From contig JBEPYN010000002.1 of assembly GCA_041641305.1 (NCBI GenBank), positions 416,001 through 480,000 of the forward strand: 64,000 bases of DNA, given 5' to 3'. This document shows, in pieces, positions 1 to 64,000 of this stretch. The position numbers and the translations under genes were made by a program. A model generated the notes under the pieces. That model saw only the letters and a program-made list of their open reading frames with translations, did not search any database and was not told where the DNA came from. The DNA is from Nitrososphaerota archaeon (GTDB taxonomy: Archaea > Thermoproteota > Nitrososphaeria_A > Caldarchaeales > Caldarchaeaceae). Position 1 is the stretch's first letter; every line of letters starts with the position of its first letter.

Positions 1-236
1 GAGACATAGTAGCGGTATGCTCTGGGAGCGTCGCCGCGGAGCTCGGCGTAGCCGGTAGAGTTAGTGACAGTGCTGAAGCTGTAGCCCACCGTCTCTATCA
101 CCACGCTGGCCCCGATAATGGGAAGGCCGTTTACACAATCTAACACGCGGATGTAGAACGTCTGCTGCTGCGCATACGCGAGAGGCAGAAGTGCGACAGA
201 TATGATGAAGGGTATGAGAAGCTGCAGCCGCCTCAT
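1..236 (-). CDS. secreted/surface protein, N-terminal part only (runs off window)
   Basis: My translation from ATG 236: MRRLQLLIPFIISVALLPLAYAQQQTFYIRVLDCVNGLPIIGASVVIE...TNSTGYA. Signal peptide followed by a carboxypeptidase-regulatory/Ig-like pattern. Confidence 0.6.
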   Translation of the reverse strand, partial: MRRLQLLIPFIISVALLPLAYAQQQTFYIRVLDCVNGLPIIGASVVIETVGYSFSTVTNSTGYAELRGDAPRAYRYYV

Positions 237-290
237 CGGCGGCGTCTATGAGCCAAAGATGGATAAAAGAAGATAATGACCCGGGGCATT

Positions 291-1640
291 TTAGCCCGGG
301 ATATGTATGTAGGGAACAGGCGCGGCTACGCCTACTCCTTCCTCTTGGTCATAATACACTCCGCCCACAAACGTCAACGGCTTCGGCTTAGTCAAGAGGT
401 AGATGTCAAAAGACTCCACACCAAGGGTTACGCTATCCTTCAACAGGTTGACTAGCAGGCCGTAGTCCATCAGCTCATTAACCGCCGGCCTCATTACGAA
501 CGAGTCGAAGCCATAGGCCTCCGCAAGCCAGAGAAGCGGCGCCAGTTCCGCGGGAGCAGGTTTTTCCTCAACGAGGACGTCTGCTCCCTGAGGAGTCTTC
601 ATGTAGAGGAAAAGGCCCTCGCCATGTTTTGAGATAAAGTCCTCCAGTATCCAGAAGGAGTTGCCCATAATCCTTGCCAATTCCCCTCTCACATGCTCGT
701 TCAGGGGTAGCTCGTATAAGAACGAGCCCGAGTCATCTCGGTAGACTACACGTGCCAGAGACCTTAGAAACTCGGCCGCAGCCCTCACCCCCTCCGGCTC
801 CATCTTTAGGAAGTCGGGGTAAAAATGTGGCGTTCTCTCCTGCGGCCGGCGCGCCGCCGTAAGCCTACCATATCCCGGGTCATAGGGCGTGAGTTCGCCG
901 AGTAGCTTACCTGGCTGCATAGGAACCAGCGAGTCGTTAAGAGCTGCTATGACCAGCCGTGTTCCGATTGGCAGGTATGGGCAGAGCATCTGAATCGGAA
1001 ACCCTGTCATCGTATAAATCGACGCGGCGTAGCCGTTGACGCGTGCGGCCAGCTCAAGATATTGCTCAGGCTCCAGACACGTGAGGTACCCCACCCTATC
1101 CATGTATGGGTACTCCTCGCTCTCAAGCAGCTCGTCGAGGCGGCTGTCCCTGAAAGTGGAGAGGCCGCTGGTCAGCTTCTCCTCCACCTCGGCATCCGCC
1201 AGCCTCACAAAGAACTTTACAGCCTCAAAATGGGTCTCGAGAGGCAGCTCAACATAGTGCTGCCCCTTATAGACGTAAACAAGAGGAGTGTAACAATGCC
1301 ACGAGCCTCGTTTTGTGTAGAGATGGACACCGGCCTCGGCAAATGCTTGAAAAAGCTTGTAGATATCCGACCCGCGTACCGGCAGCCAGCCTTTTCCAAA
1401 AACCACATCCTCCCCCGGCCCAATGAGGAGGAGCTCTGCCAGCCCCTTAGTCTCAAGCATTCCCAACAGCTTTACGAGCCTCTCCAGCGTCACCAGCTCC
1501 TCATGAAGCTGCGTATGAGAGACACGGCCGGAAGAGGCCAGCGTCCTCAGAGTTCTCAAACGCTCCGAATAAACACGGTTAAGAGACTCCACATTAGCTT
1601 CCCGAGGCATAGCAACACATGTGAACCCACAGCCACGCAA
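291..1640 (-). CDS. hypothetical protein, paralog of 10039..11286
   Basis: 449-aa ORF sharing the block YLxLAxxVNGYAASxYxxTGxPIQMLxP and LG(E/Y)(L/I)TPYD with 10039..11286. Confidence 0.75.
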   Translation of the reverse strand: MRGCGFTCVAMPREANVESLNRVYSERLRTLRTLASSGRVSHTQLHEELVTLERLVKLLGMLETKGLAELLLIGPGEDVVFGKGWLPVRGSDIYKLFQAFAEAGVHLYTKRGSWHCYTPLVYVYKGQHYVELPLETHFEAVKFFVRLADAEVEEKLTSGLSTFRDSRLDELLESEEYPYMDRVGYLTCLEPEQYLELAARVNGYAASIYTMTGFPIQMLCPYLPIGTRLVIAALNDSLVPMQPGKLLGELTPYDPGYGRLTAARRPQERTPHFYPDFLKMEPEGVRAAAEFLRSLARVVYRDDSGSFLYELPLNEHVRGELARIMGNSFWILEDFISKHGEGLFLYMKTPQGADVLVEEKPAPAELAPLLWLAEAYGFDSFVMRPAVNELMDYGLLVNLLKDSVTLGVESFDIYLLTKPKPLTFVGGVYYDQEEGVGVAAPVPYIHIPG

Positions 1641-1660
1641 TTAATGTTTATCCCTTCGGG

Positions 1661-1678
1661 GCGTCAACCTGTTGACGC
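1661..1678. promoter_or_regulatory. palindrome GCGTCAAC-CT-GTTGACGC, a copy of the dispersed GTCAAC-N2-GTTGAC motif
   Basis: Perfect inverted repeat directly upstream of 291..1640; same core as the copies at 13127, 13187, 13246, 16731 and 19435. Confidence 0.55.
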
Positions 1679-1931
1679 TATAAATAGCCATGGTAGATGG
1701 GCTGTTACTGAGCCATGTTTTAGCATATTTTCGGGATGGGTCAAGGAAGCGCCACCGTCATATTGAAGAACCTCTCCCCCTCCAGCTAAGACCCATGAAA
1801 TATATGCAAAGCCATCACAGCAACAATGAAAACCAGGAGACGGGTCATCAAGGTTGAACAGCGTCTTCAGGCATAAAAACAGATGAGGCCTACTCTATAC
1901 CTGTCTATGGTTTAAACCAATCGGAGCAGCC

Positions 1932-2204
1932 CTATAAACTGTTATCCACATGCCTACGAGAGCTGCGGGCCTTGAAGAAATACTGGAGGCAAGGGATAAG
2001 GCCGGCTTGGAGACGCGGCTCATGATGCCAGAACGAGACGATGTCGCTGTATATGCTACCCTCGACCGTTGGATGATGGATGTAGAAGCTAATCAGCCAG
2101 CTAGCGAAAGCCATAGCCAATACAAGCAAGTCATCTAAGCGCCTCACCACGAATTCAAACAACCCCTCTTGCCCATTTAAGAGAAAAATACGACAAACTG
2201 GCAT
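1932..2204 (-). pseudogene. probable fragment of a membrane (GT-C-like) glycosyltransferase
   Basis: Hydrophobic segment followed by YSDIVSFW...GLIPCLQYFF, a pattern like GT-C N-termini; the frame breaks down afterwards. Confidence 0.3.
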
Positions 2205-2213
2205 TGTTTTGTC

Positions 2214-2435
2214 ATGGTTTTGAGGGCGCTGGCAAAGGTCTTCGGCGGGCTATTCCTAATATTGGGTCTGGCTCTGGCTGGATACAATGTTTACTGGCTA
2301 GTCTCTAGAATGCCGGAGCCGGGCGGCGGGTTTCTGAGTGGCTTGGGAGCCGGGTTCGCGGTCTTCTTCATAGCCATAGGAACAGTCTTCGCCGCTATCA
2401 GTGTAGTGCTGATACGTCTTGGAATGAAGAGGTAA
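2214..2435 (+). CDS. small membrane protein (2 TM)
   Basis: 73 aa with two hydrophobic helices. Confidence 0.6.
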   Translation: MVLRALAKVFGGLFLILGLALAGYNVYWLVSRMPEPGGGFLSGLGAGFAVFFIAIGTVFAAISVVLIRLGMKR

Positions 2436-2437
2436 CG

Positions 2438-2728
2438 TTACGCCTGTTTACTGAGGATGCACCAGCATATTCTTCTGATTTTTCTAGTTTGAGGCGTGTT
2501 GGCCGTTTTTGTGTCAGACTTTGGCGTCAATAACTTCTCGGCTTCTTCCAGCAATTTTCCATGTTCAAGCGCCTCCTTTAGCTGATGGACTATGGTCTTA
2601 TTGTTTGCCATTTTTCTAAACTGTGCAGCTAACTCTATCCCTCTTTCTCCAGACTTCTCCAACGCGTCGTAGATTTCTTTTACGGTTTTGTTGGTCGAAA
2701 TCGGTATCCCCTCGATGGTTATATCCAC
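2438..2728 (-). CDS. hypothetical protein (possible fragment)
   Basis: 96-aa ORF with protein-like composition and no recognisable motif. Confidence 0.4.
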   Translation of the reverse strand: MDITIEGIPISTNKTVKEIYDALEKSGERGIELAAQFRKMANNKTIVHQLKEALEHGKLLEEAEKLLTPKSDTKTANTPQTRKIRRICWCILSKQA

Positions 2729-2787
2729 AGCATGATTCTACTCTAACTCTGCCTGAAGCTTACCCCCTACTAGCCTCTACGATCGTG

Positions 2788-3036
2788 CTATCTACGGGCA
2801 ACCCTGTCCATGCTGAGCCTACCCATGGAGTATCCGATGTTTATCAACGACTCAAGTATTCTAGGCCATGTTCCATCAACCATCCGCCTCTTAAGCCTCC
2901 TAAAGGCTGTAGAGTAATGACCGTAACGTACAGACATATCCATCCAGCAGCAGCCTGTAACTGGGACGTATAGTATACCGTTCAAAACCATCCTATCATC
3001 GGCCCTAGGAGGCAGTAGAGGCATACTAAGCCCCAC
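2788..3036 (-). mobile_element. IS5-family transposase remnant (N-terminal DUF4096-like part)
   Basis: PPRADDRMVLNGILYV..TGCCW.DM...YGHYSTAFRR..R....GTW.RI matches the typical IS5/IS427-group N-terminus; truncated before the DDE core. Confidence 0.75.
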
Positions 3037-3087
3037 TCAGCATCGCGAAGCCTTTAAATAGTTTTGCGACGAGTTCACTGTTAGTGA

Positions 3088-3360
3088 ATGGGGTTGGTTA
3101 AGAGACATGAAGAGCAGACAGCCCAGATAATTAAATTACTCGGAAACGATACTAGGCAACCTGGCAAGAATTTAGCTAATAAATTAGGAGTGAATAGAAC
3201 CTTCCTAGCTAGCTATCTTAAAGCTCTAGAAAGCCAAGGTTATGTTAAATCGAAGAAAATAGGACTAGCTAATGTTTGCTTCAAAGGAGATGTAAGGAGG
3301 TGGTTAAATGGTTCAACTAATACCAAAAGAATTCCCTTCAGCGGAAAAACTGAGACTTGA
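3088..3360 (+). CDS. winged-HTH regulator, possible controller of the RM operon
   Basis: KNLANKLGVNRTFLASYLKALESQGYVKSKKIG is a wHTH pattern; lies immediately upstream of the methyltransferase. Confidence 0.7.
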   Translation: MGLVKRHEEQTAQIIKLLGNDTRQPGKNLANKLGVNRTFLASYLKALESQGYVKSKKIGLANVCFKGDVRRWLNGSTNTKRIPFSGKTET

Positions 3361-5626
3361 GTTTGGCCAAAAAAGTCAAATATATTCTGAAACTATTCAT
3401 AAGCTTAGATCACTCTGGGAAAAAGTAAAAAATAAAGAGAGTGTAGGGTTAAAATTTGGTCACTGGAAAAATTCTTTCAAACTATACGAGCCTGAACCTG
3501 AGTTATTTATCATTCATACATATCTTGCTTCATTGGTTAAATTAATAATCTACTCCAAATTGGAATCCCAAGTTGAAATCGATAAGGAGAGAATTAGAGA
3601 AGTTTTAGACGGGAATTATTTTATTTCATATGGTATATCTAATTTTGTAGAGGATGACTTTTTCACATGGGTCCTTCATGACGAAATAATTGATGCCAGC
3701 CTAGAATTGTTCCTTAAAATGGCAAAAAAACTATCAACTTATGATTTATCTCAAATAGATGAAGATTTTTTTAAAGAAATATATGAAGATATAATTTTGC
3801 GTGATGAGAGACACAAAGCAGGAGAATACTACACGCCAGAGTGGCTTTCTCAACTTATATTATTAGAAGTGCTAAAACTTTGGAACGAAAAACATCTGAA
3901 AATTCCAAAGATATTAGATCCAGCATGTGGTTCTGGTACATTTCTTTGCAATGCTATTCATCTTCTTCTAGAAAAAACCAAATTCCATTTAACATCCGAC
4001 AAACTTCTAGAGGTAATCTTAAATAACGTTGTTGGCGTAGACATAAATCCAGTCGCGACCTTATTGGCTAAAGCAAACTATGTAATAGCTCTAGGCGATC
4101 TCGTAAAAAGAGGCACTCCAATTACTCTTCCCATACACACAGGTGATGCTTTGAAATCGTTAAAAAACATGTTGGGAGAGTTCGACATACTTATCGGTAA
4201 TCCTCCCTGGCTAGTTATGAGATCCGTAAAGAACCGAGAGTATCAAGATTTTTTGAAAAATGAGATATTATATTATAAACTTCTAAGAAAGGACGATATT
4301 TATCTTTTTACCCAGATAGAAATGGCTACTTTATTCTTCTGCAAATGTGCTGATCTCTATTTGAAACCCAATGGGATAATAGGCTTTGTAATGCCCAAAA
4401 GCGTCTTAGCCGGAACAATCCAGCACATTAACTTCAGACGTTTTGAAACGCCACAATTGAATTTAGTAAAAATATTAGATTTGGAAAATGTAAGCCCTTT
4501 GTTTAATATGCCTTCATGCGTTCTAATAGCTATAAAAAGTGAGAACACGAAATATCCAGTTTTGACCGATATGTACGTAGGTGAACTTCTAAAGAGAAAC
4601 GCTAAGTTGAATGAGGTCAAAAATTTGTTTTCTGTCAAACGATATGATTACTCACCACCAGAATTCCCTACTAAGCCAAGCTACTACTTTGAGAAGTTTA
4701 AAGTTGGTGCTAGCATCTTTCCACGAACCCTTTATTTTGTCGATATCTCTACACAGATTGATAATACTTTTTTAGCTGTGAAGACTTCCGAGGAGATATT
4801 TCGTTTGGTTAAATACCCATATAAAGTCGAACTTAAGGGAAAGGTGGAATCTAAGTTTGTATACGCTACCGTGCTGGCTTGGGAAATTATTCCATTTGGT
4901 TACGTTAAGATGAGGCCTGTAATTCTCCCCATTCAACCAAATTCTAATAGTTTTAAGTTATATGACATTGATGCTCTAGAAGGATTTCTGGGCATCACGG
5001 AATGGTTTAAAAAAGCCCAAAAAATTTGGGAGGAAAAAAGGACGGAAAAATCTAAAAAACGATTTCCCAGGCTGATAGACAGATTAAACTATAATGAATT
5101 ACTAACATCTCAGAATCCGAGCAAAAGATATATAGTGTTATACAACGCCACAGGAACCAACGTTGTCTCATGTGTAGTTGATAGGTTATCTTTACCTAAC
5201 TTCGAAATATCGAATGGTGAGATAAAGCCAAGAAATTTTGTTGTTGATGTAAAAACATGGTTTTATGAAACAAGTGAAAAAATGGAGGCGTATTACCTTT
5301 GCGCAATCCTTAATTCAGAAATAATCAACATTCTTATTAAACCTTTGCAACCAAGAGGGCTCTTTGGTGCCAGAGCTATTCACAGAAGACCATTGTTCTT
5401 TCAAATACCAAAATTTGATAAAAATGAAAAGTTGCACATAGAACTTGCTAAAATTGGTGAGCTATGCGATAGAAAAATTAAGCAAAATAAACTGATTAAG
5501 AAAAATAATATGAGAAGCTATTTGAGGAATTACCTCGAAAAAGAAATGGTAAGAATAAATAAGTTGGTCTCGATACTTTTAGGTTTGGAAGTACCCAATG
5601 ATGATTTAAAATGTCAGCAAATATGA
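3308..5626 (+). CDS. N6-adenine DNA methyltransferase with target-recognition domain (RM system)
   Basis: GEYYTP, motif I ILDPACGSGTFL and motif IV IGNPPW; visibly AT-rich DNA. Confidence 0.9.
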   Translation: MVQLIPKEFPSAEKLRLEFGQKSQIYSETIHKLRSLWEKVKNKESVGLKFGHWKNSFKLYEPEPELFIIHTYLASLVKLIIYSKLESQVEIDKERIREVLDGNYFISYGISNFVEDDFFTWVLHDEIIDASLELFLKMAKKLSTYDLSQIDEDFFKEIYEDIILRDERHKAGEYYTPEWLSQLILLEVLKLWNEKHLKIPKILDPACGSGTFLCNAIHLLLEKTKFHLTSDKLLEVILNNVVGVDINPVATLLAKANYVIALGDLVKRGTPITLPIHTGDALKSLKNMLGEFDILIGNPPWLVMRSVKNREYQDFLKNEILYYKLLRKDDIYLFTQIEMATLFFCKCADLYLKPNGIIGFVMPKSVLAGTIQHINFRRFETPQLNLVKILDLENVSPLFNMPSCVLIAIKSENTKYPVLTDMYVGELLKRNAKLNEVKNLFSVKRYDYSPPEFPTKPSYYFEKFKVGASIFPRTLYFVDISTQIDNTFLAVKTSEEIFRLVKYPYKVELKGKVESKFVYATVLAWEIIPFGYVKMRPVILPIQPNSNSFKLYDIDALEGFLGITEWFKKAQKIWEEKRTEKSKKRFPRLIDRLNYNELLTSQNPSKRYIVLYNATGTNVVSCVVDRLSLPNFEISNGEIKPRNFVVDVKTWFYETSEKMEAYYLCAILNSEIINILIKPLQPRGLFGARAIHRRPLFFQIPKFDKNEKLHIELAKIGELCDRKIKQNKLIKKNNMRSYLRNYLEKEMVRINKLVSILLGLEVPNDDLKCQQI

Positions 5627-6363
5627 AATTGTTGGTTAAAACTCTTCAGAAAATGAAAATGGAGTACGAAAATGCTATTAGAAGTGGAAATTATACAGGA
5701 TTGATAAGATCCAAGAAACTTATCGAAATGTTACATAATTACGCAATTGAAGAGTTAAAAAGGAAGTTTACTCCCGAATGGATACACGTCGATAAACCAT
5801 TATATGGATATCCTAAAATTAAGACTCAAGACATCTTAGTACAGGCTCCACAGAATAGCAGAAAGGCATTATCTGTCGGTCCTCTTATTACTGTTAATGT
5901 TAGAAGTCAATTAAGTTCCATCGAAAAGAACTATGACACGCTTTTTGAGAGGCTTTTGGCTGAAGCTCTAAATTTGCATAACAGATTTCCTTATCTAGTT
6001 TTGGGGTATATCTATCTACTTCCCAAAACTGGATATGACGAAGCAGCTGCTAAAGAGGGTAAAGTAAAAATTGCAGAACGATACAATATGGAAAAATACA
6101 TTCTAAGTTTTTTATCTATTGCAAACAGACTAAGTCCTTATGATATTCCATGGAAATATGAAAAGATATGTCTCCTGATCGTCGATTTTGAGCGGGATCC
6201 TCCGCAAGTGATGGATGATATGCAAATTTTTGTGAAGGAGGGGTTAGTCAAAGAGAATTTTGCAAAAATCTTCAGTTTTGAGAGTCTTAGTGTTCGGAAT
6301 TTCTTTGATGATTTATATAAAATTATGTTAGAAAGATACTATCTACTGGGATTTGAGGAATGA
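5611..6363 (+). CDS. putative type II restriction endonuclease
   Basis: Overlaps the end of the MTase in the same AT-rich block; QDILV...NVRSQLSS is compatible with a PD-(D/E)xK-like core. Family not assigned. Confidence 0.6.
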   Translation: MSANMKLLVKTLQKMKMEYENAIRSGNYTGLIRSKKLIEMLHNYAIEELKRKFTPEWIHVDKPLYGYPKIKTQDILVQAPQNSRKALSVGPLITVNVRSQLSSIEKNYDTLFERLLAEALNLHNRFPYLVLGYIYLLPKTGYDEAAAKEGKVKIAERYNMEKYILSFLSIANRLSPYDIPWKYEKICLLIVDFERDPPQVMDDMQIFVKEGLVKENFAKIFSFESLSVRNFFDDLYKIMLERYYLLGFEE

Positions 6364-6737
6364 TAATTAGGTGTTCTCATAAAATTCGCATATTTCATTA
6401 CCCTCGCGCAGAAGCTTCTACTAGGCAACCTATCAAAAACAAGAGCCGCCACCTCAACAAAATCATCCTTATACAGCAAGTAAGCCTCTCTAGCACTATC
6501 AGACGGCAGAACCCTGGTCCTGACCAGCGTATCTAAATCAAGTCTCTCTACACTAACTGGATACCTTCTCTCAGAAAAACACTGCTGCCAAAAACTCAGC
6601 CCAAACTTCACAAAAAACAAGACAAAAAACAAGTAAATAAGCTGTTTAGGCCAACGGTCCCAGACCTGATTTATGATGATGGATGACACGTAGAGGCCTA
6701 TAGCACCACTTTGTAGAAGCAAGTTCCGCCCCGACAT
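6339..6737 (-). CDS. hypothetical membrane protein
   Basis: 132 aa with two N-terminal hydrophobic segments. Confidence 0.5.
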   Translation of the reverse strand: MSGRNLLLQSGAIGLYVSSIIINQVWDRWPKQLIYLFFVLFFVKFGLSFWQQCFSERRYPVSVERLDLDTLVRTRVLPSDSAREAYLLYKDDFVEVAALVFDRLPSRSFCARVMKYANFMRTPNYHSSNPSR

Positions 6738-6769
6738 ATTGGAGGCGGGCTCTATTGTCTATGAGGAGT

Positions 6770-7714
6770 TTATCTTCGGATAGGCGGCTGTCTCGGAGGC
6801 CGCCACACATCACCGGCACGGTCAGCCTCAACCACCCTATACCTCTCATCCACCCCCATAATCCATGCGAGGTGGTTGCCCAGCTTCAGCGGCAGAGTGT
6901 GAGGCGTCTGATGCAGCCACACCATACCGTTCACCTTCATTATGCCTAGAAGGCATGTTGACATTATGCGGAAGTAGGGGCTGTTGTCTACACTGCTGGC
7001 TAACCTGATTTTCACTGCTATTAGGTAGATTAGCTTGTTCTCATCCCCTCGGTCGGCCTTATCCAGTATCTGTACCCAGGCTCTCCTTATACGAAGCATC
7101 TTCTCCAGCTCCCTCGGAGGCCGGTAAAATATGAGCGTCCTCTTGGAGCTGTCGTACTCCAGCGAGTAAAACTGTCGAAACAGGGTCGTGTATTCGGTCT
7201 TAAGCCTAATCCCATAAAGTTTCAGCTCATTTGCAAACATTTCCCTGCTGAGTAAGAGAGGGTCGTTAGATTCTCTACCTATTCTCTCGATAAAGTTTTC
7301 ACGTAGAAGAAAAAGCAATTCGTCTTCAGTCACGGGAATAAACCTAAACTGCTTGCCACAGCAATCACAATGCACAATCCTGTAACATGTAAAGCCCACA
7401 ACATGCCCATCCTCCATAAGCAGCTTGTAGGGCCTAACTCTATAGAACGAGTGGAGGCCGACTGGATAAAGCCGCGTCTTCATCCATCTTCTCAAACTCT
7501 GTGTAGATAGTTCACCTGCAAGCCCACTAAACACAGCTATGACAGATATCAATATTATCGCCAAGGGTAAAGGAAGAACAGGAAGCAACATAGTCAAAGG
7601 TACAGGAAAAAGGACGTATATGAGAAAACCAACTGTGATAGAGGCTGCGAGCCATACATAAAACGGCGCCAGCATAACATACCATGGACGATGAGTGAGC
7701 TTGACTATGCTCAA
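6770..7714 (-). CDS. membrane protein with CxxC motif and possible DUF6745-like C-terminus
   Basis: Two N-terminal TM helices, CDCCG, and a C-terminal ...LAWIMG block; coupled to 7711..8112. Confidence 0.55.
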   Translation of the reverse strand: MSIVKLTHRPWYVMLAPFYVWLAASITVGFLIYVLFPVPLTMLLPVLPLPLAIILISVIAVFSGLAGELSTQSLRRWMKTRLYPVGLHSFYRVRPYKLLMEDGHVVGFTCYRIVHCDCCGKQFRFIPVTEDELLFLLRENFIERIGRESNDPLLLSREMFANELKLYGIRLKTEYTTLFRQFYSLEYDSSKRTLIFYRPPRELEKMLRIRRAWVQILDKADRGDENKLIYLIAVKIRLASSVDNSPYFRIMSTCLLGIMKVNGMVWLHQTPHTLPLKLGNHLAWIMGVDERYRVVEADRAGDVWRPPRQPPIRR

Positions 7715-8112
7715 TCAGAGACAGGCCTCCCGAGGTACCTGTCCAGGTTCATTATGAAATCCTCCCTATCAAACTCCCTAACACGCGACAATACATAGGC
7801 GCCGGGTGGAATGGTGAGAGGCAGGTGCTCAGGATGCTCCAAAACAGACTCCTCTTTCACCAAGACATAGACCTGCCCGTAGGCGGAGTATGCCTCATAT
7901 CTTCCGACCAGCCTGTGAACATTACCTGTCTCGCCCTTTACAGCCACCTCTTCAAGCCTTTCACCATTCCTTGGAACATGGAACGGGTGGATACGTCTCA
8001 AAAGAACATCGCCCTGCCGATAAACCAGCATACATCCGCAGACGACGCCACGCATATAAACAGATAAGGGCAGACGCATCATGTATGATTGGGTTACAGG
8101 TTTGAGGGACAT
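7711..8112 (-). CDS. small MGE/phage-associated protein of the RQGDV...GE(T/A)G..H...HPEH...GxY...REF type
   Basis: YRQGDVLL, GETGNVHRL and LEHPEHLPLTIPPGAY...VREFD. Confidence 0.65.
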   Translation of the reverse strand: MSLKPVTQSYMMRLPLSVYMRGVVCGCMLVYRQGDVLLRRIHPFHVPRNGERLEEVAVKGETGNVHRLVGRYEAYSAYGQVYVLVKEESVLEHPEHLPLTIPPGAYVLSRVREFDREDFIMNLDRYLGRPVSD

Positions 8113-8194
8113 AACAATAAACCATTCTACAGCCGGCTAAAATCACTCACTTAAATTAATCAAATGCTTATATATCTACTGAAGGCTTGTAAGA

Positions 8195-8767
8195 TTGTTG
8201 AAGTTAAGCCTGATGAAGACTATTTTTCTATCTATCACATTAGTATTGATTGTTTTCGTCATTGTTTGGGTCACTCAATATAGTTATGAGTCGGTTGAAG
8301 TTAGAACATTTTCGGAGCCAATAACTATAACACAAACGACCTTCATTAGGACAAGCTTCATTAAAGAAGGACATGGCTCTGTGTCTGGAAGGGACCTGAG
8401 CGAAGTAGCCGAGGCGGTTCATTTAGGTCCTATCAAAGCAGGAAGTGAGGTTTCCGTTAAAGTTATGGCGTCGAATCCTGTATTGGTGCTCGTTACAGAT
8501 ACGGGTAGCGCCATCTTTATCGACCTTTTGGGGATATATAGTAAGGAAGATATCCTAGCAAGTGGATTGGGAACAGATGTGGATGTAAAATTGTTAATTA
8601 CTGAGGATGGGAATTACTCCGTTGTAATTGGAAAAACTGCAGGCAATTTAGGGGCCAGTTTTGTGGTGCAAGCCACGATTGTGGGGCTGCGCGAAACCAC
8701 TATAACTACAACCACAGAAACTATGATAACCACAACTATAACCACTACAAAGAAACTTTTCTCATAG
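8195..8767 (+). CDS. membrane-anchored Thr-rich protein
   Basis: N-terminal TM helix and Thr-rich tail. Confidence 0.65.
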   Translation: MLKLSLMKTIFLSITLVLIVFVIVWVTQYSYESVEVRTFSEPITITQTTFIRTSFIKEGHGSVSGRDLSEVAEAVHLGPIKAGSEVSVKVMASNPVLVLVTDTGSAIFIDLLGIYSKEDILASGLGTDVDVKLLITEDGNYSVVIGKTAGNLGASFVVQATIVGLRETTITTTTETMITTTITTTKKLFS

Positions 8768-8840
8768 TAGACCAACGTTTCAACCCTCTAAAAGAAGGAA
8801 GGCAAAGTCGTCAGAAAAATATGATGGATAGAGCTTCTAT

Positions 8841-9476
8841 TTAGGTGACCTTCTCCACGGTGAGTTCCCAGTTGCAGTTGGCAGAGTTTACCTGTATATA
8901 CCAGTTACCACGGGGAATAGCCGCCACGTAGAACTCGAATGTCCCCTGCTCCTCGTAAACCGAGCCCCTCTTATAGAAGACATCTTCGCCCACTTCGTAT
9001 AGGTACCATAATAAGGCGACGTATTGTAGGTCGGCCCTAGCCCTTATAGTGATTTTTATCTTCAGGTCTGATGTCGCTTCGAGAGTAAAAGGCGGCGTAT
9101 CCTTGGAGCCGCTGCCCCTATCTCTAACCAACACAGTTCCAGAAACAGCAGGATAAACTGTTGACACCACTGTCGTGGTCGAAGTCGTGGTTAATGTGGC
9201 TGTGGTTTTGACGGTGGAGACGCTGGTGGTGGTTGAGGTCAACGTGGTCCGCATAGTGACAAAAAATGTGGTGGACCGCTGGAGCGTCTGGTACGAGGTC
9301 ACCGTTACAGGTAGAGTTGTTGTCAGGAGTTTGGTCTCTGTGCTTTTGCTTGTAACCGTATTAGTCTGGACTATAGTGCTGGTGGAGGTTACGGGAAACA
9401 GAGTCGAGCCGCTGAAGAAACCCGCCAACAATCCTATAACAAGTAATACGATAGGTAAAACCCTCACAGAGCTCAT
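8841..9476 (-). CDS. membrane-anchored Thr-rich surface protein with C-terminal beta domain
   Basis: Signal/TM helix, Thr/Ser-rich stalk and beta-rich C-terminus. Confidence 0.7.
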   Translation of the reverse strand: MSSVRVLPIVLLVIGLLAGFFSGSTLFPVTSTSTIVQTNTVTSKSTETKLLTTTLPVTVTSYQTLQRSTTFFVTMRTTLTSTTTSVSTVKTTATLTTTSTTTVVSTVYPAVSGTVLVRDRGSGSKDTPPFTLEATSDLKIKITIRARADLQYVALLWYLYEVGEDVFYKRGSVYEEQGTFEFYVAAIPRGNWYIQVNSANCNWELTVEKVT

Positions 9477-9684
9477 GATGTATAAGGAATTTTCTAAGAG
9501 TTAAGCTTTTCAAAAGGTAAATGTCCTCTCATCTCCTAACCGCAGCAGAGACACGTCGGAAGCTGTCGCTAAAGTATGAAAGTTATGAATTCCGTTATCG
9601 AGGTAGCTTATGAGTTATCGTGAATCTCTGGCTCTCCCATTCTGGCCTAAACAACTTTTATTCATCGGCTATTAGTTAAACTCC

Positions 9685-10038
9685 GTGAGCAGGAAGAGAA
9701 GTGTCCTCAAGGTGTTGCCTTCTCTGCCTCCGTCTGCGTTCTCAAGCCTTTTCCCAAACTTCTGTATACAGGTCTCGTCTTCTTCTCTCGAGGAGCTTTC
9801 GACCGACGCAAGGAAGTATGATGACGTCGTTGTCTATGTCCGGCATCCGCCGACGGTTAAACTGTTGGAGAAATGGTTGCCAAGGTTCATGGTCGGGGAT
9901 TCCGCGGAGGTTGGTGGAGAAAGGTTCTATGTTGTTTCTGCTCCGCAGAGGCCTCCGGTCTCGGGACAAGACGTTCCAGTAGACGAGAAAAATGTACTAG
10001 TTCTGAAATGCGTGGCCGCGAAAGGTATCTGGCTTTGA
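9685..10038 (+). CDS. DUF1874 (STIV B116/AcrIII-1)-like protein
   Basis: 117 aa. YVRHPPTVKLL resembles the family IGHxxTxxLL motif and QRPPVSGQDV resembles the R-x-x-x-G motif. Has its own TATA-like CTTTTATT upstream. Confidence 0.5.
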   Translation: MSRKRSVLKVLPSLPPSAFSSLFPNFCIQVSSSSLEELSTDARKYDDVVVYVRHPPTVKLLEKWLPRFMVGDSAEVGGERFYVVSAPQRPPVSGQDVPVDEKNVLVLKCVAAKGIWL

Positions 10039-11286
10039 CTATTTTTCGTCAAGGTAATCTAGGGGCAGGGCGAACCCTGAGCCTGTTTCAATGTCTAGGT
10101 ATATTTTTTCTCCGCTCCATTTTCTGGGCTCAGTCCCGATGTGGATTATCGCTCTTCTGTCCCCTAGCCTGATGCTTTTTTTTCTGAGTAAGAGCAGGTG
10201 GTTAGGCCCCTCGCCCCAGACTTTTCCGAGCATTTTTGCGAAGAAAGAGTACGACCTCGCTGCTAGAATGGCTGGGAAAAGGTTTTGGGGCGGGAGGATT
10301 CTTCTGTATCTCGGCCTCTCCCCCTCATACCATAGCCAGAGATAGAGGCCTTCACCGCATAGGTTTGCGGCTCTTATCAGTAGTAGATAGTATTCTCCGA
10401 GCAGCTCTTCCAGAGCCTGAAACGCTTCCTCACTCTCTATTCTGTAGAGGTTTTCGCCAACTTTTGTGCCGTAGGTCTGTATCTTGACTATTGCTGCTCT
10501 GCCTCTGCTGTCGGGGACCACCCCATCACGTTCTCTGTATACGCTGAGCACTTCGCCGAAACGCTGGTCATACGGGGTAATGTATCCCAGATGCATATGT
10601 GTGGCTGGAGTCTTCGCGCCTGTGCTGAAGTACACGCCTAGTGTTCCCGGCAGAAGCACCGGGGACAGCATCTGGATAGGGTATCCTGTCCTCCTGTAGA
10701 CAGAGGCCGCGTAGCCGTTCACGAGCCCCGCAAGCCTCAGATAATCGCCGTGAGATATTTTCCTGAACTTCTCAGCCATTTTCTCGGGGATACCGAGATA
10801 ATCCACATCAACTCTATCCGGTTTCTCGAGATTGACATAATCTGTGAACCTGCCGCCTTCCTCCGCGTCGTCGAGCCTGATAAAGACGGTATGATAGGGG
10901 CTTACTGGGTTTACCCAATAAGACATCTTGACATATATCTGCCCCTCTATGCGGTAGAGGAGAGGCGTTGGATTATTCATCCAATAGACTGGGTCAGGCG
11001 CTTTAACCACCTCGCCCGAGGCTTTCATGAACCTGATAAAGTCCTCGCCTTTGACGGGGAGTTGGCTCTCCTCCTCACCAAGGTCTTCGAAAAACTTGGC
11101 CACCAGAGCGTCCTCAAACCCCTGGTCGATAAGGGACCCGATAAACCTGACGGCCTGCGTCAGAGCTGCAAGGTTCATGGCATGATACTGTGCACCGGGA
11201 TATCCTTGTCTAAGAGTATCCTCATACCATCCCAGCTCCTTTTGATGCATTCGGAGTAATCTGGTGAGCTTAACCACAATAGCCAA
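10039..11286 (-). CDS. hypothetical protein, paralog of 291..1640
   Basis: Shared VNGYAASxYxxTGxPIQML block. Confidence 0.75.
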   Translation of the reverse strand: MAIVVKLTRLLRMHQKELGWYEDTLRQGYPGAQYHAMNLAALTQAVRFIGSLIDQGFEDALVAKFFEDLGEEESQLPVKGEDFIRFMKASGEVVKAPDPVYWMNNPTPLLYRIEGQIYVKMSYWVNPVSPYHTVFIRLDDAEEGGRFTDYVNLEKPDRVDVDYLGIPEKMAEKFRKISHGDYLRLAGLVNGYAASVYRRTGYPIQMLSPVLLPGTLGVYFSTGAKTPATHMHLGYITPYDQRFGEVLSVYRERDGVVPDSRGRAAIVKIQTYGTKVGENLYRIESEEAFQALEELLGEYYLLLIRAANLCGEGLYLWLWYEGERPRYRRILPPQNLFPAILAARSYSFFAKMLGKVWGEGPNHLLLLRKKSIRLGDRRAIIHIGTEPRKWSGEKIYLDIETGSGFALPLDYLDEK

Positions 11287-11329
11287 TTCACATAAACCAT
11301 CTCATACCAACGTAAAAATGCTTTCTGGC

Positions 11330-12454
11330 CTAGAAGCTAACGAGGCCGAAGCGTCCATAGCTCATACCCACGTTAGCGACAAGTAGCGCTATCGAAAGGC
11401 CCGAGAGGTAATAGATAGCTGGGTTGACGTGTCTGAAGCCCACATGCTCAAGCAAAGCCCTCAGCATCAGCTCGCCGTCAAGCATCTTTATCGGCAGCAT
11501 GTTGAAGACCGCGACCCCGAGCGAGACAAGCTGAAGCCAGAAAAACAGCTTGAAAACAGCATGGGATAGGCCCGGTGGGGCTCCAAATCTAGGCTCTACA
11601 AAAGGCTCCGCGTCAACAACACCAAGAGACCTGAGGACGCTTGCGAGGCTCATCTCACGCCCGATGTGCTGCGGGCCGACTTTGTATGAGCGCTCTCCGC
11701 CATCGGTTACAAGGTTTATCTCCGCGGTGAGAGTGACTGTTCTCGCGATGGTTGCGCTGTTCACAGGCACCCCGTTCAGGCTCTTCACAACCTCACCCAC
11801 CCGGACAACCGAATCATCGTCAACCTCAGTTACATAGAGGCCGGTCTCCACCATGGTGAAGAACGATAGAAGACAAGCTACTGCTACGAGGCCGACGGCT
11901 AGGTTGGCAAAAGAACCTACCGAGGCTATCCTCATCCTCGAACCAGGGCTAGCTGATTTGAATGCTTTCTCATCTGGCTCAACGAAGCCGCCTGGGAACA
12001 CGAAAGCGAGAAAAACACCCGCTGACTTGATGGGTATGCCCTCCAGCCTCGCGACTATCCCATGCATGCCTTCATGAGTGACCAACACAACCACTAATGC
12101 TAGAAGCATGTAGGGTATGTTCTGAAGCTTGATGGTTATGCCCGGAATGAGCGGAACTACTACGTTGCGGACAGAGGCCTCCGCTGGCCTTAGCAGGTAG
12201 ATGGAGAGATTGTTCAACAAAATGTAGAACGCGAAGAACATCATACCGAAGCCGAGCACCACGGCAAGCTTAGATACCAGCCTCCACAGCCTCGGCGCCT
12301 TCAACGCCATGCTGTCGAAGACTCCTTCAACCCGCGAAAACCTGTAGATGGCTAGGAAGGGGTAGATGGAGGCTTTCTTCGGCTTAACCATCTTAGCCAT
12401 GAGGTAGAGCGCAAGCCATGAGCCCACAAGTCCTGCTAGAAATTGCTCCATCAT
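11330..12454 (-). CDS. site-2 protease (M50 intramembrane metalloprotease)
   Basis: HEGMH zinc motif, GGFVEPD and FNMLPIKMLDG. Confidence 0.9.
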   Translation of the reverse strand: MMEQFLAGLVGSWLALYLMAKMVKPKKASIYPFLAIYRFSRVEGVFDSMALKAPRLWRLVSKLAVVLGFGMMFFAFYILLNNLSIYLLRPAEASVRNVVVPLIPGITIKLQNIPYMLLALVVVLVTHEGMHGIVARLEGIPIKSAGVFLAFVFPGGFVEPDEKAFKSASPGSRMRIASVGSFANLAVGLVAVACLLSFFTMVETGLYVTEVDDDSVVRVGEVVKSLNGVPVNSATIARTVTLTAEINLVTDGGERSYKVGPQHIGREMSLASVLRSLGVVDAEPFVEPRFGAPPGLSHAVFKLFFWLQLVSLGVAVFNMLPIKMLDGELMLRALLEHVGFRHVNPAIYYLSGLSIALLVANVGMSYGRFGLVSF

Positions 12455-12503
12455 CGGGTTTCGAGAAACTCTGATGGATAAAACCGGTTAAAGCCCTTTT
12501 CGC

Positions 12504-13097
12504 CTAAAGCCCTGAAAGAAGCTCCTCCATTGTGCGGCTCAAGACATCGTATGACTGCTCCCCCTCCAGTTTACGCATTATTGTCCCGTCTGGCCTGATG
12601 AAGAAGTATGTGGGGGTGCCCCTTACGCCATAGTCCAGAAACACCTTCATCGTAGGGTCATAGACCGCGGTCCAGCCTATGCCATGCTTCTTCAGGAACT
12701 CGGCCGATTTCTGAGGTGTTGTGCCCTGAGAACCCAGCACAGTCAGGAAAAACACCTTGTCGCCGTAGCGCTCGTGAAGGGCCTCTACCGTTGGCACCAT
12801 CCTGTTACAGTGTGGGCACCATTCGAAGACAAACTCTATGAGGGTTGGCTTGCCCTTTAGGCTGGTGGATGAGAAAACCCTGCCGGTCAACCCGTCCGCG
12901 TTAATCTCTTCTAACGAGAAGGGGGGAGCCGCTGTGCTGACCACCACCTTGCTCTGGGGGCTTGGCGGCGTAAGGGTTAGGAAAAGCACTAAAGCGACTA
13001 AGGCCACGGCTGGGACGGCTGCTAGATAGCGCGTATGTCCGGCTTTCTTCTTCATAACAACATGCCAGTAATCGGGGGAATTTATCGGGATAGACAC
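12504..13097 (-). CDS. TlpA/ResA-like thiol-disulfide oxidoreductase
   Basis: N-terminal TM helix, APPFSL, WCPHC and YGVRGTPTYFFI. Confidence 0.9.
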   Translation of the reverse strand: MSIPINSPDYWHVVMKKKAGHTRYLAAVPAVALVALVLFLTLTPPSPQSKVVVSTAAPPFSLEEINADGLTGRVFSSTSLKGKPTLIEFVFEWCPHCNRMVPTVEALHERYGDKVFFLTVLGSQGTTPQKSAEFLKKHGIGWTAVYDPTMKVFLDYGVRGTPTYFFIRPDGTIMRKLEGEQSYDVLSRTMEELLSGL

Positions 13098-13125
13098 AGG
13101 CTTAAGCCGCCGTTTGCTGATGGCT

Positions 13126-13262
13126 CTGTCAACAAGTTGACAGCTCGGGCCCTATTAACTACTTATATGGAACTTTATGTCAAGCCTGTCAACTTGTTGA
13201 CAAAACCCATGGAATATAAGTAGCTACAAATGAAATTTGTGGGACTGTCAACATGTTGACAG
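13126..13262. repeat. three 16-bp palindromes TGTCAAC-NN-GTTGACA at about 60-bp spacing
   Basis: Copies at 13127-13142, 13187-13202 and 13246-13261. Confidence 0.85.
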
Positions 13263-13359
13263 CAGTTAACCACAACCACCATTATAGGTTCGGCCTCCAT
13301 ACTTTTCACCACGGTCGGATTCGACTACGCTGTCACCCGGTTGAGGTTCATAGACCATG

Positions 13360-14151
13360 CTACCTCGTTGGCGGCTTTCTGCGACTCATTATCGACAGTA
13401 CGGTTAGCGCCTGTCTCATGTCTCCCTGAGAGTATCTTGCAACTCTTAACACGTCTCTGGCGCTCCTGAACCCGTTGCTCCACATGGTTCTTCCCAAATT
13501 TCTCGCCGAATACTCGTCGAAGCCATACTCGGTGAAAATCCTGACAGCTACTTTCTCGAAGTCTCCTGAATCATACTGAGGCAGGTACAGTATCATGAAC
13601 CTATCCAGAACCTCGGCGGGAATCTTCTCAAGGTAGTTGGCAGTCGCTATGACAGTTGCGAGACATGTCCGGTCAGCCTCGATGTTTCCCTTCAAAACGC
13701 TTATCCGACCGGTCTGCATCAAGCTAAGCAGCACGTCATAGTCGGTCTTAGCCATTTTATCGAGCTCGTCTATCAGAACCAGCTCAACCCTCTCCCCCGC
13801 TTCCAGCAGCTTGTTGCGGAGTCCTGCTTTGCTGACCTGGCTGCCGAGCAGAAACAGCCTGTTCTCCGCTGGAACCTCTTTCTCAACCGATAGAATAAGC
13901 ATTGTCTTGGCTATGCCGGGCGGGCCGGCGAGCAGCACATGTATCCTATAATCTCTTCCAGTAAGCTTGGTGCGCCTCATCATCTCGATGCTGCGCTCCA
14001 GCACCACTTTTACGTCGTCTAATCCCTCGACCATCCTAAAGTTGTCCCCCTCATAACGTATCTGAAGATGAGGCAGGGTGCTGGCTCCTGACGCTGGGGC
14101 ATCCTTGTCAGCTTTCCTACCTTTCCTGAGGAAGTCAAATAGCGGCGGCAT
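13360..14151 (-). CDS. AAA+ ATPase (MCM/MoxR/RuvB-like), small
   Basis: HVLLAGPPGIAKT, LIDELDKM, VIATAN and LDRF. Confidence 0.85.
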   Translation of the reverse strand: MPPLFDFLRKGRKADKDAPASGASTLPHLQIRYEGDNFRMVEGLDDVKVVLERSIEMMRRTKLTGRDYRIHVLLAGPPGIAKTMLILSVEKEVPAENRLFLLGSQVSKAGLRNKLLEAGERVELVLIDELDKMAKTDYDVLLSLMQTGRISVLKGNIEADRTCLATVIATANYLEKIPAEVLDRFMILYLPQYDSGDFEKVAVRIFTEYGFDEYSARNLGRTMWSNGFRSARDVLRVARYSQGDMRQALTVLSIMSRRKPPTR

Positions 14152-14737
14152 AGACGACCTCCTCCACGTCTAACACCTCCTTTCCGACAAGCGTGTCCAC
14201 GGATTTCTCCAGATATACGGTCAGGTATCTACCGCTTCTGCTGGTTCTGAGGACGACCGCCGGGTCAAGAGTCTGACCAAAATACCCCCTTAGCTGCCAC
14301 GACGTGATGAGCACCGTCGCGCCCTGCCCGGTCAGAGAGCGGATAAAGTGGTTGAAGACGGCGTGTTTCTCACGCGCGTAGCCCGGGTTCTCGAGGTATA
14401 GCAGGTGGAACGGGGCTGAGGCGCTGTCTACAACCACGAGGACTAGAGGAGGGTTTAGGTAACGGAGTCTGCTGTTTATCTCTGCGAGCTTCTCTAGGAA
14501 CGGGTTAACCTCGTGGCACTCGTAGTAAGCGACGCCCTTTGGAGGCGATGTAATCTTCGACTCCGTGTCGAGGTAGAAGACCACGCCTCCCCGCGAAGAA
14601 AACAGCTTAGAAGACGCTATGCAGATGCTTGTCTTGAGGCTGGCTGGAGGGCCGTAGACGATGTTAACCCTTCCTACGGCCCATCCGCCCGGCAGTAGAT
14701 TGTCCAGCTTCTCTATTCCCGTCGGAATCCTGAGCAA
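14135..14737 (-). CDS. RecA/RadB-like ATPase paralog
   Basis: RIPTGIEKLDNLLPGG, YGPPASLKT, YLDTE and VVVDS. Confidence 0.85.
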   Translation of the reverse strand: MLRIPTGIEKLDNLLPGGWAVGRVNIVYGPPASLKTSICIASSKLFSSRGGVVFYLDTESKITSPPKGVAYYECHEVNPFLEKLAEINSRLRYLNPPLVLVVVDSASAPFHLLYLENPGYAREKHAVFNHFIRSLTGQGATVLITSWQLRGYFGQTLDPAVVLRTSRSGRYLTVYLEKSVDTLVGKEVLDVEEVVYAAAI

Positions 14738-15686
14738 CCGCAGCCTCCTCCTCGCTCAATAGCCTCCTCCTCATCTCGCTCTCCAGAGGCATGGGCTTCG
14801 CGCCGTCGACGGGCACTAGGCCCTTTTCCGTGAGCCTCATGTAAATGCCTATGTTGTCAGGCTTCTCACGATGCGCCTCGACGACGAAGAACCTGAGGTC
14901 TCCCTGAAGCCTCCATATCCTCGCTATGACCTTGGCTATGTAGCCTAGAAACCGGCCGCCGATATAATCCTCGCCATATGTTCCTAAGACGATGTCAACA
15001 TCCCTTATATCTACAATCCCTTTCCTCGCCGACTTCTCCAGCTCCCGGATTTGGTGCTGTTCGAAAGCCTTCTTCGCCTTCGAGGCGCTCCACGAAGTGA
15101 AGATTATGCAGGCCCCTGTCTGGGAAGCGTAGTTCAGCAACGTCTTGGCCTCCAGCTCAAGCTTCCCCATTAGCTCGCGGGCGATGCTGCCGACATGCTC
15201 CGGCGGAGCGCCCATGACGCGCTGGTGATAGTGCCATGCAACGGAGTCGACCACATATAGGCCTATGTCATGTGTTTTCCTGAGCTGGTCCCAGTCCTTC
15301 ATTATCACGGCATGCTGTTCAGAGAGCTCGTTCGCCTTGAATATCTGTATCCGCGAGATTATACGGGGTATGTCGGCTTCGTGTACGCCGCTTGCAGAGG
15401 CGAGGTTGTAGAACCTTAGCTGGCTCACGCCGCCGCTTTCTGTGTCGAGGTATAGAACAGCCTTATCCTCATCCATAGCAGTGCGGAGAGCCGCTTGCAT
15501 AGCGAACGTGGTTTTACCCGCTTTCTGGCTACCGTAGACAAGCATGATGCTTGAGCGAGGTATTCCATACATCAGATCGTCGAGGGCCTTGACGCCGGTG
15601 CTCATGTAGAGTTTGCGTATTAGCGCCTCCATTTCACGCAGGCCTCCATACATCGCTGTTGGGGAAACCGCATTCAAAGCAGACAA
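14664..15686 (-). CDS. RadA/RadB-family recombinase paralog (no N-terminal HhH seen)
   Basis: STGVKALDDLMYG, YGSQKAGKTT, YLDTE, VVDS, IGGRFLGY and LTEKGL. Confidence 0.85.
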   Translation of the reverse strand: MSALNAVSPTAMYGGLREMEALIRKLYMSTGVKALDDLMYGIPRSSIMLVYGSQKAGKTTFAMQAALRTAMDEDKAVLYLDTESGGVSQLRFYNLASASGVHEADIPRIISRIQIFKANELSEQHAVIMKDWDQLRKTHDIGLYVVDSVAWHYHQRVMGAPPEHVGSIARELMGKLELEAKTLLNYASQTGACIIFTSWSASKAKKAFEQHQIRELEKSARKGIVDIRDVDIVLGTYGEDYIGGRFLGYIAKVIARIWRLQGDLRFFVVEAHREKPDNIGIYMRLTEKGLVPVDGAKPMPLESEMRRRLLSEEEAAVAQDSDGNREAGQSTAGRMGRRKG

Positions 15687-16641
15687 CCGCAGAGCCGTGA
15701 GACACGCCGCGGAGCGGGGCTAAGCAGTTGGGGCAGAGCAGGACCTTGATGTGTTGAAACGGTGGGTCGAGAGAGGTTACGGGAACCAGAGCGCTCACGG
15801 GGTCGCCTACACGGGCCCATTCATGAGATAGCTTAGCCGTGCTCTTATCAGGTATTGCGACTCTCGCTTCGGGAGAGGCCAGAATCTCGTGGAGAGGTCT
15901 TGAGTTCTTGGAGCTCTTGAAAACCTTCGGCCTCCAGTCCAGCTTCTCAGCTACGTCTCTTATCGTGGGCTGGGCCTCGCTGGCCTGTTCATCGGGTCTG
16001 GAGTCGGCCTCCTTGTCGGGTTTTTTGCCGATTTCGCCGAGCTTCTTGAGGACGCGGGCGGCCTCGCGCGCAATCTTCTTTGAGACCTGCTTTTTCTCTT
16101 GGCCTCCCCCGCCCCCCGCCTTGTCCACGCCGCCAGCCTCTTTATTCTCAGGCTCCCTCTTCTTTCTGCCGTCGACGACCTCTATGTCGTCGGATATATC
16201 TATCCCGGCGTAGAAAAGCACCCGCCTTATCTCCTCATGGGAGACTCCAAGTAGCGCGGCTGCGGCTCTATACGAGCCAGCAACCTGACGGGCTTTCTGG
16301 TATACCGCAGCCTTCTCATGCTCATTAAGGGTTTTCTGCGTCACGTTCTCGGTAAAACTGGTAACCAGAGCCTTCTTGTCATTATATTTTACCACCTTGC
16401 AGGGCACCTCATTCCAGCCGAGGGCTCTGAGAGCATATAGCCTGCGGGAGCCGCAGATTACTCCATATTTGCCGTTTTCAAGGGGCCTCACGATGAGCGG
16501 GTTAAGCAGCCCAACCTCTTTTATGCTCTCCATAAGGTTGGAGACATCTCCTATGTCCACCCGAACATTCATCGGGTCCGGGGTCAGCTTATCTATCGGA
16601 ATCTTTTCCTGGACTATTTCCTCCTTTTTTTCCTCGCCCAT
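15634..16641 (-). CDS. ParB/Srx-family protein with HTH and C-terminal Zn ribbon
   Basis: IPIDKL.PDPMNVR, SIKEVGLLNPLIVRP, VICGSRRLYA and CPNC...CFEC. Confidence 0.85.
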   Translation of the reverse strand: MGEEKKEEIVQEKIPIDKLTPDPMNVRVDIGDVSNLMESIKEVGLLNPLIVRPLENGKYGVICGSRRLYALRALGWNEVPCKVVKYNDKKALVTSFTENVTQKTLNEHEKAAVYQKARQVAGSYRAAAALLGVSHEEIRRVLFYAGIDISDDIEVVDGRKKREPENKEAGGVDKAGGGGGQEKKQVSKKIAREAARVLKKLGEIGKKPDKEADSRPDEQASEAQPTIRDVAEKLDWRPKVFKSSKNSRPLHEILASPEARVAIPDKSTAKLSHEWARVGDPVSALVPVTSLDPPFQHIKVLLCPNCLAPLRGVSHGSAVVCFECGFPNSDVWRPA

Positions 16642-16730
16642 CCTTACATCACTTCCTCATAAAAGATGTATTTAACCAGAGAAGGCCCTGAAAGTGCGGA
16701 CACCATTAACCAGTTATAAGCAACATTTCC

Positions 16731-16746
16731 TGTCAACATGTTGACA
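16731..16746. promoter_or_regulatory. perfect palindrome TGTCAACATGTTGACA upstream of parB
   Basis: Same motif as the 13.1-13.3 kb cluster. Confidence 0.7.
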
Positions 16747-16753
16747 CCCAGAA

Positions 16754-18808
16754 TCAGCCAACACCTCTCCTCGAAGCCTCGACAATCCTAGCCGCGACCG
16801 CTGCACCTATCAGCGGTATTTTCTCCAGCCGCTCGACGCCTGCCGCGGCCACGTCGGCGATGCTCCGGATGCCTGCGTTGTAGAGGGCCCTAGCCCTAAC
16901 CCTGCCGATGCCCGGCAGCGAGCATAGCGGCAGCAGCTCCTCCCTGACACCGTGCTTGATTCTCTCGGAAAGAATGAGAAACACCTTTGACGCCTGACGT
17001 CGTCCGACCATTACGGCAAGCTCAGAAGCCGCCTGAGCTATCCACGAGCCAGACTCGCTTAGGACATGGATGTCCCCCGGCGCGGCGCCAAACCTGCTAC
17101 CTATAGTGGCCTCGCTAATCTCCTCAATCCACGCCTTGAGGACGCTGGCCTTTGCGATGGCTGGGCCGTCGAAGTCGTCGTAGTCCCTGAACCAGTCGAG
17201 GGCAGGCTGTATATGGGATAGAAGCTCGATGTCGGGTGTGGAGCAGATGGTCAGGAGAGCAACGTCGTCAGCCTTCGGACCTGCTTTCTCAACATCCTCA
17301 AGCCTCGAAAGGATTATGCGGGCCGACAGCGGGTCGATGTAGAGGTCTGCAACCCTCTTGCCGAGTCGGGTAGCCGCCCACCCACCTTTCTCATGCTTGA
17401 TGAACTTAGCCGCCTCGAGGTATGAGACGGCGCTCTCCACCTTATCCATCAAGCCACGCTCCTGTCTATATGCCAGAGTCCTCTCGAAGAAAGTTGTCAG
17501 CTCTTGGTGACCCGAGTAGCCGCTCGCCACGAGGCCGAGGATGTGGAACCTCAGCCTCCTCTGGTCAGGCAATGTGCTCACAACCGGCTCAAGCTCCCCG
17601 TTGACATACCTCTGCAGAAACGCGCTCCTCTGCCTAGAGTTCTTGGCGACTATCACTGCGAGCCCCTCTCTATCGAACCCCGGCCTACCAGCCCTGCCGG
17701 CTAGCTGCTTATACTCCATGACAGTCATGTCCTCGGCGCCCCTCTTAACATCAGGCACTATGACCGCGCGGGCGGGGAGGTTTACGCCCGCGGCAAGTGT
17801 TGGCGTCGCGACTATGGTCTTTAGAAGCCCTTTCCTGAATCCGCTCTCGACAGCGGCCCTCTGCTGAGGCGATAGGCCGGCATGGTGGAAAGCCGCTCCC
17901 TGCCTGATGCAGCGGGCGAGACGTGATGAGAAGTCGCCTCCGTCGTAAACCTCCTCAGCCAGAGAAGCTAGATGCTCAGCCCCGCTGCAGAAAGGCCTGA
18001 GGGCTGATGCGATGCTCTCCGCCAAGCTCTCCGCCACTCTCCTGCTCGAGGCAAAAACCAGAGCCTGGCCACCCTCTGAAACAGTTTTCAGGACAAGGTT
18101 TTTCACAGGGTCGCCGCTCAGCCTCGGCAGCTTCTCAGTAGAGCCGTCGGCGTAGTGGAGCTCGTCTCTATCATGCTGGTACACGGCCTCCTTGAGCGGG
18201 ACAGGTCTCCAGCTAGTGGCCACCACGTCAGCGCCCGCGAAGTCGGCAAGCTCCTCAACATTTCTGATTGTGGCGCTGAGTAGAAGGAGCTGGGCGCCGG
18301 GAAGCTCGGCGAGTATGCGGGTCACAAGCATCTCAAGCGTCGAGCCCCTCTCCTCGGCTGCAATCAAGTGTACCTCGTCCACGACCGCGAGCGACACAGA
18401 CTTTACCCACGAGGCTTTGTGTCTGAGGACGCTGTCCATCTTCTCATTGGTCGAGACGATGATGTCGTAGCCGCTTAGCCACTCTTCTGGCTGGTCATAG
18501 TCCCTGCTTACGGCGGCAACCCTGTAGCCTTCTCCGAAAAGCTCCTCGAAATACTGCCTCTTCTCACTCGTTATAGCTCTCAACGGAGTGAGGTAAACCA
18601 CCTTGCCTCCTTTCTCCAAATGCTTAGACGCCGCCAGCGCGGCTAGCAAAGTTTTTCCGCTCGCCGTAGGAGTCGCCACCAACAGGTTGCGTCCGTCGAG
18701 CAGCCCCTTAGAGACCGCCTCGGCCTGAGGCGGGTAGAGCTGCTTGATACCCATGGACGTCAACTTCTCAGCCAAGTAACGGGGGATAGGGAGCTCGCTC
18801 ACCATCAA
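16754..18808 (-). CDS. hel308: Hel308/Ski2-like SF2 helicase
   Basis: QLYPPQ, TPTASGKT, DEVH, LSAT, AFHHAGL, ATPTLAAGVNLPA, QLAGRAGRPG and C-terminal HhH LPGIGRVRARALYNAG. Confidence 0.9.
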   Translation of the reverse strand: MMVSELPIPRYLAEKLTSMGIKQLYPPQAEAVSKGLLDGRNLLVATPTASGKTLLAALAASKHLEKGGKVVYLTPLRAITSEKRQYFEELFGEGYRVAAVSRDYDQPEEWLSGYDIIVSTNEKMDSVLRHKASWVKSVSLAVVDEVHLIAAEERGSTLEMLVTRILAELPGAQLLLLSATIRNVEELADFAGADVVATSWRPVPLKEAVYQHDRDELHYADGSTEKLPRLSGDPVKNLVLKTVSEGGQALVFASSRRVAESLAESIASALRPFCSGAEHLASLAEEVYDGGDFSSRLARCIRQGAAFHHAGLSPQQRAAVESGFRKGLLKTIVATPTLAAGVNLPARAVIVPDVKRGAEDMTVMEYKQLAGRAGRPGFDREGLAVIVAKNSRQRSAFLQRYVNGELEPVVSTLPDQRRLRFHILGLVASGYSGHQELTTFFERTLAYRQERGLMDKVESAVSYLEAAKFIKHEKGGWAATRLGKRVADLYIDPLSARIILSRLEDVEKAGPKADDVALLTICSTPDIELLSHIQPALDWFRDYDDFDGPAIAKASVLKAWIEEISEATIGSRFGAAPGDIHVLSESGSWIAQAASELAVMVGRRQASKVFLILSERIKHGVREELLPLCSLPGIGRVRARALYNAGIRSIADVAAAGVERLEKIPLIGAAVAARIVEASRRGVG

Positions 18809-19461
18809 TCAGCAACCACCTCGGGCTTTGACCATCCCAGCTCCGGAAGCTCCGTGACCTCAACCATCCTAGCGTCTACGCTTTCGCCGGGTAGGAATGA
18901 GAGGACCCTGGCGTATAGGTTGCCCAGCATGTCCCTAGAGAGAGACACCACCTCGCCGACGTAGTAGGTTCTGCCACCGCATTCAAGCCCTCCTACCCCG
19001 ACCCTACACGGGCCCACGAATACTTCATGGCTGTATGCATCCCTCCAGAAAACGATAGGGCGCCCCTTCCCACCGCATTCCTGACAGGGGGAGCTGCCTT
19101 GAAGCCCTGTCTCGAGATAGGTGCCGCAGCTTCTGCACCTCATTGACCAGAGGCAGGGCAGCCGCCGCCAGATGCTCGGCTTCCCGCGGAAATGTTTAAC
19201 GAGGTCGTACTCCTTGCTGCTTATGAGGAGCCACAGGGCACCGTCCCTGTCGACATACGCCCGCTCCAGCTCGTATAGAGGAAGCCCGAGCACCGGCTGT
19301 ACACCGTAAGAGGCCAGCCTCTCCCTCATCCTACGCCCCTTCACCACGAAGTCCACATAGGTGACTCTATGCATCCATGAGGTGAACGGCCCTACCATGA
19401 AGCGACCCAGCCTAGCCACTTTCCTCCACCCCGCTGTCAACATGTTGACGGCTTTCCTCAC
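18805..19461 (-). CDS. hypothetical protein with Zn ribbon
   Basis: CRSC...CQEC; overlaps both neighbours in the operon. Confidence 0.6.
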   Translation of the reverse strand: MRKAVNMLTAGWRKVARLGRFMVGPFTSWMHRVTYVDFVVKGRRMRERLASYGVQPVLGLPLYELERAYVDRDGALWLLISSKEYDLVKHFRGKPSIWRRLPCLWSMRCRSCGTYLETGLQGSSPCQECGGKGRPIVFWRDAYSHEVFVGPCRVGVGGLECGGRTYYVGEVVSLSRDMLGNLYARVLSFLPGESVDARMVEVTELPELGWSKPEVVAD

Positions 19462-21658
19462 CGGCTCCCTCGGCTATCGACTCTGAGAAGGCTATCACCC
19501 TCTCAGCCAAGCTTATCAAGAGCTCGGCGGCGTCAGCCATCCTCTTCCTATCCTCCTCCGAAACCGGTTGACCATCTGCCGCCTGTTTCGACAGTCTCTT
19601 CGCCTCTATGTTGGCGGCATAGAGACGCCTAGCCTCCTCCTCGGATATCTTCACCAGCCCCTTTTCCGCGGCTTTTTCCGCGAGGTCTGGTAGATGCCCC
19701 TTCTCCACGCCTGTCAAAGCTTTGAGAGCCGATACAGCGGCTTTGTAGGCTATACCGACCGCGGTCACGCTGTCGCCTCTAAGCAGCCTCATCCTAGCCC
19801 TCTCGACCAGCCTCATGGATTCGCTGAAGTCCCCATCCTTAGTCTTCTCAGTTACCTGCCGCGAGAAGGCTGAAAGCCCTGTCTGTAAACCAGCAGAAGG
19901 CTGCGGAGGCTGCTGCTCCTGCTCGCCCGACACATGCTTCTCCGTCCTCGACTCCCAGTCCTTGATGGCGTGTTCTCCCAAGCTGGTGAGTCCAAGCACC
20001 CCGGCTGGGTCTCTGACGGCGTAGCCTTTTTCCAGCAATAGAGCAAGTACCCTCTTAGCCCCCTCCCCGGCGTAGCTTTCAACAGCGTCGTCGGTGGGGG
20101 TCTGCAGCCTCTTAACAGCTTTCAACACCCTGTAGCCTGTTTCAGCCAAATCGCCGAGCTCCGCGTAAAGCAACGTGTCCCTAAAAGCCGCTAGAAGATG
20201 CTCCCTCAGGAGCTGCGCATCCCTCTCAGCCTCTTTCCCCAGTGCCTCGAGGTCAGCGACAGGGACGGAAAGCAGCTCTCCCTCGAACACAGCCGGCCCC
20301 TTCCCCGCAATGGCTCTGGTGTAGACCAGAGCATGTCCAACAGGCATCTCAGCAGGGTTAACCTCCAGACCCACCCTCTCAGCCAACGCCCTCCTTACAT
20401 GCGACGGGCCCCGGGTCACGATATAGGTGTCAGCGAGATCCATCAGCTCTGGAGCCAATAGCCCGGTCGATGAAACCATCACGAACCCCGTGCCCCTCAT
20501 CCTCTCAACAGCCTTTATGGTCCTTAGCCATACATGTCTAGCGTCGTATGGAAGTATCTGAAGCTCCGGAAGCCCGAGCTCGGCGCTGTCGAAAACAACA
20601 ACGCAGCCCGGGAAGAGGTTCGCCGACTCGTAGAGCAGGTACATGCCTATGAAGAGCTGGCTCGAGGGGCTTAGGTGGCCGAGGTCGATTACGAGCTGCT
20701 GCCAGTTACCTGAGAAAAGCTTCTCAGGCTCTGGATTTCCTTCGCCGAACAGCGAGGACACCATTCCAAGAGCGTCTTTGAGCCGCGCCGACCCGGTTGG
20801 CCCATACTCTGCCACAAGCTTGTCCACGTCGTCGGGTTTCATCTGGGCCCCGCCGAATTTCTCGAAGAACCTTATCAGCATCCCTGCCTCGGCAGTATCC
20901 AAGCCGGCTGCGACCGCGAGCGGGACCGCGATGTTCTCCGCCCATCTTCTTACGGCAAGCCTGTCGCTGGACGGGGGCTTCAAGATGTTCATCGAAATCT
21001 TCCCGAAACGGATAAGCTTAGCCCTCTCCACAGCCGCCGCCATATACGGCGAACCTATCGATACAATCCTGAGCCCGGCCTTTACAGCCGACCAGATTAC
21101 TGTCCTCGCCGCGATTATAGACTCCTCTCCAAGGACGATGACCCCGCTCCTGAGCGCTGATACGGGTAAGCCGGCTTCCCCGCCTCCAAAGAGCCAGCCT
21201 CTCCCGGTTTTCACCACGGCTATCGGCCCCTTCGGCACATTTTTGGAGAGTTTTCTTGTCTCTCTCACACCAGTCTGCGTCACGGGCCTTGATAGAAGGC
21301 TGGCCCTAGGCCGCGGGTTGCTCCGCCACAGTAGCCTGTTAACCACATAGACGCCGGCGACCCCGCCGACTATGAAGGAGAAAACGGAGGCCGCCAATGG
21401 TGAGGACGATGCTATTGCGAGAGAGATTAGGGCAGCAAGCATGATGGCTATAACAGGCGCGATGATGCCTCTGAGAAGCCCCATGAACGACCTGACGCCG
21501 AAGAAGAGCAGCCAACCGCCCGGGATAAGCATAGCCACGACAAAGATTATGACGAGCCCTATCAGCGTTACAACTGCGATGGAGGCCAGCACAGGCTGCA
21601 TGAACATGAACAGCAGCCCGCCCACTATGAAGCCCGCACCATACTTAATCGTCGACAA
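19412..21658 (-). CDS. membrane-anchored degenerate HerA/VirB4-like protein with C-terminal HEPN-like domain
   Basis: N-terminal TM helices; Walker A position degenerate (SGVIVLGEESII) and Walker B position VVVFDSA; C-terminal helical block ...AVGIAYKAAVSALKAL...HLPDLA. Confidence 0.55.
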   Translation of the reverse strand: MSTIKYGAGFIVGGLLFMFMQPVLASIAVVTLIGLVIIFVVAMLIPGGWLLFFGVRSFMGLLRGIIAPVIAIMLAALISLAIASSSPLAASVFSFIVGGVAGVYVVNRLLWRSNPRPRASLLSRPVTQTGVRETRKLSKNVPKGPIAVVKTGRGWLFGGGEAGLPVSALRSGVIVLGEESIIAARTVIWSAVKAGLRIVSIGSPYMAAAVERAKLIRFGKISMNILKPPSSDRLAVRRWAENIAVPLAVAAGLDTAEAGMLIRFFEKFGGAQMKPDDVDKLVAEYGPTGSARLKDALGMVSSLFGEGNPEPEKLFSGNWQQLVIDLGHLSPSSQLFIGMYLLYESANLFPGCVVVFDSAELGLPELQILPYDARHVWLRTIKAVERMRGTGFVMVSSTGLLAPELMDLADTYIVTRGPSHVRRALAERVGLEVNPAEMPVGHALVYTRAIAGKGPAVFEGELLSVPVADLEALGKEAERDAQLLREHLLAAFRDTLLYAELGDLAETGYRVLKAVKRLQTPTDDAVESYAGEGAKRVLALLLEKGYAVRDPAGVLGLTSLGEHAIKDWESRTEKHVSGEQEQQPPQPSAGLQTGLSAFSRQVTEKTKDGDFSESMRLVERARMRLLRGDSVTAVGIAYKAAVSALKALTGVEKGHLPDLAEKAAEKGLVKISEEEARRLYAANIEAKRLSKQAADGQPVSEEDRKRMADAAELLISLAERVIAFSESIAEGAGEESRQHVDSGVEESG

Positions 21659-21989
21659 ACCTCAACCTCCTCGGTTCCCTTCTACTCCCACGTTTAGCCA
21701 ACGACAGGAACGAGACGATGAACACGGTTAGCGGCAGAGAGTATAGCAGCCACGACGGGTTCAGCGCGGCTGTGGCGAGGCTTGAGAAAAGCACCAAGGC
21801 GAAAGCTGTCTTAGCGGATATAAGCCCCTTAGGAGAGTCGTAGTCAGGTTCTCCGCCTGCGGCGCTACGGCCCCTCGGGCGAGGCGGGGCCACCGGCTCA
21901 CGGCCGCCTTGGCTCGCTAAGCTGTCGTAAAGCCCCTGCATAGATATGTAGTCCTCGATATAGTTGTCGTCCTCAGCCACTTCCACCAC
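21645..21989 (-). CDS. small membrane protein
   Basis: Acidic N-terminus plus two C-terminal TM helices; same layout as 27519..27836. Confidence 0.6.
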   Translation of the reverse strand: MVEVAEDDNYIEDYISMQGLYDSLASQGGREPVAPPRPRGRSAAGGEPDYDSPKGLISAKTAFALVLFSSLATAALNPSWLLYSLPLTVFIVSFLSLAKRGSRREPRRLRFVDD

Positions 21990-24288
21990 CTCGTTGCCCA
22001 GAATGTTTTATGAAAAGTTGACCAAAGATGTCAGGCTTCACCCTATCCCCCACCTTTTTCAACAAACCGTAACTCACCATTTTCTCGACATCATTCTTCT
22101 CCAACCCATCCAAACCACGTTGATGAACAACAACATTGTAAAACCTTTCCAGAAGGTCTAAAGGAATACTCTCAAACTTTCTCCTAAGCTCCTCGCTCCT
22201 GATGCCCTGTAGAGTCGCCTGCCTAATATTCTCCAACTCGACCGAGGCTGATGGAGCCTCGGCCCGCTGCCCAGACTCATCTCCGTCGCTTTCCACAACT
22301 CCATTAGCGAACCATGCCCCGGACGTTAGATTGATAGACTGAAGTAATGGGGGTTTCGCGGCCTCGTCCATAGACATACCTGTCCCTGCCGCTGTGCGGA
22401 CTCGGTGGGTTAGACATTTTCCCGTAGACGCTTTCACGTATCCGCAGCCGCAGACGGGGATGTTGATTCCGCCTTTGCCCTGCTCCTGTGTCAGAAAAGC
22501 TCTCCTCATCCTGAAGATGTATCCCTCGACTATTGCCCGCTCGCTTTTCTCTATGTACTGCTTGTACTTGTCCGGGGTGGGCATCTTTATGTAGGCCTCG
22601 CCCTTGTCGAGGTCGTTGATTAGCCTGACTATGCTGGACGGCGCCACTCCCGAGAGCACATGCACATCCTCTGGGCTTGGTGTGTTGAAGACAACCCATC
22701 TGAAGCAGCTCTGCCTTATTCCGTCGGAGAAGTCAGAGAGCCTCTGCGTGGAGAGTATAAGGGCGACGCCGTAGCTCCTGCCTGTGCGAACAATTTCCTC
22801 CAGCTTGCTCTTGCTGGAGGCGTCCCTGCCACCCCATCGCTGTGTGGGCCTCGTCACCAGATATGCTTCGTCGACCACGACCACTACCGGCTTGCTCGAC
22901 AGATAGGCGAGACTCGACCTTTTCTGCATAACCTTGTGAAGCTTCCTAAGCAGGAGCTCGAGCACAATTGCCCTCATTTTCTCGTTAACCCATGCAAGGT
23001 TAACCACTATCAGCGGCATGTGCTGCGACCCCTCTACAAGAGACGCGTAAACCTCTGCCGGCTCGACTCCGGATGACCTGAACACCTCGCCGAGGTCGCT
23101 GAGCTTAGCAGCTATTCCCTGAAGAGCGTCCTTGGTCTGGGGCCCGTACTTGACCTTTCCAGCGAGAACGTCGGAGAGCAGTTTATTGATTTCCACGACG
23201 AGTTTCTCGTAGGTCAGCGGCTTCCCAGACTCCTTTATCTTAGCAGCCGCCTCGCGTATGAAGTGGGCCTGCTTGGCGCCGACCTCCTCGATGACCGAAA
23301 TGCTGTCCATCAGGTCCTCCAGCATCTCATTCGGAGTCTCGTTGGAGGCCCTAGCAAAGGGGTTGACGCCGGCAACAGAAGCGACTAGGATGGAGGCCTT
23401 GCCGCTGTCGATTAGCTTTCGCTCGTAAATGGCCTCGGTAAAGTCACCCTTCACATCGAAGAGTATGATGGGGTAATGCTCCATCAACTGCGTTACGAGG
23501 CTGTAGACTGTGGTTGTCTTACCTGTGCCGGAGCTGCCGGCTATAATCAGGTGAGGGTTGAAAACATGTTTGCTGACGGTCGGCGAGTAGCATACCTCTA
23601 CCGGTACAGGGATGTTTTTGACCACTAGGTGGCGCCTAACATCTGCTGAAGAGCCTCCGCCCCTGACCACCTGCTCAACCATCATCACTGTCTTGACCGC
23701 GTATCCGAGTATAGCTACTCCCCCCTCAGCGCCATCCCCGGTGTAAACATCGTTTCTCACACGGTTGATGGTGTCCCGCTGCTCCTTGTACGCGTACAGG
23801 AGCGCCGCCAAGTTCACAAGCGGCACGTAGAACACGTTGAAGATGACGAAGAGATAGGCCTTGTAGAACTCGAGGCTCAGCAGCATCAACGCAAGCACTA
23901 TGTCAAGCACCATCATGAAGACAAAGTAGCCGGGGCCGAGGAGCTTCAACGCCCCTGTCACCGGTCCTATGATGGCCGAGAAGAACGAGGCCCCCTCGGA
24001 GGAGGCGATGAGGTATAAGATGAACGCCACAAGCACCTTGACTACCCAGGCCGCCCTATAGCTCGTGGATGGAACATGAAGGGGGGCGTTTCCCCTCCCT
24101 ATGTAGAGGACGAAGGCCGCGATTACCGCCACCAAGTTTATGCCGATTAGCGCCATGCCCAGAGGCGTAACAAGGCCGAACATGTCTATCGGAAGCCCAC
24201 CCAGCATCACCACATCCCCCTCCGCATAGCGTAAATCATGGAGGACAGCATTACCGAGAACGCGGCCACGGAGGCGAGTGTGAACCAT
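21973..24288 (-). CDS. membrane-bound HerA/VirD4/CedB-like ATPase (start probably near 24207)
   Basis: TM region, NPHLIIAGSSGTGKTT, LFDVKGDF, VVVDEAY, GRSYGV.LILSTQR and LDKGEA. Confidence 0.85.
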   Translation of the reverse strand: MVHTRLRGRVLGNAVLHDLRYAEGDVVMLGGLPIDMFGLVTPLGMALIGINLVAVIAAFVLYIGRGNAPLHVPSTSYRAAWVVKVLVAFILYLIASSEGASFFSAIIGPVTGALKLLGPGYFVFMMVLDIVLALMLLSLEFYKAYLFVIFNVFYVPLVNLAALLYAYKEQRDTINRVRNDVYTGDGAEGGVAILGYAVKTVMMVEQVVRGGGSSADVRRHLVVKNIPVPVEVCYSPTVSKHVFNPHLIIAGSSGTGKTTTVYSLVTQLMEHYPIILFDVKGDFTEAIYERKLIDSGKASILVASVAGVNPFARASNETPNEMLEDLMDSISVIEEVGAKQAHFIREAAAKIKESGKPLTYEKLVVEINKLLSDVLAGKVKYGPQTKDALQGIAAKLSDLGEVFRSSGVEPAEVYASLVEGSQHMPLIVVNLAWVNEKMRAIVLELLLRKLHKVMQKRSSLAYLSSKPVVVVVDEAYLVTRPTQRWGGRDASSKSKLEEIVRTGRSYGVALILSTQRLSDFSDGIRQSCFRWVVFNTPSPEDVHVLSGVAPSSIVRLINDLDKGEAYIKMPTPDKYKQYIEKSERAIVEGYIFRMRRAFLTQEQGKGGINIPVCGCGYVKASTGKCLTHRVRTAAGTGMSMDEAAKPPLLQSINLTSGAWFANGVVESDGDESGQRAEAPSASVELENIRQATLQGIRSEELRRKFESIPLDLLERFYNVVVHQRGLDGLEKNDVEKMVSYGLLKKVGDRVKPDIFGQLFIKHSGQRGGGSG

Positions 24289-24725
24289 CTGACGCCCAGT
24301 GGAAACTCCCTCTTAACGGCCTCGTCGCCGACGTATACCTCGACCCTGAAGGTCGCGGATGGGTATGTGAATATCCTCCAAGAAGAGCTGGCCACTCCGT
24401 CTTCGCCGGTTACTAGTTCAACGCTCTGCAGAAGCTCTGCATACGTCACCCTTAGCCGAGTGTTCGCCAAAGGCCTGCACCTAGTATAGTCCATCGCGAC
24501 GGTACCGTTTGGAAGAGTTACCCAGCACTGTCCGCCGCTTCCGACAAGGTCCTCGACCACCATCACCCTGAACTCGTAGGGCCATAGGATGTGGGGCTGT
24601 TGCCTAGAGTCGTAGAACACTATGATACGCGTCGGGCTGGGCGCATCACCTTGGACGTCGCCGTGAACAATCAATGGAAAGACCGCGGCTAGGAGTATGA
24701 CCAGAGCCAGTTTAAGCAGCTTCAT
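24207..24725 (-). CDS. secreted/membrane-anchored protein
   Basis: Signal peptide plus C-terminal TM helix. Confidence 0.65.
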   Translation of the reverse strand: MKLLKLALVILLAAVFPLIVHGDVQGDAPSPTRIIVFYDSRQQPHILWPYEFRVMVVEDLVGSGGQCWVTLPNGTVAMDYTRCRPLANTRLRVTYAELLQSVELVTGEDGVASSSWRIFTYPSATFRVEVYVGDEAVKREFPLGVRWFTLASVAAFSVMLSSMIYAMRRGMW

Positions 24726-27522
24726 ACAGCATCTCCCTCCTGCTCATCCTCCTTCTCACAAGAGCTCTCTTGTCAGGCTCTATGCGGAAGAACAGGGGCC
24801 TCGGGTCGACGCTCCACTTGAGGAAGGCCTCGCCTGTCCCGAAGCCTTCCAGCCTTCTCCTCTCCTCGTCTGTCAGGTTAAGCAGCTTCTGGGCGTTCAG
24901 GGCCTCGCCCGGGTTACCGTAGCCGAAGGCAATCGTTGTAGAAACGAGGGCCGCCACGGTCGGGACACCTCTTCTCTTAGCCATGTCAGCTTCCTGAAGC
25001 AGGTCATCGAGCAGATGGGTTATCATGACGTAGCTTGTGCCGAACTTTCTCTCCTCCCTGAGATGAGTACCGAGAGGGACTTCGCCGGCTTTTCCAAGCA
25101 GGAACTTGTGGCCCTCGTCGATTATCACCATAAGCCTCACGCCCTCCTTGACCTCTTGGCTGAGCATGTAATCATGTATGTGCTCGAGAATGCTCCAAGT
25201 GATTAGCCTCTGCATGTCGTCGCTCATACGCACCTGCCCGCCGCCCGACTGGGCGCGGAAACTCACTATCACTACACCCCCCTCCACCAGCAAATCCTTC
25301 AGCAGCACATCGGTCCTATCGAGCGCGAAAGCGCCCTCCGCATAGGGCCTCAGCCTCCGCTCTAGGTCAAGCAGCAGCGTCACCGCGGCGTCGAGCTCAG
25401 GAGAGCCTCCCCGCGAGATAACCAGCTTCTCAGCCTCTCTTCTCCTCCACGCAACGTATGCATAGAGCTGGGCCATTGTGCATTTAGACAGGTTCTCATC
25501 CCTCCATGTGGAGGGGTCCGAGTCATCAACTCCGCCTATCCTCTTGTACATCAGCTTAAGCCCTTGGTAGAGTATGCTGGATTGGGTGGGCTGAAGCGGG
25601 ATAGCGTTGGGCAAAACCGCGTCCACGAACCTGCTTATCCTCTGCTCAGGGGCTAGGCCTGAGAGAAGCAACGGGTTGTATTTCTTGTTGCAGAGGTCTA
25701 TGACGGTGACCTTCAAGCCCATGGAGCTGAGCTCGTCAGCCTCGGCGGCGTATTCTCCGGCCGGGTCTATTATGATGACGGCGGGAGGCTTCCCCGTGCC
25801 AGAGTATTTGCTGAGGCCATCTATCCTGAAGAGCAGCGTCTTTATCAGGGTGGATTTGCCGGTGCCGGGAGAGCCTAGAACAAGCATATGCGGGTTATGA
25901 AGCATCGATGGGTTCCAGTACACAGGCCTGCCATACTCGTCTCTGCCGAGGTATACGCCGTCCTTGGGCATTATTGGCCGGCGCCTGAAAGCCAGCGGGC
26001 TGACGGCGACAAAGTCTCTCGTCAACGCTTTGACAACCGGTATCGGGTTGGGGTCGAAGATGCCTCTCCGCGGCTGAGGCAGGTACATGAACCTGTGGCA
26101 AAGAGCAGCTCCCCAGCCGTCCCCCACCTCCTTAGTGGAGAAGTTCATCGTGTCCAGAAGGCTACGCGCCTCGTGAACATGTTTATCCAACATGTCGAGC
26201 TCTTTCCAAGACATTGCGGCGCTTCTGACCCTCACTTCAACCACTATGCTTATCACGTAAGGTCTCTCACCATGGCTGATTCTCTCAGCCACGTTCATGC
26301 TGCGCCCGGCCTTGAGGTAGCCGGACACAGCACCGCCTACCTGTGCATCCATTCCATAGAGGTCGGCGCGCGCCATCGCCATCCTCATGACGTCGCCGGC
26401 CGACTGCGGAACAATGTGTAACGCTATCCTGAAGTCCTTGAGCGAGTATATCAGGCTGTTAAAGGTGGCGAGGTACATGGGAAGCCTCCTGTCTATGTCA
26501 CGCATCTCGAGGTCGCGGTTGTTGTTGCCCGTCACCGAGACATACCTCGACGCCACCCACTCGCCCCCCTCGCGCCTCAGCAGCACACCTTTCTCCAACA
26601 GCCTGTACTCCCCGTTGCCCAGAGACCAGTGCATATGGGTTAAGCCGGAGAAGCATAGCGGGCATGACGCCTTCTTCACCATCAACGCAGCCCTAACAGC
26701 AGCAACCACCCCAATCAAGCTGCTTAGAAACATGGTGAAACCTAGGGTGCCCAGCCCCACGCTGAAGAAGGTGGCCACGGCCGAGGCCGCCGACGCGGCT
26801 CCGAGGATTATGACATGCATTATGTTTGGCTTCAGCGTTACCCTGTCACCCATCACCGGCTTGTGGTTCATGTAGCTGCTGTCATCTATGAGCACCATGC
26901 CGATGCCTTCGAGGGTTGTAGCCAAGGTTTTCGCCGCGGTTTCGACGCTGTGTGCGGCCCCCTCCTCGTCGCCTTCAACAACCTCTGAATAGAGAATTAT
27001 GTAGGCATATTCTCCCTGCGGCGACCTGTCTATGACGAGCTTCGCCTCCACGTCAGATAACCCCTCAATGGCCTTGACCATCCTATCCAGCAGAAGCATC
27101 CGCTCATGCTCCGTCGTGGTCTCGAAGTTCTTCTGAATATCCGCTATCTTGAGCACTTTCACGGCATAGCCCCTGCTCCTAGACCTGTCCTCAAAAATCA
27201 GCGTCAGCTCCTCAGGCCGCCTAAGCCCGTCGATAAGCCTCACAGCAGGCTGGACCTTGATGCTCACAGGCAGCTCGGACGCAACCGCATGCCAGAACGC
27301 CGGAGACTTCGTGTAGCGTTTAAGGTAACACACCGCGGCCGGATAGGCCCTGCGCCAGACAAGCGACCCAAGCACCAGCGACGGGAAGAATATGGCTAGG
27401 TAGGGCGTATAAGGGGCCAGCGAAGGGCTGAAGGAGAAGACCGCCAGCGTCACTATTATCAAGCCGCCGAAGAACACGGGGCCGATGCCGAGAATCTTGG
27501 CGAGGATGCCCATCGCCTTCAC
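24712..27522 (-). CDS. VirB4-like ATPase of a conjugation/DNA-exchange apparatus
   Basis: GVYLGRD..GRPVYW, NPHMLVLGSPGTGKST, IIDPAGEY, IIDEGH, RKFG and GTGEA; N-terminal TM helices. Confidence 0.85.
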   Translation of the reverse strand: MKAMGILAKILGIGPVFFGGLIIVTLAVFSFSPSLAPYTPYLAIFFPSLVLGSLVWRRAYPAAVCYLKRYTKSPAFWHAVASELPVSIKVQPAVRLIDGLRRPEELTLIFEDRSRSRGYAVKVLKIADIQKNFETTTEHERMLLLDRMVKAIEGLSDVEAKLVIDRSPQGEYAYIILYSEVVEGDEEGAAHSVETAAKTLATTLEGIGMVLIDDSSYMNHKPVMGDRVTLKPNIMHVIILGAASAASAVATFFSVGLGTLGFTMFLSSLIGVVAAVRAALMVKKASCPLCFSGLTHMHWSLGNGEYRLLEKGVLLRREGGEWVASRYVSVTGNNNRDLEMRDIDRRLPMYLATFNSLIYSLKDFRIALHIVPQSAGDVMRMAMARADLYGMDAQVGGAVSGYLKAGRSMNVAERISHGERPYVISIVVEVRVRSAAMSWKELDMLDKHVHEARSLLDTMNFSTKEVGDGWGAALCHRFMYLPQPRRGIFDPNPIPVVKALTRDFVAVSPLAFRRRPIMPKDGVYLGRDEYGRPVYWNPSMLHNPHMLVLGSPGTGKSTLIKTLLFRIDGLSKYSGTGKPPAVIIIDPAGEYAAEADELSSMGLKVTVIDLCNKKYNPLLLSGLAPEQRISRFVDAVLPNAIPLQPTQSSILYQGLKLMYKRIGGVDDSDPSTWRDENLSKCTMAQLYAYVAWRRREAEKLVISRGGSPELDAAVTLLLDLERRLRPYAEGAFALDRTDVLLKDLLVEGGVVIVSFRAQSGGGQVRMSDDMQRLITWSILEHIHDYMLSQEVKEGVRLMVIIDEGHKFLLGKAGEVPLGTHLREERKFGTSYVMITHLLDDLLQEADMAKRRGVPTVAALVSTTIAFGYGNPGEALNAQKLLNLTDEERRRLEGFGTGEAFLKWSVDPRPLFFRIEPDKRALVRRRMSRREMLYEAA

Positions 27523-27836
27523 CTTCTCAGCCGCGCCACAATGACGATGAACAGGGTTGAGCCGGCCACGAGAGCACCCGGAATTAGCTGTCCGCTCAGG
27601 AGCAGCGCCCCGGAGAAAATGGTCCCTAAAATGATGAATTTATTGAGCTGAGGAGCAGGTGCGTTCCTCGTCCTCCTACCGGCGCCTCTTCTAAGTATGT
27701 CGACAGGCCTGCCATTTTCGTCCCTAACGTACTCGTCATATTCATCGGCCTCGGAGAAGTTTTCCCTAGGTAGCTCAGGAGCTGTGCTAGCCCTCTTCCT
27801 AACCCCAGACTTTAGTCTGAACTCTTCCTCTTCCAT
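27519..27836 (-). CDS. small membrane protein (VirB3-like position)
   Basis: 105 aa with C-terminal TM pair, directly upstream of the VirB4-like gene. Confidence 0.55.
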   Translation of the reverse strand: MEEEEFRLKSGVRKRASTAPELPRENFSEADEYDEYVRDENGRPVDILRRGAGRRTRNAPAPQLNKFIILGTIFSGALLLSGQLIPGALVAGSTLFIVIVARLRR

Positions 27837-30800
27837 TCATTTTCACCTCCATTTTTTCCAGACTCGGCCCCAGCCTGCCCCCATTCTGGAGGCATCTGGG
27901 ACTCAACCGTATCGCCCACATCATTCTCCTTTTTTCCAAAGTCTCCCCAACTCATGTGCTCCGAGACATCCTCTCTTCCCGCAGCCCACCACGGCACCTT
28001 GAACTCTCCATCTGATTCGGAGCCGACCCGTTCAACAAAAGAGGCGGCGTCCTCCCTCTTCCCCAGAGAATCGGCTACGCTGAAGAGCTCGTCCAGAGTC
28101 TTCGGGTCATCGGCCCCAGAGATGATTTTCTCCCGGAGGCTATCCATGTACTGCTGCTGGAGCTCGGACACTCCGGGGCCCGGCTGATAATCCGCTGGAG
28201 AGACGTCGTAGCCTTTCGCCGAAGCAGCATGGGCACGCGCACCCATCTCCTCCATCACCTTCATGAACTCGTCCAGCTCGTTCTTCGACACCTCATAGGT
28301 CCCCATGCTTGTCTCCACGACAATCCTGTCGCCGCCGTCCATGAGGTTGGTGAGCCTGAAGTCCGGGTCATACGGGTTGGCGACAATCCACATGTATTCC
28401 TCGAATCTTTCCTGGAACCTCTTGTAGTCCTCGGGGGTGCCGTAGGACCTGTGCATGTCGTAGGCATGCTTCACGTCGGAGGGGTCGCCGCCGTAGTCGT
28501 GCTGCCTTATCAGCGGCTGCTCAGCCGACCCCGCTGGATGGAGTATGCCTGTCCTGAACTCGGGCACATAGGCCGGCGTCACAAGAGGCTTCACACCCTC
28601 CGGCGAGAAGGGGTTGTTGTCGGCGGCGAGTGTGAAGGCGGCTGGAGCCCTTATCCTTCCGTCGAGCTGGTCCGAGACGTATCCGAAGAAGGCGCCGGCG
28701 CTCGCGTGGCCTGATGCTGACAGCCTCATACTCATCCAGCCAGCGGCCTTACCCACGGTCGGGGAGAGGATGCCCTCGATAAGGGCTGCGCCAACAACGT
28801 GTTTGCCGAAGTCGCTTCTCGCGAAGCTGTCAACCAAGGTAATCCTCTGCGACATCGTGGAGGGCTTCAGCATGTTTGCGAAGCCTTGTGCAACCTTCTC
28901 TGGACGCGCCTCAACAATCCTGCTCTGCTTAGCCCACCCGATGAGCAGGTCCGCCTTACGCGTAGCCTCTTCCAGCGAATAGCCCTTCATAGTCAGCCTC
29001 TCGGCGTAGGCGTTTCTCACGCTTTCGGCGAACTTCGGGTCGCTCCTGACCGCCGACATGGCGACGCGGACCGTGTAGCTCCTCGTCATGACGCCGAGGG
29101 CCAGCCTCTCGGCCCTCGCGACGATGCCGCCCCTGCCCTCAAGCTCCCGCCTCTTGTCCAGCATCCGCTCCATGATGCCTGAGAACCTTGTCCTCTCAGC
29201 GACCTTGTCCCATGTCTTTCTGTTCTTCTCCCTGGCCTCGGTGGCGGCTTTGAGGAGCTGGTTCTCCTGCCTCCTCTGCGCCCACCTCGCCAGCATATCG
29301 ACACGCGCCATCCTCCGCACGGCGCCGGTGAAGGTTGTCATGAACTTGGCCGCGTGGGTTATGTTGCCGACCTTCCCGACCACGTACTTCATCATCACGC
29401 TCTGGCCACCGACGAGCGACTGGAAGCTGTCTATTATGATGGCTAGTAGGCCTATGGCGAGGCCTATCGCGAACGACTGCCCAATGAGCTCTGACAGGGG
29501 CTTGAGTATCCTCACGCTGCCGACATCGGTCATGAGGATGGGGAGAACGGATATCTGGATGTCACTGCCCGCATAGGTGCCCTTAGCATACTTGTATAGG
29601 ATGGTGGAGACGGATTTCGCAAGCGGTATGCTTGTGTTGAATATTGTGGCGTTGTTCTCCCAGTGCTCTTCCCTATACCTGAGGAGCTCCGCGTTTATTC
29701 GCCTTGTCGCCTCGTGGCTCGGCCCGTCTCTGTACAGCCCTTGCCTGAAGTTCTGGTACCTAGCCCACTCGCCTCTAAAATTGTCCACGGAAATGCCTAG
29801 AATATTGTCGGGCACGTAGCCGCCTGAGGCAAGCTCACGCGTATACTCCCTGTCCTCGTCAAACTTATGCCACTCGACGGGGGGCAGGTAAGGCATGGAC
29901 TCCGAGGCCGTGAAGATGACCCTGAAGCTGTAGCTGAGGCTGTCGGGGACCTCTGGATAACCATCATAACTGTCCCTGATTATTGTCTGGTTAGCGGTTA
30001 CGAAGACTTTCTTCTGCTGGGTTGGGGCATTCAGCTCAAGAGGCTCGTTGCGGTCGATTGCTTCCACGCTCTGAGGCAGAACGTAGGGGCCGTAGCCGTC
30101 TATGAAGCCGGCTGCCTGTATCTCTGCGAAGCTCGAGTCCATGACGGTGTGGTTCCAAGAGGGTGGGTTTGATGTAAACGGTCTGAACTCGTAACTCCAT
30201 GACGGTGTTCCAAGGCGTCTCTCGCAGATGTCTGTGCCGTTGACAGGGCCTCCATGTATCGGGTCTATGTGCCAGCAGACATCGTAGTCATCCATGTTGA
30301 GGTAGACGAAGTAGACGCTCTTGTTTCCGCTATAGTCTCCTCTTGTGTAGTAGTGCCATCTCCAGCAGGTTTCAACGGTTGAGGAGTTTCCGTCGGTCTC
30401 GCATGTGTAGGTCTCGTTTACCTGCCATCTGGTCTCCCTGACCTTGGGAAGGGTTATACCATATATGTTCAGGTCCTCTTTCTTGGTGCCCCAAGGCTGC
30501 TCCGTGAACCAGACGAAGGTTGTGTTCCTGTTGGCGGCGACCATCCACAGGCTCGTCTCGTTATAGAGGTTGGAGGCTTTCCAGAAGCTTTCCCACCTCT
30601 CTTTCCAAATCAGGTACGGGTTGCAGGAGATTGAGCCATCGTCCCATCCGCCGAAGAAGAACTCCCGGTCAGGGTCAGTTCCGGTGCAGGCCATGGCGCT
30701 AGGGTCAGGGTCCTCGGGAACCTTGTGAACTGTTATGTTGCGTGGAGAAGTGTCGTAGAGGGTCACCCACATGTTCAGGAACCAGACGCGCCTCGCGTAG

Positions 30801-31798
30801 GTTCCGTTAATCAAGGACATGCGGTAGCCCTCATCATAGGCGTTGTAGTATCCTCCGCCACCTGTGTCAAATATGGTCTTCTGAGGAGTCTTCAAAACAT
30901 CTCTCATTATTTCTATTATTTGTTCGCAGGTCAGGTTGCCTCCGCGGGGCAGGTTAGCGCATACCTTGTCCCTGTCTATCTCGGGAGGCTGCGTAAACTC
31001 AGCAATGAGAAACGGGTACCACAACGTGTCGTTCTCCCTGTCATAAACCGTGTACCTCACGCCTCCCTCCATTTCGCCAACGGCCCTGCTGGCTATGCTA
31101 AGCTTCTGGATATCAGCGGCCTCCATGATGCTCTGTTCCACATAGCCCGGCGGAGGAGATGCCGCCACTATCGCGACCGGGAGGGCTAGAGTCAAAGCCG
31201 CTCCCAGCACCATCATTGTCTTCCCCGCTGTTCTCGCGAAAGGAATAGCGAAGAGCGCCGCTCCTATAATAAAGAGGGTTGGCGCGACGCCTTTAGCCAA
31301 GCCCACGAAGGCGACCACACCCTCCATGAAGACAACAACCCCCGACAACAGCTTGGCAATGAATATGAGCAGGTTGAAGACGGCGCCGAAGATGAAGCTC
31401 GCTATCGCGGACAGAAGTATCCCCACGCCCGAGAGCCAAGCCGGCAGAAGAGCAAGCATCACGATGGATTGCAACGTGCCGAGACTCATCGCCGCAAGGT
31501 TCACCGCCTTGAGCCACTCGAACGCCATGTCCCTGCTCGCATGCGCCGACGCAATGGCGTCGTCGAAGGTGGCCGTCAAGGGCAGGCTAACTCCCATGCT
31601 CTGCAGGTAACCTGCTAACACAGGCTTGAGCAGCGCGATGCTTCCGACGATAGACAGGATGGCAGCCGTTGACCAGCTATGCATCATCGCTGTCCACCCC
31701 CATCTCCTGAACTGGGGGAGCGGGAGGCTGAAGAGAACTAAGCCGGCTCCGTATACGAGGGCCGCAATCCCGAAGGCAATCTCAGCTTCGTTAGCCAT
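27812..31798 (-). CDS. very large CedA/TedA/VirB6-like membrane protein
   Basis: N-terminal YGAGLVLFSLPLP..RRWG multi-TM region similar to 31805..32659, a large Cys-containing soluble region with many NxT/S sites, a further TM helix and a charged tail. Confidence 0.6.
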   Translation of the reverse strand: MANEAEIAFGIAALVYGAGLVLFSLPLPQFRRWGWTAMMHSWSTAAILSIVGSIALLKPVLAGYLQSMGVSLPLTATFDDAIASAHASRDMAFEWLKAVNLAAMSLGTLQSIVMLALLPAWLSGVGILLSAIASFIFGAVFNLLIFIAKLLSGVVVFMEGVVAFVGLAKGVAPTLFIIGAALFAIPFARTAGKTMMVLGAALTLALPVAIVAASPPPGYVEQSIMEAADIQKLSIASRAVGEMEGGVRYTVYDRENDTLWYPFLIAEFTQPPEIDRDKVCANLPRGGNLTCEQIIEIMRDVLKTPQKTIFDTGGGGYYNAYDEGYRMSLINGTYARRVWFLNMWVTLYDTSPRNITVHKVPEDPDPSAMACTGTDPDREFFFGGWDDGSISCNPYLIWKERWESFWKASNLYNETSLWMVAANRNTTFVWFTEQPWGTKKEDLNIYGITLPKVRETRWQVNETYTCETDGNSSTVETCWRWHYYTRGDYSGNKSVYFVYLNMDDYDVCWHIDPIHGGPVNGTDICERRLGTPSWSYEFRPFTSNPPSWNHTVMDSSFAEIQAAGFIDGYGPYVLPQSVEAIDRNEPLELNAPTQQKKVFVTANQTIIRDSYDGYPEVPDSLSYSFRVIFTASESMPYLPPVEWHKFDEDREYTRELASGGYVPDNILGISVDNFRGEWARYQNFRQGLYRDGPSHEATRRINAELLRYREEHWENNATIFNTSIPLAKSVSTILYKYAKGTYAGSDIQISVLPILMTDVGSVRILKPLSELIGQSFAIGLAIGLLAIIIDSFQSLVGGQSVMMKYVVGKVGNITHAAKFMTTFTGAVRRMARVDMLARWAQRRQENQLLKAATEAREKNRKTWDKVAERTRFSGIMERMLDKRRELEGRGGIVARAERLALGVMTRSYTVRVAMSAVRSDPKFAESVRNAYAERLTMKGYSLEEATRKADLLIGWAKQSRIVEARPEKVAQGFANMLKPSTMSQRITLVDSFARSDFGKHVVGAALIEGILSPTVGKAAGWMSMRLSASGHASAGAFFGYVSDQLDGRIRAPAAFTLAADNNPFSPEGVKPLVTPAYVPEFRTGILHPAGSAEQPLIRQHDYGGDPSDVKHAYDMHRSYGTPEDYKRFQERFEEYMWIVANPYDPDFRLTNLMDGGDRIVVETSMGTYEVSKNELDEFMKVMEEMGARAHAASAKGYDVSPADYQPGPGVSELQQQYMDSLREKIISGADDPKTLDELFSVADSLGKREDAASFVERVGSESDGEFKVPWWAAGREDVSEHMSWGDFGKKENDVGDTVESQMPPEWGQAGAESGKNGGENEWKRKSSD

Positions 31799-31804
31799 TT
31801 CTCA

Positions 31805-32659
31805 TCACCCGAAACCAAGCGAGGCTGCTACCCCGCCTATACCCTTGCTCAGGGCAGAGGCAGCCGCCATCACAATACCCCATCCAGCGAGCGAGCCCAA
31901 GGCGAACCTCCACATCCGCATGATGGTGTTGTCCTGAGCGTTAAGCAGCCAGCCCACGAGGTCGAAGACATTTTGAAAGGTTCTACCGAGGTCTGTGCTG
32001 GCGACATCGTCAAGACTGCAGGGCTTTGCCTCCCCAGCGCTGCAAGCTATCAGGCCTATGGCCGGTATGTAGGGGCCGGCGGCTGCGAAGGCCAAAGACG
32101 CCGCCAGAAGCCAGCCGCCTATACCCTTCAGCTTCCCACCGGGAACCGCTAAAAGCGCCACACCTATCGGCGCAAGGGCGACCGCTAAGCTTCCGAAAAC
32201 GGTCAGGAACACCATCAGAGTGAAGCCTGTGATTAACGTGACAGAGAGCGCGAGCCCCGGCAGAGAGGCGATTACGCTAAAGATGTTGGCTATCGCCGGC
32301 CCCACTATAGGTATCAGAGCAGTACCCATTCCTATGCCCGTAATGATGGCCAAAATGGTGAAAGCCTTCATACCAAGCCCCATGTATATGTCAGGTAGTG
32401 AAGCACAGGGCGTCCTCTCCGCAGAAATAGCTTGGGACACCATGCCGACTATGCCGTTGAAGGAGTTAGCCGTCCCGAGGATAGCTATGAAGCCGGCTGA
32501 GACGAGGGCATAGCTGATAAGCTGTCCACCCCAAGAACTTCCATGACCTCCGGGTAGGGGCAGCTTGTGTAGGGCGAGTCCAATCCCATAGCCTATGGCT
32601 ATAAGCGACCAAGCAACAGCCGCCCAGGCTCCAAGCCCGGAGTATTCGCAGGCTATCAC
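31805..32659 (-). CDS. CedA/TedA/VirB6-like polytopic membrane protein
   Basis: YGIGLALHKLPLP...WGGQLI pattern, several TM helices and C-terminal ALSKGIGG, as in crenarchaeal CedA-type proteins. Confidence 0.6.
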   Translation of the reverse strand: MIACEYSGLGAWAAVAWSLIAIGYGIGLALHKLPLPGGHGSSWGGQLISYALVSAGFIAILGTANSFNGIVGMVSQAISAERTPCASLPDIYMGLGMKAFTILAIITGIGMGTALIPIVGPAIANIFSVIASLPGLALSVTLITGFTLMVFLTVFGSLAVALAPIGVALLAVPGGKLKGIGGWLLAASLAFAAAGPYIPAIGLIACSAGEAKPCSLDDVASTDLGRTFQNVFDLVGWLLNAQDNTIMRMWRFALGSLAGWGIVMAAASALSKGIGGVAASLGFG

Positions 32660-32731
32660 GGATAACCACCTCTAACCATAAACCATATTTTGAAAAAATA
32701 TGGAGGGGGTTGGCCCCAACATGTTCACCTA

Positions 32732-33175
32732 CTAGAATCGGGGCACCTCCCATGGGCTGCTCGGCTGCGGCGGCGTGGTACCAAAGCCAGCGCCTGTCGT
32801 GGCCACGGTTGCGGCAAAGTAGAGCAGGTAGACGCCTAGGGCTGCCAGCCCGGCGAGTATCAGGGCGCTGTCAAGAAGCTGGCCGCCGGCGTCCTTGGTT
32901 CTATGGCTCCCCGTCGGCAGGAACTTTAATGCTAGACCTGAGCCCAGCAACGCAGCCGCTATCAGGAGCAGGAGCTGCCCAAACCCTGACACCGCGCCCT
33001 GAAACGTGTTGGCTATCGCCGCAGGCCCTCCTCCTTGCCCCGTCTGTTGAGCCATTGCAGCAAGCAGCAGGTGCGCGTTGGCAGCCGCTAGGCTTATGGT
33101 CGTGGTCGCGAGCCGCAGCCTACCGCTTCTCAGCCCTTTTACGAGGTTTGACCCTTTCCGGGTGTGGTGCTTCAT
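32732..33175 (-). CDS. VirB2/CedA1/TedC-like pilin precursor
   Basis: Leader followed by two hydrophobic helices separated by a short charged loop (KFLPTGSHRTKDAGGQLL); first gene of the transfer operon. Confidence 0.6.
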   Translation of the reverse strand: MKHHTRKGSNLVKGLRSGRLRLATTTISLAAANAHLLLAAMAQQTGQGGGPAAIANTFQGAVSGFGQLLLLIAAALLGSGLALKFLPTGSHRTKDAGGQLLDSALILAGLAALGVYLLYFAATVATTGAGFGTTPPQPSSPWEVPRF

Positions 33176-33196
33176 GGCTTTCTCGAGACCATCCTC

Positions 33197-33588
33197 AAAT
33201 ACGATAATACTTAAGCTTTGGCTGAATCTGAACACTTTTGGTCGGCCACCTAGGTCGGCCAGTTTGGTCGGCCACTCTGGTCGGCCAAAGCTTATAAAGG
33301 AGCATTTTTCATATAACCCCGTTATGGCCGCTTCTTAATATAGCTATGTTCGCATTTTTCGCACTTGGCTCTATAAGCCTTTTATCACCATTTCTTTACT
33401 TTTTAATACTTTTTCAGGAATTTTTTGGTTATCTGGTATTTTTTTGTGTGCAAATTACCTTCCGCATTATTGATAAGCTTATCGGTATGGTTTTTCATGT
33501 TGGTCGGCCACATACTGTATATATTTTTGCTGGTCGGCCAGTTTGGTCGGCCACTCTGGTCGGCCAAAGCTTAAGTATTATCGTGTTT
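33197..33588. repeat. iteron array and AT-rich core bounded by 29-bp inverted repeats (putative origin / divergent promoter region)
   Basis: GGTCGGCCA at 33240, 33253, 33266, 33279, 33502, 33532, 33545 and 33558; inverted repeats 33197-33225 and 33560-33588 (27/29 match), each containing AAAGCTTAAGTA. Confidence 0.85.
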
Positions 33589-33599
33589 TAGGGTTGTTG

Positions 33600-34545
33600 A
33601 ATCCATGCGAGATTCGATGAAGCCTGCGGCTGGCTGAGCCGGGATGGGGCGTCAGCGGAGCGCTCCGACGACGGGGTCCGGCAGGTACCCCGTCGCCCGA
33701 GGGCTGGGCGCCGGCATGCCTGGCCCAAGGTCCCAGGCATTCGCATGGATGAATGCCGAAGCCGGCGATGGATAGGTGGTCCGTGACGGAGAGGGGCTCC
33801 CCGGAGGGTGAGAAAGCCACGCACCACACCCGGAAACCCCGCCCAGGGAACCCCGTAGAATAAACCATCAAGCCCCCATATATTGTTTACCGGGGGTCTC
33901 GGGTGGGGTATATGATGGGTGTCCCGTGAGCGGTCGGGGTCAGGGCCCGGGGTCATCCCGGGTGAGGCTGGATGGTCCAGCAGCCTGCGACGGGTAGCCT
34001 CGGGAGCTTGGCGTGGTCCACCAGAGTATATCCGGGGGATTGTGGGATGATGGCTGGGGCTGGCTCGGCTGCCCAAGGGGGCTGGGCAGGGCTTGGATGG
34101 TTCATCCAAGTGGGTGCTACCCCGCCGGAGCTGGTGCAGCCGGCTGGTGTCCATCCCTTGGACGGTTTATCCAAGGGGGTGACGCCGGCCCAACCCAGAG
34201 CCATTAGAATCACTAGAATGTCCTCTCCGTCTTCTCTGGGCTTCCGCGTCCGGGTTGAAGCCGCCCGCCCAGAAGCCGCTACAGATAACAGCCCCACACG
34301 GACCGGGGTGCGGCGAAGAGGCGGCTAAAGACCCGGGACAAGGGGGAGAACGGTTGGCTGATTCTCCCCGCCATCCCGGAGCCCACACCCGGGAAACTCT
34401 TCCCGGCAACGCCCGTTCACGCGGGCGGGGGGCTCAACAACACAATGCCCCCCGAAGATGCCAGGGAAACTCCGGAGGTGGGCTCTCCGGAATTGTCGTC
34501 CGGCGGGGGGAGACGCCCTCGATGGCCCGTCGGGGTTGCGAGGTG
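33600..34545. other. GC-rich, hairpin-dense non-coding region
   Basis: Many perfect or near-perfect stems and no credible ORF. Confidence 0.6.
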
Positions 34546-34561
34546 AAAGAGAAATGAAGAC

Positions 34562-34813
34562 ATGATGATTCTTTTGCTTGACGGCGGCTCTATCAGTGCA
34601 TCGATAGCAAGCGCTATAAGAGATGTGATTCTGTTGATTTTCGACATCCTGACCCCGATAATCAATATAATCGGGGTCGGCATGATTGCAATAGGGCTCC
34701 TGCTGGGGCTCGGACTCCGGCAGGAGTTCCTCGGCTTCCGATTAGCTATCGGCGGAGCGCTGGCTCTTCTAACTGTCCATGTTCTAGTGCCATTTTTATT
34801 GTCATTCATCTGA
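34562..34813 (+). CDS. small two-TM pilin-like (VirB2/CedA1-like) protein
   Basis: 83 aa with two hydrophobic helices joined by LRQEFLGFR; GAGGTG ribosome-binding site upstream. Confidence 0.6.
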   Translation: MMILLLDGGSISASIASAIRDVILLIFDILTPIINIIGVGMIAIGLLLGLGLRQEFLGFRLAIGGALALLTVHVLVPFLLSFI

Positions 34814-34997
34814 CTTCTCTGACCTCTTAGCGACCCAAACTCCCCTCCTTTTTTTCCGTGGAGGCTTTCTCCCCCCTTTCGTATTGTCTGTTAGTGTCCG
34901 CCCTCGCGGGCGGAGCCTCCGGTCCCCGAGTCCGGGAGGCTTCCGCCCTTGTGGGGGAGAGGGGCGGAGAAGCCTCCCGGCGGGAGGGGTGAAAGAC

Positions 34998-35135
34998 ATG
35001 AGTGACTTCCAGAAGGTGTGGGGAAGCGAGGACAGCTTCTTAACCTACCAAGCCAAAACTCGGAGGTCATACCTCCGAGTCCGGGCTAGTAGGTGGGAGG
35101 AGCTCGTCCTCCATCTCCAGAACCAGCTCTTTTGA
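34998..35135 (+). CDS. small hypothetical protein (45 aa)
   Basis: ATG after a GGAGGGGTG ribosome-binding site: MSDFQKVWGSEDSFLTYQAKTRRSYLRVRASRWEELVLHLQNQLF. Confidence 0.45.
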   Translation: MSDFQKVWGSEDSFLTYQAKTRRSYLRVRASRWEELVLHLQNQLF

Positions 35136-35273
35136 CTGGCTGTGACAGCGCCAGCCAGCCAAAACACCCCTTCTTTTTTTCCTTCATATGCCCATACGCC
35201 TGAAACATGGCGTCCACCCCATAATCATTAAATGGGGTGGCGGGGGTGGTTGGCTGGCTCGCGCCTGGCTCCA

Positions 35274-35557
35274 TGCCCGTGTGCTGGGGCTGCATAGGCC
35301 TTGCCCGTGAGCGGGTCTATGCATCCTGCGCCCTATACACCGGCCACCCCCGCAGGGTCTTGCCCGTGTGCGGGCCCTGTGGTGAGCTTGCCCGTGAGCG
35401 GCTCCGGTGTGTGGGGGGCCTGCTTGCCCGTGTGCGGCGGCTGTCTGCAGGCAGGCGCTTGAGGCGGGTGACAGGGATGTCTCCTGCACCATGTGTTTGC
35501 CGGACTTGCCCGTGAGCGGTCGGCATACATGTGGGGAGCCTTCCTGCCCGTGCGCGG
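35274..35557 (+). repeat. seven dispersed copies of TGCCCGTG(A/T/C)GC(G/T)G
   Basis: Copies at 35274, 35302, 35361, 35389, 35425, 35507 and 35545; related copy near 33922. Confidence 0.85.
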
Positions 35558-36121
35558 TTGGCTCCAGCGGGAGACACCCAAGCAGACGACATACAGACGA
35601 TGTTCAGAGGTTGTTCAGATGCTCCGCCAAGGAAGCTCTCGGAGCCATCTTATCCATGGGAGAGGCATGGTGTCTCTTCCATGGGCTTACTCTATCAAGG
35701 CGCCGTGGGGGTGCTTTGATGGAGAGGCTCCTAGCCCTGTTGGCGGAGACAGGTGACGAATAATGCTTCCGAATATTTCTGACGACATCCCCGAAGATTG
35801 ACACTGGTTCCATGGATTAAGCAGCCGATTCAACAATACCTAGGAGATACAGAGGTTCAAGGTATTCTGATAAGCAGTCGGATGACTCTAGATAACTACA
35901 ATGGTCTCAACAGGTCTCTAATAAACGCCGACAAAAACAGGTCAAAGACTATCAACGATACTTAGCACCTCCCTCGGCGGGCCAACCCCGGGAACAGGGG
36001 CTGGGAGGATGCGGAGACTCTCCCGGGCCGCATAGGCCCGCCTCCCCACAAAAACACGGGGAGGGAAGATGACCCTCCAAATCCTCCAAAAAATCCCCTG
36101 GCTCCCGGGGGTAAGGTCTGG

Positions 36122-36466
36122 ATGGCGACCAGGGACTCCGCGGATGGGCGGGTCCGACCCGTCCGTGGAAACACTGCCCATCGGCCATATGGTGTGGGGG
36201 TGCAGAAGAAGTTGACAAGTAGTCTGCTGGTACCCGGATTGATAGCTCTGGCATTGGTCTATGGGATACAGTTGGTCAACGAGGGGCATCTGTTCGAAGG
36301 TGTTCTGTTGATGGTTGTAGGTATCTTTGGCGGAGTGTATGCTGAATACCTTCTGCAGAGATGGCGCATGAGTTACTGTGACTACTGCGGGGGCAAGATG
36401 AGGAAAGATGTCGGCGGACTATACTACTGCGACAGATGCAGACGCTTCGCTCCTCGACGGGCCTAA
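36122..36466 (+). CDS. small membrane protein with C-terminal Zn ribbon (true start likely near 36193-36199)
   Basis: Two TM helices, then CDYC...CDRC. Confidence 0.65.
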   Translation: MATRDSADGRVRPVRGNTAHRPYGVGVQKKLTSSLLVPGLIALALVYGIQLVNEGHLFEGVLLMVVGIFGGVYAEYLLQRWRMSYCDYCGGKMRKDVGGLYYCDRCRRFAPRRA

Positions 36467-36480
36467 GAGGGCGTGCAGGC

Positions 36481-37944
36481 ATGTGGGCTAGAGTTTTTGT
36501 GACACTGATAATCATCTTTGGCTTCGTAGGGTACGCTTGGTATGCAGCCATGTTAGCCTCTCAGAGATTGTTTGAACGTGGAATCATCAAAGAATCACCT
36601 ATGCCAACAATAGATGTCAAAACAATAACAACACAGGTGGCTCAGTACACAGGCATCGCTGTAACCCTGCTAATGATAGCCATTGTGGTAAAGAGGGTCG
36701 TTGAATCGGGTAGACTTCTGGGCGTCATTAAAGTCTCCGACCTTCAGAGGCATCTACTACTGCTTGGACCAACCGGTAGCGGCAAAACAAACACTGCTAA
36801 ACAGGCGATTGCCTTAGCCGTACGTCGTGGTGTCAGGGTAATCGTCATCGACTGGAAAGCCCTCTTCTCTCCGCCAGCGTTTTTCACGTCTCCCCAGCTC
36901 AGTTCCGCCGCATAGGGTTCGCGTGGAGCTTCTGGCGGAGCTGGGAGGGCCCAGAAAGGCGAGTACGTTAACTTCATCAAGGGAGCCTCCGTCGTCAGGA
37001 AACTCAACGTGTGGGACAACGGTGGTAGGTCGCCGAAGGAATGCGCTGTCCTCGCTGTCGAGACATTGAGAGAAATTACACGCGATATCGCAGATGTTTC
37101 ATCCGCCAGCGCAGCCCTTCTCCTGAGGGAGCTTGTAAAGCTCTACGGGAGAGGGGTGCCGAAGACATCCGACGTAGTTTCAGCTCTTGAGAAGTTCATA
37201 AACACCGCAATGGCGGAGCGGAGACTTGCCGAGGCGAATATGGCTTCTGCATTGCTTAGAAGGATGATGTGGCTCCAGATAGACGAGGAGAGGCCTGCGA
37301 AGAACATCATAGGCTCTGACAGGGTTGTTGTCTACGACTTATCAGAGCTCGGAAGCGTCTACCTGAAAACCATCTACAGCCTCAGCATCCTTTCAAAGAC
37401 CTACTACGGGGCCCTTAGACAGGGACAGTCCCAGAAACTAGAGACGCTGGTGATTGCAGAAGAGTGCCAAAACTACATACGTGGTAGGCGTTTCGACGAG
37501 CCTCCGTCGATTGGTGAGAGAATGGCTAACGAGCTGAGGGCCTACGGCGTCGGCATGGTCCTGATAAGCCCGGACCCTGTCCAGATACCCTGGCACCTCG
37601 CCAGAGACGTTGCAGCAGTAATATCCATAGGACTTCAGGCGATACCCGACAGCGTCAAGGACCTGTTGAGAACAATTGACCCCAAACAGGCGAAGAGAGT
37701 AATGATGGGTAAGAAGGCCTACGTCTATTACAACGGCAAACTGAAGACAGCCTCTCCGCCCAAGCCTCCAAAAGAAATAGAACTAAACGTTGACGTAAAA
37801 GAGGTGATTGAAGAGACTAAGCCTGAGGAGACTGTCGAGACTACTGCTACACAACCAGACAACTCTGGGGCAGAGGAGAGTGTTCAGACAATGCCGATAG
37901 AGCAGAAGGAGCCTTTGGAGGAGGCCCAGAGAGGCGTGAATTGA
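36481..37944 (+). CDS. membrane-anchored HerA/VirB4-like ATPase, spliced: join(36481..36857,36957..37944), 454 aa
   Basis: Walker A LLGPTGSGKT in exon 1; removing the BHB intron gives VIVIDWKGEY; Walker B region VIAEECQN and LRAYGVGMVLIS in exon 2. Confidence 0.85.
36858..36956 (+). other. BHB-type mRNA intron 1 (99 nt)
   Basis: Central helix CUGG/CCAG, bulges AAA/AAA, long inner stem; contains an in-frame TAG. Confidence 0.8.
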
Positions 37945-37990
37945 TAGAGAGCCGGGGAAACCTCCTCTAAGGCTTGAAGAAGATGAAGAG

Positions 37991-38755
37991 ATGGTCGATG
38001 AAGACGAAGAGCAGGTGACAGAGGCCCCGCATGGGCGCATACCCCCACGGGAGGGAGTCCCGCCAAGATGATGTGGTGGTTGTGAGCGCCCCGGGAAAGC
38101 CGAACCACAGACACAACAAGAAAAAGCAGAAGAGGAGCAGGCAGATGAAACCACTGGTGGATTCCCCCTCCACGGCCACATGGTCGTGGAGGAGGCTTTC
38201 GCTGACGAGTCGGTTCTACGATGTGTTAGATGTGGGGCTTCGGCCTCGCTGACAGAGGCTACACAACTCATGGAGAAGCCTTGCCAAGAACCTCGAATGA
38301 CGCAGGATAACCTTCAGACCCGGTGCGGATGTGGACGGCCGGCGACAAAGCTTATGCCGTCATACGACCCGATAACCATGACGTTTAAAGACCTCTGCCT
38401 GTGCGACGGCTGTGCCAACGACTACCTCAACATCCTCAGGAGGTCAGGCCCAGCCCTAGGCAAGATGAGGGGGAGAATACCTGCGAACGGCTATTGGTTC
38501 AACCTTTACAACACCGTCTTCCAGGAGCTGGCTGGGACATACCCGTGCCCAGCCTGCGACCAGTTCTTCGACGACCTGTATTCCGCGGTCAAACACTTCG
38601 GCGAAAAACACATCGACAAGACAAAGACTCCAGAGGAGGTTGTCATAGACGGGGTTCCCGCCCTTAGGACATGGCAATACATATGGTGTACAAAATGTCT
38701 GAGGTTCTTCGAGAACGAGCGACATTTCCGTTCACATCTCCGAGACCATAGGTGA
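37991..38755 (+). CDS. acidic N-terminus plus multiple Zn-finger protein, spliced: join(37991..38031,38098..38755), 232 aa (possible ATT start at 37940)
   Basis: CxxC pairs and C2H2-like CPAC...H....H and CTKC...H...H; the frame is open across the intron except for the intron TGA. Confidence 0.7.
38032..38097 (+). other. BHB-type mRNA intron 2 (66 nt)
   Basis: GGC-CCCG-CAU-GGGCGC pairs with GCGCCC-CGGG-AAA-GCC, a strict helix-bulge-helix-bulge-helix; contains an in-frame TGA. Confidence 0.8.
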
Positions 38756-39120
38756 AGCAGATGAAGTTCAGGGGAAAAATTTACAGGGATGGGGGAAGGC
38801 TGAAGCTGGTCTTTGACAAGCCCCTCCCGCGTGGGAGGGTGACGCTGCTGCTGACGAGGGTGGACGGAAAGGCTATGGAGTTGAAGTTCGATACAATGAT
38901 AACCAACAACGACCCCTATCGATTAAAGTGTCGGTTGCCACCGTTCCCGGAGCTGAGGCCCGGGGCGGTGGTCGAAGGAATAATCGAAGACGAGCTTAGA
39001 TGCCGCTGGTGCGGAGCCAAGTGCTCCGCACTCATCAACAACCTCTGCGACCATTGTTTCGAGGTATTCAACAGCCCCTACAAACCCCCTCTGGGAGAGG
39101 GTTGGGGAAGGCTGACGTAG
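38752..39120 (+). CDS. hypothetical protein with C-terminal Zn finger
   Basis: CRWC...CDHC; GTGA overlap with the upstream gene. Confidence 0.65.
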   Translation: MKQMKFRGKIYRDGGRLKLVFDKPLPRGRVTLLLTRVDGKAMELKFDTMITNNDPYRLKCRLPPFPELRPGAVVEGIIEDELRCRWCGAKCSALINNLCDHCFEVFNSPYKPPLGEGWGRLT

Positions 39121-39285
39121 ACCACCGGCCAAAAACCCCAACCTCCGGGCGGTGACCCGGGGTAAAACCCGGGCGCCCCCGGCTATTTTTTCCAAGGGGC
39201 GTGTCCCGTCGGGAGCTTTCCCGGCGGGGCATGCGCCCCCTTGGCCGGGAGGCTCCCTAAGAGGGCCGCTCCGGAGGTCTAAAAA

Positions 39286-40221
39286 ATGGGCAACAACGAG
39301 AAGTGGACTCTGCCGGTGGTCTATGGAAACCGGAGGGTTCGTAGGGAGCTCATCGAGGTGCTGATGACTGTTGAAGAGTACAACGGATACACGGTGCTTT
39401 ACCTATGGTTCCACTTCCCCTACGACTGGTTTACAGCGCTAAAACCCTATGACTGGGAGCCTGTTGCAATAGCGTTCAAAGACAGCCGACCCGCCAGAAT
39501 CTTCTGGAGACCTCACTGGGCGCTTAGATGCACACGGCCTGTACTTGTGGATAAGAAGACTGTTGTCTTCTACATAAGCCCCATCAAGGGAAACGCTCCG
39601 AGATGCTCCCACTTCGATGTACTGCGGTCCATACTGGAAGACCCGTCGACCTACGGAATACCTTATCGAAAGTTCAAAGAGCTACCGCTGAAAAGCCTTC
39701 TGAAGGATGGGTGGCCGCCCGAGCACGAAGCCCGCGCCGAAAGCTTCAGAGAATACGTTCACCGAGGCCTTGAAGACATAAAAAGATGCGGGGGCGTATA
39801 CAGCGTGGTAATGGGCTTCTTCACAGACCTCCTCAGGGCCTACCTTATGGCTAGGAGGAGAAACCTCGACGGCTTCTACTATTATCTTAAGACGGCATGG
39901 GAAAACACCACAGAGAGGTTCAGGAGGAGCGGACCCGGCTACGAGATGTACAACCTACTCGTCGCCGTCAAGTACCTGCTGATGCTGCAGAAAGCGACTG
40001 GTGAAGGGCCGACGGAGCGGTTCTGGCGGGACATGGAAGGCGACCCTATCCTTCCCCCAGTGGTTAGAGCGTTGACAGGCCACATCTGGTACCCCATAGG
40101 GTTGCTGATAGCAGATGGGTATACGCCAGCCCAGCCGTTCAAAGACTTCGTTGATAAAAAATGGAGACAATGGTTCAGAGACGCCCTCAAAGCCTGCAAT
40201 AAACACGCAAACGAAGCCTAA
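39286..40221 (+). CDS. hypothetical protein
   Basis: 311 aa with a GGAGGT ribosome-binding site; LWFHFPYDW...YDWEPV block of unknown family. Confidence 0.75.
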   Translation: MGNNEKWTLPVVYGNRRVRRELIEVLMTVEEYNGYTVLYLWFHFPYDWFTALKPYDWEPVAIAFKDSRPARIFWRPHWALRCTRPVLVDKKTVVFYISPIKGNAPRCSHFDVLRSILEDPSTYGIPYRKFKELPLKSLLKDGWPPEHEARAESFREYVHRGLEDIKRCGGVYSVVMGFFTDLLRAYLMARRRNLDGFYYYLKTAWENTTERFRRSGPGYEMYNLLVAVKYLLMLQKATGEGPTERFWRDMEGDPILPPVVRALTGHIWYPIGLLIADGYTPAQPFKDFVDKKWRQWFRDALKACNKHANEA

Positions 40222-40590
40222 ACCCCCCACCTTTTTTCCAAGCCACGTGGTCCCGTCTGGGGTTTTTCCCTGGGCGGGGCCATGTGGCTCCGCTCCGGGG
40301 GAGGCTCCATGATGGGTTGCGGCGTCCAACGCCCCTGTGACAGTCCCCGAGGCGTGTGAGCGCGTAGGGGATGAGGGGCGAGGGCCTGGCCGCCTCCTCC
40401 ACGTGGAGGCCGGGGTTTGACCAAGCCCCTTTCCCTCGGGCGCCATGCAGAGGGTTTGGGAGAGGTGTGGCTGAACACCGTGTTCCTATTCCCCTCATCA
40501 GGGAGGGGTGTCGGGGCACGGCTAGTAGGCCATGCTTCCCCAAATTCCTCTGCGTGGTTGTCGGAAAAAGGGGCTGGGGAGGTGATGGAT

Positions 40591-40695
40591 ATGAAAAACT
40601 GGAAGAGGTGTTTAAAATGCGAAGAGTTGAACGACATAAACGCAGCATTCTGCCATTACTGCGGTAGAACGTTAGAAGACGCGGAGGAGGTCTAA
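40591..40695 (+). CDS. small Zn-ribbon protein (34 aa)
   Basis: CLKC...FCHYCG; GGAGGTG ribosome-binding site. Confidence 0.55.
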   Translation: MKNWKRCLKCEELNDINAAFCHYCGRTLEDAEEV

Positions 40696-41001
40696 ATGTA
40701 CCTAGTGAAGCTGCACACGGACCTTCGGGTACAACGACTCGTCTCGCGACCAGTGGAGATATTCTTTGGAGACTTGGTGACGACGATACCGAAGTCGGCT
40801 ATAGTCTGCGATGCATGCAACCAACAGGTCGCAGTCACGGAGCAGGACCTGAAAAACTTAGCGATGGGGTACGCTGTTGTAGACGGGGAATTCATCCTAG
40901 AGGTCGTATGTGAGGAATGCAGACAGCGCTACTTCGACGACATCCCGGTGTTCGACACATTAGAGGATGCCGAGGAGGTCTACGAGAAGAAGGTGAGGTG
41001 A
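40696..41001 (+). CDS. Zn-binding protein, paralog of 41004..41285
   Basis: CDAC...CEEC..R...PVFDTL. Confidence 0.7.
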   Translation: MYLVKLHTDLRVQRLVSRPVEIFFGDLVTTIPKSAIVCDACNQQVAVTEQDLKNLAMGYAVVDGEFILEVVCEECRQRYFDDIPVFDTLEDAEEVYEKKVR

Positions 41002-41003
41002 AG

Positions 41004-41285
41004 ATGGAGTTCCTAGTTTCGCTATTTACTGACAAAGAGCTCTTGAAAAAACTGCTGACCCCAAAGATTGTCATTAATGATTATGGTTACACGATTGTTC
41101 CGGCTAGGCTTGAATGCAGCCACTGTGAGCAGAAACTGCCTGTGAGGGAACCGGGAGGCTTTGCCCTCTTTGACACGGAGGGGACTCTATGGGAACTACT
41201 ATGTGAAGAGTGTAAGCAACGATTCCATTCAGGAACACCGGTTTACGAAACTTTGGACCAAGCTATTCCAAAGCAGAGGTGGTGA
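41004..41285 (+). CDS. Zn-binding protein, paralog of 40696..41001
   Basis: CSHC...CEEC..R...PVYETL; GAGGTG ribosome-binding site. Confidence 0.7.
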   Translation: MEFLVSLFTDKELLKKLLTPKIVINDYGYTIVPARLECSHCEQKLPVREPGGFALFDTEGTLWELLCEECKQRFHSGTPVYETLDQAIPKQRW

Positions 41286-41287
41286 AG

Positions 41288-43088
41288 ATGGTCAGGGTAG
41301 TGGAGCTTCGGGAGGAGACTGAGCTTCTAGAAAAACTCAAGAATCGCTTTCCACACACTAGTCTACGTAGATATCAGGCCGACATCGCTAATAGGGTCTA
41401 CGAGAGCCTTTCCAACGGCTCTAGCATTCTTCTGGAGGGCCCTACGGGGCTGGGGAAGAGGCTATGAGGAGACTGTTTATGGGGGGTGGTTGGCTGGCTG
41501 GCGTCTCCGAGCCTCCTATACAGCCCCTGTATGGGCCGCGGTGAGCGCCTACGCGGAGGAGAAAGGTCTGAGGGTTCTATGGCTCACCCGGACGGCGTCC
41601 CAAGTAGCTCACATCGCCAGCGAGATAGGATGCATGCCCATCTACGGCCGCCGGCTTCTCTGTATCCATGAGACGGTTAGCAAGGTTGAGCAGAGACGGT
41701 TCAACGCGGCTTGTAGAGTTGTACGACTATCCGGACGTTGCTCATACTATCCCGGAAGGCCTAGCCAAATAAAGGCGAAGACTGTTGGAGAGATTAAAGA
41801 TGCCGGTAGGAAGTCGGTCACATGTCCCTACGAGCTTCAGCTGACATCGATGCCATACTCGACGTCGCTGGTCGCCACCCATAAACAGTTGTCTGTAGTT
41901 TCCTGGCTTTTGGCAAAATGGCGTTGGACCCGCGAGCGAACCATCTTGGTGCTCGACGAGTTCCAGAACATCTTGAAGACTGTTCTCGACCTCTCAAAAG
42001 ACGCCATAAGCCTGGCAACGCTCCACAAGGCCGCCGCAGAGGCAGCAAGGTATGGCTTCAGGGATATTTCCAGCAGTCTTTCAGAAGCTTATCAAAGATA
42101 CAAGGCGGTTGACGTTGACGAGGCTGAGGTAGAAAACCTACTGCCCAGCTTCGAAGAGCTCTTCGAGGCGGGGCAGGAGATACAGGCTAGGAAACTTGAG
42201 GAGAATGTTGTACCCGCCAGCTATGTGTTGAGCGTCGCAGACTTTAAGGCTGCTCTCGGCCAGCAGAAGCCCCTCCTAGTCAGGGAGGGTGAACGGGTTT
42301 GGCTGGAGGCGCTAGCAGACCCACGCGAGGAGCTTGAAAAGATTCTCGAAGGCTGGAGAACGGTCATAGCTATGACGGCCACGATGGATGCGGAACTCGT
42401 TGAACGCATGGCTTCAACCCAAGTGACGCTGTTGCGAGCAGGGTGGCCCTTCGACGATAATCTGAAGGCATACATTGTCAGCGGCCTTACGACGAGATAC
42501 AGGGACAGGGATGTGGAGCTCTATGAAGATGTCCGATGGCTTATAGAACAATCTCATGGAATGAGGACTCTCGTCTTCCTACCCAGCTATGAATTTGCTT
42601 CAATGATTCAGAAGAGGCTTAGCGACGCTATCGCCGAGCAACGGGGGATGACGCAGGAACAGGTGGAAGCCACGGCCGCTGAATTCGCGGAGGGTGGAAA
42701 AACGCTTTTAGCCGTCTTCGGTGGAAGGCTGGCAGAGGGCATCAACCTCCAAGCCGACTTGGTTATGCTGGTGGGCATACCATTCGCGAAACCATCACCG
42801 CGAACAAAGAAGCTCGAGGACAAGCTTGAGAATGTCTTTGGGAGCAGTGACCTTTCCCGGCTACATGGACTAGTTTTACCGGCCCTCTTTGCCGCCGTGC
42901 AGGCCGCCGGTAGGGCTGTCAGAGGCCCCAATGATAGGGCTCTGGTCCTGCTCGTCGACGACAGATACCGCCGTTTGACAAAACACTTGCCCAGATGGTT
43001 CAGAGACTTGGTCTCAGATAAGCCGGTCAAGCTCACAGATGTTCCCATTCTATTGGATGAGTGGTTGTCATGGATGAAGAGCGTTTGA
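41288..43088 (+). CDS. XPD/Rad3/DinG-family FeS helicase, spliced: join(41288..41458,41520..43088), 579 aa
   Basis: Q motif RRYQ; Walker A GPTGLGKT is rebuilt only after intron removal; FeS cysteines (LC...C...C...CPY), DEFQN, TAT, EGIN, GIPF and QAAGRAVR. Confidence 0.9.
41459..41519 (+). other. BHB-type mRNA intron 3 (61 nt) containing a kink-turn
   Basis: GGGGCUG-GGGA-AGA-GGC pairs with GCC-UCCU-AUA-CAGCCCC; causes a frameshift and contains a TGA. Confidence 0.9.
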
Positions 43089-44512
43089 GACACGTTCTTG
43101 AACGCATCCGCAGACAGAACATCAACTACGTGAAGCTCAGAGGACTTGTCAGCCGATTCATGACTCTCAACCCCGAGGCAGACCCAGAAGCAATAGATTG
43201 GACAGCCGTCTACGATGACTCCCTAAGCTACGACGAACTCGTCGAAGCATTTGAAAAAGAGTATCCCATGTACCGGTGGCGTGAGACAGCTCCCGCAGAT
43301 GACAAACAAATCGAGGACATGCTGGTGAACCATATCCTCAACCAGGTCGAGGACCTTACAGAAGAGTCTCTCAAGTCGCTCGTCAATGCCTTGGAGGAGC
43401 GGCTGGAGGCTCTACGGCAGGCCGAAACCCCGGCATCTCCGACGGAGCAACAACCCGAACATACACAGATGCAACATCCTCAGCACCAACCGCCGACTAT
43501 GACTGAAAACATACAACAGCCAGCGCCACAGCCGAAGGTAACCCTCAAGCTTCTCGCATCCTACCCCTTCCTAGCGGAGGCTAGGGAGGTGGTTAGGGGC
43601 GTGAGCTTCGAGGGTTTACCCAGGGCGGTATACAAAAGAGCCCGGGAGAGGCTAATGGAGGCTCTCGAACGGGGAGAGCTGGGGGTTGTTCCCCGGCTCG
43701 ATGAACCGTTCGTGGAGCTTCTCTCCTTTCCCGTGGCGAAGGCCGTTGTCCACACAATCGACGACGACTGGCTGAAAAGGCGATGGGCCCTCGCAGAGTC
43801 AGCGAGGGTCGAGAGGCTTCTACTGAAGGAGAATGCGGATGTCTCAGAATGGCTCCTCTCCCGGCTACTTGAGGTCAGGCGAGAGGGAGAGGAGTATGCG
43901 CTGAGGTTCACTGATTACCTAAAGCTTGCTGAAGGCCTTACCACCGATATCTCATGGAAGCTAGTAAACCAAAAACTGCATCGAGGCTGGGTCTTCATAA
44001 CAAAGACTCGTCTCATACGACTCATCAGACAAAAACTCTACCAACTTCTCTATAACAGCTTCCAGCAGACGCCCAAACTGACAAAAATACCTCAACAAAT
44101 CGCCGAAATGGTCGCCGACATAACCGAGGAGCTCCAAAAAATCAAAGCCCGGGCAGGACGGGTCACACCCGTCAAAGGCGCAATACCGCCCTGTATGAAG
44201 ACGATTAGCGATAGGCTGGCGGACGCCAGCCACACAGAGAACTTCGTATACGCCGCCTACTTGGTCAATACGGGATACAGCATCGAGGAAATCGTTGATG
44301 TCTTTAGGAAGAGAGCTGACTTCGACGAGAGGATAGCACGGTATCAGATAGAGCATATAGCGGGGCTGAGGGGGAGCCGTGTGAAATACCGGCCACCTTC
44401 ATGCTCCCGCATGCGGGAACTCGGACTATGCATCGAGAACGGAAGACTATGCCCACCGAATATCCACAACCCACTACAATACCGACCTAGACAACAGCGA
44501 CAACCCACCTAA
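43061..44512 (+). CDS. priL: DNA primase large subunit (PriL) with N-terminal extension
   Basis: YPFL..A, RRWALAES, WKLVNQ.L..GWV, PPCM, DFDERIARYQIEHIAG and YRPPSC...GLC....C. Confidence 0.85.
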   Translation: MVVMDEERLRHVLERIRRQNINYVKLRGLVSRFMTLNPEADPEAIDWTAVYDDSLSYDELVEAFEKEYPMYRWRETAPADDKQIEDMLVNHILNQVEDLTEESLKSLVNALEERLEALRQAETPASPTEQQPEHTQMQHPQHQPPTMTENIQQPAPQPKVTLKLLASYPFLAEAREVVRGVSFEGLPRAVYKRARERLMEALERGELGVVPRLDEPFVELLSFPVAKAVVHTIDDDWLKRRWALAESARVERLLLKENADVSEWLLSRLLEVRREGEEYALRFTDYLKLAEGLTTDISWKLVNQKLHRGWVFITKTRLIRLIRQKLYQLLYNSFQQTPKLTKIPQQIAEMVADITEELQKIKARAGRVTPVKGAIPPCMKTISDRLADASHTENFVYAAYLVNTGYSIEEIVDVFRKRADFDERIARYQIEHIAGLRGSRVKYRPPSCSRMRELGLCIENGRLCPPNIHNPLQYRPRQQRQPT

Positions 44513-44667
44513 ACACCCCCTATTTTTTCTTTCCCCGATAGGAGGCCCTTTCCGCCGCTCTCCGGCGGGAGGGGTTCCTCCTGTCGGGGAGAGGTGGACT
44601 CAGGCCTCCCGGGAAAGCCATGACATTAAGTCATGGTACCGGACCCGGCCACCGGGGTAAAGGTGGC

Positions 44668-45066
44668 ATGGACTCGTCTCCCGAGAGGCTGTTTGATGAC
44701 TCGGGAGCGCCCGCGGTTCCAAGGCCCGCCGCGGGCGACAAGTGCCAGGGCCTGAGTTCGGGGGGTGGTTCGACTTATGAGCGTCTGCTGGAGCGCTACG
44801 GCGGCTTCTTCGAGGAGCTTGGCTATGGTTGTCTCGCCAGCTTTAAGCATCTGATTGAGCAAGTGGAGGTGACTATCGATACGGCGACATCTAATGATGT
44901 CAACCTGTTTGCTAAGCTCCATGTGCTAAAGTCTGCGAGGGCCTCGGTAGAAGTATTTACGGAGTATTATAGTCGATTCCTGCCACCTACTGTCGTCAAT
45001 AACCTGCGAGCTGACCTGACATTTCTGCTTGAGCGTGCTGAGGAGGTGGTGTTGACTTTTGGCTGA
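44668..45066 (+). CDS. hypothetical helical protein (start uncertain)
   Basis: Protein-like from about 44770 (TYERLLERYGGFFEELGY...); the upstream part lies in a hairpin cassette. Confidence 0.5.
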   Translation: MDSSPERLFDDSGAPAVPRPAAGDKCQGLSSGGGSTYERLLERYGGFFEELGYGCLASFKHLIEQVEVTIDTATSNDVNLFAKLHVLKSARASVEVFTEYYSRFLPPTVVNNLRADLTFLLERAEEVVLTFG

Positions 45067-45970
45067 ATTCATAGACCCCACCATTCTGAAAGGGTGGTGG
45101 GGTTCCGAGGAATACCAGAGGCTGTTATCCTTCGAGCCGGAAAATGCAGGTGACTACTATCGGTTACCATTCGCCAAATACAACGAGCTCTTTCCGTTCA
45201 TCAAAGTCAAGATTGAGCACCCTGCAGTGATGAACCCATACTTGGCGATTTTCCTTTGGCGGCGTTACGTAAAACCAAATGATGTAATAATCGACCCTAT
45301 GGCTGGGATAGGGGGTACACCCGATATGTAGGGGCCCAGCTTTATCCCAGCCATAGCCTGCAGATTGACCAATGATAACCACTTAATCCTCAACGATATT
45401 GAGTCGACTTACGCCAGACTCTCTGAGGAGCTTCTTTCGGAGATGCTGGTCGTTACTAATCACAGCACCCTGCTGGACGTCTACAACGTAAACGCTGCCT
45501 CTCTTTATGAACTTCTTAGACCAAGAGGACTTGCTGGAGGCGTACGGAGGAGGGTTATTATTACCTCTCCTCCGTATGGCCTCCTCAGGCCCTGTGATAG
45601 CTTCAGCCCGAGGTTTGGCAGACTGACGGTAACTTCCGCCGGTAACCTTAGCGTGATAACCGGTAAACACTTTAGGGCGGCTTGGCTGGGCGTGCTGACT
45701 TCGATGTATCTCTGTCTCAACCAGTTCCATAGAAACCGTGACTTGGCTGTGATTGTCCTCAAAAACTTCAAGAATAACAATGTGGAAAAGGCTGTTGGAA
45801 AAAACCTCGTCAATTTAACGGTTGAACTCGCGGAGTTCGTTGGATTCAAACATCTCGAGACGCTGAAGTTCAAGATTTCAGGCAGCCACTTCGCCAGATA
45901 CCACGACATCAAGCAACATGTCCATGACCTCTGGCACGAATATGCGCTGGTCTTCCGCAAGGTGGTGTAG
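45059..45970 (+). CDS. amino (N4-C/N6-A) DNA methyltransferase, spliced: join(45059..45318,45340..45970), 296 aa
   Basis: HPAVM, motif I IIDPMAGIGGTF (rebuilt by splicing), NDIE, motif IV ITSPPY and HEYALVFRK. Confidence 0.85.
45319..45339 (+). other. BHB-type mRNA intron 4 (21 nt)
   Basis: 14-bp perfect exon-exon stem CUAUGGCUGGGAUA/UAUCCCAGCCAUAG plus two G-U pairs, helix GGGU/GCCC, bulges ACA/AGC; contains an in-frame TAG. Confidence 0.9.
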
Positions 45971-46819
45971 ATGAGGATTTTCGCTGATGTTCATAGGAAA
46001 AAGGATGACAGCGGCTACCGCATCACATATACAACTGACGGCGAAGTCTTTAAACACGTTGATTCTCCGATGGACATCCCCGCGCAGGCAGGAGACGAGG
46101 TATTCGTTGACACTATACCGATAATCCACACCGACGCATTCATAGAGCTACTGAGGAGAGGTGTAGAGGTCTATTATCTACGAAGACTCTCACTTATTGA
46201 AAAGACAAGACAGAGACTGGGGATACCGAAGTCAGCCAAAAATGACGTAAAAATTCTGATGAACATTGAGAAGAAATGGTTCAAGAGAGTTGACGAGGAC
46301 TTCTTGAGCATGCGTCAGATTATTTCGGCGTTTAGGAGATTGGATAGAGACAAACAGAGGTTGGAGAACCAGTCTAAGGACGTGCCGGAGATTACAAAGG
46401 AAAGCTTCAGGAGGCTCATAGACCATACAGAGGAGGAGAAGTTGGTAATAGCCAAACCAATAGTAGAAGAAGCAGAGAAGAGGCTTTCGTTATTTAGAGT
46501 AGTAGCGCAGGAGCTGGGTGTTGCAGACGATAATCATTCGATGGGAAGAGAGGCACTGGCCGAACTACTGACATACGTAGACTTCAGCAAATCCTTCAGA
46601 AAAGTCAGAGAGTATCTCGGACTCTTCAGAAACCCGAAGACCAAAAACATGAGATACAGCCACAGTTCTAGGAAGGCGTTGAACCGTCTAACAATGTCGC
46701 TGACGGGCAGAGAGCCAAAAGCAGAAGACGAGGAAACAATAGCTTTCAAGATATGGCTGACGTTCCGACGGGAAAACCAAAAGAGGCTGGCGGGCATACC
46801 GGCCCAACAACAGGGATAA
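45971..46819 (+). CDS. short IS110-related protein (RuvC-like DEDD domain, coiled coil, Nop/Tnp-like C-terminus)
   Basis: IFADVH (D6), VFVDT (D47), KSAKND in place of KTDxxD, LRQ-like MRQ...R.L......LEN coiled coil, and FRKVREYLGL. No serine loop seen after YLGL. Confidence 0.65.
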   Translation: MRIFADVHRKKDDSGYRITYTTDGEVFKHVDSPMDIPAQAGDEVFVDTIPIIHTDAFIELLRRGVEVYYLRRLSLIEKTRQRLGIPKSAKNDVKILMNIEKKWFKRVDEDFLSMRQIISAFRRLDRDKQRLENQSKDVPEITKESFRRLIDHTEEEKLVIAKPIVEEAEKRLSLFRVVAQELGVADDNHSMGREALAELLTYVDFSKSFRKVREYLGLFRNPKTKNMRYSHSSRKALNRLTMSLTGREPKAEDEETIAFKIWLTFRRENQKRLAGIPAQQQG

Positions 46820-46910
46820 AACCCATAGGCCGGTATGTCATGTTATAAAACGAACTGGCTCTCTTGCCAGTTATGTCCCAACCTTTAACGACCGGCCTCT
46901 TTTTGGGTTT
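46819..46910 (+). ncRNA. putative dual-guide RNA (bridge-RNA/tigRNA-like loop)
   Basis: Stem AGGCCGGT/ACCGGCCT encloses ATGTC-N9-AACG, hairpin AACTGGC/GCCAGTT, then a second ATGTC-N9-AACG; lies directly after the stop codon of the IS110-like gene. Confidence 0.6.
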
Positions 46911-47017
46911 CCTAGGTGTTGTTTGGTGGTTGCCTGCCAGCCAACCATCCCCCTATTTTTCCCTTCTTTTTGTGATGTTTTTTGTTTATATCATGGGTGT
47001 GGGGTGTTTTCGGGGGT

Positions 47018-47460
47018 ATGGTCTCTGAGCTTGGTTATGGTGGGTTTGTTGCGGAGGTGTTGAGTGGGCTTGGTGTGGGGTTGGGTGATGAGGTTGAGGT
47101 TGTGAGAAATGGGCTGCGGCTCCGCGGGTTTGTGATTGCGCGTTACGAGTATGGGGCGCCTGATGTTCTGGTTTTGAAGCTTTCGAACGGCTACAACATA
47201 GGTGTGCGCATCGATGCCTCTACACAGATACGTAAGCTCTCCTCAGCCGTCGCGCCATCTTTCAACCCACCTCCACCCGCCCAGCCTCGGGAAAACCTGC
47301 CCCGCGTCATGATTGCCAACACAGGCGGCACCATAGCCAGCAGAATAGACTACAGGACAGGAGGAGTTAAACCCACTCTCACTGCATCGGACCTCGTCAG
47401 CATAGTTCCCGAAATCGCGGAGAAAGCAAACGTCTCAACCGAGATTCTGATGCAGGTTGT
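47018..47460 (+). pseudogene. gatD: truncated Glu-tRNA(Gln) amidotransferase subunit D (N-terminal part)
   Basis: VLKLSNGYNIGV and TGGTIASRIDYRTGGV...DL...VPEI; similarity stops at about 47458. Confidence 0.8.
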
Positions 47461-47490
47461 GAGTATGTTTATAACATCATCCAACACAGC

Positions 47491-48417
47491 GTGTCCATGG
47501 TTGTTTTCTTTGGAGCAGTCATTCCACGCTATGACGTGGATTTTAGAAAAGTTGTGGACACGGTTTTGATGTTTGAGGAGCTTGGTTTTTCCTCGCTCTG
47601 GGTAACTGACCACATGCAGCCCCGCCGCGCCTCACGCATCCTCGAGTCATGGACGCTTCTCTCAGCGCTTGCGCCTGTGACGGATGCGAGACTGGGAACG
47701 GTTGTCCTATGCTCATGCTACCGCCACCCCTCTCTTCTCGCGAAAATGGCCGCAACCCTCGACATCATCAGCAACGGACGCCTCGAGCTCGGCGTTGGAA
47801 CAGGGTCGGAGCCACAGGCCGAGGAGCTAGAGGCCCTTGGAATGGAGACATGGAAGCCCAAAGAAAGAATTCCACGTCTGCGAGAATATGTTGAGGTGCT
47901 GCGGCTGCTGCTTTCCGACGGCGACCCCGCCACCTACCAAGGCAGGTTCTACACGCTCAAAAAAGCGATGCGCAACACGCCCACGGTCCAGAAACCACAT
48001 CCACCCATATGGATAGGTGCGCGAAAAGGGAAAATGGTTAAGCTGGCGGCCGAGATAGGCGATGGCTGGAACTTCTACGGCGAAACACTGACAGAATACA
48101 GAGAGGCCGTCAAACATTTTGACGAAGAATGCGACAAGCTAGGCAGAAGACCGAGCAAAGCAATCTTCACAAACCTCCTAATCTACAAGGATGAAACGGA
48201 CAAGAGGGAGAAGATAAAGCACCTCGGCGCCTTCGAAACCGAGGAACAAGCCCTGCGCAAAACCTTTACACTCCTACACGGAACCCCTGACCAAGTCATC
48301 AAACAGGTTGAGGAGCTACAGAGTCTCGGCGTCGGACTCGTCATCCTACGAGACATGGACCCAGAAACATCAAGCATAAAAGACTTCGCCAAAGAAATCA
48401 TCCCATCCTTCAAATGA
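47491..48417 (+). CDS. LLM-class flavin/F420-dependent oxidoreductase
   Basis: GFSSLWVTDH, ESWTLLSALA, RHPSLLAKMAATLDIISNGRLELGVG and PPIWIG. Confidence 0.9.
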   Translation: MSMVVFFGAVIPRYDVDFRKVVDTVLMFEELGFSSLWVTDHMQPRRASRILESWTLLSALAPVTDARLGTVVLCSCYRHPSLLAKMAATLDIISNGRLELGVGTGSEPQAEELEALGMETWKPKERIPRLREYVEVLRLLLSDGDPATYQGRFYTLKKAMRNTPTVQKPHPPIWIGARKGKMVKLAAEIGDGWNFYGETLTEYREAVKHFDEECDKLGRRPSKAIFTNLLIYKDETDKREKIKHLGAFETEEQALRKTFTLLHGTPDQVIKQVEELQSLGVGLVILRDMDPETSSIKDFAKEIIPSFK

Positions 48418-48461
48418 GCCAGCACAGAACAAGACCCGCCCACATCCAGACAAACGCTAAG

Positions 48462-48914
48462 TCACCCGACGTAGACCGCGCTTAACCCTTCACTCAAGGC
48501 GATATCACATAGTTTCCTGTCAGCGACTACTATTTGATCAGCGGATACATATTTCGCGGACGTTATCTGCAGCGCGTCAGCCTGGTAGATATGATGTTTC
48601 TCTATAAGCTTCCAAGCATCTCTCAATATGGAAAACCTTAGATGAATTATTGTTAGTGCGCCGAGCCTCGTCAACCGGTTCAGCTCGTTCAAAAATCTTC
48701 TCTTGGCCGCGACACGGTCCTCTTCACTTCTCCTGCCTATTGTATAGGCTTTATCAAGAACTCCCAACATCTCGCCTATATTCCATACGCTTGACGCGAG
48801 CTTCGCCCCGCCCGCGTAAGCGCTTCTATACAGCGACCTGACGAATTCGCTGCCGGGCTTATCCACGTATCTCTTGACGATTGCACTAGTGTCCAGATAA
48901 ACTATCTCTCTCAT
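48462..48914 (-). CDS. vapC: PIN-domain VapC toxin
   Basis: YLDTSAIVKRY, ADALQITSA and ADRKL. Confidence 0.85.
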   Translation of the reverse strand: MREIVYLDTSAIVKRYVDKPGSEFVRSLYRSAYAGGAKLASSVWNIGEMLGVLDKAYTIGRRSEEDRVAAKRRFLNELNRLTRLGALTIIHLRFSILRDAWKLIEKHHIYQADALQITSAKYVSADQIVVADRKLCDIALSEGLSAVYVG

Positions 48915-49158
48915 CCCTCATCTCTCTGACGAGACCACTTACTAATCCTGTGGCCGGCTTCACAGGCTCAAAATCAAGCTCTATCTCCCCCTGTTCAGCT
49001 AACTCCTCCAAAGCGGCCTGTAGATCTATCATCAGCTCCTCGCGCATCAGCTCTTCGAGCAAAACACTAACCTCCCTCTCCTGTTCTGCGGCATACTTCT
49101 TGAACCTACGCCAAATCTCACCGTCGACGTATACGCTGCTTTTCACCTTAGATGACAT
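48886..49158 (-). CDS. RHH antitoxin (VapB-like)
   Basis: KVKSSVYVDGEIWRRFKKYA...VSVLLEELM; overlaps vapC. Confidence 0.75.
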   Translation of the reverse strand: MSSKVKSSVYVDGEIWRRFKKYAAEQEREVSVLLEELMREELMIDLQAALEELAEQGEIELDFEPVKPATGLVSGLVREMRDERDSLSGH

Positions 49159-49372
49159 CTTTCGACTAATAGTATACCTTGTCGGCATATAAGCTGTTCG
49201 GTACATCGGTCTTTACCTACATAAAACAAAGACTCCCCATTTTGAGGTGAGTACATAGACCCAATAAATCACCAAGTCGTGGATGCAGTCAACACATGTG
49301 TTTTTTTATGTCCATGGATGGTTATCGTGGTTTTTTGTAATATTTATTAAACGGGCTCGTATTACAGAACCC

Positions 49373-49648
49373 GTGAGCACGATAAGCTTCAGGGTTGATA
49401 AGAGACTTAAAGCAAGGGTAGACAGGCTTCGCCACATAAACTGGAGCGAGCTGCTCCGAAAATATGTTGAGACAGTGGTGGAGCAGGAGGAGCAGAAACA
49501 AAGGCCACGCAGAGACCCTTTAACGATGAAACGCGCGGTCGAGGAGATGGATAGACTGGCGAAAATCACCGAAGGCTCGGATTGGATAGCGGCGGATGAG
49601 GTGATAAAATGGAGGAGGAGAAGATTCTCGTACTTGACGCAAGCGTAG
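49373..49648 (+). CDS. RHH antitoxin (VapB-like)
   Basis: STISFRVDKRLK...INWSELLRKYV; overlaps the PIN gene. Confidence 0.75.
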   Translation: MSTISFRVDKRLKARVDRLRHINWSELLRKYVETVVEQEEQKQRPRRDPLTMKRAVEEMDRLAKITEGSDWIAADEVIKWRRRRFSYLTQA

Positions 49649-50037
49649 CTGTGAAATGGTTTAACGTCGAGCCTTTTCGCGACAAAGCCCTGCTGATAAG
49701 GGACAAATATGTTAGAGGTGAGGTGGACCTAATCGCACCATGTCTCCTGTTCTTTGAAGTGGCTAACGCCTTGCGATACAACCCTAGGTTTGGAATAGAA
49801 GAAGTTAAATCAGCTCTTGCGGCTTTAGAAGACCTAGGCATAACAATCCATGACCTTAGGGGAGAGTTGAAGTTCTTTGCAGTAGAGGCTGCGTATAGGT
49901 ATGGGATCACGTTCTATGACTCGTCCTATGTCGCGTTAGCCATGATGGAGAATGCAGTTCTCTACACCGCTGACAAAGAGGTTGTTGCTAAAACGATGCT
50001 CCCGAACGTTAAACATCTTGCAGAATTAGCGCCGTGA
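49609..50037 (+). CDS. vapC: PIN-domain VapC toxin
   Basis: VLDASVAVKW, EVANAL, TFYDSSYVALA and LYTAD. Confidence 0.9.
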   Translation: MEEEKILVLDASVAVKWFNVEPFRDKALLIRDKYVRGEVDLIAPCLLFFEVANALRYNPRFGIEEVKSALAALEDLGITIHDLRGELKFFAVEAAYRYGITFYDSSYVALAMMENAVLYTADKEVVAKTMLPNVKHLAELAP

Positions 50038-50099
50038 CTGAAAAAATTTCAGTTATTGCCCGGCGCGAGCTTAAATTATTCCCCTGCAGAAACATAGTT

Positions 50100-50516
50100 G
50101 TGAAAGTAGTTTATGACACGGTTGTGTTGAACACAAGGTCGCGGGTTGAGTTGCATGATGTTTCTCATGAGGTTGAGAGAGTTGTCGCGGCGTCTGGTGT
50201 GAAGCAGGGGCTGGTGAACGTTTTTTCACAGCACACCACATTCGCCCTCTACCTCAACGAGAACGAGTCAAACCTCAAGCGCGATGTGCTCGAGTTTCTC
50301 GAAAAGCTTGCACCCCAGAGAGAAGGATACCACCACGACACAATCGACCCAACCGCCAACACTTTCTCTCACCTCCGCTCCATCCTCCTCAGCCACGTCA
50401 TAACACTGCCGATAAAAGACGGCAAAGTAGTGAGAGGCACGTGGCAATCCATCATAGCAGCCGAGTTCGACGGCCCACGAACACGCAAACTCCTCGTACA
50501 GGTTTTGGGCGAGTAG
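50100..50516 (+). CDS. yjbQ: YjbQ/UPF0047 family protein
   Basis: HTT...NENE, YHHD, N..SHLRS and GTWQSI...EFDGPR.R. Confidence 0.9.
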   Translation: MKVVYDTVVLNTRSRVELHDVSHEVERVVAASGVKQGLVNVFSQHTTFALYLNENESNLKRDVLEFLEKLAPQREGYHHDTIDPTANTFSHLRSILLSHVITLPIKDGKVVRGTWQSIIAAEFDGPRTRKLLVQVLGE

Positions 50517-50519
50517 AGG

Positions 50520-51062
50520 CTACACCTTCAACAATCCGCGGAACCCTCTGCTCCCGTAGAAAGATTGTGCACTATTCGCTCCTATGAAGACAGTGTCGTA
50601 TCTTCTCTGTCCATATATTGCTCCGCCGAGTTTCCTGATTTTCTCCGGTGTTTTAAGCCAGCTGGATGTGCGGAGGTCAAATTCGCTGAAAGACTGCAGC
50701 CACCTGTACTGCTCCTCTGTCAAAACCTCTACACCCATGGATTTGGCCATGTCGAAGACGTTTCCACGTGGCTTGACACCTTTTCTCAGCTTCTCTGCCT
50801 CACGGTCGTAGCAGAGATTCCTCCGCCCCTTCGGGCTCTCGGCTGAACAATCCATGAAAACATACTCGTCATCAACGTATGCGACCAGACAAGGCTCACC
50901 ACCAGTCTCCTCCATCCTGCGAAGAACCGTAAGCTTATCTCGCTCCTCCTGCAGAGCATCCACAACACGCTCCCACACAACACCATCCAACGGAAACCTC
51001 TCACGAGCCCACTCAAACCTCTGCCTCAAAATATTCAGCAACCTCTCCTCAACACCCACCAA
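50520..51062 (-). CDS. DUF4256 family protein
   Basis: MEETGGEP, DCSAESPKGRR.LCYD.EA, FD.RTSSW.KTP..IRKLGGA and A.SFY.SRGFRG.L.V. Confidence 0.8.
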   Translation of the reverse strand: MVGVEERLLNILRQRFEWARERFPLDGVVWERVVDALQEERDKLTVLRRMEETGGEPCLVAYVDDEYVFMDCSAESPKGRRNLCYDREAEKLRKGVKPRGNVFDMAKSMGVEVLTEEQYRWLQSFSEFDLRTSSWLKTPEKIRKLGGAIYGQRRYDTVFIGANSAQSFYGSRGFRGLLKV

Positions 51063-51143
51063 GCTCTATCTCACGCCGCATAAGCAACAATGGCTGAATT
51101 TATGCAATCGTGTTTAAATATCCTCAAACAAGAATCAAAACAT

Positions 51144-51248
51144 GGGCCCGTAGCTTAGCATGGATAGAGCGCTGGCCTCCGGAGCCAGAGGTCGTGAGCG
51201 GCGGTACGGAAGTGCCGCGCCGGCAGGGTTCAAATCCCACCGGGCCCG
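51144..51248 (+). tRNA. tRNA-Arg(CCG) with a 30-nt intron (51197..51226) in the T-stem
   Basis: Acceptor GGGCCCG/CGGGCCC, anticodon stem CTGGC-CTCCGGA-GCCAG, T-arm GTG|GG-TTCAAAT-CCCAC; BHB helix GUCG/CGGC with bulges UGA/AGG; TTTAAATA box upstream. Confidence 0.95.
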
Positions 51249-51302
51249 TAAAATATGTCACTGGAGGGGTTGTGGATTTTTAACAAGCCGTGAATATAGC
51301 TT

Positions 51303-52187
51303 TTGGGTGTTATGGTGCAGAGTCTCTCGGCTTACTGGGACTGGGTTGCGAGGACCTCTTTCCATCTCAGACATGATAAGCCAGCGGTCACCGATGTTTT
51401 CTACCGCCAAATTGTTTTGTCCCTGCTTGACCAGCTCGTGTCAGGGAACCCAAGGAGGATTCTCAAACTCGATGCCTACAACGAGGCAACCAACACCCAA
51501 TACGGCTACTATTTGATGAAGAACGACCGGGAACTAGTCCTCGTGGACATATCGTCGGGGATAGCTAAGAAAGCGTACGAAAGAGCCAAGGCGAAAAAGC
51601 TCTACGGCAGAACACATATAGTTGTGGGAGACTTTAGACGATTGCCGCTGCGCTCCGGATGCGTCGACATGTCATGCAGCTTCGGGAGCATCGAACATGT
51701 TCCCGAATATGATGTAGCCTTCTGCGAGCAGGTCCGTGTGGTGAAGGAGGGAGGCGAGGTCGTCGTCGGGGTTCCCAACATCGCCAACCTCTGGTTCAGG
51801 GTCGTCTCAACCAAGATACTCCATGTGCTGGGATTGATGAGGAAGATGACAAACCCTGAGAAACATTTTCTCAGGCCACAGCTCATAGCCCTGGCCAAAA
51901 GCCTCGGCCTCTCGGACATAGTTTTCTCCGGCTACCACTTGTTCCCGAAACAGCTCAGGTGGCTGGACCTGTGGCTGGACTCGAGAGGGCGAAACCCTCT
52001 CCGTAGAAGCGGCCTCTTTTTCTGGCTACTGAAGGGCTTCACACTGCTTGAGCTCAAGTATCCGTTTGTGAGAAACTTTGCTGAAATGATTTTGGTTAGA
52101 GGTGTCAGAGTAGTGGGACAGGATAGAGGGCGGCGAAGTATAGGAGATGAAGCAGCAGATAAAGGCCTGTTAAAGCAGTCCACTTGA
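51303..52187 (+). CDS. class I SAM-dependent methyltransferase
   Basis: LVDIS, VGDFRRLPL..G.VD, IEHV and RVVKEGG. Confidence 0.8.
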   Translation: MGVMVQSLSAYWDWVARTSFHLRHDKPAVTDVFYRQIVLSLLDQLVSGNPRRILKLDAYNEATNTQYGYYLMKNDRELVLVDISSGIAKKAYERAKAKKLYGRTHIVVGDFRRLPLRSGCVDMSCSFGSIEHVPEYDVAFCEQVRVVKEGGEVVVGVPNIANLWFRVVSTKILHVLGLMRKMTNPEKHFLRPQLIALAKSLGLSDIVFSGYHLFPKQLRWLDLWLDSRGRNPLRRSGLFFWLLKGFTLLELKYPFVRNFAEMILVRGVRVVGQDRGRRSIGDEAADKGLLKQST

Positions 52188-53361
52188 CCGACTTGCCTGA
52201 GCTTTCCTCGTAAAGTCTTTTGCCGAGAAAATATGAGATGGCGATTATTACTGGTGGAAGAATTGTGAGGATATAGAAGAGGTATATCAGGCCTCTGAAG
52301 GCCATGTTGACTATGATCCAGCCCATCAGGCCGCCGAACCAGTAGAGAGATGTAAACCGGCCCAGCGCATCTTTTCTCGCAAGCCACAGCATGTAAAGCA
52401 TGGCGGGCACCATGAAGGCCAGAACTGTCCAGCTCACCTGTATGACATAGCTGTATCTAAGGCCCGGCGTAACCAGCGGCCCCGTAACAACCGTTGCGGG
52501 GTTAATCTGGTATCCGGGAACTATGGCAACGGCCCTTGTCACCGGGTAGTTGAAAAACCACTGCCATATTTCGCTGCGTCCCGCTGCCGTAGGGTTGCTG
52601 ATGCTCAGCCTCGAGAGCATCAGCGAAATTCTTTCAACAAGGTTTGATGAACGGGGAACGAGGATGACCCACTCCAGCAAATACCACAGCACGGCGACTG
52701 AGACACCGGTGGCTATGAGAAGCGTCAGCACAGTTTTCCAGTCAAACCGCTGAAGCCAGCTCCTCTCTTTTTTACGAGTTTTTCCACCGGTTTTCCAACC
52801 TGTGTACAGTAGCAGGGGGACAATAACTACGAGCGCCGACTCTTTCGCGAGGAAAGACGCCGCGAATAAAGGCGCCGCCAATATCTTCCGTTTTAAGTTA
52901 TCGTCCAGCAGAAAATAGATTCCGGCGAGCAGGAAGACTAGCATGAATATGTCTATGCGGGCTACGCGGGAGAAGTAGAAGGTGAGGGTTTCGAATGAGA
53001 AGAGGAAAGTAGCAATTGGTGTTGCATAGCTATACTCTTTTCGGCCCTGAAACAGTCTGCTAACCACGAGGTAGAAAATAGGTATAGCTATTGTTCCTGC
53101 CACAGCGGACATTATACGCCATCCAAAGGGGTTGTCGCCGAACACCAGCATGCCTAACGCTATGAGCATCTTGCCCAGCGGAGGATGTCCATACCTAGGG
53201 TCTATGGGCAACCCCTGCTCATTCTGACCCAGGATACTTCTTGCATCTGGCACATAGTAAACCTCGTCACCTATCTGTCTGTCGGGAACATCCAGCTTAT
53301 ACAGCCTGATAAAAAAAGAAGCAACAGTCAACAAGATGATGAAGACGATACGCTTATTCAT
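52105..53361 (-). CDS. GT-C (PMT/GT39-like) membrane glycosyltransferase
   Basis: DEVYY, HPPLGK.LIALG, PFGWR and SRVARID; many TM helices. Confidence 0.85.
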   Translation of the reverse strand: MNKRIVFIILLTVASFFIRLYKLDVPDRQIGDEVYYVPDARSILGQNEQGLPIDPRYGHPPLGKMLIALGMLVFGDNPFGWRIMSAVAGTIAIPIFYLVVSRLFQGRKEYSYATPIATFLFSFETLTFYFSRVARIDIFMLVFLLAGIYFLLDDNLKRKILAAPLFAASFLAKESALVVIVPLLLYTGWKTGGKTRKKERSWLQRFDWKTVLTLLIATGVSVAVLWYLLEWVILVPRSSNLVERISLMLSRLSISNPTAAGRSEIWQWFFNYPVTRAVAIVPGYQINPATVVTGPLVTPGLRYSYVIQVSWTVLAFMVPAMLYMLWLARKDALGRFTSLYWFGGLMGWIIVNMAFRGLIYLFYILTILPPVIIAISYFLGKRLYEESSGKSVKWTALTGLYLLLHLLYFAALYPVPLL

Positions 53362-53424
53362 TCGAGAACGGTGTCTCTGCTCTTATCTAAAAATTTTAAT
53401 TTTGACGGCCCGTTTAAACGAGTT

Positions 53425-53787
53425 AAGGGTTTGGTTAGAGACCTTGTCTACTGGCTGATGCTGCAGCGGTCCCAGTGGTATAGCAGGGAGAAATTAGCCC
53501 GTATTCAGGCCAAGAAGCTCGGCAAGCTCTTGAAACACGCTTATGAAAAGGTTCCGTTCTACAGAGGGGCTTACCGCGACATGTTTACTGAAGATCTTGG
53601 AGAAAATCCTCTAACGGTGCTGAAAAAGCTTTCCCTCGTATCTAGGAGGATGCTGGCTGAAACTCGGCTTGAGCTGCGGACAGCAACATCCATCAACCCC
53701 GCAAAATGTCTAAAACGGCATACAATGGGATATTCCGGAGAATGTTATACACCAAGGAACTACGCGTTCATGTATCGTGTCTATTAG
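53425..53787 (+). pseudogene. truncated phenylacetate-CoA ligase/CapK-like gene
   Basis: SQW.S.E.L..IQ...L..LL.HAYEKVPFYR; decayed P-loop TMGYSG (for TSGSTG) followed by a stop. Confidence 0.65.
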
Positions 53788-53824
53788 TCTTCTTAGCGGC
53801 TTATGTTGTTCTGGGGGAGATTGG

Positions 53825-55003
53825 CTAGCTTGTGGCTGCCCATAGTTTCATGAATTTGGAAACCCGTGTTAGAACATTTTTCTCACCCACCGCTGCCCAT
53901 GTTTTGATGTAGTCAACCATGGCATGTGGACCCGTGAGATGTAGCCATTTTACCCGACGCCACGCCATGTTGTAGGCTTCCTCGAGGGCTGTTGTATTTT
54001 TTCTCTGGGCCAAAGCAACTACTTTTTCCATGTTGTAATGCGTAATCTTTGCTATTGTTTTCCTACTGTCCTCGAAGCTTCTGTCCAAGAGTGATAGGGC
54101 ACTGGCTATGACTCCTCCGGCTGTTGATATTATGTCGGGTATTATGTTGATGCCCTTGTGTTCGAGGATGCGGGCGGTTGTTGTGGATATGGAGTAGTTG
54201 GCTATAGGGGCAACTATTCTACAGGGTATCGGCTCCGTGATGGTTTTCGGTCTTGCACCGGGAACGAAAATGTCTGCCTCGATATTTGTGATATTTGTAG
54301 GCGGTAGGAGACGGGAGCCCGGGTTCTTCTCGGCATAGATGTTGAGACATTTTTCTCCATGCTCTGCCCTCATATCCAGCAGCTGGTCTATGTCCAGGCC
54401 TTTGTGGTTTAAGAGAGTATGGTATTTGTTGGAGACCGCTACTATTCTGTAACCACGGCTGCTCAGGAGATAAGCTGCCGCGGTTCCCATGTTTCCAAAC
54501 CCCTGTAGTGCAACCGTCTCCACATCAATAAGTTGTTTGATGTGTTTGAGCGTTTCTATGGATGCGTGTAGACTCTCTGCGACGGCAAGCCCTGTGCGTG
54601 ATGGGATTGTTTGTCCACTGTGTAGTGTGGGCCGTCGCACGCCACCCAAAAATGAGTAAAGATACTGTACGTCTTCTTCGCTGAACCCCATGTCTGAGCC
54701 GGGTATGTAGCTTCCCTCAACCAGCAACTCTCTGGTTTTTTCAACAAATTTCTGAATCAGGGTTTTCTTGTTCACTGTTTCCGGGTCGGCCGCTATTCCT
54801 GTCTTGGCGCCGCCTACAGGTATACCTGCCAAAGAAGACTTCAGCGTCATCAGACGGGCCAACATCTCTGTCTCAGCTCTTGTCACGTCGCTGGCTATTC
54901 TAACTCCGCCCCAGCTAATCCCCATTATGAAAAAGTCTATGACAAGCCATCCACGGGCTATTCCAAGGTCAAGCTCTACAACCTTTCCCGGACGCACAAT
55001 CAA
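53825..55003 (-). CDS. Glu/Leu/Phe/Val dehydrogenase family protein
   Basis: GGVR, LAR.MTLK, GGAK, D.G, VALQGFGNMG and PDII..AGGVI. Confidence 0.85.
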   Translation of the reverse strand: MIVRPGKVVELDLGIARGWLVIDFFIMGISWGGVRIASDVTRAETEMLARLMTLKSSLAGIPVGGAKTGIAADPETVNKKTLIQKFVEKTRELLVEGSYIPGSDMGFSEEDVQYLYSFLGGVRRPTLHSGQTIPSRTGLAVAESLHASIETLKHIKQLIDVETVALQGFGNMGTAAAYLLSSRGYRIVAVSNKYHTLLNHKGLDIDQLLDMRAEHGEKCLNIYAEKNPGSRLLPPTNITNIEADIFVPGARPKTITEPIPCRIVAPIANYSISTTTARILEHKGINIIPDIISTAGGVIASALSLLDRSFEDSRKTIAKITHYNMEKVVALAQRKNTTALEEAYNMAWRRVKWLHLTGPHAMVDYIKTWAAVGEKNVLTRVSKFMKLWAATS

Positions 55004-55126
55004 CTACCTTGAACCATGCGGTGTAGCCAACTTGTTAACCTTTGTTAAGCCCCAAACAGGCCACCCTAGTCCGCGTATTACAACATAGTGGTTAAGGTTT
55101 TTTGACTGGTTTGGATATTTTCTGCT

Positions 55127-56323
55127 GTGCTTTCTTCACTTGATGAGTTGATGGCTCGGCAGGATGTTGACGCCGTTGTTGTATATGGTGAGTCGACGGC
55201 TTCTTGTCCGGAGTTGGCTTATCTTGTGAGGGCGCCGGTTGCGCGGGGTGGGTTGTATCTGAAGAAGAGGGGTGAGGAGCCTTTGCTGGTTGTGAGCAAC
55301 CTTGACGTGGAGAGTGCGCGAACTGGTCAGGTGTCTCTGGTCAGGACCTTTGACGACTATGGGTTGAGGTTGTTTGTGCGCAGGTTTGGGCGGGGCCGTG
55401 GCTGGGCAGAGTTTGTTTCAGAGGTTTTGCGGAGGGAGAGAGTAGGTGGATGGATTGTTTTGGCTGGCAGGTTTGAAGCGGGATGGGCGGTTTTTCTCGC
55501 GGAGGTTCTCCGTCGCCGCGGCTTCCGCGTCAAAGCCACTCCGGGGCCCTCGCTGCTCGACATTTGTAGACGAACAAAGGACAGCTGGGAGATTGAACGC
55601 ATCAGAGAAGCCGGCCGAAAAACCGTCGCCGTTGCCCAGCGAGTTGAGAAAATTCTTGAGGAAAGCCGCGTGGCGGGTGATAAAGTGCTTTATGAGAAAA
55701 AGCCTCTGACAGCCAACATCCTCCGACAGAGCGTTCGACAAGCATGCGCCGAACAGGGCCTAAACCTCGTTGAAGGATTTATCCTCGCCGTCGGAGAGGA
55801 GTCAGCAGACCCACACTACAGCGGCGAAAAAGACACGCCAATAAAACCCGGTGAACCGGTTCTTCTCGACATCTTTCCCGCGGATAAGACGGGCTACCGC
55901 TACGATTTCACAAGAACCTACTGCGTCGGACGAGCCAAACCACTCCTACGCAAAATGTTCACAGACACCGTTGACGCCCAGAACGCGGCGCTGGACATGA
56001 TCAGGGATAATGTTGTCTGCGAAGCCCCGTTTATCCGTGTTTGCAGGCTTTTCATGGCCCGTGGATGGCCCACTCCGCTGAGCAAGCAGCCTGTTGAGAG
56101 GGGTTTTGTTCACGGCCTCGGCCACGGACTTGGTTTGACGATTGGTGAAGAACCCTACCTAACACGATTCAGCCGCGACAACCTTCTCACGGGCGACGTC
56201 GTCACTGTTGAGCCGGGCCTCTATGACAAGAGTTTTGGAGGTGTCCGCGTCGAGGATGTCGTACATGTCGAGGGTGGTGGTTGTGTTGTTTTGGCTGAAC
56301 ATAGGCGGGAGCTGGAGCTTTAG
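55127..56323 (+). CDS. Xaa-Pro aminopeptidase (M24)
   Basis: PHY, D.....GYRYDFTRT, HGLGHGLGL, TVEPGLY and GGVRVED. Confidence 0.9.
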   Translation: MLSSLDELMARQDVDAVVVYGESTASCPELAYLVRAPVARGGLYLKKRGEEPLLVVSNLDVESARTGQVSLVRTFDDYGLRLFVRRFGRGRGWAEFVSEVLRRERVGGWIVLAGRFEAGWAVFLAEVLRRRGFRVKATPGPSLLDICRRTKDSWEIERIREAGRKTVAVAQRVEKILEESRVAGDKVLYEKKPLTANILRQSVRQACAEQGLNLVEGFILAVGEESADPHYSGEKDTPIKPGEPVLLDIFPADKTGYRYDFTRTYCVGRAKPLLRKMFTDTVDAQNAALDMIRDNVVCEAPFIRVCRLFMARGWPTPLSKQPVERGFVHGLGHGLGLTIGEEPYLTRFSRDNLLTGDVVTVEPGLYDKSFGGVRVEDVVHVEGGGCVVLAEHRRELEL

Positions 56324-57129
56324 CCGAGGAAAACCCAGAGAGAGTAAGCTGAGAAGGCTCCGTAAAATGATGTCAAAAGATTGACCAGGTCGTTGTTGAT
56401 AAGCCTGCTTCCACCGAGATAAAGTGTCTCTTTTCCGCAGTGTTTCTTGACCTCGACAGCTCGGCCACACACGGTGCACCTGTACCTTGACTGGACGAGT
56501 CCGCCGACGACGCTGTCGAACAGGCTCCCCGTAAACCCTGAGAAAACGCTGACCAGGGCGACCTTGTTGAAGGGCAGCGTGGCTGCGGAGAAGCCTGTGT
56601 AGAAGAAAATCGTCGCCGTGATGATGAAGCCTGTGACGAAGGCCGACATCAGGCCGAGAGGTGTAACGCCGCCAGGTGTCCCCGGCTCAGTTCTCTTCAA
56701 AGAGGTAATCAATATGGGCGGTCTTTTAGAGAGGAGGCCCAGTTCTGTCGACATGGTGTCGGCAAAAACCGCTGAGACCGCTCCTACGTAGAGCGGAAGA
56801 GCAGTGGAGGGGTCGTTGAGAAAGTAGCCGGCCGTAGCTATGAGGGCCGCCGCAAGACCGTTGCTTATCACGTTGCTCCATGTCCTCACGCCTCTGCCGT
56901 ATTCGCCGTATTTCTCGCGGTAGCGGTATCTTGTGGAGAAGCCAGATACGATGAAGAAGACGAGGAGAAGGAGGAAATGCATTCTGCCCCCGAAAATGTA
57001 TATCATGTAGCCCAAGACCGCGGCTGCCCCGGCTCCACGTAGGTCCAAGAAACGACCTGCAAGTGCCGCGGCTCCAACAGCGGCTATGACCACCGTCGCC
57101 TCTAAAAAATTCGTCAACAAACCCTTCAC
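56320..57129 (-). CDS. DUF92/TMEM19 membrane protein
   Basis: RTWSNVISNG, ADT.STELG, PGT.GGVT.LG, GSLFDS..G..Q and NND.VN. Confidence 0.85.
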   Translation of the reverse strand: MKGLLTNFLEATVVIAAVGAAALAGRFLDLRGAGAAAVLGYMIYIFGGRMHFLLLLVFFIVSGFSTRYRYREKYGEYGRGVRTWSNVISNGLAAALIATAGYFLNDPSTALPLYVGAVSAVFADTMSTELGLLSKRPPILITSLKRTEPGTPGGVTPLGLMSAFVTGFIITATIFFYTGFSAATLPFNKVALVSVFSGFTGSLFDSVVGGLVQSRYRCTVCGRAVEVKKHCGKETLYLGGSRLINNDLVNLLTSFYGAFSAYSLWVFLG

Positions 57130-58394
57130 TTCGCCAACATGTTTAACATCTTTTCAAGCGAGTCGGTGACCTGTGTTCTGGTGGTGAGGTCGCGGAGAGT
57201 AACTGTGCCGTCTGCGGCCTCCCTGTCACCTATGATGACCAGGCTCCTTATTCCCCTGTTCACAGCCGTTTCGATGGCGTCGCCCAGCTTCTTCCGAGAC
57301 ACGTCAACAGAAACACTGTATCCATTTTTTCTCAAGAGGTCTGCTACGCGTAGAGCGTAGGATGACGCTTTGTCGGATAATACGGTGAGCAGGATGCTGG
57401 GGGGAACGGTGTAGTCTGTGTTTTTTCTGCTGAGGAGATGCATCTGGATGCGGGTTATGCCGATGGAGCAGCCGACTGCTGGAGTAGGTTTTCCGCCGAA
57501 GAGCTCCACTAACCCGTCGTAGCGGCCGCCGCCGTTAAACGACAGCTGTTCTCCTTCGAGTTTCTGCTCGAAAATCATACCTGTATAGTATTCGAGGCCT
57601 CGTGCAAAGCCGAGATCCACTTCGATTGAGATGCTTGGGTCAACGTTTCTGATGAGCGAAACAATTGCTTCGAGGTTTTCCAGCGACTGTGATGCCTTGG
57701 GCCATGGTGAAACGATGTCCCGGGCCTTCTCAATCACTTTTATGTCTCCACGGTGTTCGGCGAGGCGCCAAAGCGTTTCCACCGCCTCTTTTTCGAGATG
57801 CTGTTCCATCAGCTCCCGTGCCTCTGTATACATTTTGCGGTCGAGGAGAGAAAGTACAGTGTCCTGCGTTTTCTGCTCAACATTCTCCATTATTCCACGC
57901 AATATCCCCACGTGCCCAATCTTGAAACGCTGTTCAACAAGCCCAAGCCGTTGGAAAACATCTCTGCTGGCCAAGATAATCTCCGCATCACTCATTGGGT
58001 CTCTGCTACCGAAAAGCTCAAGACCCCCTTGCCAAAACCTCCTCCTCCTACCCCACTGCGGCTCATCATATCTGTAACAGTCGGCGATGTAGCCAAGACG
58101 GAGTGGCAGAGGCCTCCGCGAAAGCTTGGATGCCACAAGCCGTGCAACAGATGCTGTGACCTCGGGGCGAAGCACGAGTTTGCGGCCGTGAGGGTCGTCG
58201 AAAACAAACATACGATGCCTAATCTCTTCACCAGACTTCGCCTCAAAGAGTTCGAGATATTCGAGGGTGGGTGTCTCAACCTCCTCGTAGCCATAGAGAC
58301 GGTAAACCTCACGGATGACATCCACTATGCGCTGCTTCACCGCGAACTCTTCGGGAAGCAGGTCATCCATACCACGTGGAGGCTCGAATGACAC
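57126..58394 (-). CDS. hisS: histidyl-tRNA synthetase
   Basis: PRGM.D, LRPE.TASVAR, YRYDEPQ.GR.R.F.Q, ARGLEYYTG and GGGRYD.L. Confidence 0.95.
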   Translation of the reverse strand: MSFEPPRGMDDLLPEEFAVKQRIVDVIREVYRLYGYEEVETPTLEYLELFEAKSGEEIRHRMFVFDDPHGRKLVLRPEVTASVARLVASKLSRRPLPLRLGYIADCYRYDEPQWGRRRRFWQGGLELFGSRDPMSDAEIILASRDVFQRLGLVEQRFKIGHVGILRGIMENVEQKTQDTVLSLLDRKMYTEARELMEQHLEKEAVETLWRLAEHRGDIKVIEKARDIVSPWPKASQSLENLEAIVSLIRNVDPSISIEVDLGFARGLEYYTGMIFEQKLEGEQLSFNGGGRYDGLVELFGGKPTPAVGCSIGITRIQMHLLSRKNTDYTVPPSILLTVLSDKASSYALRVADLLRKNGYSVSVDVSRKKLGDAIETAVNRGIRSLVIIGDREAADGTVTLRDLTTRTQVTDSLEKMLNMLAK

Positions 58395-58488
58395 ACTTCA
58401 CACCTTCCCAAACACTTGCCACCTCTCTATAAATGGTTAACAAATTATGTAGCAATCATCCATCAGCGTTAATACATGCCTCGACAGC

Positions 58489-59646
58489 GTGATAGACATG
58501 GCCAACGGCTCCGCTAAACTGGTTGCCGCGGTTGTCGCCGTAGCGGTCGTTTTGGTGGGCCTCAACTTCTTCTTCTACATCACGGTGAGGGAGGATGTTT
58601 TACGTCTTCAGCAAGCGTTTTCTTCGCTGCAGAACCCAACTGTTGAAAAAACGGTCACCCTCGTCTCGCAAGTCACCTCTGTGGTGACCGTCGCGGGAAA
58701 CCGTCCCAGCTACGCCGACATCTACGACATGGTGAAGGGCTCGGTGGTTTTGATCCGTGTCTTTTCTCAAGCTGGTGCGGCTGTGGGCACGGGGTTTGTG
58801 TATGACACGGAGGGCCACATAGTGACAAATAATCACGTTGTCGCAGGTGCTTCAAGCATCAGAGTTGTGTTCTACACGGGGGAGATGTATGCCGCCTCCA
58901 TAGTTGGCACAGATGTTGACAGCGACTTAGCCGTGATAAAGCTGGAGAACCCGCCGAAGAACCTTAAGCCACTTAAGCTCGGCAACTCTACAGAGCTCAG
59001 AATAGGTGAGGAGGTTGTGGCCATCGGTAACCCGTTTGGGCTTGAGGGAACCCTGACCACGGGTGTGGTGAGCCAGAAGGGCAGACTTCTGCCGACGGGC
59101 AGAGGCTACTCAATACCGGGCGTCATACAGACAGACGCGGCCATCAACCCGGGAAACTCCGGAGGCCCCCTACTCAACATGAGGGGGGAGGTTGTCGGCG
59201 TCAACACCGCGATTGAGCCGGGCGGGGTCGGAATCGGATACGCCGTGCCATCGTCGATAGTTGCCCGGGTTGTTCCAGCCCTGATAAAAGACGGGGTCTA
59301 TAGACGGAGCTGGCTTGGGATAAGCGGCACAACCCTTGACATGGACATAGCCTCTGCAGGAGGATACAACGTCACCCGAGGAGTCCTGATAACACAGGTC
59401 GTGAACAACAGTCCTGCACAGAGAGCTGGTCTAAGAGGAGGGGACAGAACGGTGGTTGTTAACGGTGTTCAGATTGTTGTTGGCGGAGACGTGATAGTAG
59501 CCGTCAACGGTGTGCCGATACACAGCATCGACGATCTTCTCGTATACATGGAGGAGAAGACCAGCCCCGGCCAAACCATAACGCTAACCATAGTGAGAAA
59601 CAACCAGTTTATTGACGTCTCCCTGTCCCTCGCCACGAGGCCGTAG
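58489..59646 (+). CDS. htrA: HtrA/DegP-like serine protease with PDZ domain
   Basis: GTGF, TNNHVV, DLAVIK, IQTDAAINPGNSGGPL and a C-terminal PDZ domain. Confidence 0.92.
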   Translation: MIDMANGSAKLVAAVVAVAVVLVGLNFFFYITVREDVLRLQQAFSSLQNPTVEKTVTLVSQVTSVVTVAGNRPSYADIYDMVKGSVVLIRVFSQAGAAVGTGFVYDTEGHIVTNNHVVAGASSIRVVFYTGEMYAASIVGTDVDSDLAVIKLENPPKNLKPLKLGNSTELRIGEEVVAIGNPFGLEGTLTTGVVSQKGRLLPTGRGYSIPGVIQTDAAINPGNSGGPLLNMRGEVVGVNTAIEPGGVGIGYAVPSSIVARVVPALIKDGVYRRSWLGISGTTLDMDIASAGGYNVTRGVLITQVVNNSPAQRAGLRGGDRTVVVNGVQIVVGGDVIVAVNGVPIHSIDDLLVYMEEKTSPGQTITLTIVRNNQFIDVSLSLATRP

Positions 59647-59647
59647 A

Positions 59648-60592
59648 CTATGTCTCCTTGACACACCTGTTCCTCAACAGCCCAACCTTCTCAATCTCTG
59701 CCTCCACGACATCTCCGTCCTTTAGAAACTGTTTGCCAGCGGCCGCAACGCCGGCGGGCGTTCCCGTGGCTATGATATCGCCGGGCTCAAGGGTTAATCC
59801 GTCGGAGATATACTCTATCAGTTCACCGATTTTGAAGAACATTTCATCTGTGGAACCGTTCTGACGCACTTCTCCGTTGACCTTCAACACCAGCTTGAGC
59901 GGATACGGGCTGCCTACTTCGTCTCTTGTGACGAGGTAGGGGCCGCATGGCGCTGCTGTGTCGAGGCTTTTGCCGAGTATCCAGTTTTGTCCGAAGGGGT
60001 TCAGCTTCTCCGGCCACCCTGGCGGGAGCTGTTTATCACGGAAGCTTACATCGTTGAAAACCATGTAGCCTGCTATGTATTCTTCCGCCTTATTCGCAGA
60101 AATGTACTTTCCTTTTTTACCGATTACGACAGCGAGCTCTATCTCGTGGTCCACCATGGTTGAGGTACGGGGGATGATTATGTTTTCCCCGTGCCCGATT
60201 AAGCTGTTGCCGAATTTTCCGAAGAAATACGGCTTCTCGGGGACGGTGACCTTCATTTCTTGTCCGTGTAGCACGTAGTTGGCTGCGACGCATAAAATCT
60301 TCTTTGCATCAGGAACAGGGGCCTTGAAAACTATCTCAGATTCTTTGTAGTATACGGGTTTGCCATCTCCAAACTCCGCCGCCTTTTTTCTGAGCTTCTC
60401 CACAAGTCTCGCAGCTTCTTCACCTGCTGTTAATAGGCTTCTCATGGAGTAGAGCCAGCGCGGAGCATCCTCGCCATAAACCAGCCTGTAGGCGGTAGCA
60501 AGGTCTAGCACACCCTTGTCAGTTAACAGCCCAACCCTTCTCTCCTCACATTTTTCAAAAGACAGTAGCTTCATTGGCGACCTACTCGCCAC
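59648..60592 (-). CDS. fumarylacetoacetate hydrolase family protein
   Basis: NY..H, DHEIELAVVIG, NDVS.RD.Q, GKS.DT and TLEPGDIIATGTPAGV. Confidence 0.9.
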   Translation of the reverse strand: MASRSPMKLLSFEKCEERRVGLLTDKGVLDLATAYRLVYGEDAPRWLYSMRSLLTAGEEAARLVEKLRKKAAEFGDGKPVYYKESEIVFKAPVPDAKKILCVAANYVLHGQEMKVTVPEKPYFFGKFGNSLIGHGENIIIPRTSTMVDHEIELAVVIGKKGKYISANKAEEYIAGYMVFNDVSFRDKQLPPGWPEKLNPFGQNWILGKSLDTAAPCGPYLVTRDEVGSPYPLKLVLKVNGEVRQNGSTDEMFFKIGELIEYISDGLTLEPGDIIATGTPAGVAAAGKQFLKDGDVVEAEIEKVGLLRNRCVKET

Positions 60593-60659
60593 AAGCTAGT
60601 ATATCAGTTATTTCTTGAGAAAAAGAAATAAGCCCCTAAACCTTTTTGGTCATGGCGTT

Positions 60660-62144
60660 ATGCAGGTTCAGGAGTTTTTGGGTCTTTCGTTTGGAAGGCT
60701 GCGTCACTTTGTTAACGGAGAGTGGATAGACTCGCGGACGGAGGTCTGGAGACCTGTGTATGATCCGGGTGCGGGACGGGTTATAGCCGAGGTTCCTTAT
60801 GCAACTGATGAGGAGGTCAACGCTGCTGTTGAGGCTGCTGCAGAAGCTTTTGAGAAATGGAGCCGTCAACCTTTCCTCGAACGCGTAAAATACCTTTTCC
60901 AGATGAAGCGTGTCCTAGAGAACCGTTTTGACGAGTTGGCGGCGATCAACACTCTCAACCATGGGAAGACTCTTGAGGAGAGCCGTGGAGACTTGCGGAG
61001 AGCGATTGAGAACGTGGATGCAGCTATTGCGACGGTCTACACGTTGGCGAAGGGTGAGATGATGCATGAGATTTCACCGCGGATTGATGAGTATTCTGTG
61101 AAGGAGCCTCTTGGAGTGTTCGCGGTCATATGTCCATTCAACTTCCCCATCATGATTCCTTTCTGGTTTTTCCCATACGCCATCGTTTTGGGCAATACTG
61201 TTGTGATAAAGCCCAGTGACATAACCCCTGTGCCGATGACACGTGTGATGGAGGTTCTTCAGGAGGAGGTTAAGCTTCCTCCCGGTGTCATAAACCTTGT
61301 CCACGGCGGAAAAGAAACTGCGGAAGCACTCGTCAAACATCCTGAGGTTAAAGGTGTTTGTTTTGTCGGCTCGACACCTGCTGCCAAGAATATCTACAGG
61401 TTAGCGGGTGAGCATGGGAAGCGCTGCATAGCTCAGGGTGGTGCGAAAAACTACATCGTCGTAATGCCTGACGCAGACATGGATGTGACGCTACCTGCCA
61501 CGGTGTCCAGCTTCTTCGGCAACACGGGCCAGAGATGCCTCGCTGGAAGCAACCTTCTCGTCGTCGATAAAGGGTTTAAGAAAAATTTTCTGGACAAGTT
61601 TGCGCGGCGTAGCAAAGAGCTCGTGATAGGACATGGTCTTTTGCATGGTGTTGAGATGGGGCCTCTGGTGAGCAAGGCCGCTCAGACGCGTGTAAAGAGC
61701 TATGTTGAGAAAGGTGTTGAAGAGGGTGCGAGGCTTTTGTTGGACGGTACAGAGGTGAGGGTGCATGAGTTTCCCGACGGATTTTACCTTGGAGCAAACA
61801 TTTTCGACGAAGTAACGCCAGACATGACCATCGCCAGGGAGGAGATATTCGGGCCAGTTGCATCTGTGATAACAGCGTCCAGCATCGACGAAGCCATCGA
61901 AACAATCAACGCGAAGACAGAATATGGAAACATGGCGTGCATCTTCACATCAAACGGCTCAAACGCATCAAAATTCATCAAATACGTCAACGCCGGAAAC
62001 ATCGGCGTAAACATCGGCGTAGCAGCTCCAGCGGCATACTTCCCCTTCGCAGGCAGAAAAAACAGCTTCTACGGAGTGTTACATGGCCAAATGGATTCCG
62101 TCGACTTCTTCACCGACAAAAAAGTCGTGGTGACACGTTGGTGA
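60660..62144 (+). CDS. CoA-acylating (methyl)malonate-semialdehyde dehydrogenase-type aldehyde dehydrogenase
   Basis: PFNFP.MIP.W, FVGST, GGAKN, GQRCLA, EEIFGPV and YGN.ACIFT. Confidence 0.88.
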   Translation: MQVQEFLGLSFGRLRHFVNGEWIDSRTEVWRPVYDPGAGRVIAEVPYATDEEVNAAVEAAAEAFEKWSRQPFLERVKYLFQMKRVLENRFDELAAINTLNHGKTLEESRGDLRRAIENVDAAIATVYTLAKGEMMHEISPRIDEYSVKEPLGVFAVICPFNFPIMIPFWFFPYAIVLGNTVVIKPSDITPVPMTRVMEVLQEEVKLPPGVINLVHGGKETAEALVKHPEVKGVCFVGSTPAAKNIYRLAGEHGKRCIAQGGAKNYIVVMPDADMDVTLPATVSSFFGNTGQRCLAGSNLLVVDKGFKKNFLDKFARRSKELVIGHGLLHGVEMGPLVSKAAQTRVKSYVEKGVEEGARLLLDGTEVRVHEFPDGFYLGANIFDEVTPDMTIAREEIFGPVASVITASSIDEAIETINAKTEYGNMACIFTSNGSNASKFIKYVNAGNIGVNIGVAAPAAYFPFAGRKNSFYGVLHGQMDSVDFFTDKKVVVTRW

Positions 62145-62146
62145 AC

Positions 62147-62228
62147 AGTTGTCCCCCGCCACTAACTCACCGCTTCATAGACGGGCGTTGCACCGTGTCT
62201 CGAGCGGAGCTTAAGGTGTGGCGGGGGC
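62147..62228 (-). ncRNA. probable H/ACA box guide RNA
   Basis: Lower stem CCCCCGCCAC/GUGGCGGGGG directly followed by ACA; internal pocket ACCUUAA.../GAGUUA; K-turn-like GA...UAUGA in the upper stem. Confidence 0.65.
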
Positions 62229-62239
62229 GTATAATATCT

Positions 62240-63913
62240 CTACTCGGCCCGATATAGTTGTTGCATCGTGTATAGTTTATCTAATTCTATTTCGAAGATG
62301 GCTACTGGCATCTCTATGCCGAAGTTTTCCAGAACCGTGGGAGAAACCTCGCCGACGACACCCACTTGTGTACCGTCGAATGTGAGAGCTGCGCATCTCC
62401 CCTCTATGAATGTTCCCATGGCTTCTGGAACGTATTCGGGTTTTAGCTGGAGAAGTTTGAAGAGCTCGTCGAGGACGCTTTTGACCTCGCTGTGGCCTGC
62501 TTCTGCGTGTGCCGTTGCTGCGGCGAGCTTCTTCATCCTCACGGTTTTCTCGGCGGCTGATGGCTCGATGTATATGATGTCGCCGATCTCGAAGATTTTC
62601 TGGGGATATAGGTTGTCTGTGTTGTTTGCGAGGGTTGTCAAAAGTGAGGGGATGAGGGATGTTCTGACCATGGTGTATTCGCGTGTGGCTGGGTTTGCGA
62701 GTATGACATGCTGTGTATCACCTAGGCCAGACATTTGATAGTGTGTTTGCTCGTTTGTTAGCATGAGGTTGTGGACTTCGGTGTAGCCGAGGCCCAGCAT
62801 GATTTCGGCTACTTTTTCGTAGAAAGTTGTTTGAGGCCTTAGAGAGCCATATGTGTTTGACTGAGGGCTGACGGGTGTCATGTTGTTGTATCCGTAGGCG
62901 ACCGCGATGTCTTCGACCAAGTCGACGGGGTGGAGAATGTCTGCACGATGCCGTGGATAAAATACTCGTAGCCTTTTCCCTTTTACACTTGCCTGCATAC
63001 CCATCCTACGCAAAAGCTTCGCCGCCTCCCTCGGCGAAAGCTGCAATCCTGTCAACTTCTGCACCAGCGTCATGTCCAGCATCATCTCGAGAGGTTTAGT
63101 CTCAGGTGTGTAGAAGGATTTCCGTCCATACACGACCCTTACGCGCTGAACTTTCCCGCCAGCGTCTGCAAATGCTTCGGCGAGAATGTTTAGGGCTTGG
63201 TTTACTTTTTCCATGTCTGTGCCAGTTACGTCGATGAAGATGTCTCTTTTGCCAGGTGTGAGCTCGGTTATGGAGGCGTTTACGATGGGCGGCATCGAGA
63301 AAACCTGTCCACGGCTGTCGACGATGACAGGTGCTTTGGCGGCGTCTTTCAGCAGCCAGGCATGTTTCCGGCCTATCTCGCTCTTGGACAACACCTCACC
63401 CGGTGTCATAGCACGGTAATCCTTGAGTGGGACAAACCTAACCTCATCCATTCCGACAGCCTTGTATGTAAATGGTGGAGATATGGCTGAAAGGTCATGT
63501 AGCCCGATAGCCATTTTCCTCCTGTTTCGGCCGATCACCCAGTGAAGATCCTCCTGCATCGCAATAAACTCGACAAGCTCTGCCTCTGAGAGCTCCACGT
63601 TTCTAACCACTGCGCAGACGATGTAGGGCCTGATGTCTTCGACGCTTCTGTCCACGTAGACGCTTATCCCCGAGAGTGGATAGCTTCTTTTTCTCAGGCC
63701 GGCCTCTATTCCGAGATAGCCTCGGAGAGCCGCTGCAACACCGTAGACGCTTGAGAAATCGGGCCTGTTGGGGTTGTATTCCACACGTAGGATGTCGCCT
63801 ACTTCCTCGACGCTCATGCCTAGGGCTGCCAAGTAGTCGGATATTTCCTCGAGTGTAAGGTCTCTGCCCACGAGACGACGAAGCTTCGCAACGTCTATGT
63901 TTACGACCGGCAT
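62240..63913 (-). CDS. pheT: phenylalanyl-tRNA synthetase beta subunit
   Basis: PNRPD, IRPY, QEDLH..IGRNR.K.AIG.HD, SMPPI.N, R.DILH.VD.VEDIA.AYGY and RTSL.PSLL. Confidence 0.95.
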   Translation of the reverse strand: MPVVNIDVAKLRRLVGRDLTLEEISDYLAALGMSVEEVGDILRVEYNPNRPDFSSVYGVAAALRGYLGIEAGLRKRSYPLSGISVYVDRSVEDIRPYIVCAVVRNVELSEAELVEFIAMQEDLHWVIGRNRRKMAIGLHDLSAISPPFTYKAVGMDEVRFVPLKDYRAMTPGEVLSKSEIGRKHAWLLKDAAKAPVIVDSRGQVFSMPPIVNASITELTPGKRDIFIDVTGTDMEKVNQALNILAEAFADAGGKVQRVRVVYGRKSFYTPETKPLEMMLDMTLVQKLTGLQLSPREAAKLLRRMGMQASVKGKRLRVFYPRHRADILHPVDLVEDIAVAYGYNNMTPVSPQSNTYGSLRPQTTFYEKVAEIMLGLGYTEVHNLMLTNEQTHYQMSGLGDTQHVILANPATREYTMVRTSLIPSLLTTLANNTDNLYPQKIFEIGDIIYIEPSAAEKTVRMKKLAAATAHAEAGHSEVKSVLDELFKLLQLKPEYVPEAMGTFIEGRCAALTFDGTQVGVVGEVSPTVLENFGIEMPVAIFEIELDKLYTMQQLYRAE

Positions 63914-63914
63914 A

Positions 63915-64000
63915 TCACATACCCCTCATCGCTCTAAACACTTGCAAGGGTGAGACTTCTCTGAGCCATCGGAGGTCGTTGAGGTGGAAGGTTCTGATGT
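63915..64000 (-). CDS. pheS: phenylalanyl-tRNA synthetase alpha subunit, C-terminal end only
   Basis: My translation IRTFHLNDLRWLRE...* matches the PheS C-terminus; directly upstream of pheT. Confidence 0.75.
   Translation of the reverse strand, partial: IRTFHLNDLRWLREVSPLQVFRAMRGM

Follow-up and report, generated by a model that had tools for sequence, protein, structure and literature searches.

A TasR-like protein and a twin-guide RNA matched to the empty insertion site of a 117-kb archaeal island

The gene and its guide RNA

The window (the whole stretch of 64,000 nucleotides analysed here) begins inside a large island, at the right end of which lie a gene for a TasR-like protein and a stem-loop RNA with two 9-nt guides. 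The features discussed below are the following.

1..47467, no strand: part of the island that falls in the window, with the TasR-like gene and its RNA at the island's right end
45971..46819, + strand: TasR-like gene, 282 aa (ORF listing, structure model, homolog alignment and profile search)
46804..46926, + strand: single stem-loop guide RNA with long outer stems, a symmetric internal loop and an inner hairpin (folding and covariation)
46840..46848, + strand: guide A, ATGTTATAA, between a box C-like GTC and a box D-like AAC
46853..46872, + strand: inner hairpin separating the guide units; pairing kept, sequence variable
46878..46886, + strand: guide B, CCAACCTTT, with the same letters as the left half-site
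46943..46971, + strand: C-run/T-run 3' of the RNA, present in nearly all copies
46985..47463, + strand: carried 5' fragment of gatD, starting at the gatD TATA-like box; flank of an earlier insertion site
47468..47477, + strand: right junction, with the duplicated TTTAT (47468-47472) and the right half-site (47469-47477)
47491..48417, + strand: luciferase-like monooxygenase gene of the host; the island sits in its promoter region

The reading frame, the stem, the two ATGTC-N9-AACG units and the inner hairpin lie exactly where an earlier reading of the sequence (the original prediction) had placed them. The core of the outer stem (46827-46834/46891-46898) encloses unit A (46835-46852) and unit B (46873-46890); the stem extends outward (46804-46825/46904-46926), overlapping the last codons of the gene. 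The RNA folds with a z-score of -3.9, none of 200 shuffled sequences being equally stable. A search for the twin-unit format found it a single time in the 64-kb window and not at all in five shuffled windows. Two-sided changes are found at 15 of the 33 predicted pairs, mostly in the inner hairpin. The C-run/T-run is probably an archaeal terminator and the end of the conserved module. An Rfam search at the position of the RNA gave no match. In metatranscriptome contigs, which come partly from related copies and show neither level nor strand, depth is greater over the RNA region than over the gene, a difference that carries no weight here.

Upstream, the stop codon of a DNA methyltransferase-like gene (45059-45970), which is probably broken and has a weak N6_N4_Mtase match, abuts the start of the TasR-like gene; remnants also precede several other copies. 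A long GC-rich hairpin after a C-run/T-run (44528-44600) is common to the copies L001, L057, L074 and L097, and related contigs have high depth in one RNA run, a weak sign since these are contigs only.

The protein consists of a RuvC-like domain (residues 1-107), a coiled coil (109-171) and a Nop/Tnp-like C-terminal domain. With a structure model of it (pLDDT 90.8), Foldseek retrieved IS110 recombinases and TasR at a TM of about 0.6, and a wide structure search placed TasR first (9MTY, Z 15.2, rmsd 4.2, 246 residues), with ISCro4 at 12.4 and TasH at 12.2. Pfam assigned the protein to no family and gave no match to PF01548 or PF02371; Pfam, NCBIfam and PDB sequence searches using the single protein or a close alignment yielded nothing usable, and a weak IS110 match appears in 3 of 44 family members. 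A profile that includes distant relatives found TaTasR by sequence (E 4e-9), as well as TasH, and did not find IS621. Judged by sequence, the family is nearer to TasR than to IS110. The predicted combination of a RuvC/Nop-fold protein and a single-loop RNA is thus borne out, with TasR as the best match. As a weak negative, longer fused forms of the protein were not found.

D47, K87 and D92 are invariant among the 121 homologs covering the position, D6 is present in 120 with one gap, and position 89 is A, T, S or G and never acidic. No conserved serine occurs among the homologs in the loop 219-233, which is short; D6, D47, A89 and D92 in this protein, and the lack of a serine loop, are as originally read. 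Position 89 aligns to an acidic residue (the D of KNDEND) of active TaTasR. Because TaTasR and nearly all outer branches retain the acid in a tree with a midpoint root only, its loss looks derived. The original suggestion of an intermediate between IS110 and Tas/Nop5 finds no support in this or in the greater nearness to TasR.

Guides, empty sites and junctions

The named homologs come from Caldarchaeales. The present genome (G000) has four full copies of the gene and one stub, and 40 relatives have 0-61 matches per genome, many of them broken; copy number is IS-like and patchy. The viral contigs searched contained no relative of the gene. In total 65 RNA units were parsed, each gene having one stem-loop in which the boxes are fixed and the two 9-nt guides are particular to the copy; guide positions 7-9 are almost always A/T. 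Box C is identical between the two units in 46 of the 65 and box D in 52, and their letters differ from those of published boxes. Within 3 kb of these genes there is no second loop or array; of three stray pattern matches, two are the same in-gene sequence and none is a tandem unit.

Where gene identity is at least 90%, divergence is 7% for the gene, 10% for the scaffold and 50% for the guides, so the two N9 segments vary while their flanks are kept, as had been predicted. In some copies that are 97-98% identical, one guide is kept and the other is replaced almost entirely (guide B is the same in L007 and L017 after register correction); recombination between copies could be a source of whole-guide replacement. 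A divergent subfamily (L064, L080, L087, L091, L092, L094-L096, L098 and L099; E 1e-37 to 1e-63) has an RNA that is built differently and is not fitted by the 9-nt parser, and lies outside the guide tests. The present genome also has a truncated copy of the first 38 codons (G000:C2:514900-515013), 3.4 kb before a full copy and followed by the apparent start of a prolyl-tRNA synthetase gene.

In the present genome, the insertion site is split by a 116.7-kb insertion (G000:C2:346801-463467), and TTTAT is duplicated. The right half of the site is guide A (ATGTTATAA) reverse-complemented, and the left half, which equals guide B, lies outside the window at G000:C2:346790-346798. The complete site is guide B plus reverse-complemented guide A, 16 bp with a 2-nt overlap, and forms a TATA box; a target of one guide next to the reverse complement of the other had been foreseen and is found here. 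Both G009 and a metagenome contig of 98% identity have this site unbroken, the expected number being 6e-4 per genome. Five further empty sites, belonging to copies of other genomes, are intact in the present genome with homologous flanks and an overlap of 2 or 3. All six consist of one guide and the reverse complement of the other, that is, they are read from opposite strands. The carrier genome itself contains no intact target, neither perfect nor with two mismatches, because the insertion has split it. The empty sites of three other copies of the present genome were not found among five genomes.

The same relation is seen across the family. An exact reverse complement of a copy's own guide occurs within 1.5 kb downstream in 28 of 63 copies (shuffled guides: mean 0.6, maximum 4), and the other guide occurs upstream in 16 of 65 (mean 3.1, maximum 8); whenever both exact halves were found, they formed the complementary pair. 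About half of the copies have no exact flank match within the DNA examined. A donor-type orientation of the guides was rejected, since a forward match downstream occurs in 0 of 63 copies; the arrangement is target-type. Junctions are TATA-like in 17 of 28 cases versus 1.6% of random positions, and an ORF start lies 15-60 nt downstream at 14 of 28 versus 8%. At the right junction in the window, the TATA-like box lies about 20-30 nt before the next host gene.

The island is of conjugative type, with genes for HerA/VirB4/TrwB-like ATPases, ParB, a RadA-like protein, Hel308-like and XPD-like helicases, primase large subunit and an R-M methylase. The possibility that the 117 kb is a shuffle of native genes was rejected: synteny with G009 ends at the junction, and the three 20-kb pieces tested, out of the 117 kb, are missing from relatives or match them in patches. 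There is no tRNA at its ends. No tyrosine or serine recombinase and no IS110 was detected in the 99%-complete genome in a loose first look that may miss divergent enzymes. PF00589 (tyrosine recombinase) in particular was not detected here, yet it was in 14 of 14 control genomes; the missing match may reflect search sensitivity.

Some further observations concern the island as such. Mosaic non-coding blocks at 34221-36405, 8-11 kb from the gene, recur upstream of other copies (C1 copies, L050 and L081), which suggests recombination among elements within the island. At 33193-33592, a stretch of 42 bp is directly repeated without a mismatch (33253 and 33532), and there is also an inverted repeat of 33 bp. 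The XPD-like helicase, beside the primase large subunit, is apparently split into a short Walker A ORF (41279-41467) and a main ORF (41490-43088). At another locus of C. subterraneum (G009:C1:910000-929000; L127, L128), sequences 74-83% similar to parts of the island point to a related island family.

Other guide-bounded elements measure 1.5, 2.4 and 14.7 kb, and elements lie in both orientations (18 versus 10). In five close C. subterraneum copies, the distance from the left end to the gene ranges over 294-662 nt and that from the RNA to the right end over 109-862 nt; inner ends differ even between copies that are 90-95% identical, and one left end is cut short at a microhomology of 3 nt. The C-5 cutting rule of TasR (PMC12045711) gives a predicted 3' overhang at positions 6-11, and in five 16-bp targets the duplications, 3-6 nt long, all fall inside it; note that these are five cases only, one without a seen empty allele, and that several overlaps come from junctions alone. 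Three 15-bp cases (L086, c2 and c4) and one 18-bp case overshoot the predicted overhang by 1-2 nt. On this small sample, the junctions speak for a staggered break that the host then joined, more than for recombination at a fixed core.

Host fragments, several of which begin at TATA-like boxes, make up a mosaic from the RNA to the right junction. The carried gatD fragment is 87% identical to gatD of the present genome and 92% to that of G009. The C. subterraneum copy L082 carries a gatD fragment as well, and each of the two is closer to gatD of the other species, which suggests transfer between species. Of all 65 guide pairs, none comes nearer to the gatD site than those of these two carriers (3 and 6 mismatches), and guide A of the window differs from it by one base. 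This implies that elements hop to near-match sites and carry the flank along, and that the guides match exactly later, perhaps by selection, perhaps by templated rewriting. In some related copies an old junction is reused as the right end (L008/L014, L016/L020 and L018/L023/L015). At the left junction, the first 84 bp inside the island (G000:C2:346802-346885; L120:2803-2886) match another host locus (C1:308032-307949; G009:1391357-1391440) and end at a TTTTAAA tract; this segment is probably the carried left flank of an earlier site.

Relation to known RNA-guided systems

With TIGR-Tas, that is, TasR and its stem-loop tigRNA (TaTasR, 9MTY; PMC12045711; 10.64898/2026.09.09.750476), the present system shares the RuvC-coiled coil-Nop fold (Z 15.2) without a serine, two 9-nt guides, symmetric boxes that change together, opposite-strand targeting, a hairpin between the guides and an RNA that overlaps the gene end. 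It differs in having a single guide unit per gene and no array, an overlap of 2-3 nt in six of six verified empty sites instead of non-overlapping spacers (18 bp), boxes of the GTC/AAC type instead of CCA/UG or CUU/UG, and the loss of one of the four acidic RuvC residues of active TasR. Furthermore, its natural target is known, namely its own empty site, and it is multicopy and chromosomal with no match in viral contigs.

The IS110/IS1111 recombinases with a bridge (seek) RNA, IS621 and ISCro4 (PMC11208160, PMC13626964; 8WT6, 9T56), have the same fold (TM 0.6, Z 12.4). As in IS110, the loop encodes the left and right halves of the element's own insertion site with a dinucleotide overlap, and the behaviour is multicopy and mobile. 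However, D6-D47-A89-D92 stands in place of DEDD, the catalytic serine and the donor-binding loop are missing, and there are no fixed ends or core; insertions of 1.5-117 kb occur in either orientation with variable duplications and carried flanks. A donor loop that arises only where the ends of a circle meet is made less likely by the variable ends. The GC-rich hairpin at 44528-44600 was rejected as a donor loop, being absent from most copies, minimal ones included.

The OMEGA nucleases TnpB and IscB, for which 'restorative homing' is described (PMC13565253), resemble our preferred reading in that an element-encoded, RNA-guided RuvC nuclease is aimed at the empty site. Here the RNA and the RNA-binding domain are unrelated to theirs, the fold being that of TasR/IS110, no TAM was seen and no partner transposase was found. 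The guide is split between two strands and internal to the RNA, 100-900 nt from the junction, and so, unlike in OMEGA, it is not automatically renewed by read-through into the flank. Box C/D sRNA with Nop5 has a similar Nop-type domain and twin-guide layout (PMC12045711), whereas it uses RUGAUGA/CUGA boxes and RNA targets; what the present guides match is DNA, on opposite strands, where insertions join the host sequence; the RuvC acids are kept, and there is no Rfam C/D match.

The system is therefore neither canonical TIGR-Tas, from which array, overlap and fourth acid separate it, nor IS110, from which DEDD, serine, donor loop and ends do. By analogy, it may best be read as an OMEGA-like homing nuclease whose parts are those of TasR and whose site is specified in the manner of the IS110 target loop. 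No description of this TasR-like family was found in the literature searched, subscription papers lying largely outside its scope.

How the element may move

We consider it probable that an RNA-guided nuclease cuts the empty site and that host repair copies the element in, which would make this a self-addressed homing/insertion system. A dimer of the TasR-like protein would bind the single stem-loop RNA; in an empty site, usually a TATA-like promoter box, one strand would be paired by guide A and the opposite one by guide B, and the RuvC domains would produce a staggered break with 3' overhangs of about 6 nt. If a donor is already at that site, host repair would copy it faithfully by homology (homing). 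At a near-match site, the break would be joined by microhomology, and the gene would move with whatever flanks it, from 1.5 kb up to 117 kb. The insertion would split the target and protect the carrier, and after the hop the guides would turn into exact matches of the new site. The RNA-guided system of the original prediction is supported as to format and target, but that prediction did not see that the target is the empty site of the element itself, nor that the gene and its RNA are part of mobile DNA (1.5 to 117 kb).

Some observations sit less well with this reading. Cutting may be weak, given that no homolog has an acid at position 89; the reuse of right ends at old junctions makes enzyme-defined donor ends possible; and the wholesale replacement of one guide in copies 97-98% identical is poorly explained by stepwise mutation. 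Three carboxylates are what RuvC nucleases like TnpB and Cas12 use. The original expectation of weak or no nuclease activity is disfavoured because three carboxylates are invariant here, unlike in known dead TasRs, which lose carboxylates at the first positions (10.64898/2026.09.09.750476), and because the duplications fit a TasR-type staggered cut; with one of the four acids lost, the activity stays putative. A bolder version, which we put forward tentatively and rather doubt, is mobile DNA with neither recombinase nor ends: the 282-aa enzyme and its hairpin would suffice to place cargo as long as 117 kb in a 16-bp site of their choosing, and the guides would be actively rewritten from the new flanks at each move in a spacer-acquisition step.

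Alternatively, the complex itself could perform strand transfer as a serine-less recombinase or transposase that has a target loop only, by transesterification of the RNase H type, with old junctions (half-site matches) serving as donor ends. The 2-nt overlapping core has the geometry of the target-binding loop of IS110, right ends are reused at old junctions, copy numbers reach an IS-like 61 matches per genome, half-match recombination is reported for IS621 (10.64898/2026.08.31.748434), and no other integrase was detected in the genome. Nevertheless, we think this unlikely: the catalytic serine and the donor loop are both missing, and enzyme-made joints should be fixed, whereas here the duplications vary in length and position, the overlap is 2-3 nt, both orientations occur and flanks of unrelated loci are carried.

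Still less probable is a targeting factor that does not cut, in which the complex would bind and bend or melt the empty TATA site and recruit an undetected integrase or the host recombination machinery. The lost acidic residue and the RadA-like, helicase and primase genes on the island would suit such a role, and Faure et al. speculated that Tas may aid integrases (PMC12045711). Against it, all 121 proteins keep the three acids, which known dead TasRs lose, the smallest elements (about 1.5 kb) have no common partner gene, and the duplications agree with the cut positions. An RNA-guided repressor of the neighbouring promoter, comparable to dead TasR repressors, is very improbable: the TATA-like junctions and nearby ORF starts would agree with it, but the half-sites of a carrier lie 1.5-117 kb apart while TasR requires its two spacers to lie no more than a 2-bp gap apart (PMC12045711), insertion into promoters accounts for the promoter match, and there are targets without a TATA-like sequence (L063).

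Faure et al. (PMC12045711) named as open questions what Tas guides target in nature, what biological role they play and where the spacers come from. The present family ties a TasR-type protein to DNA mobility, with a target geometry like that of the IS110 target loop, and supplies guide-target pairs by the dozen, with both filled and empty alleles, for direct tests of cutting, cut position and mismatch tolerance. On the homing/insertion reading, it would also offer a route by which a 117-kb conjugative-type island could integrate without a recognisable integrase. Being small (282 aa), from a hot-spring archaeon and without a sign of a PAM, the protein may be a possible tool. Three distant relatives (L158-L160; P0189, P0177 and P0212) have all four acids (KSDEND-type) and a long structured RNA after the stop codon, and are candidates for fully active enzymes.
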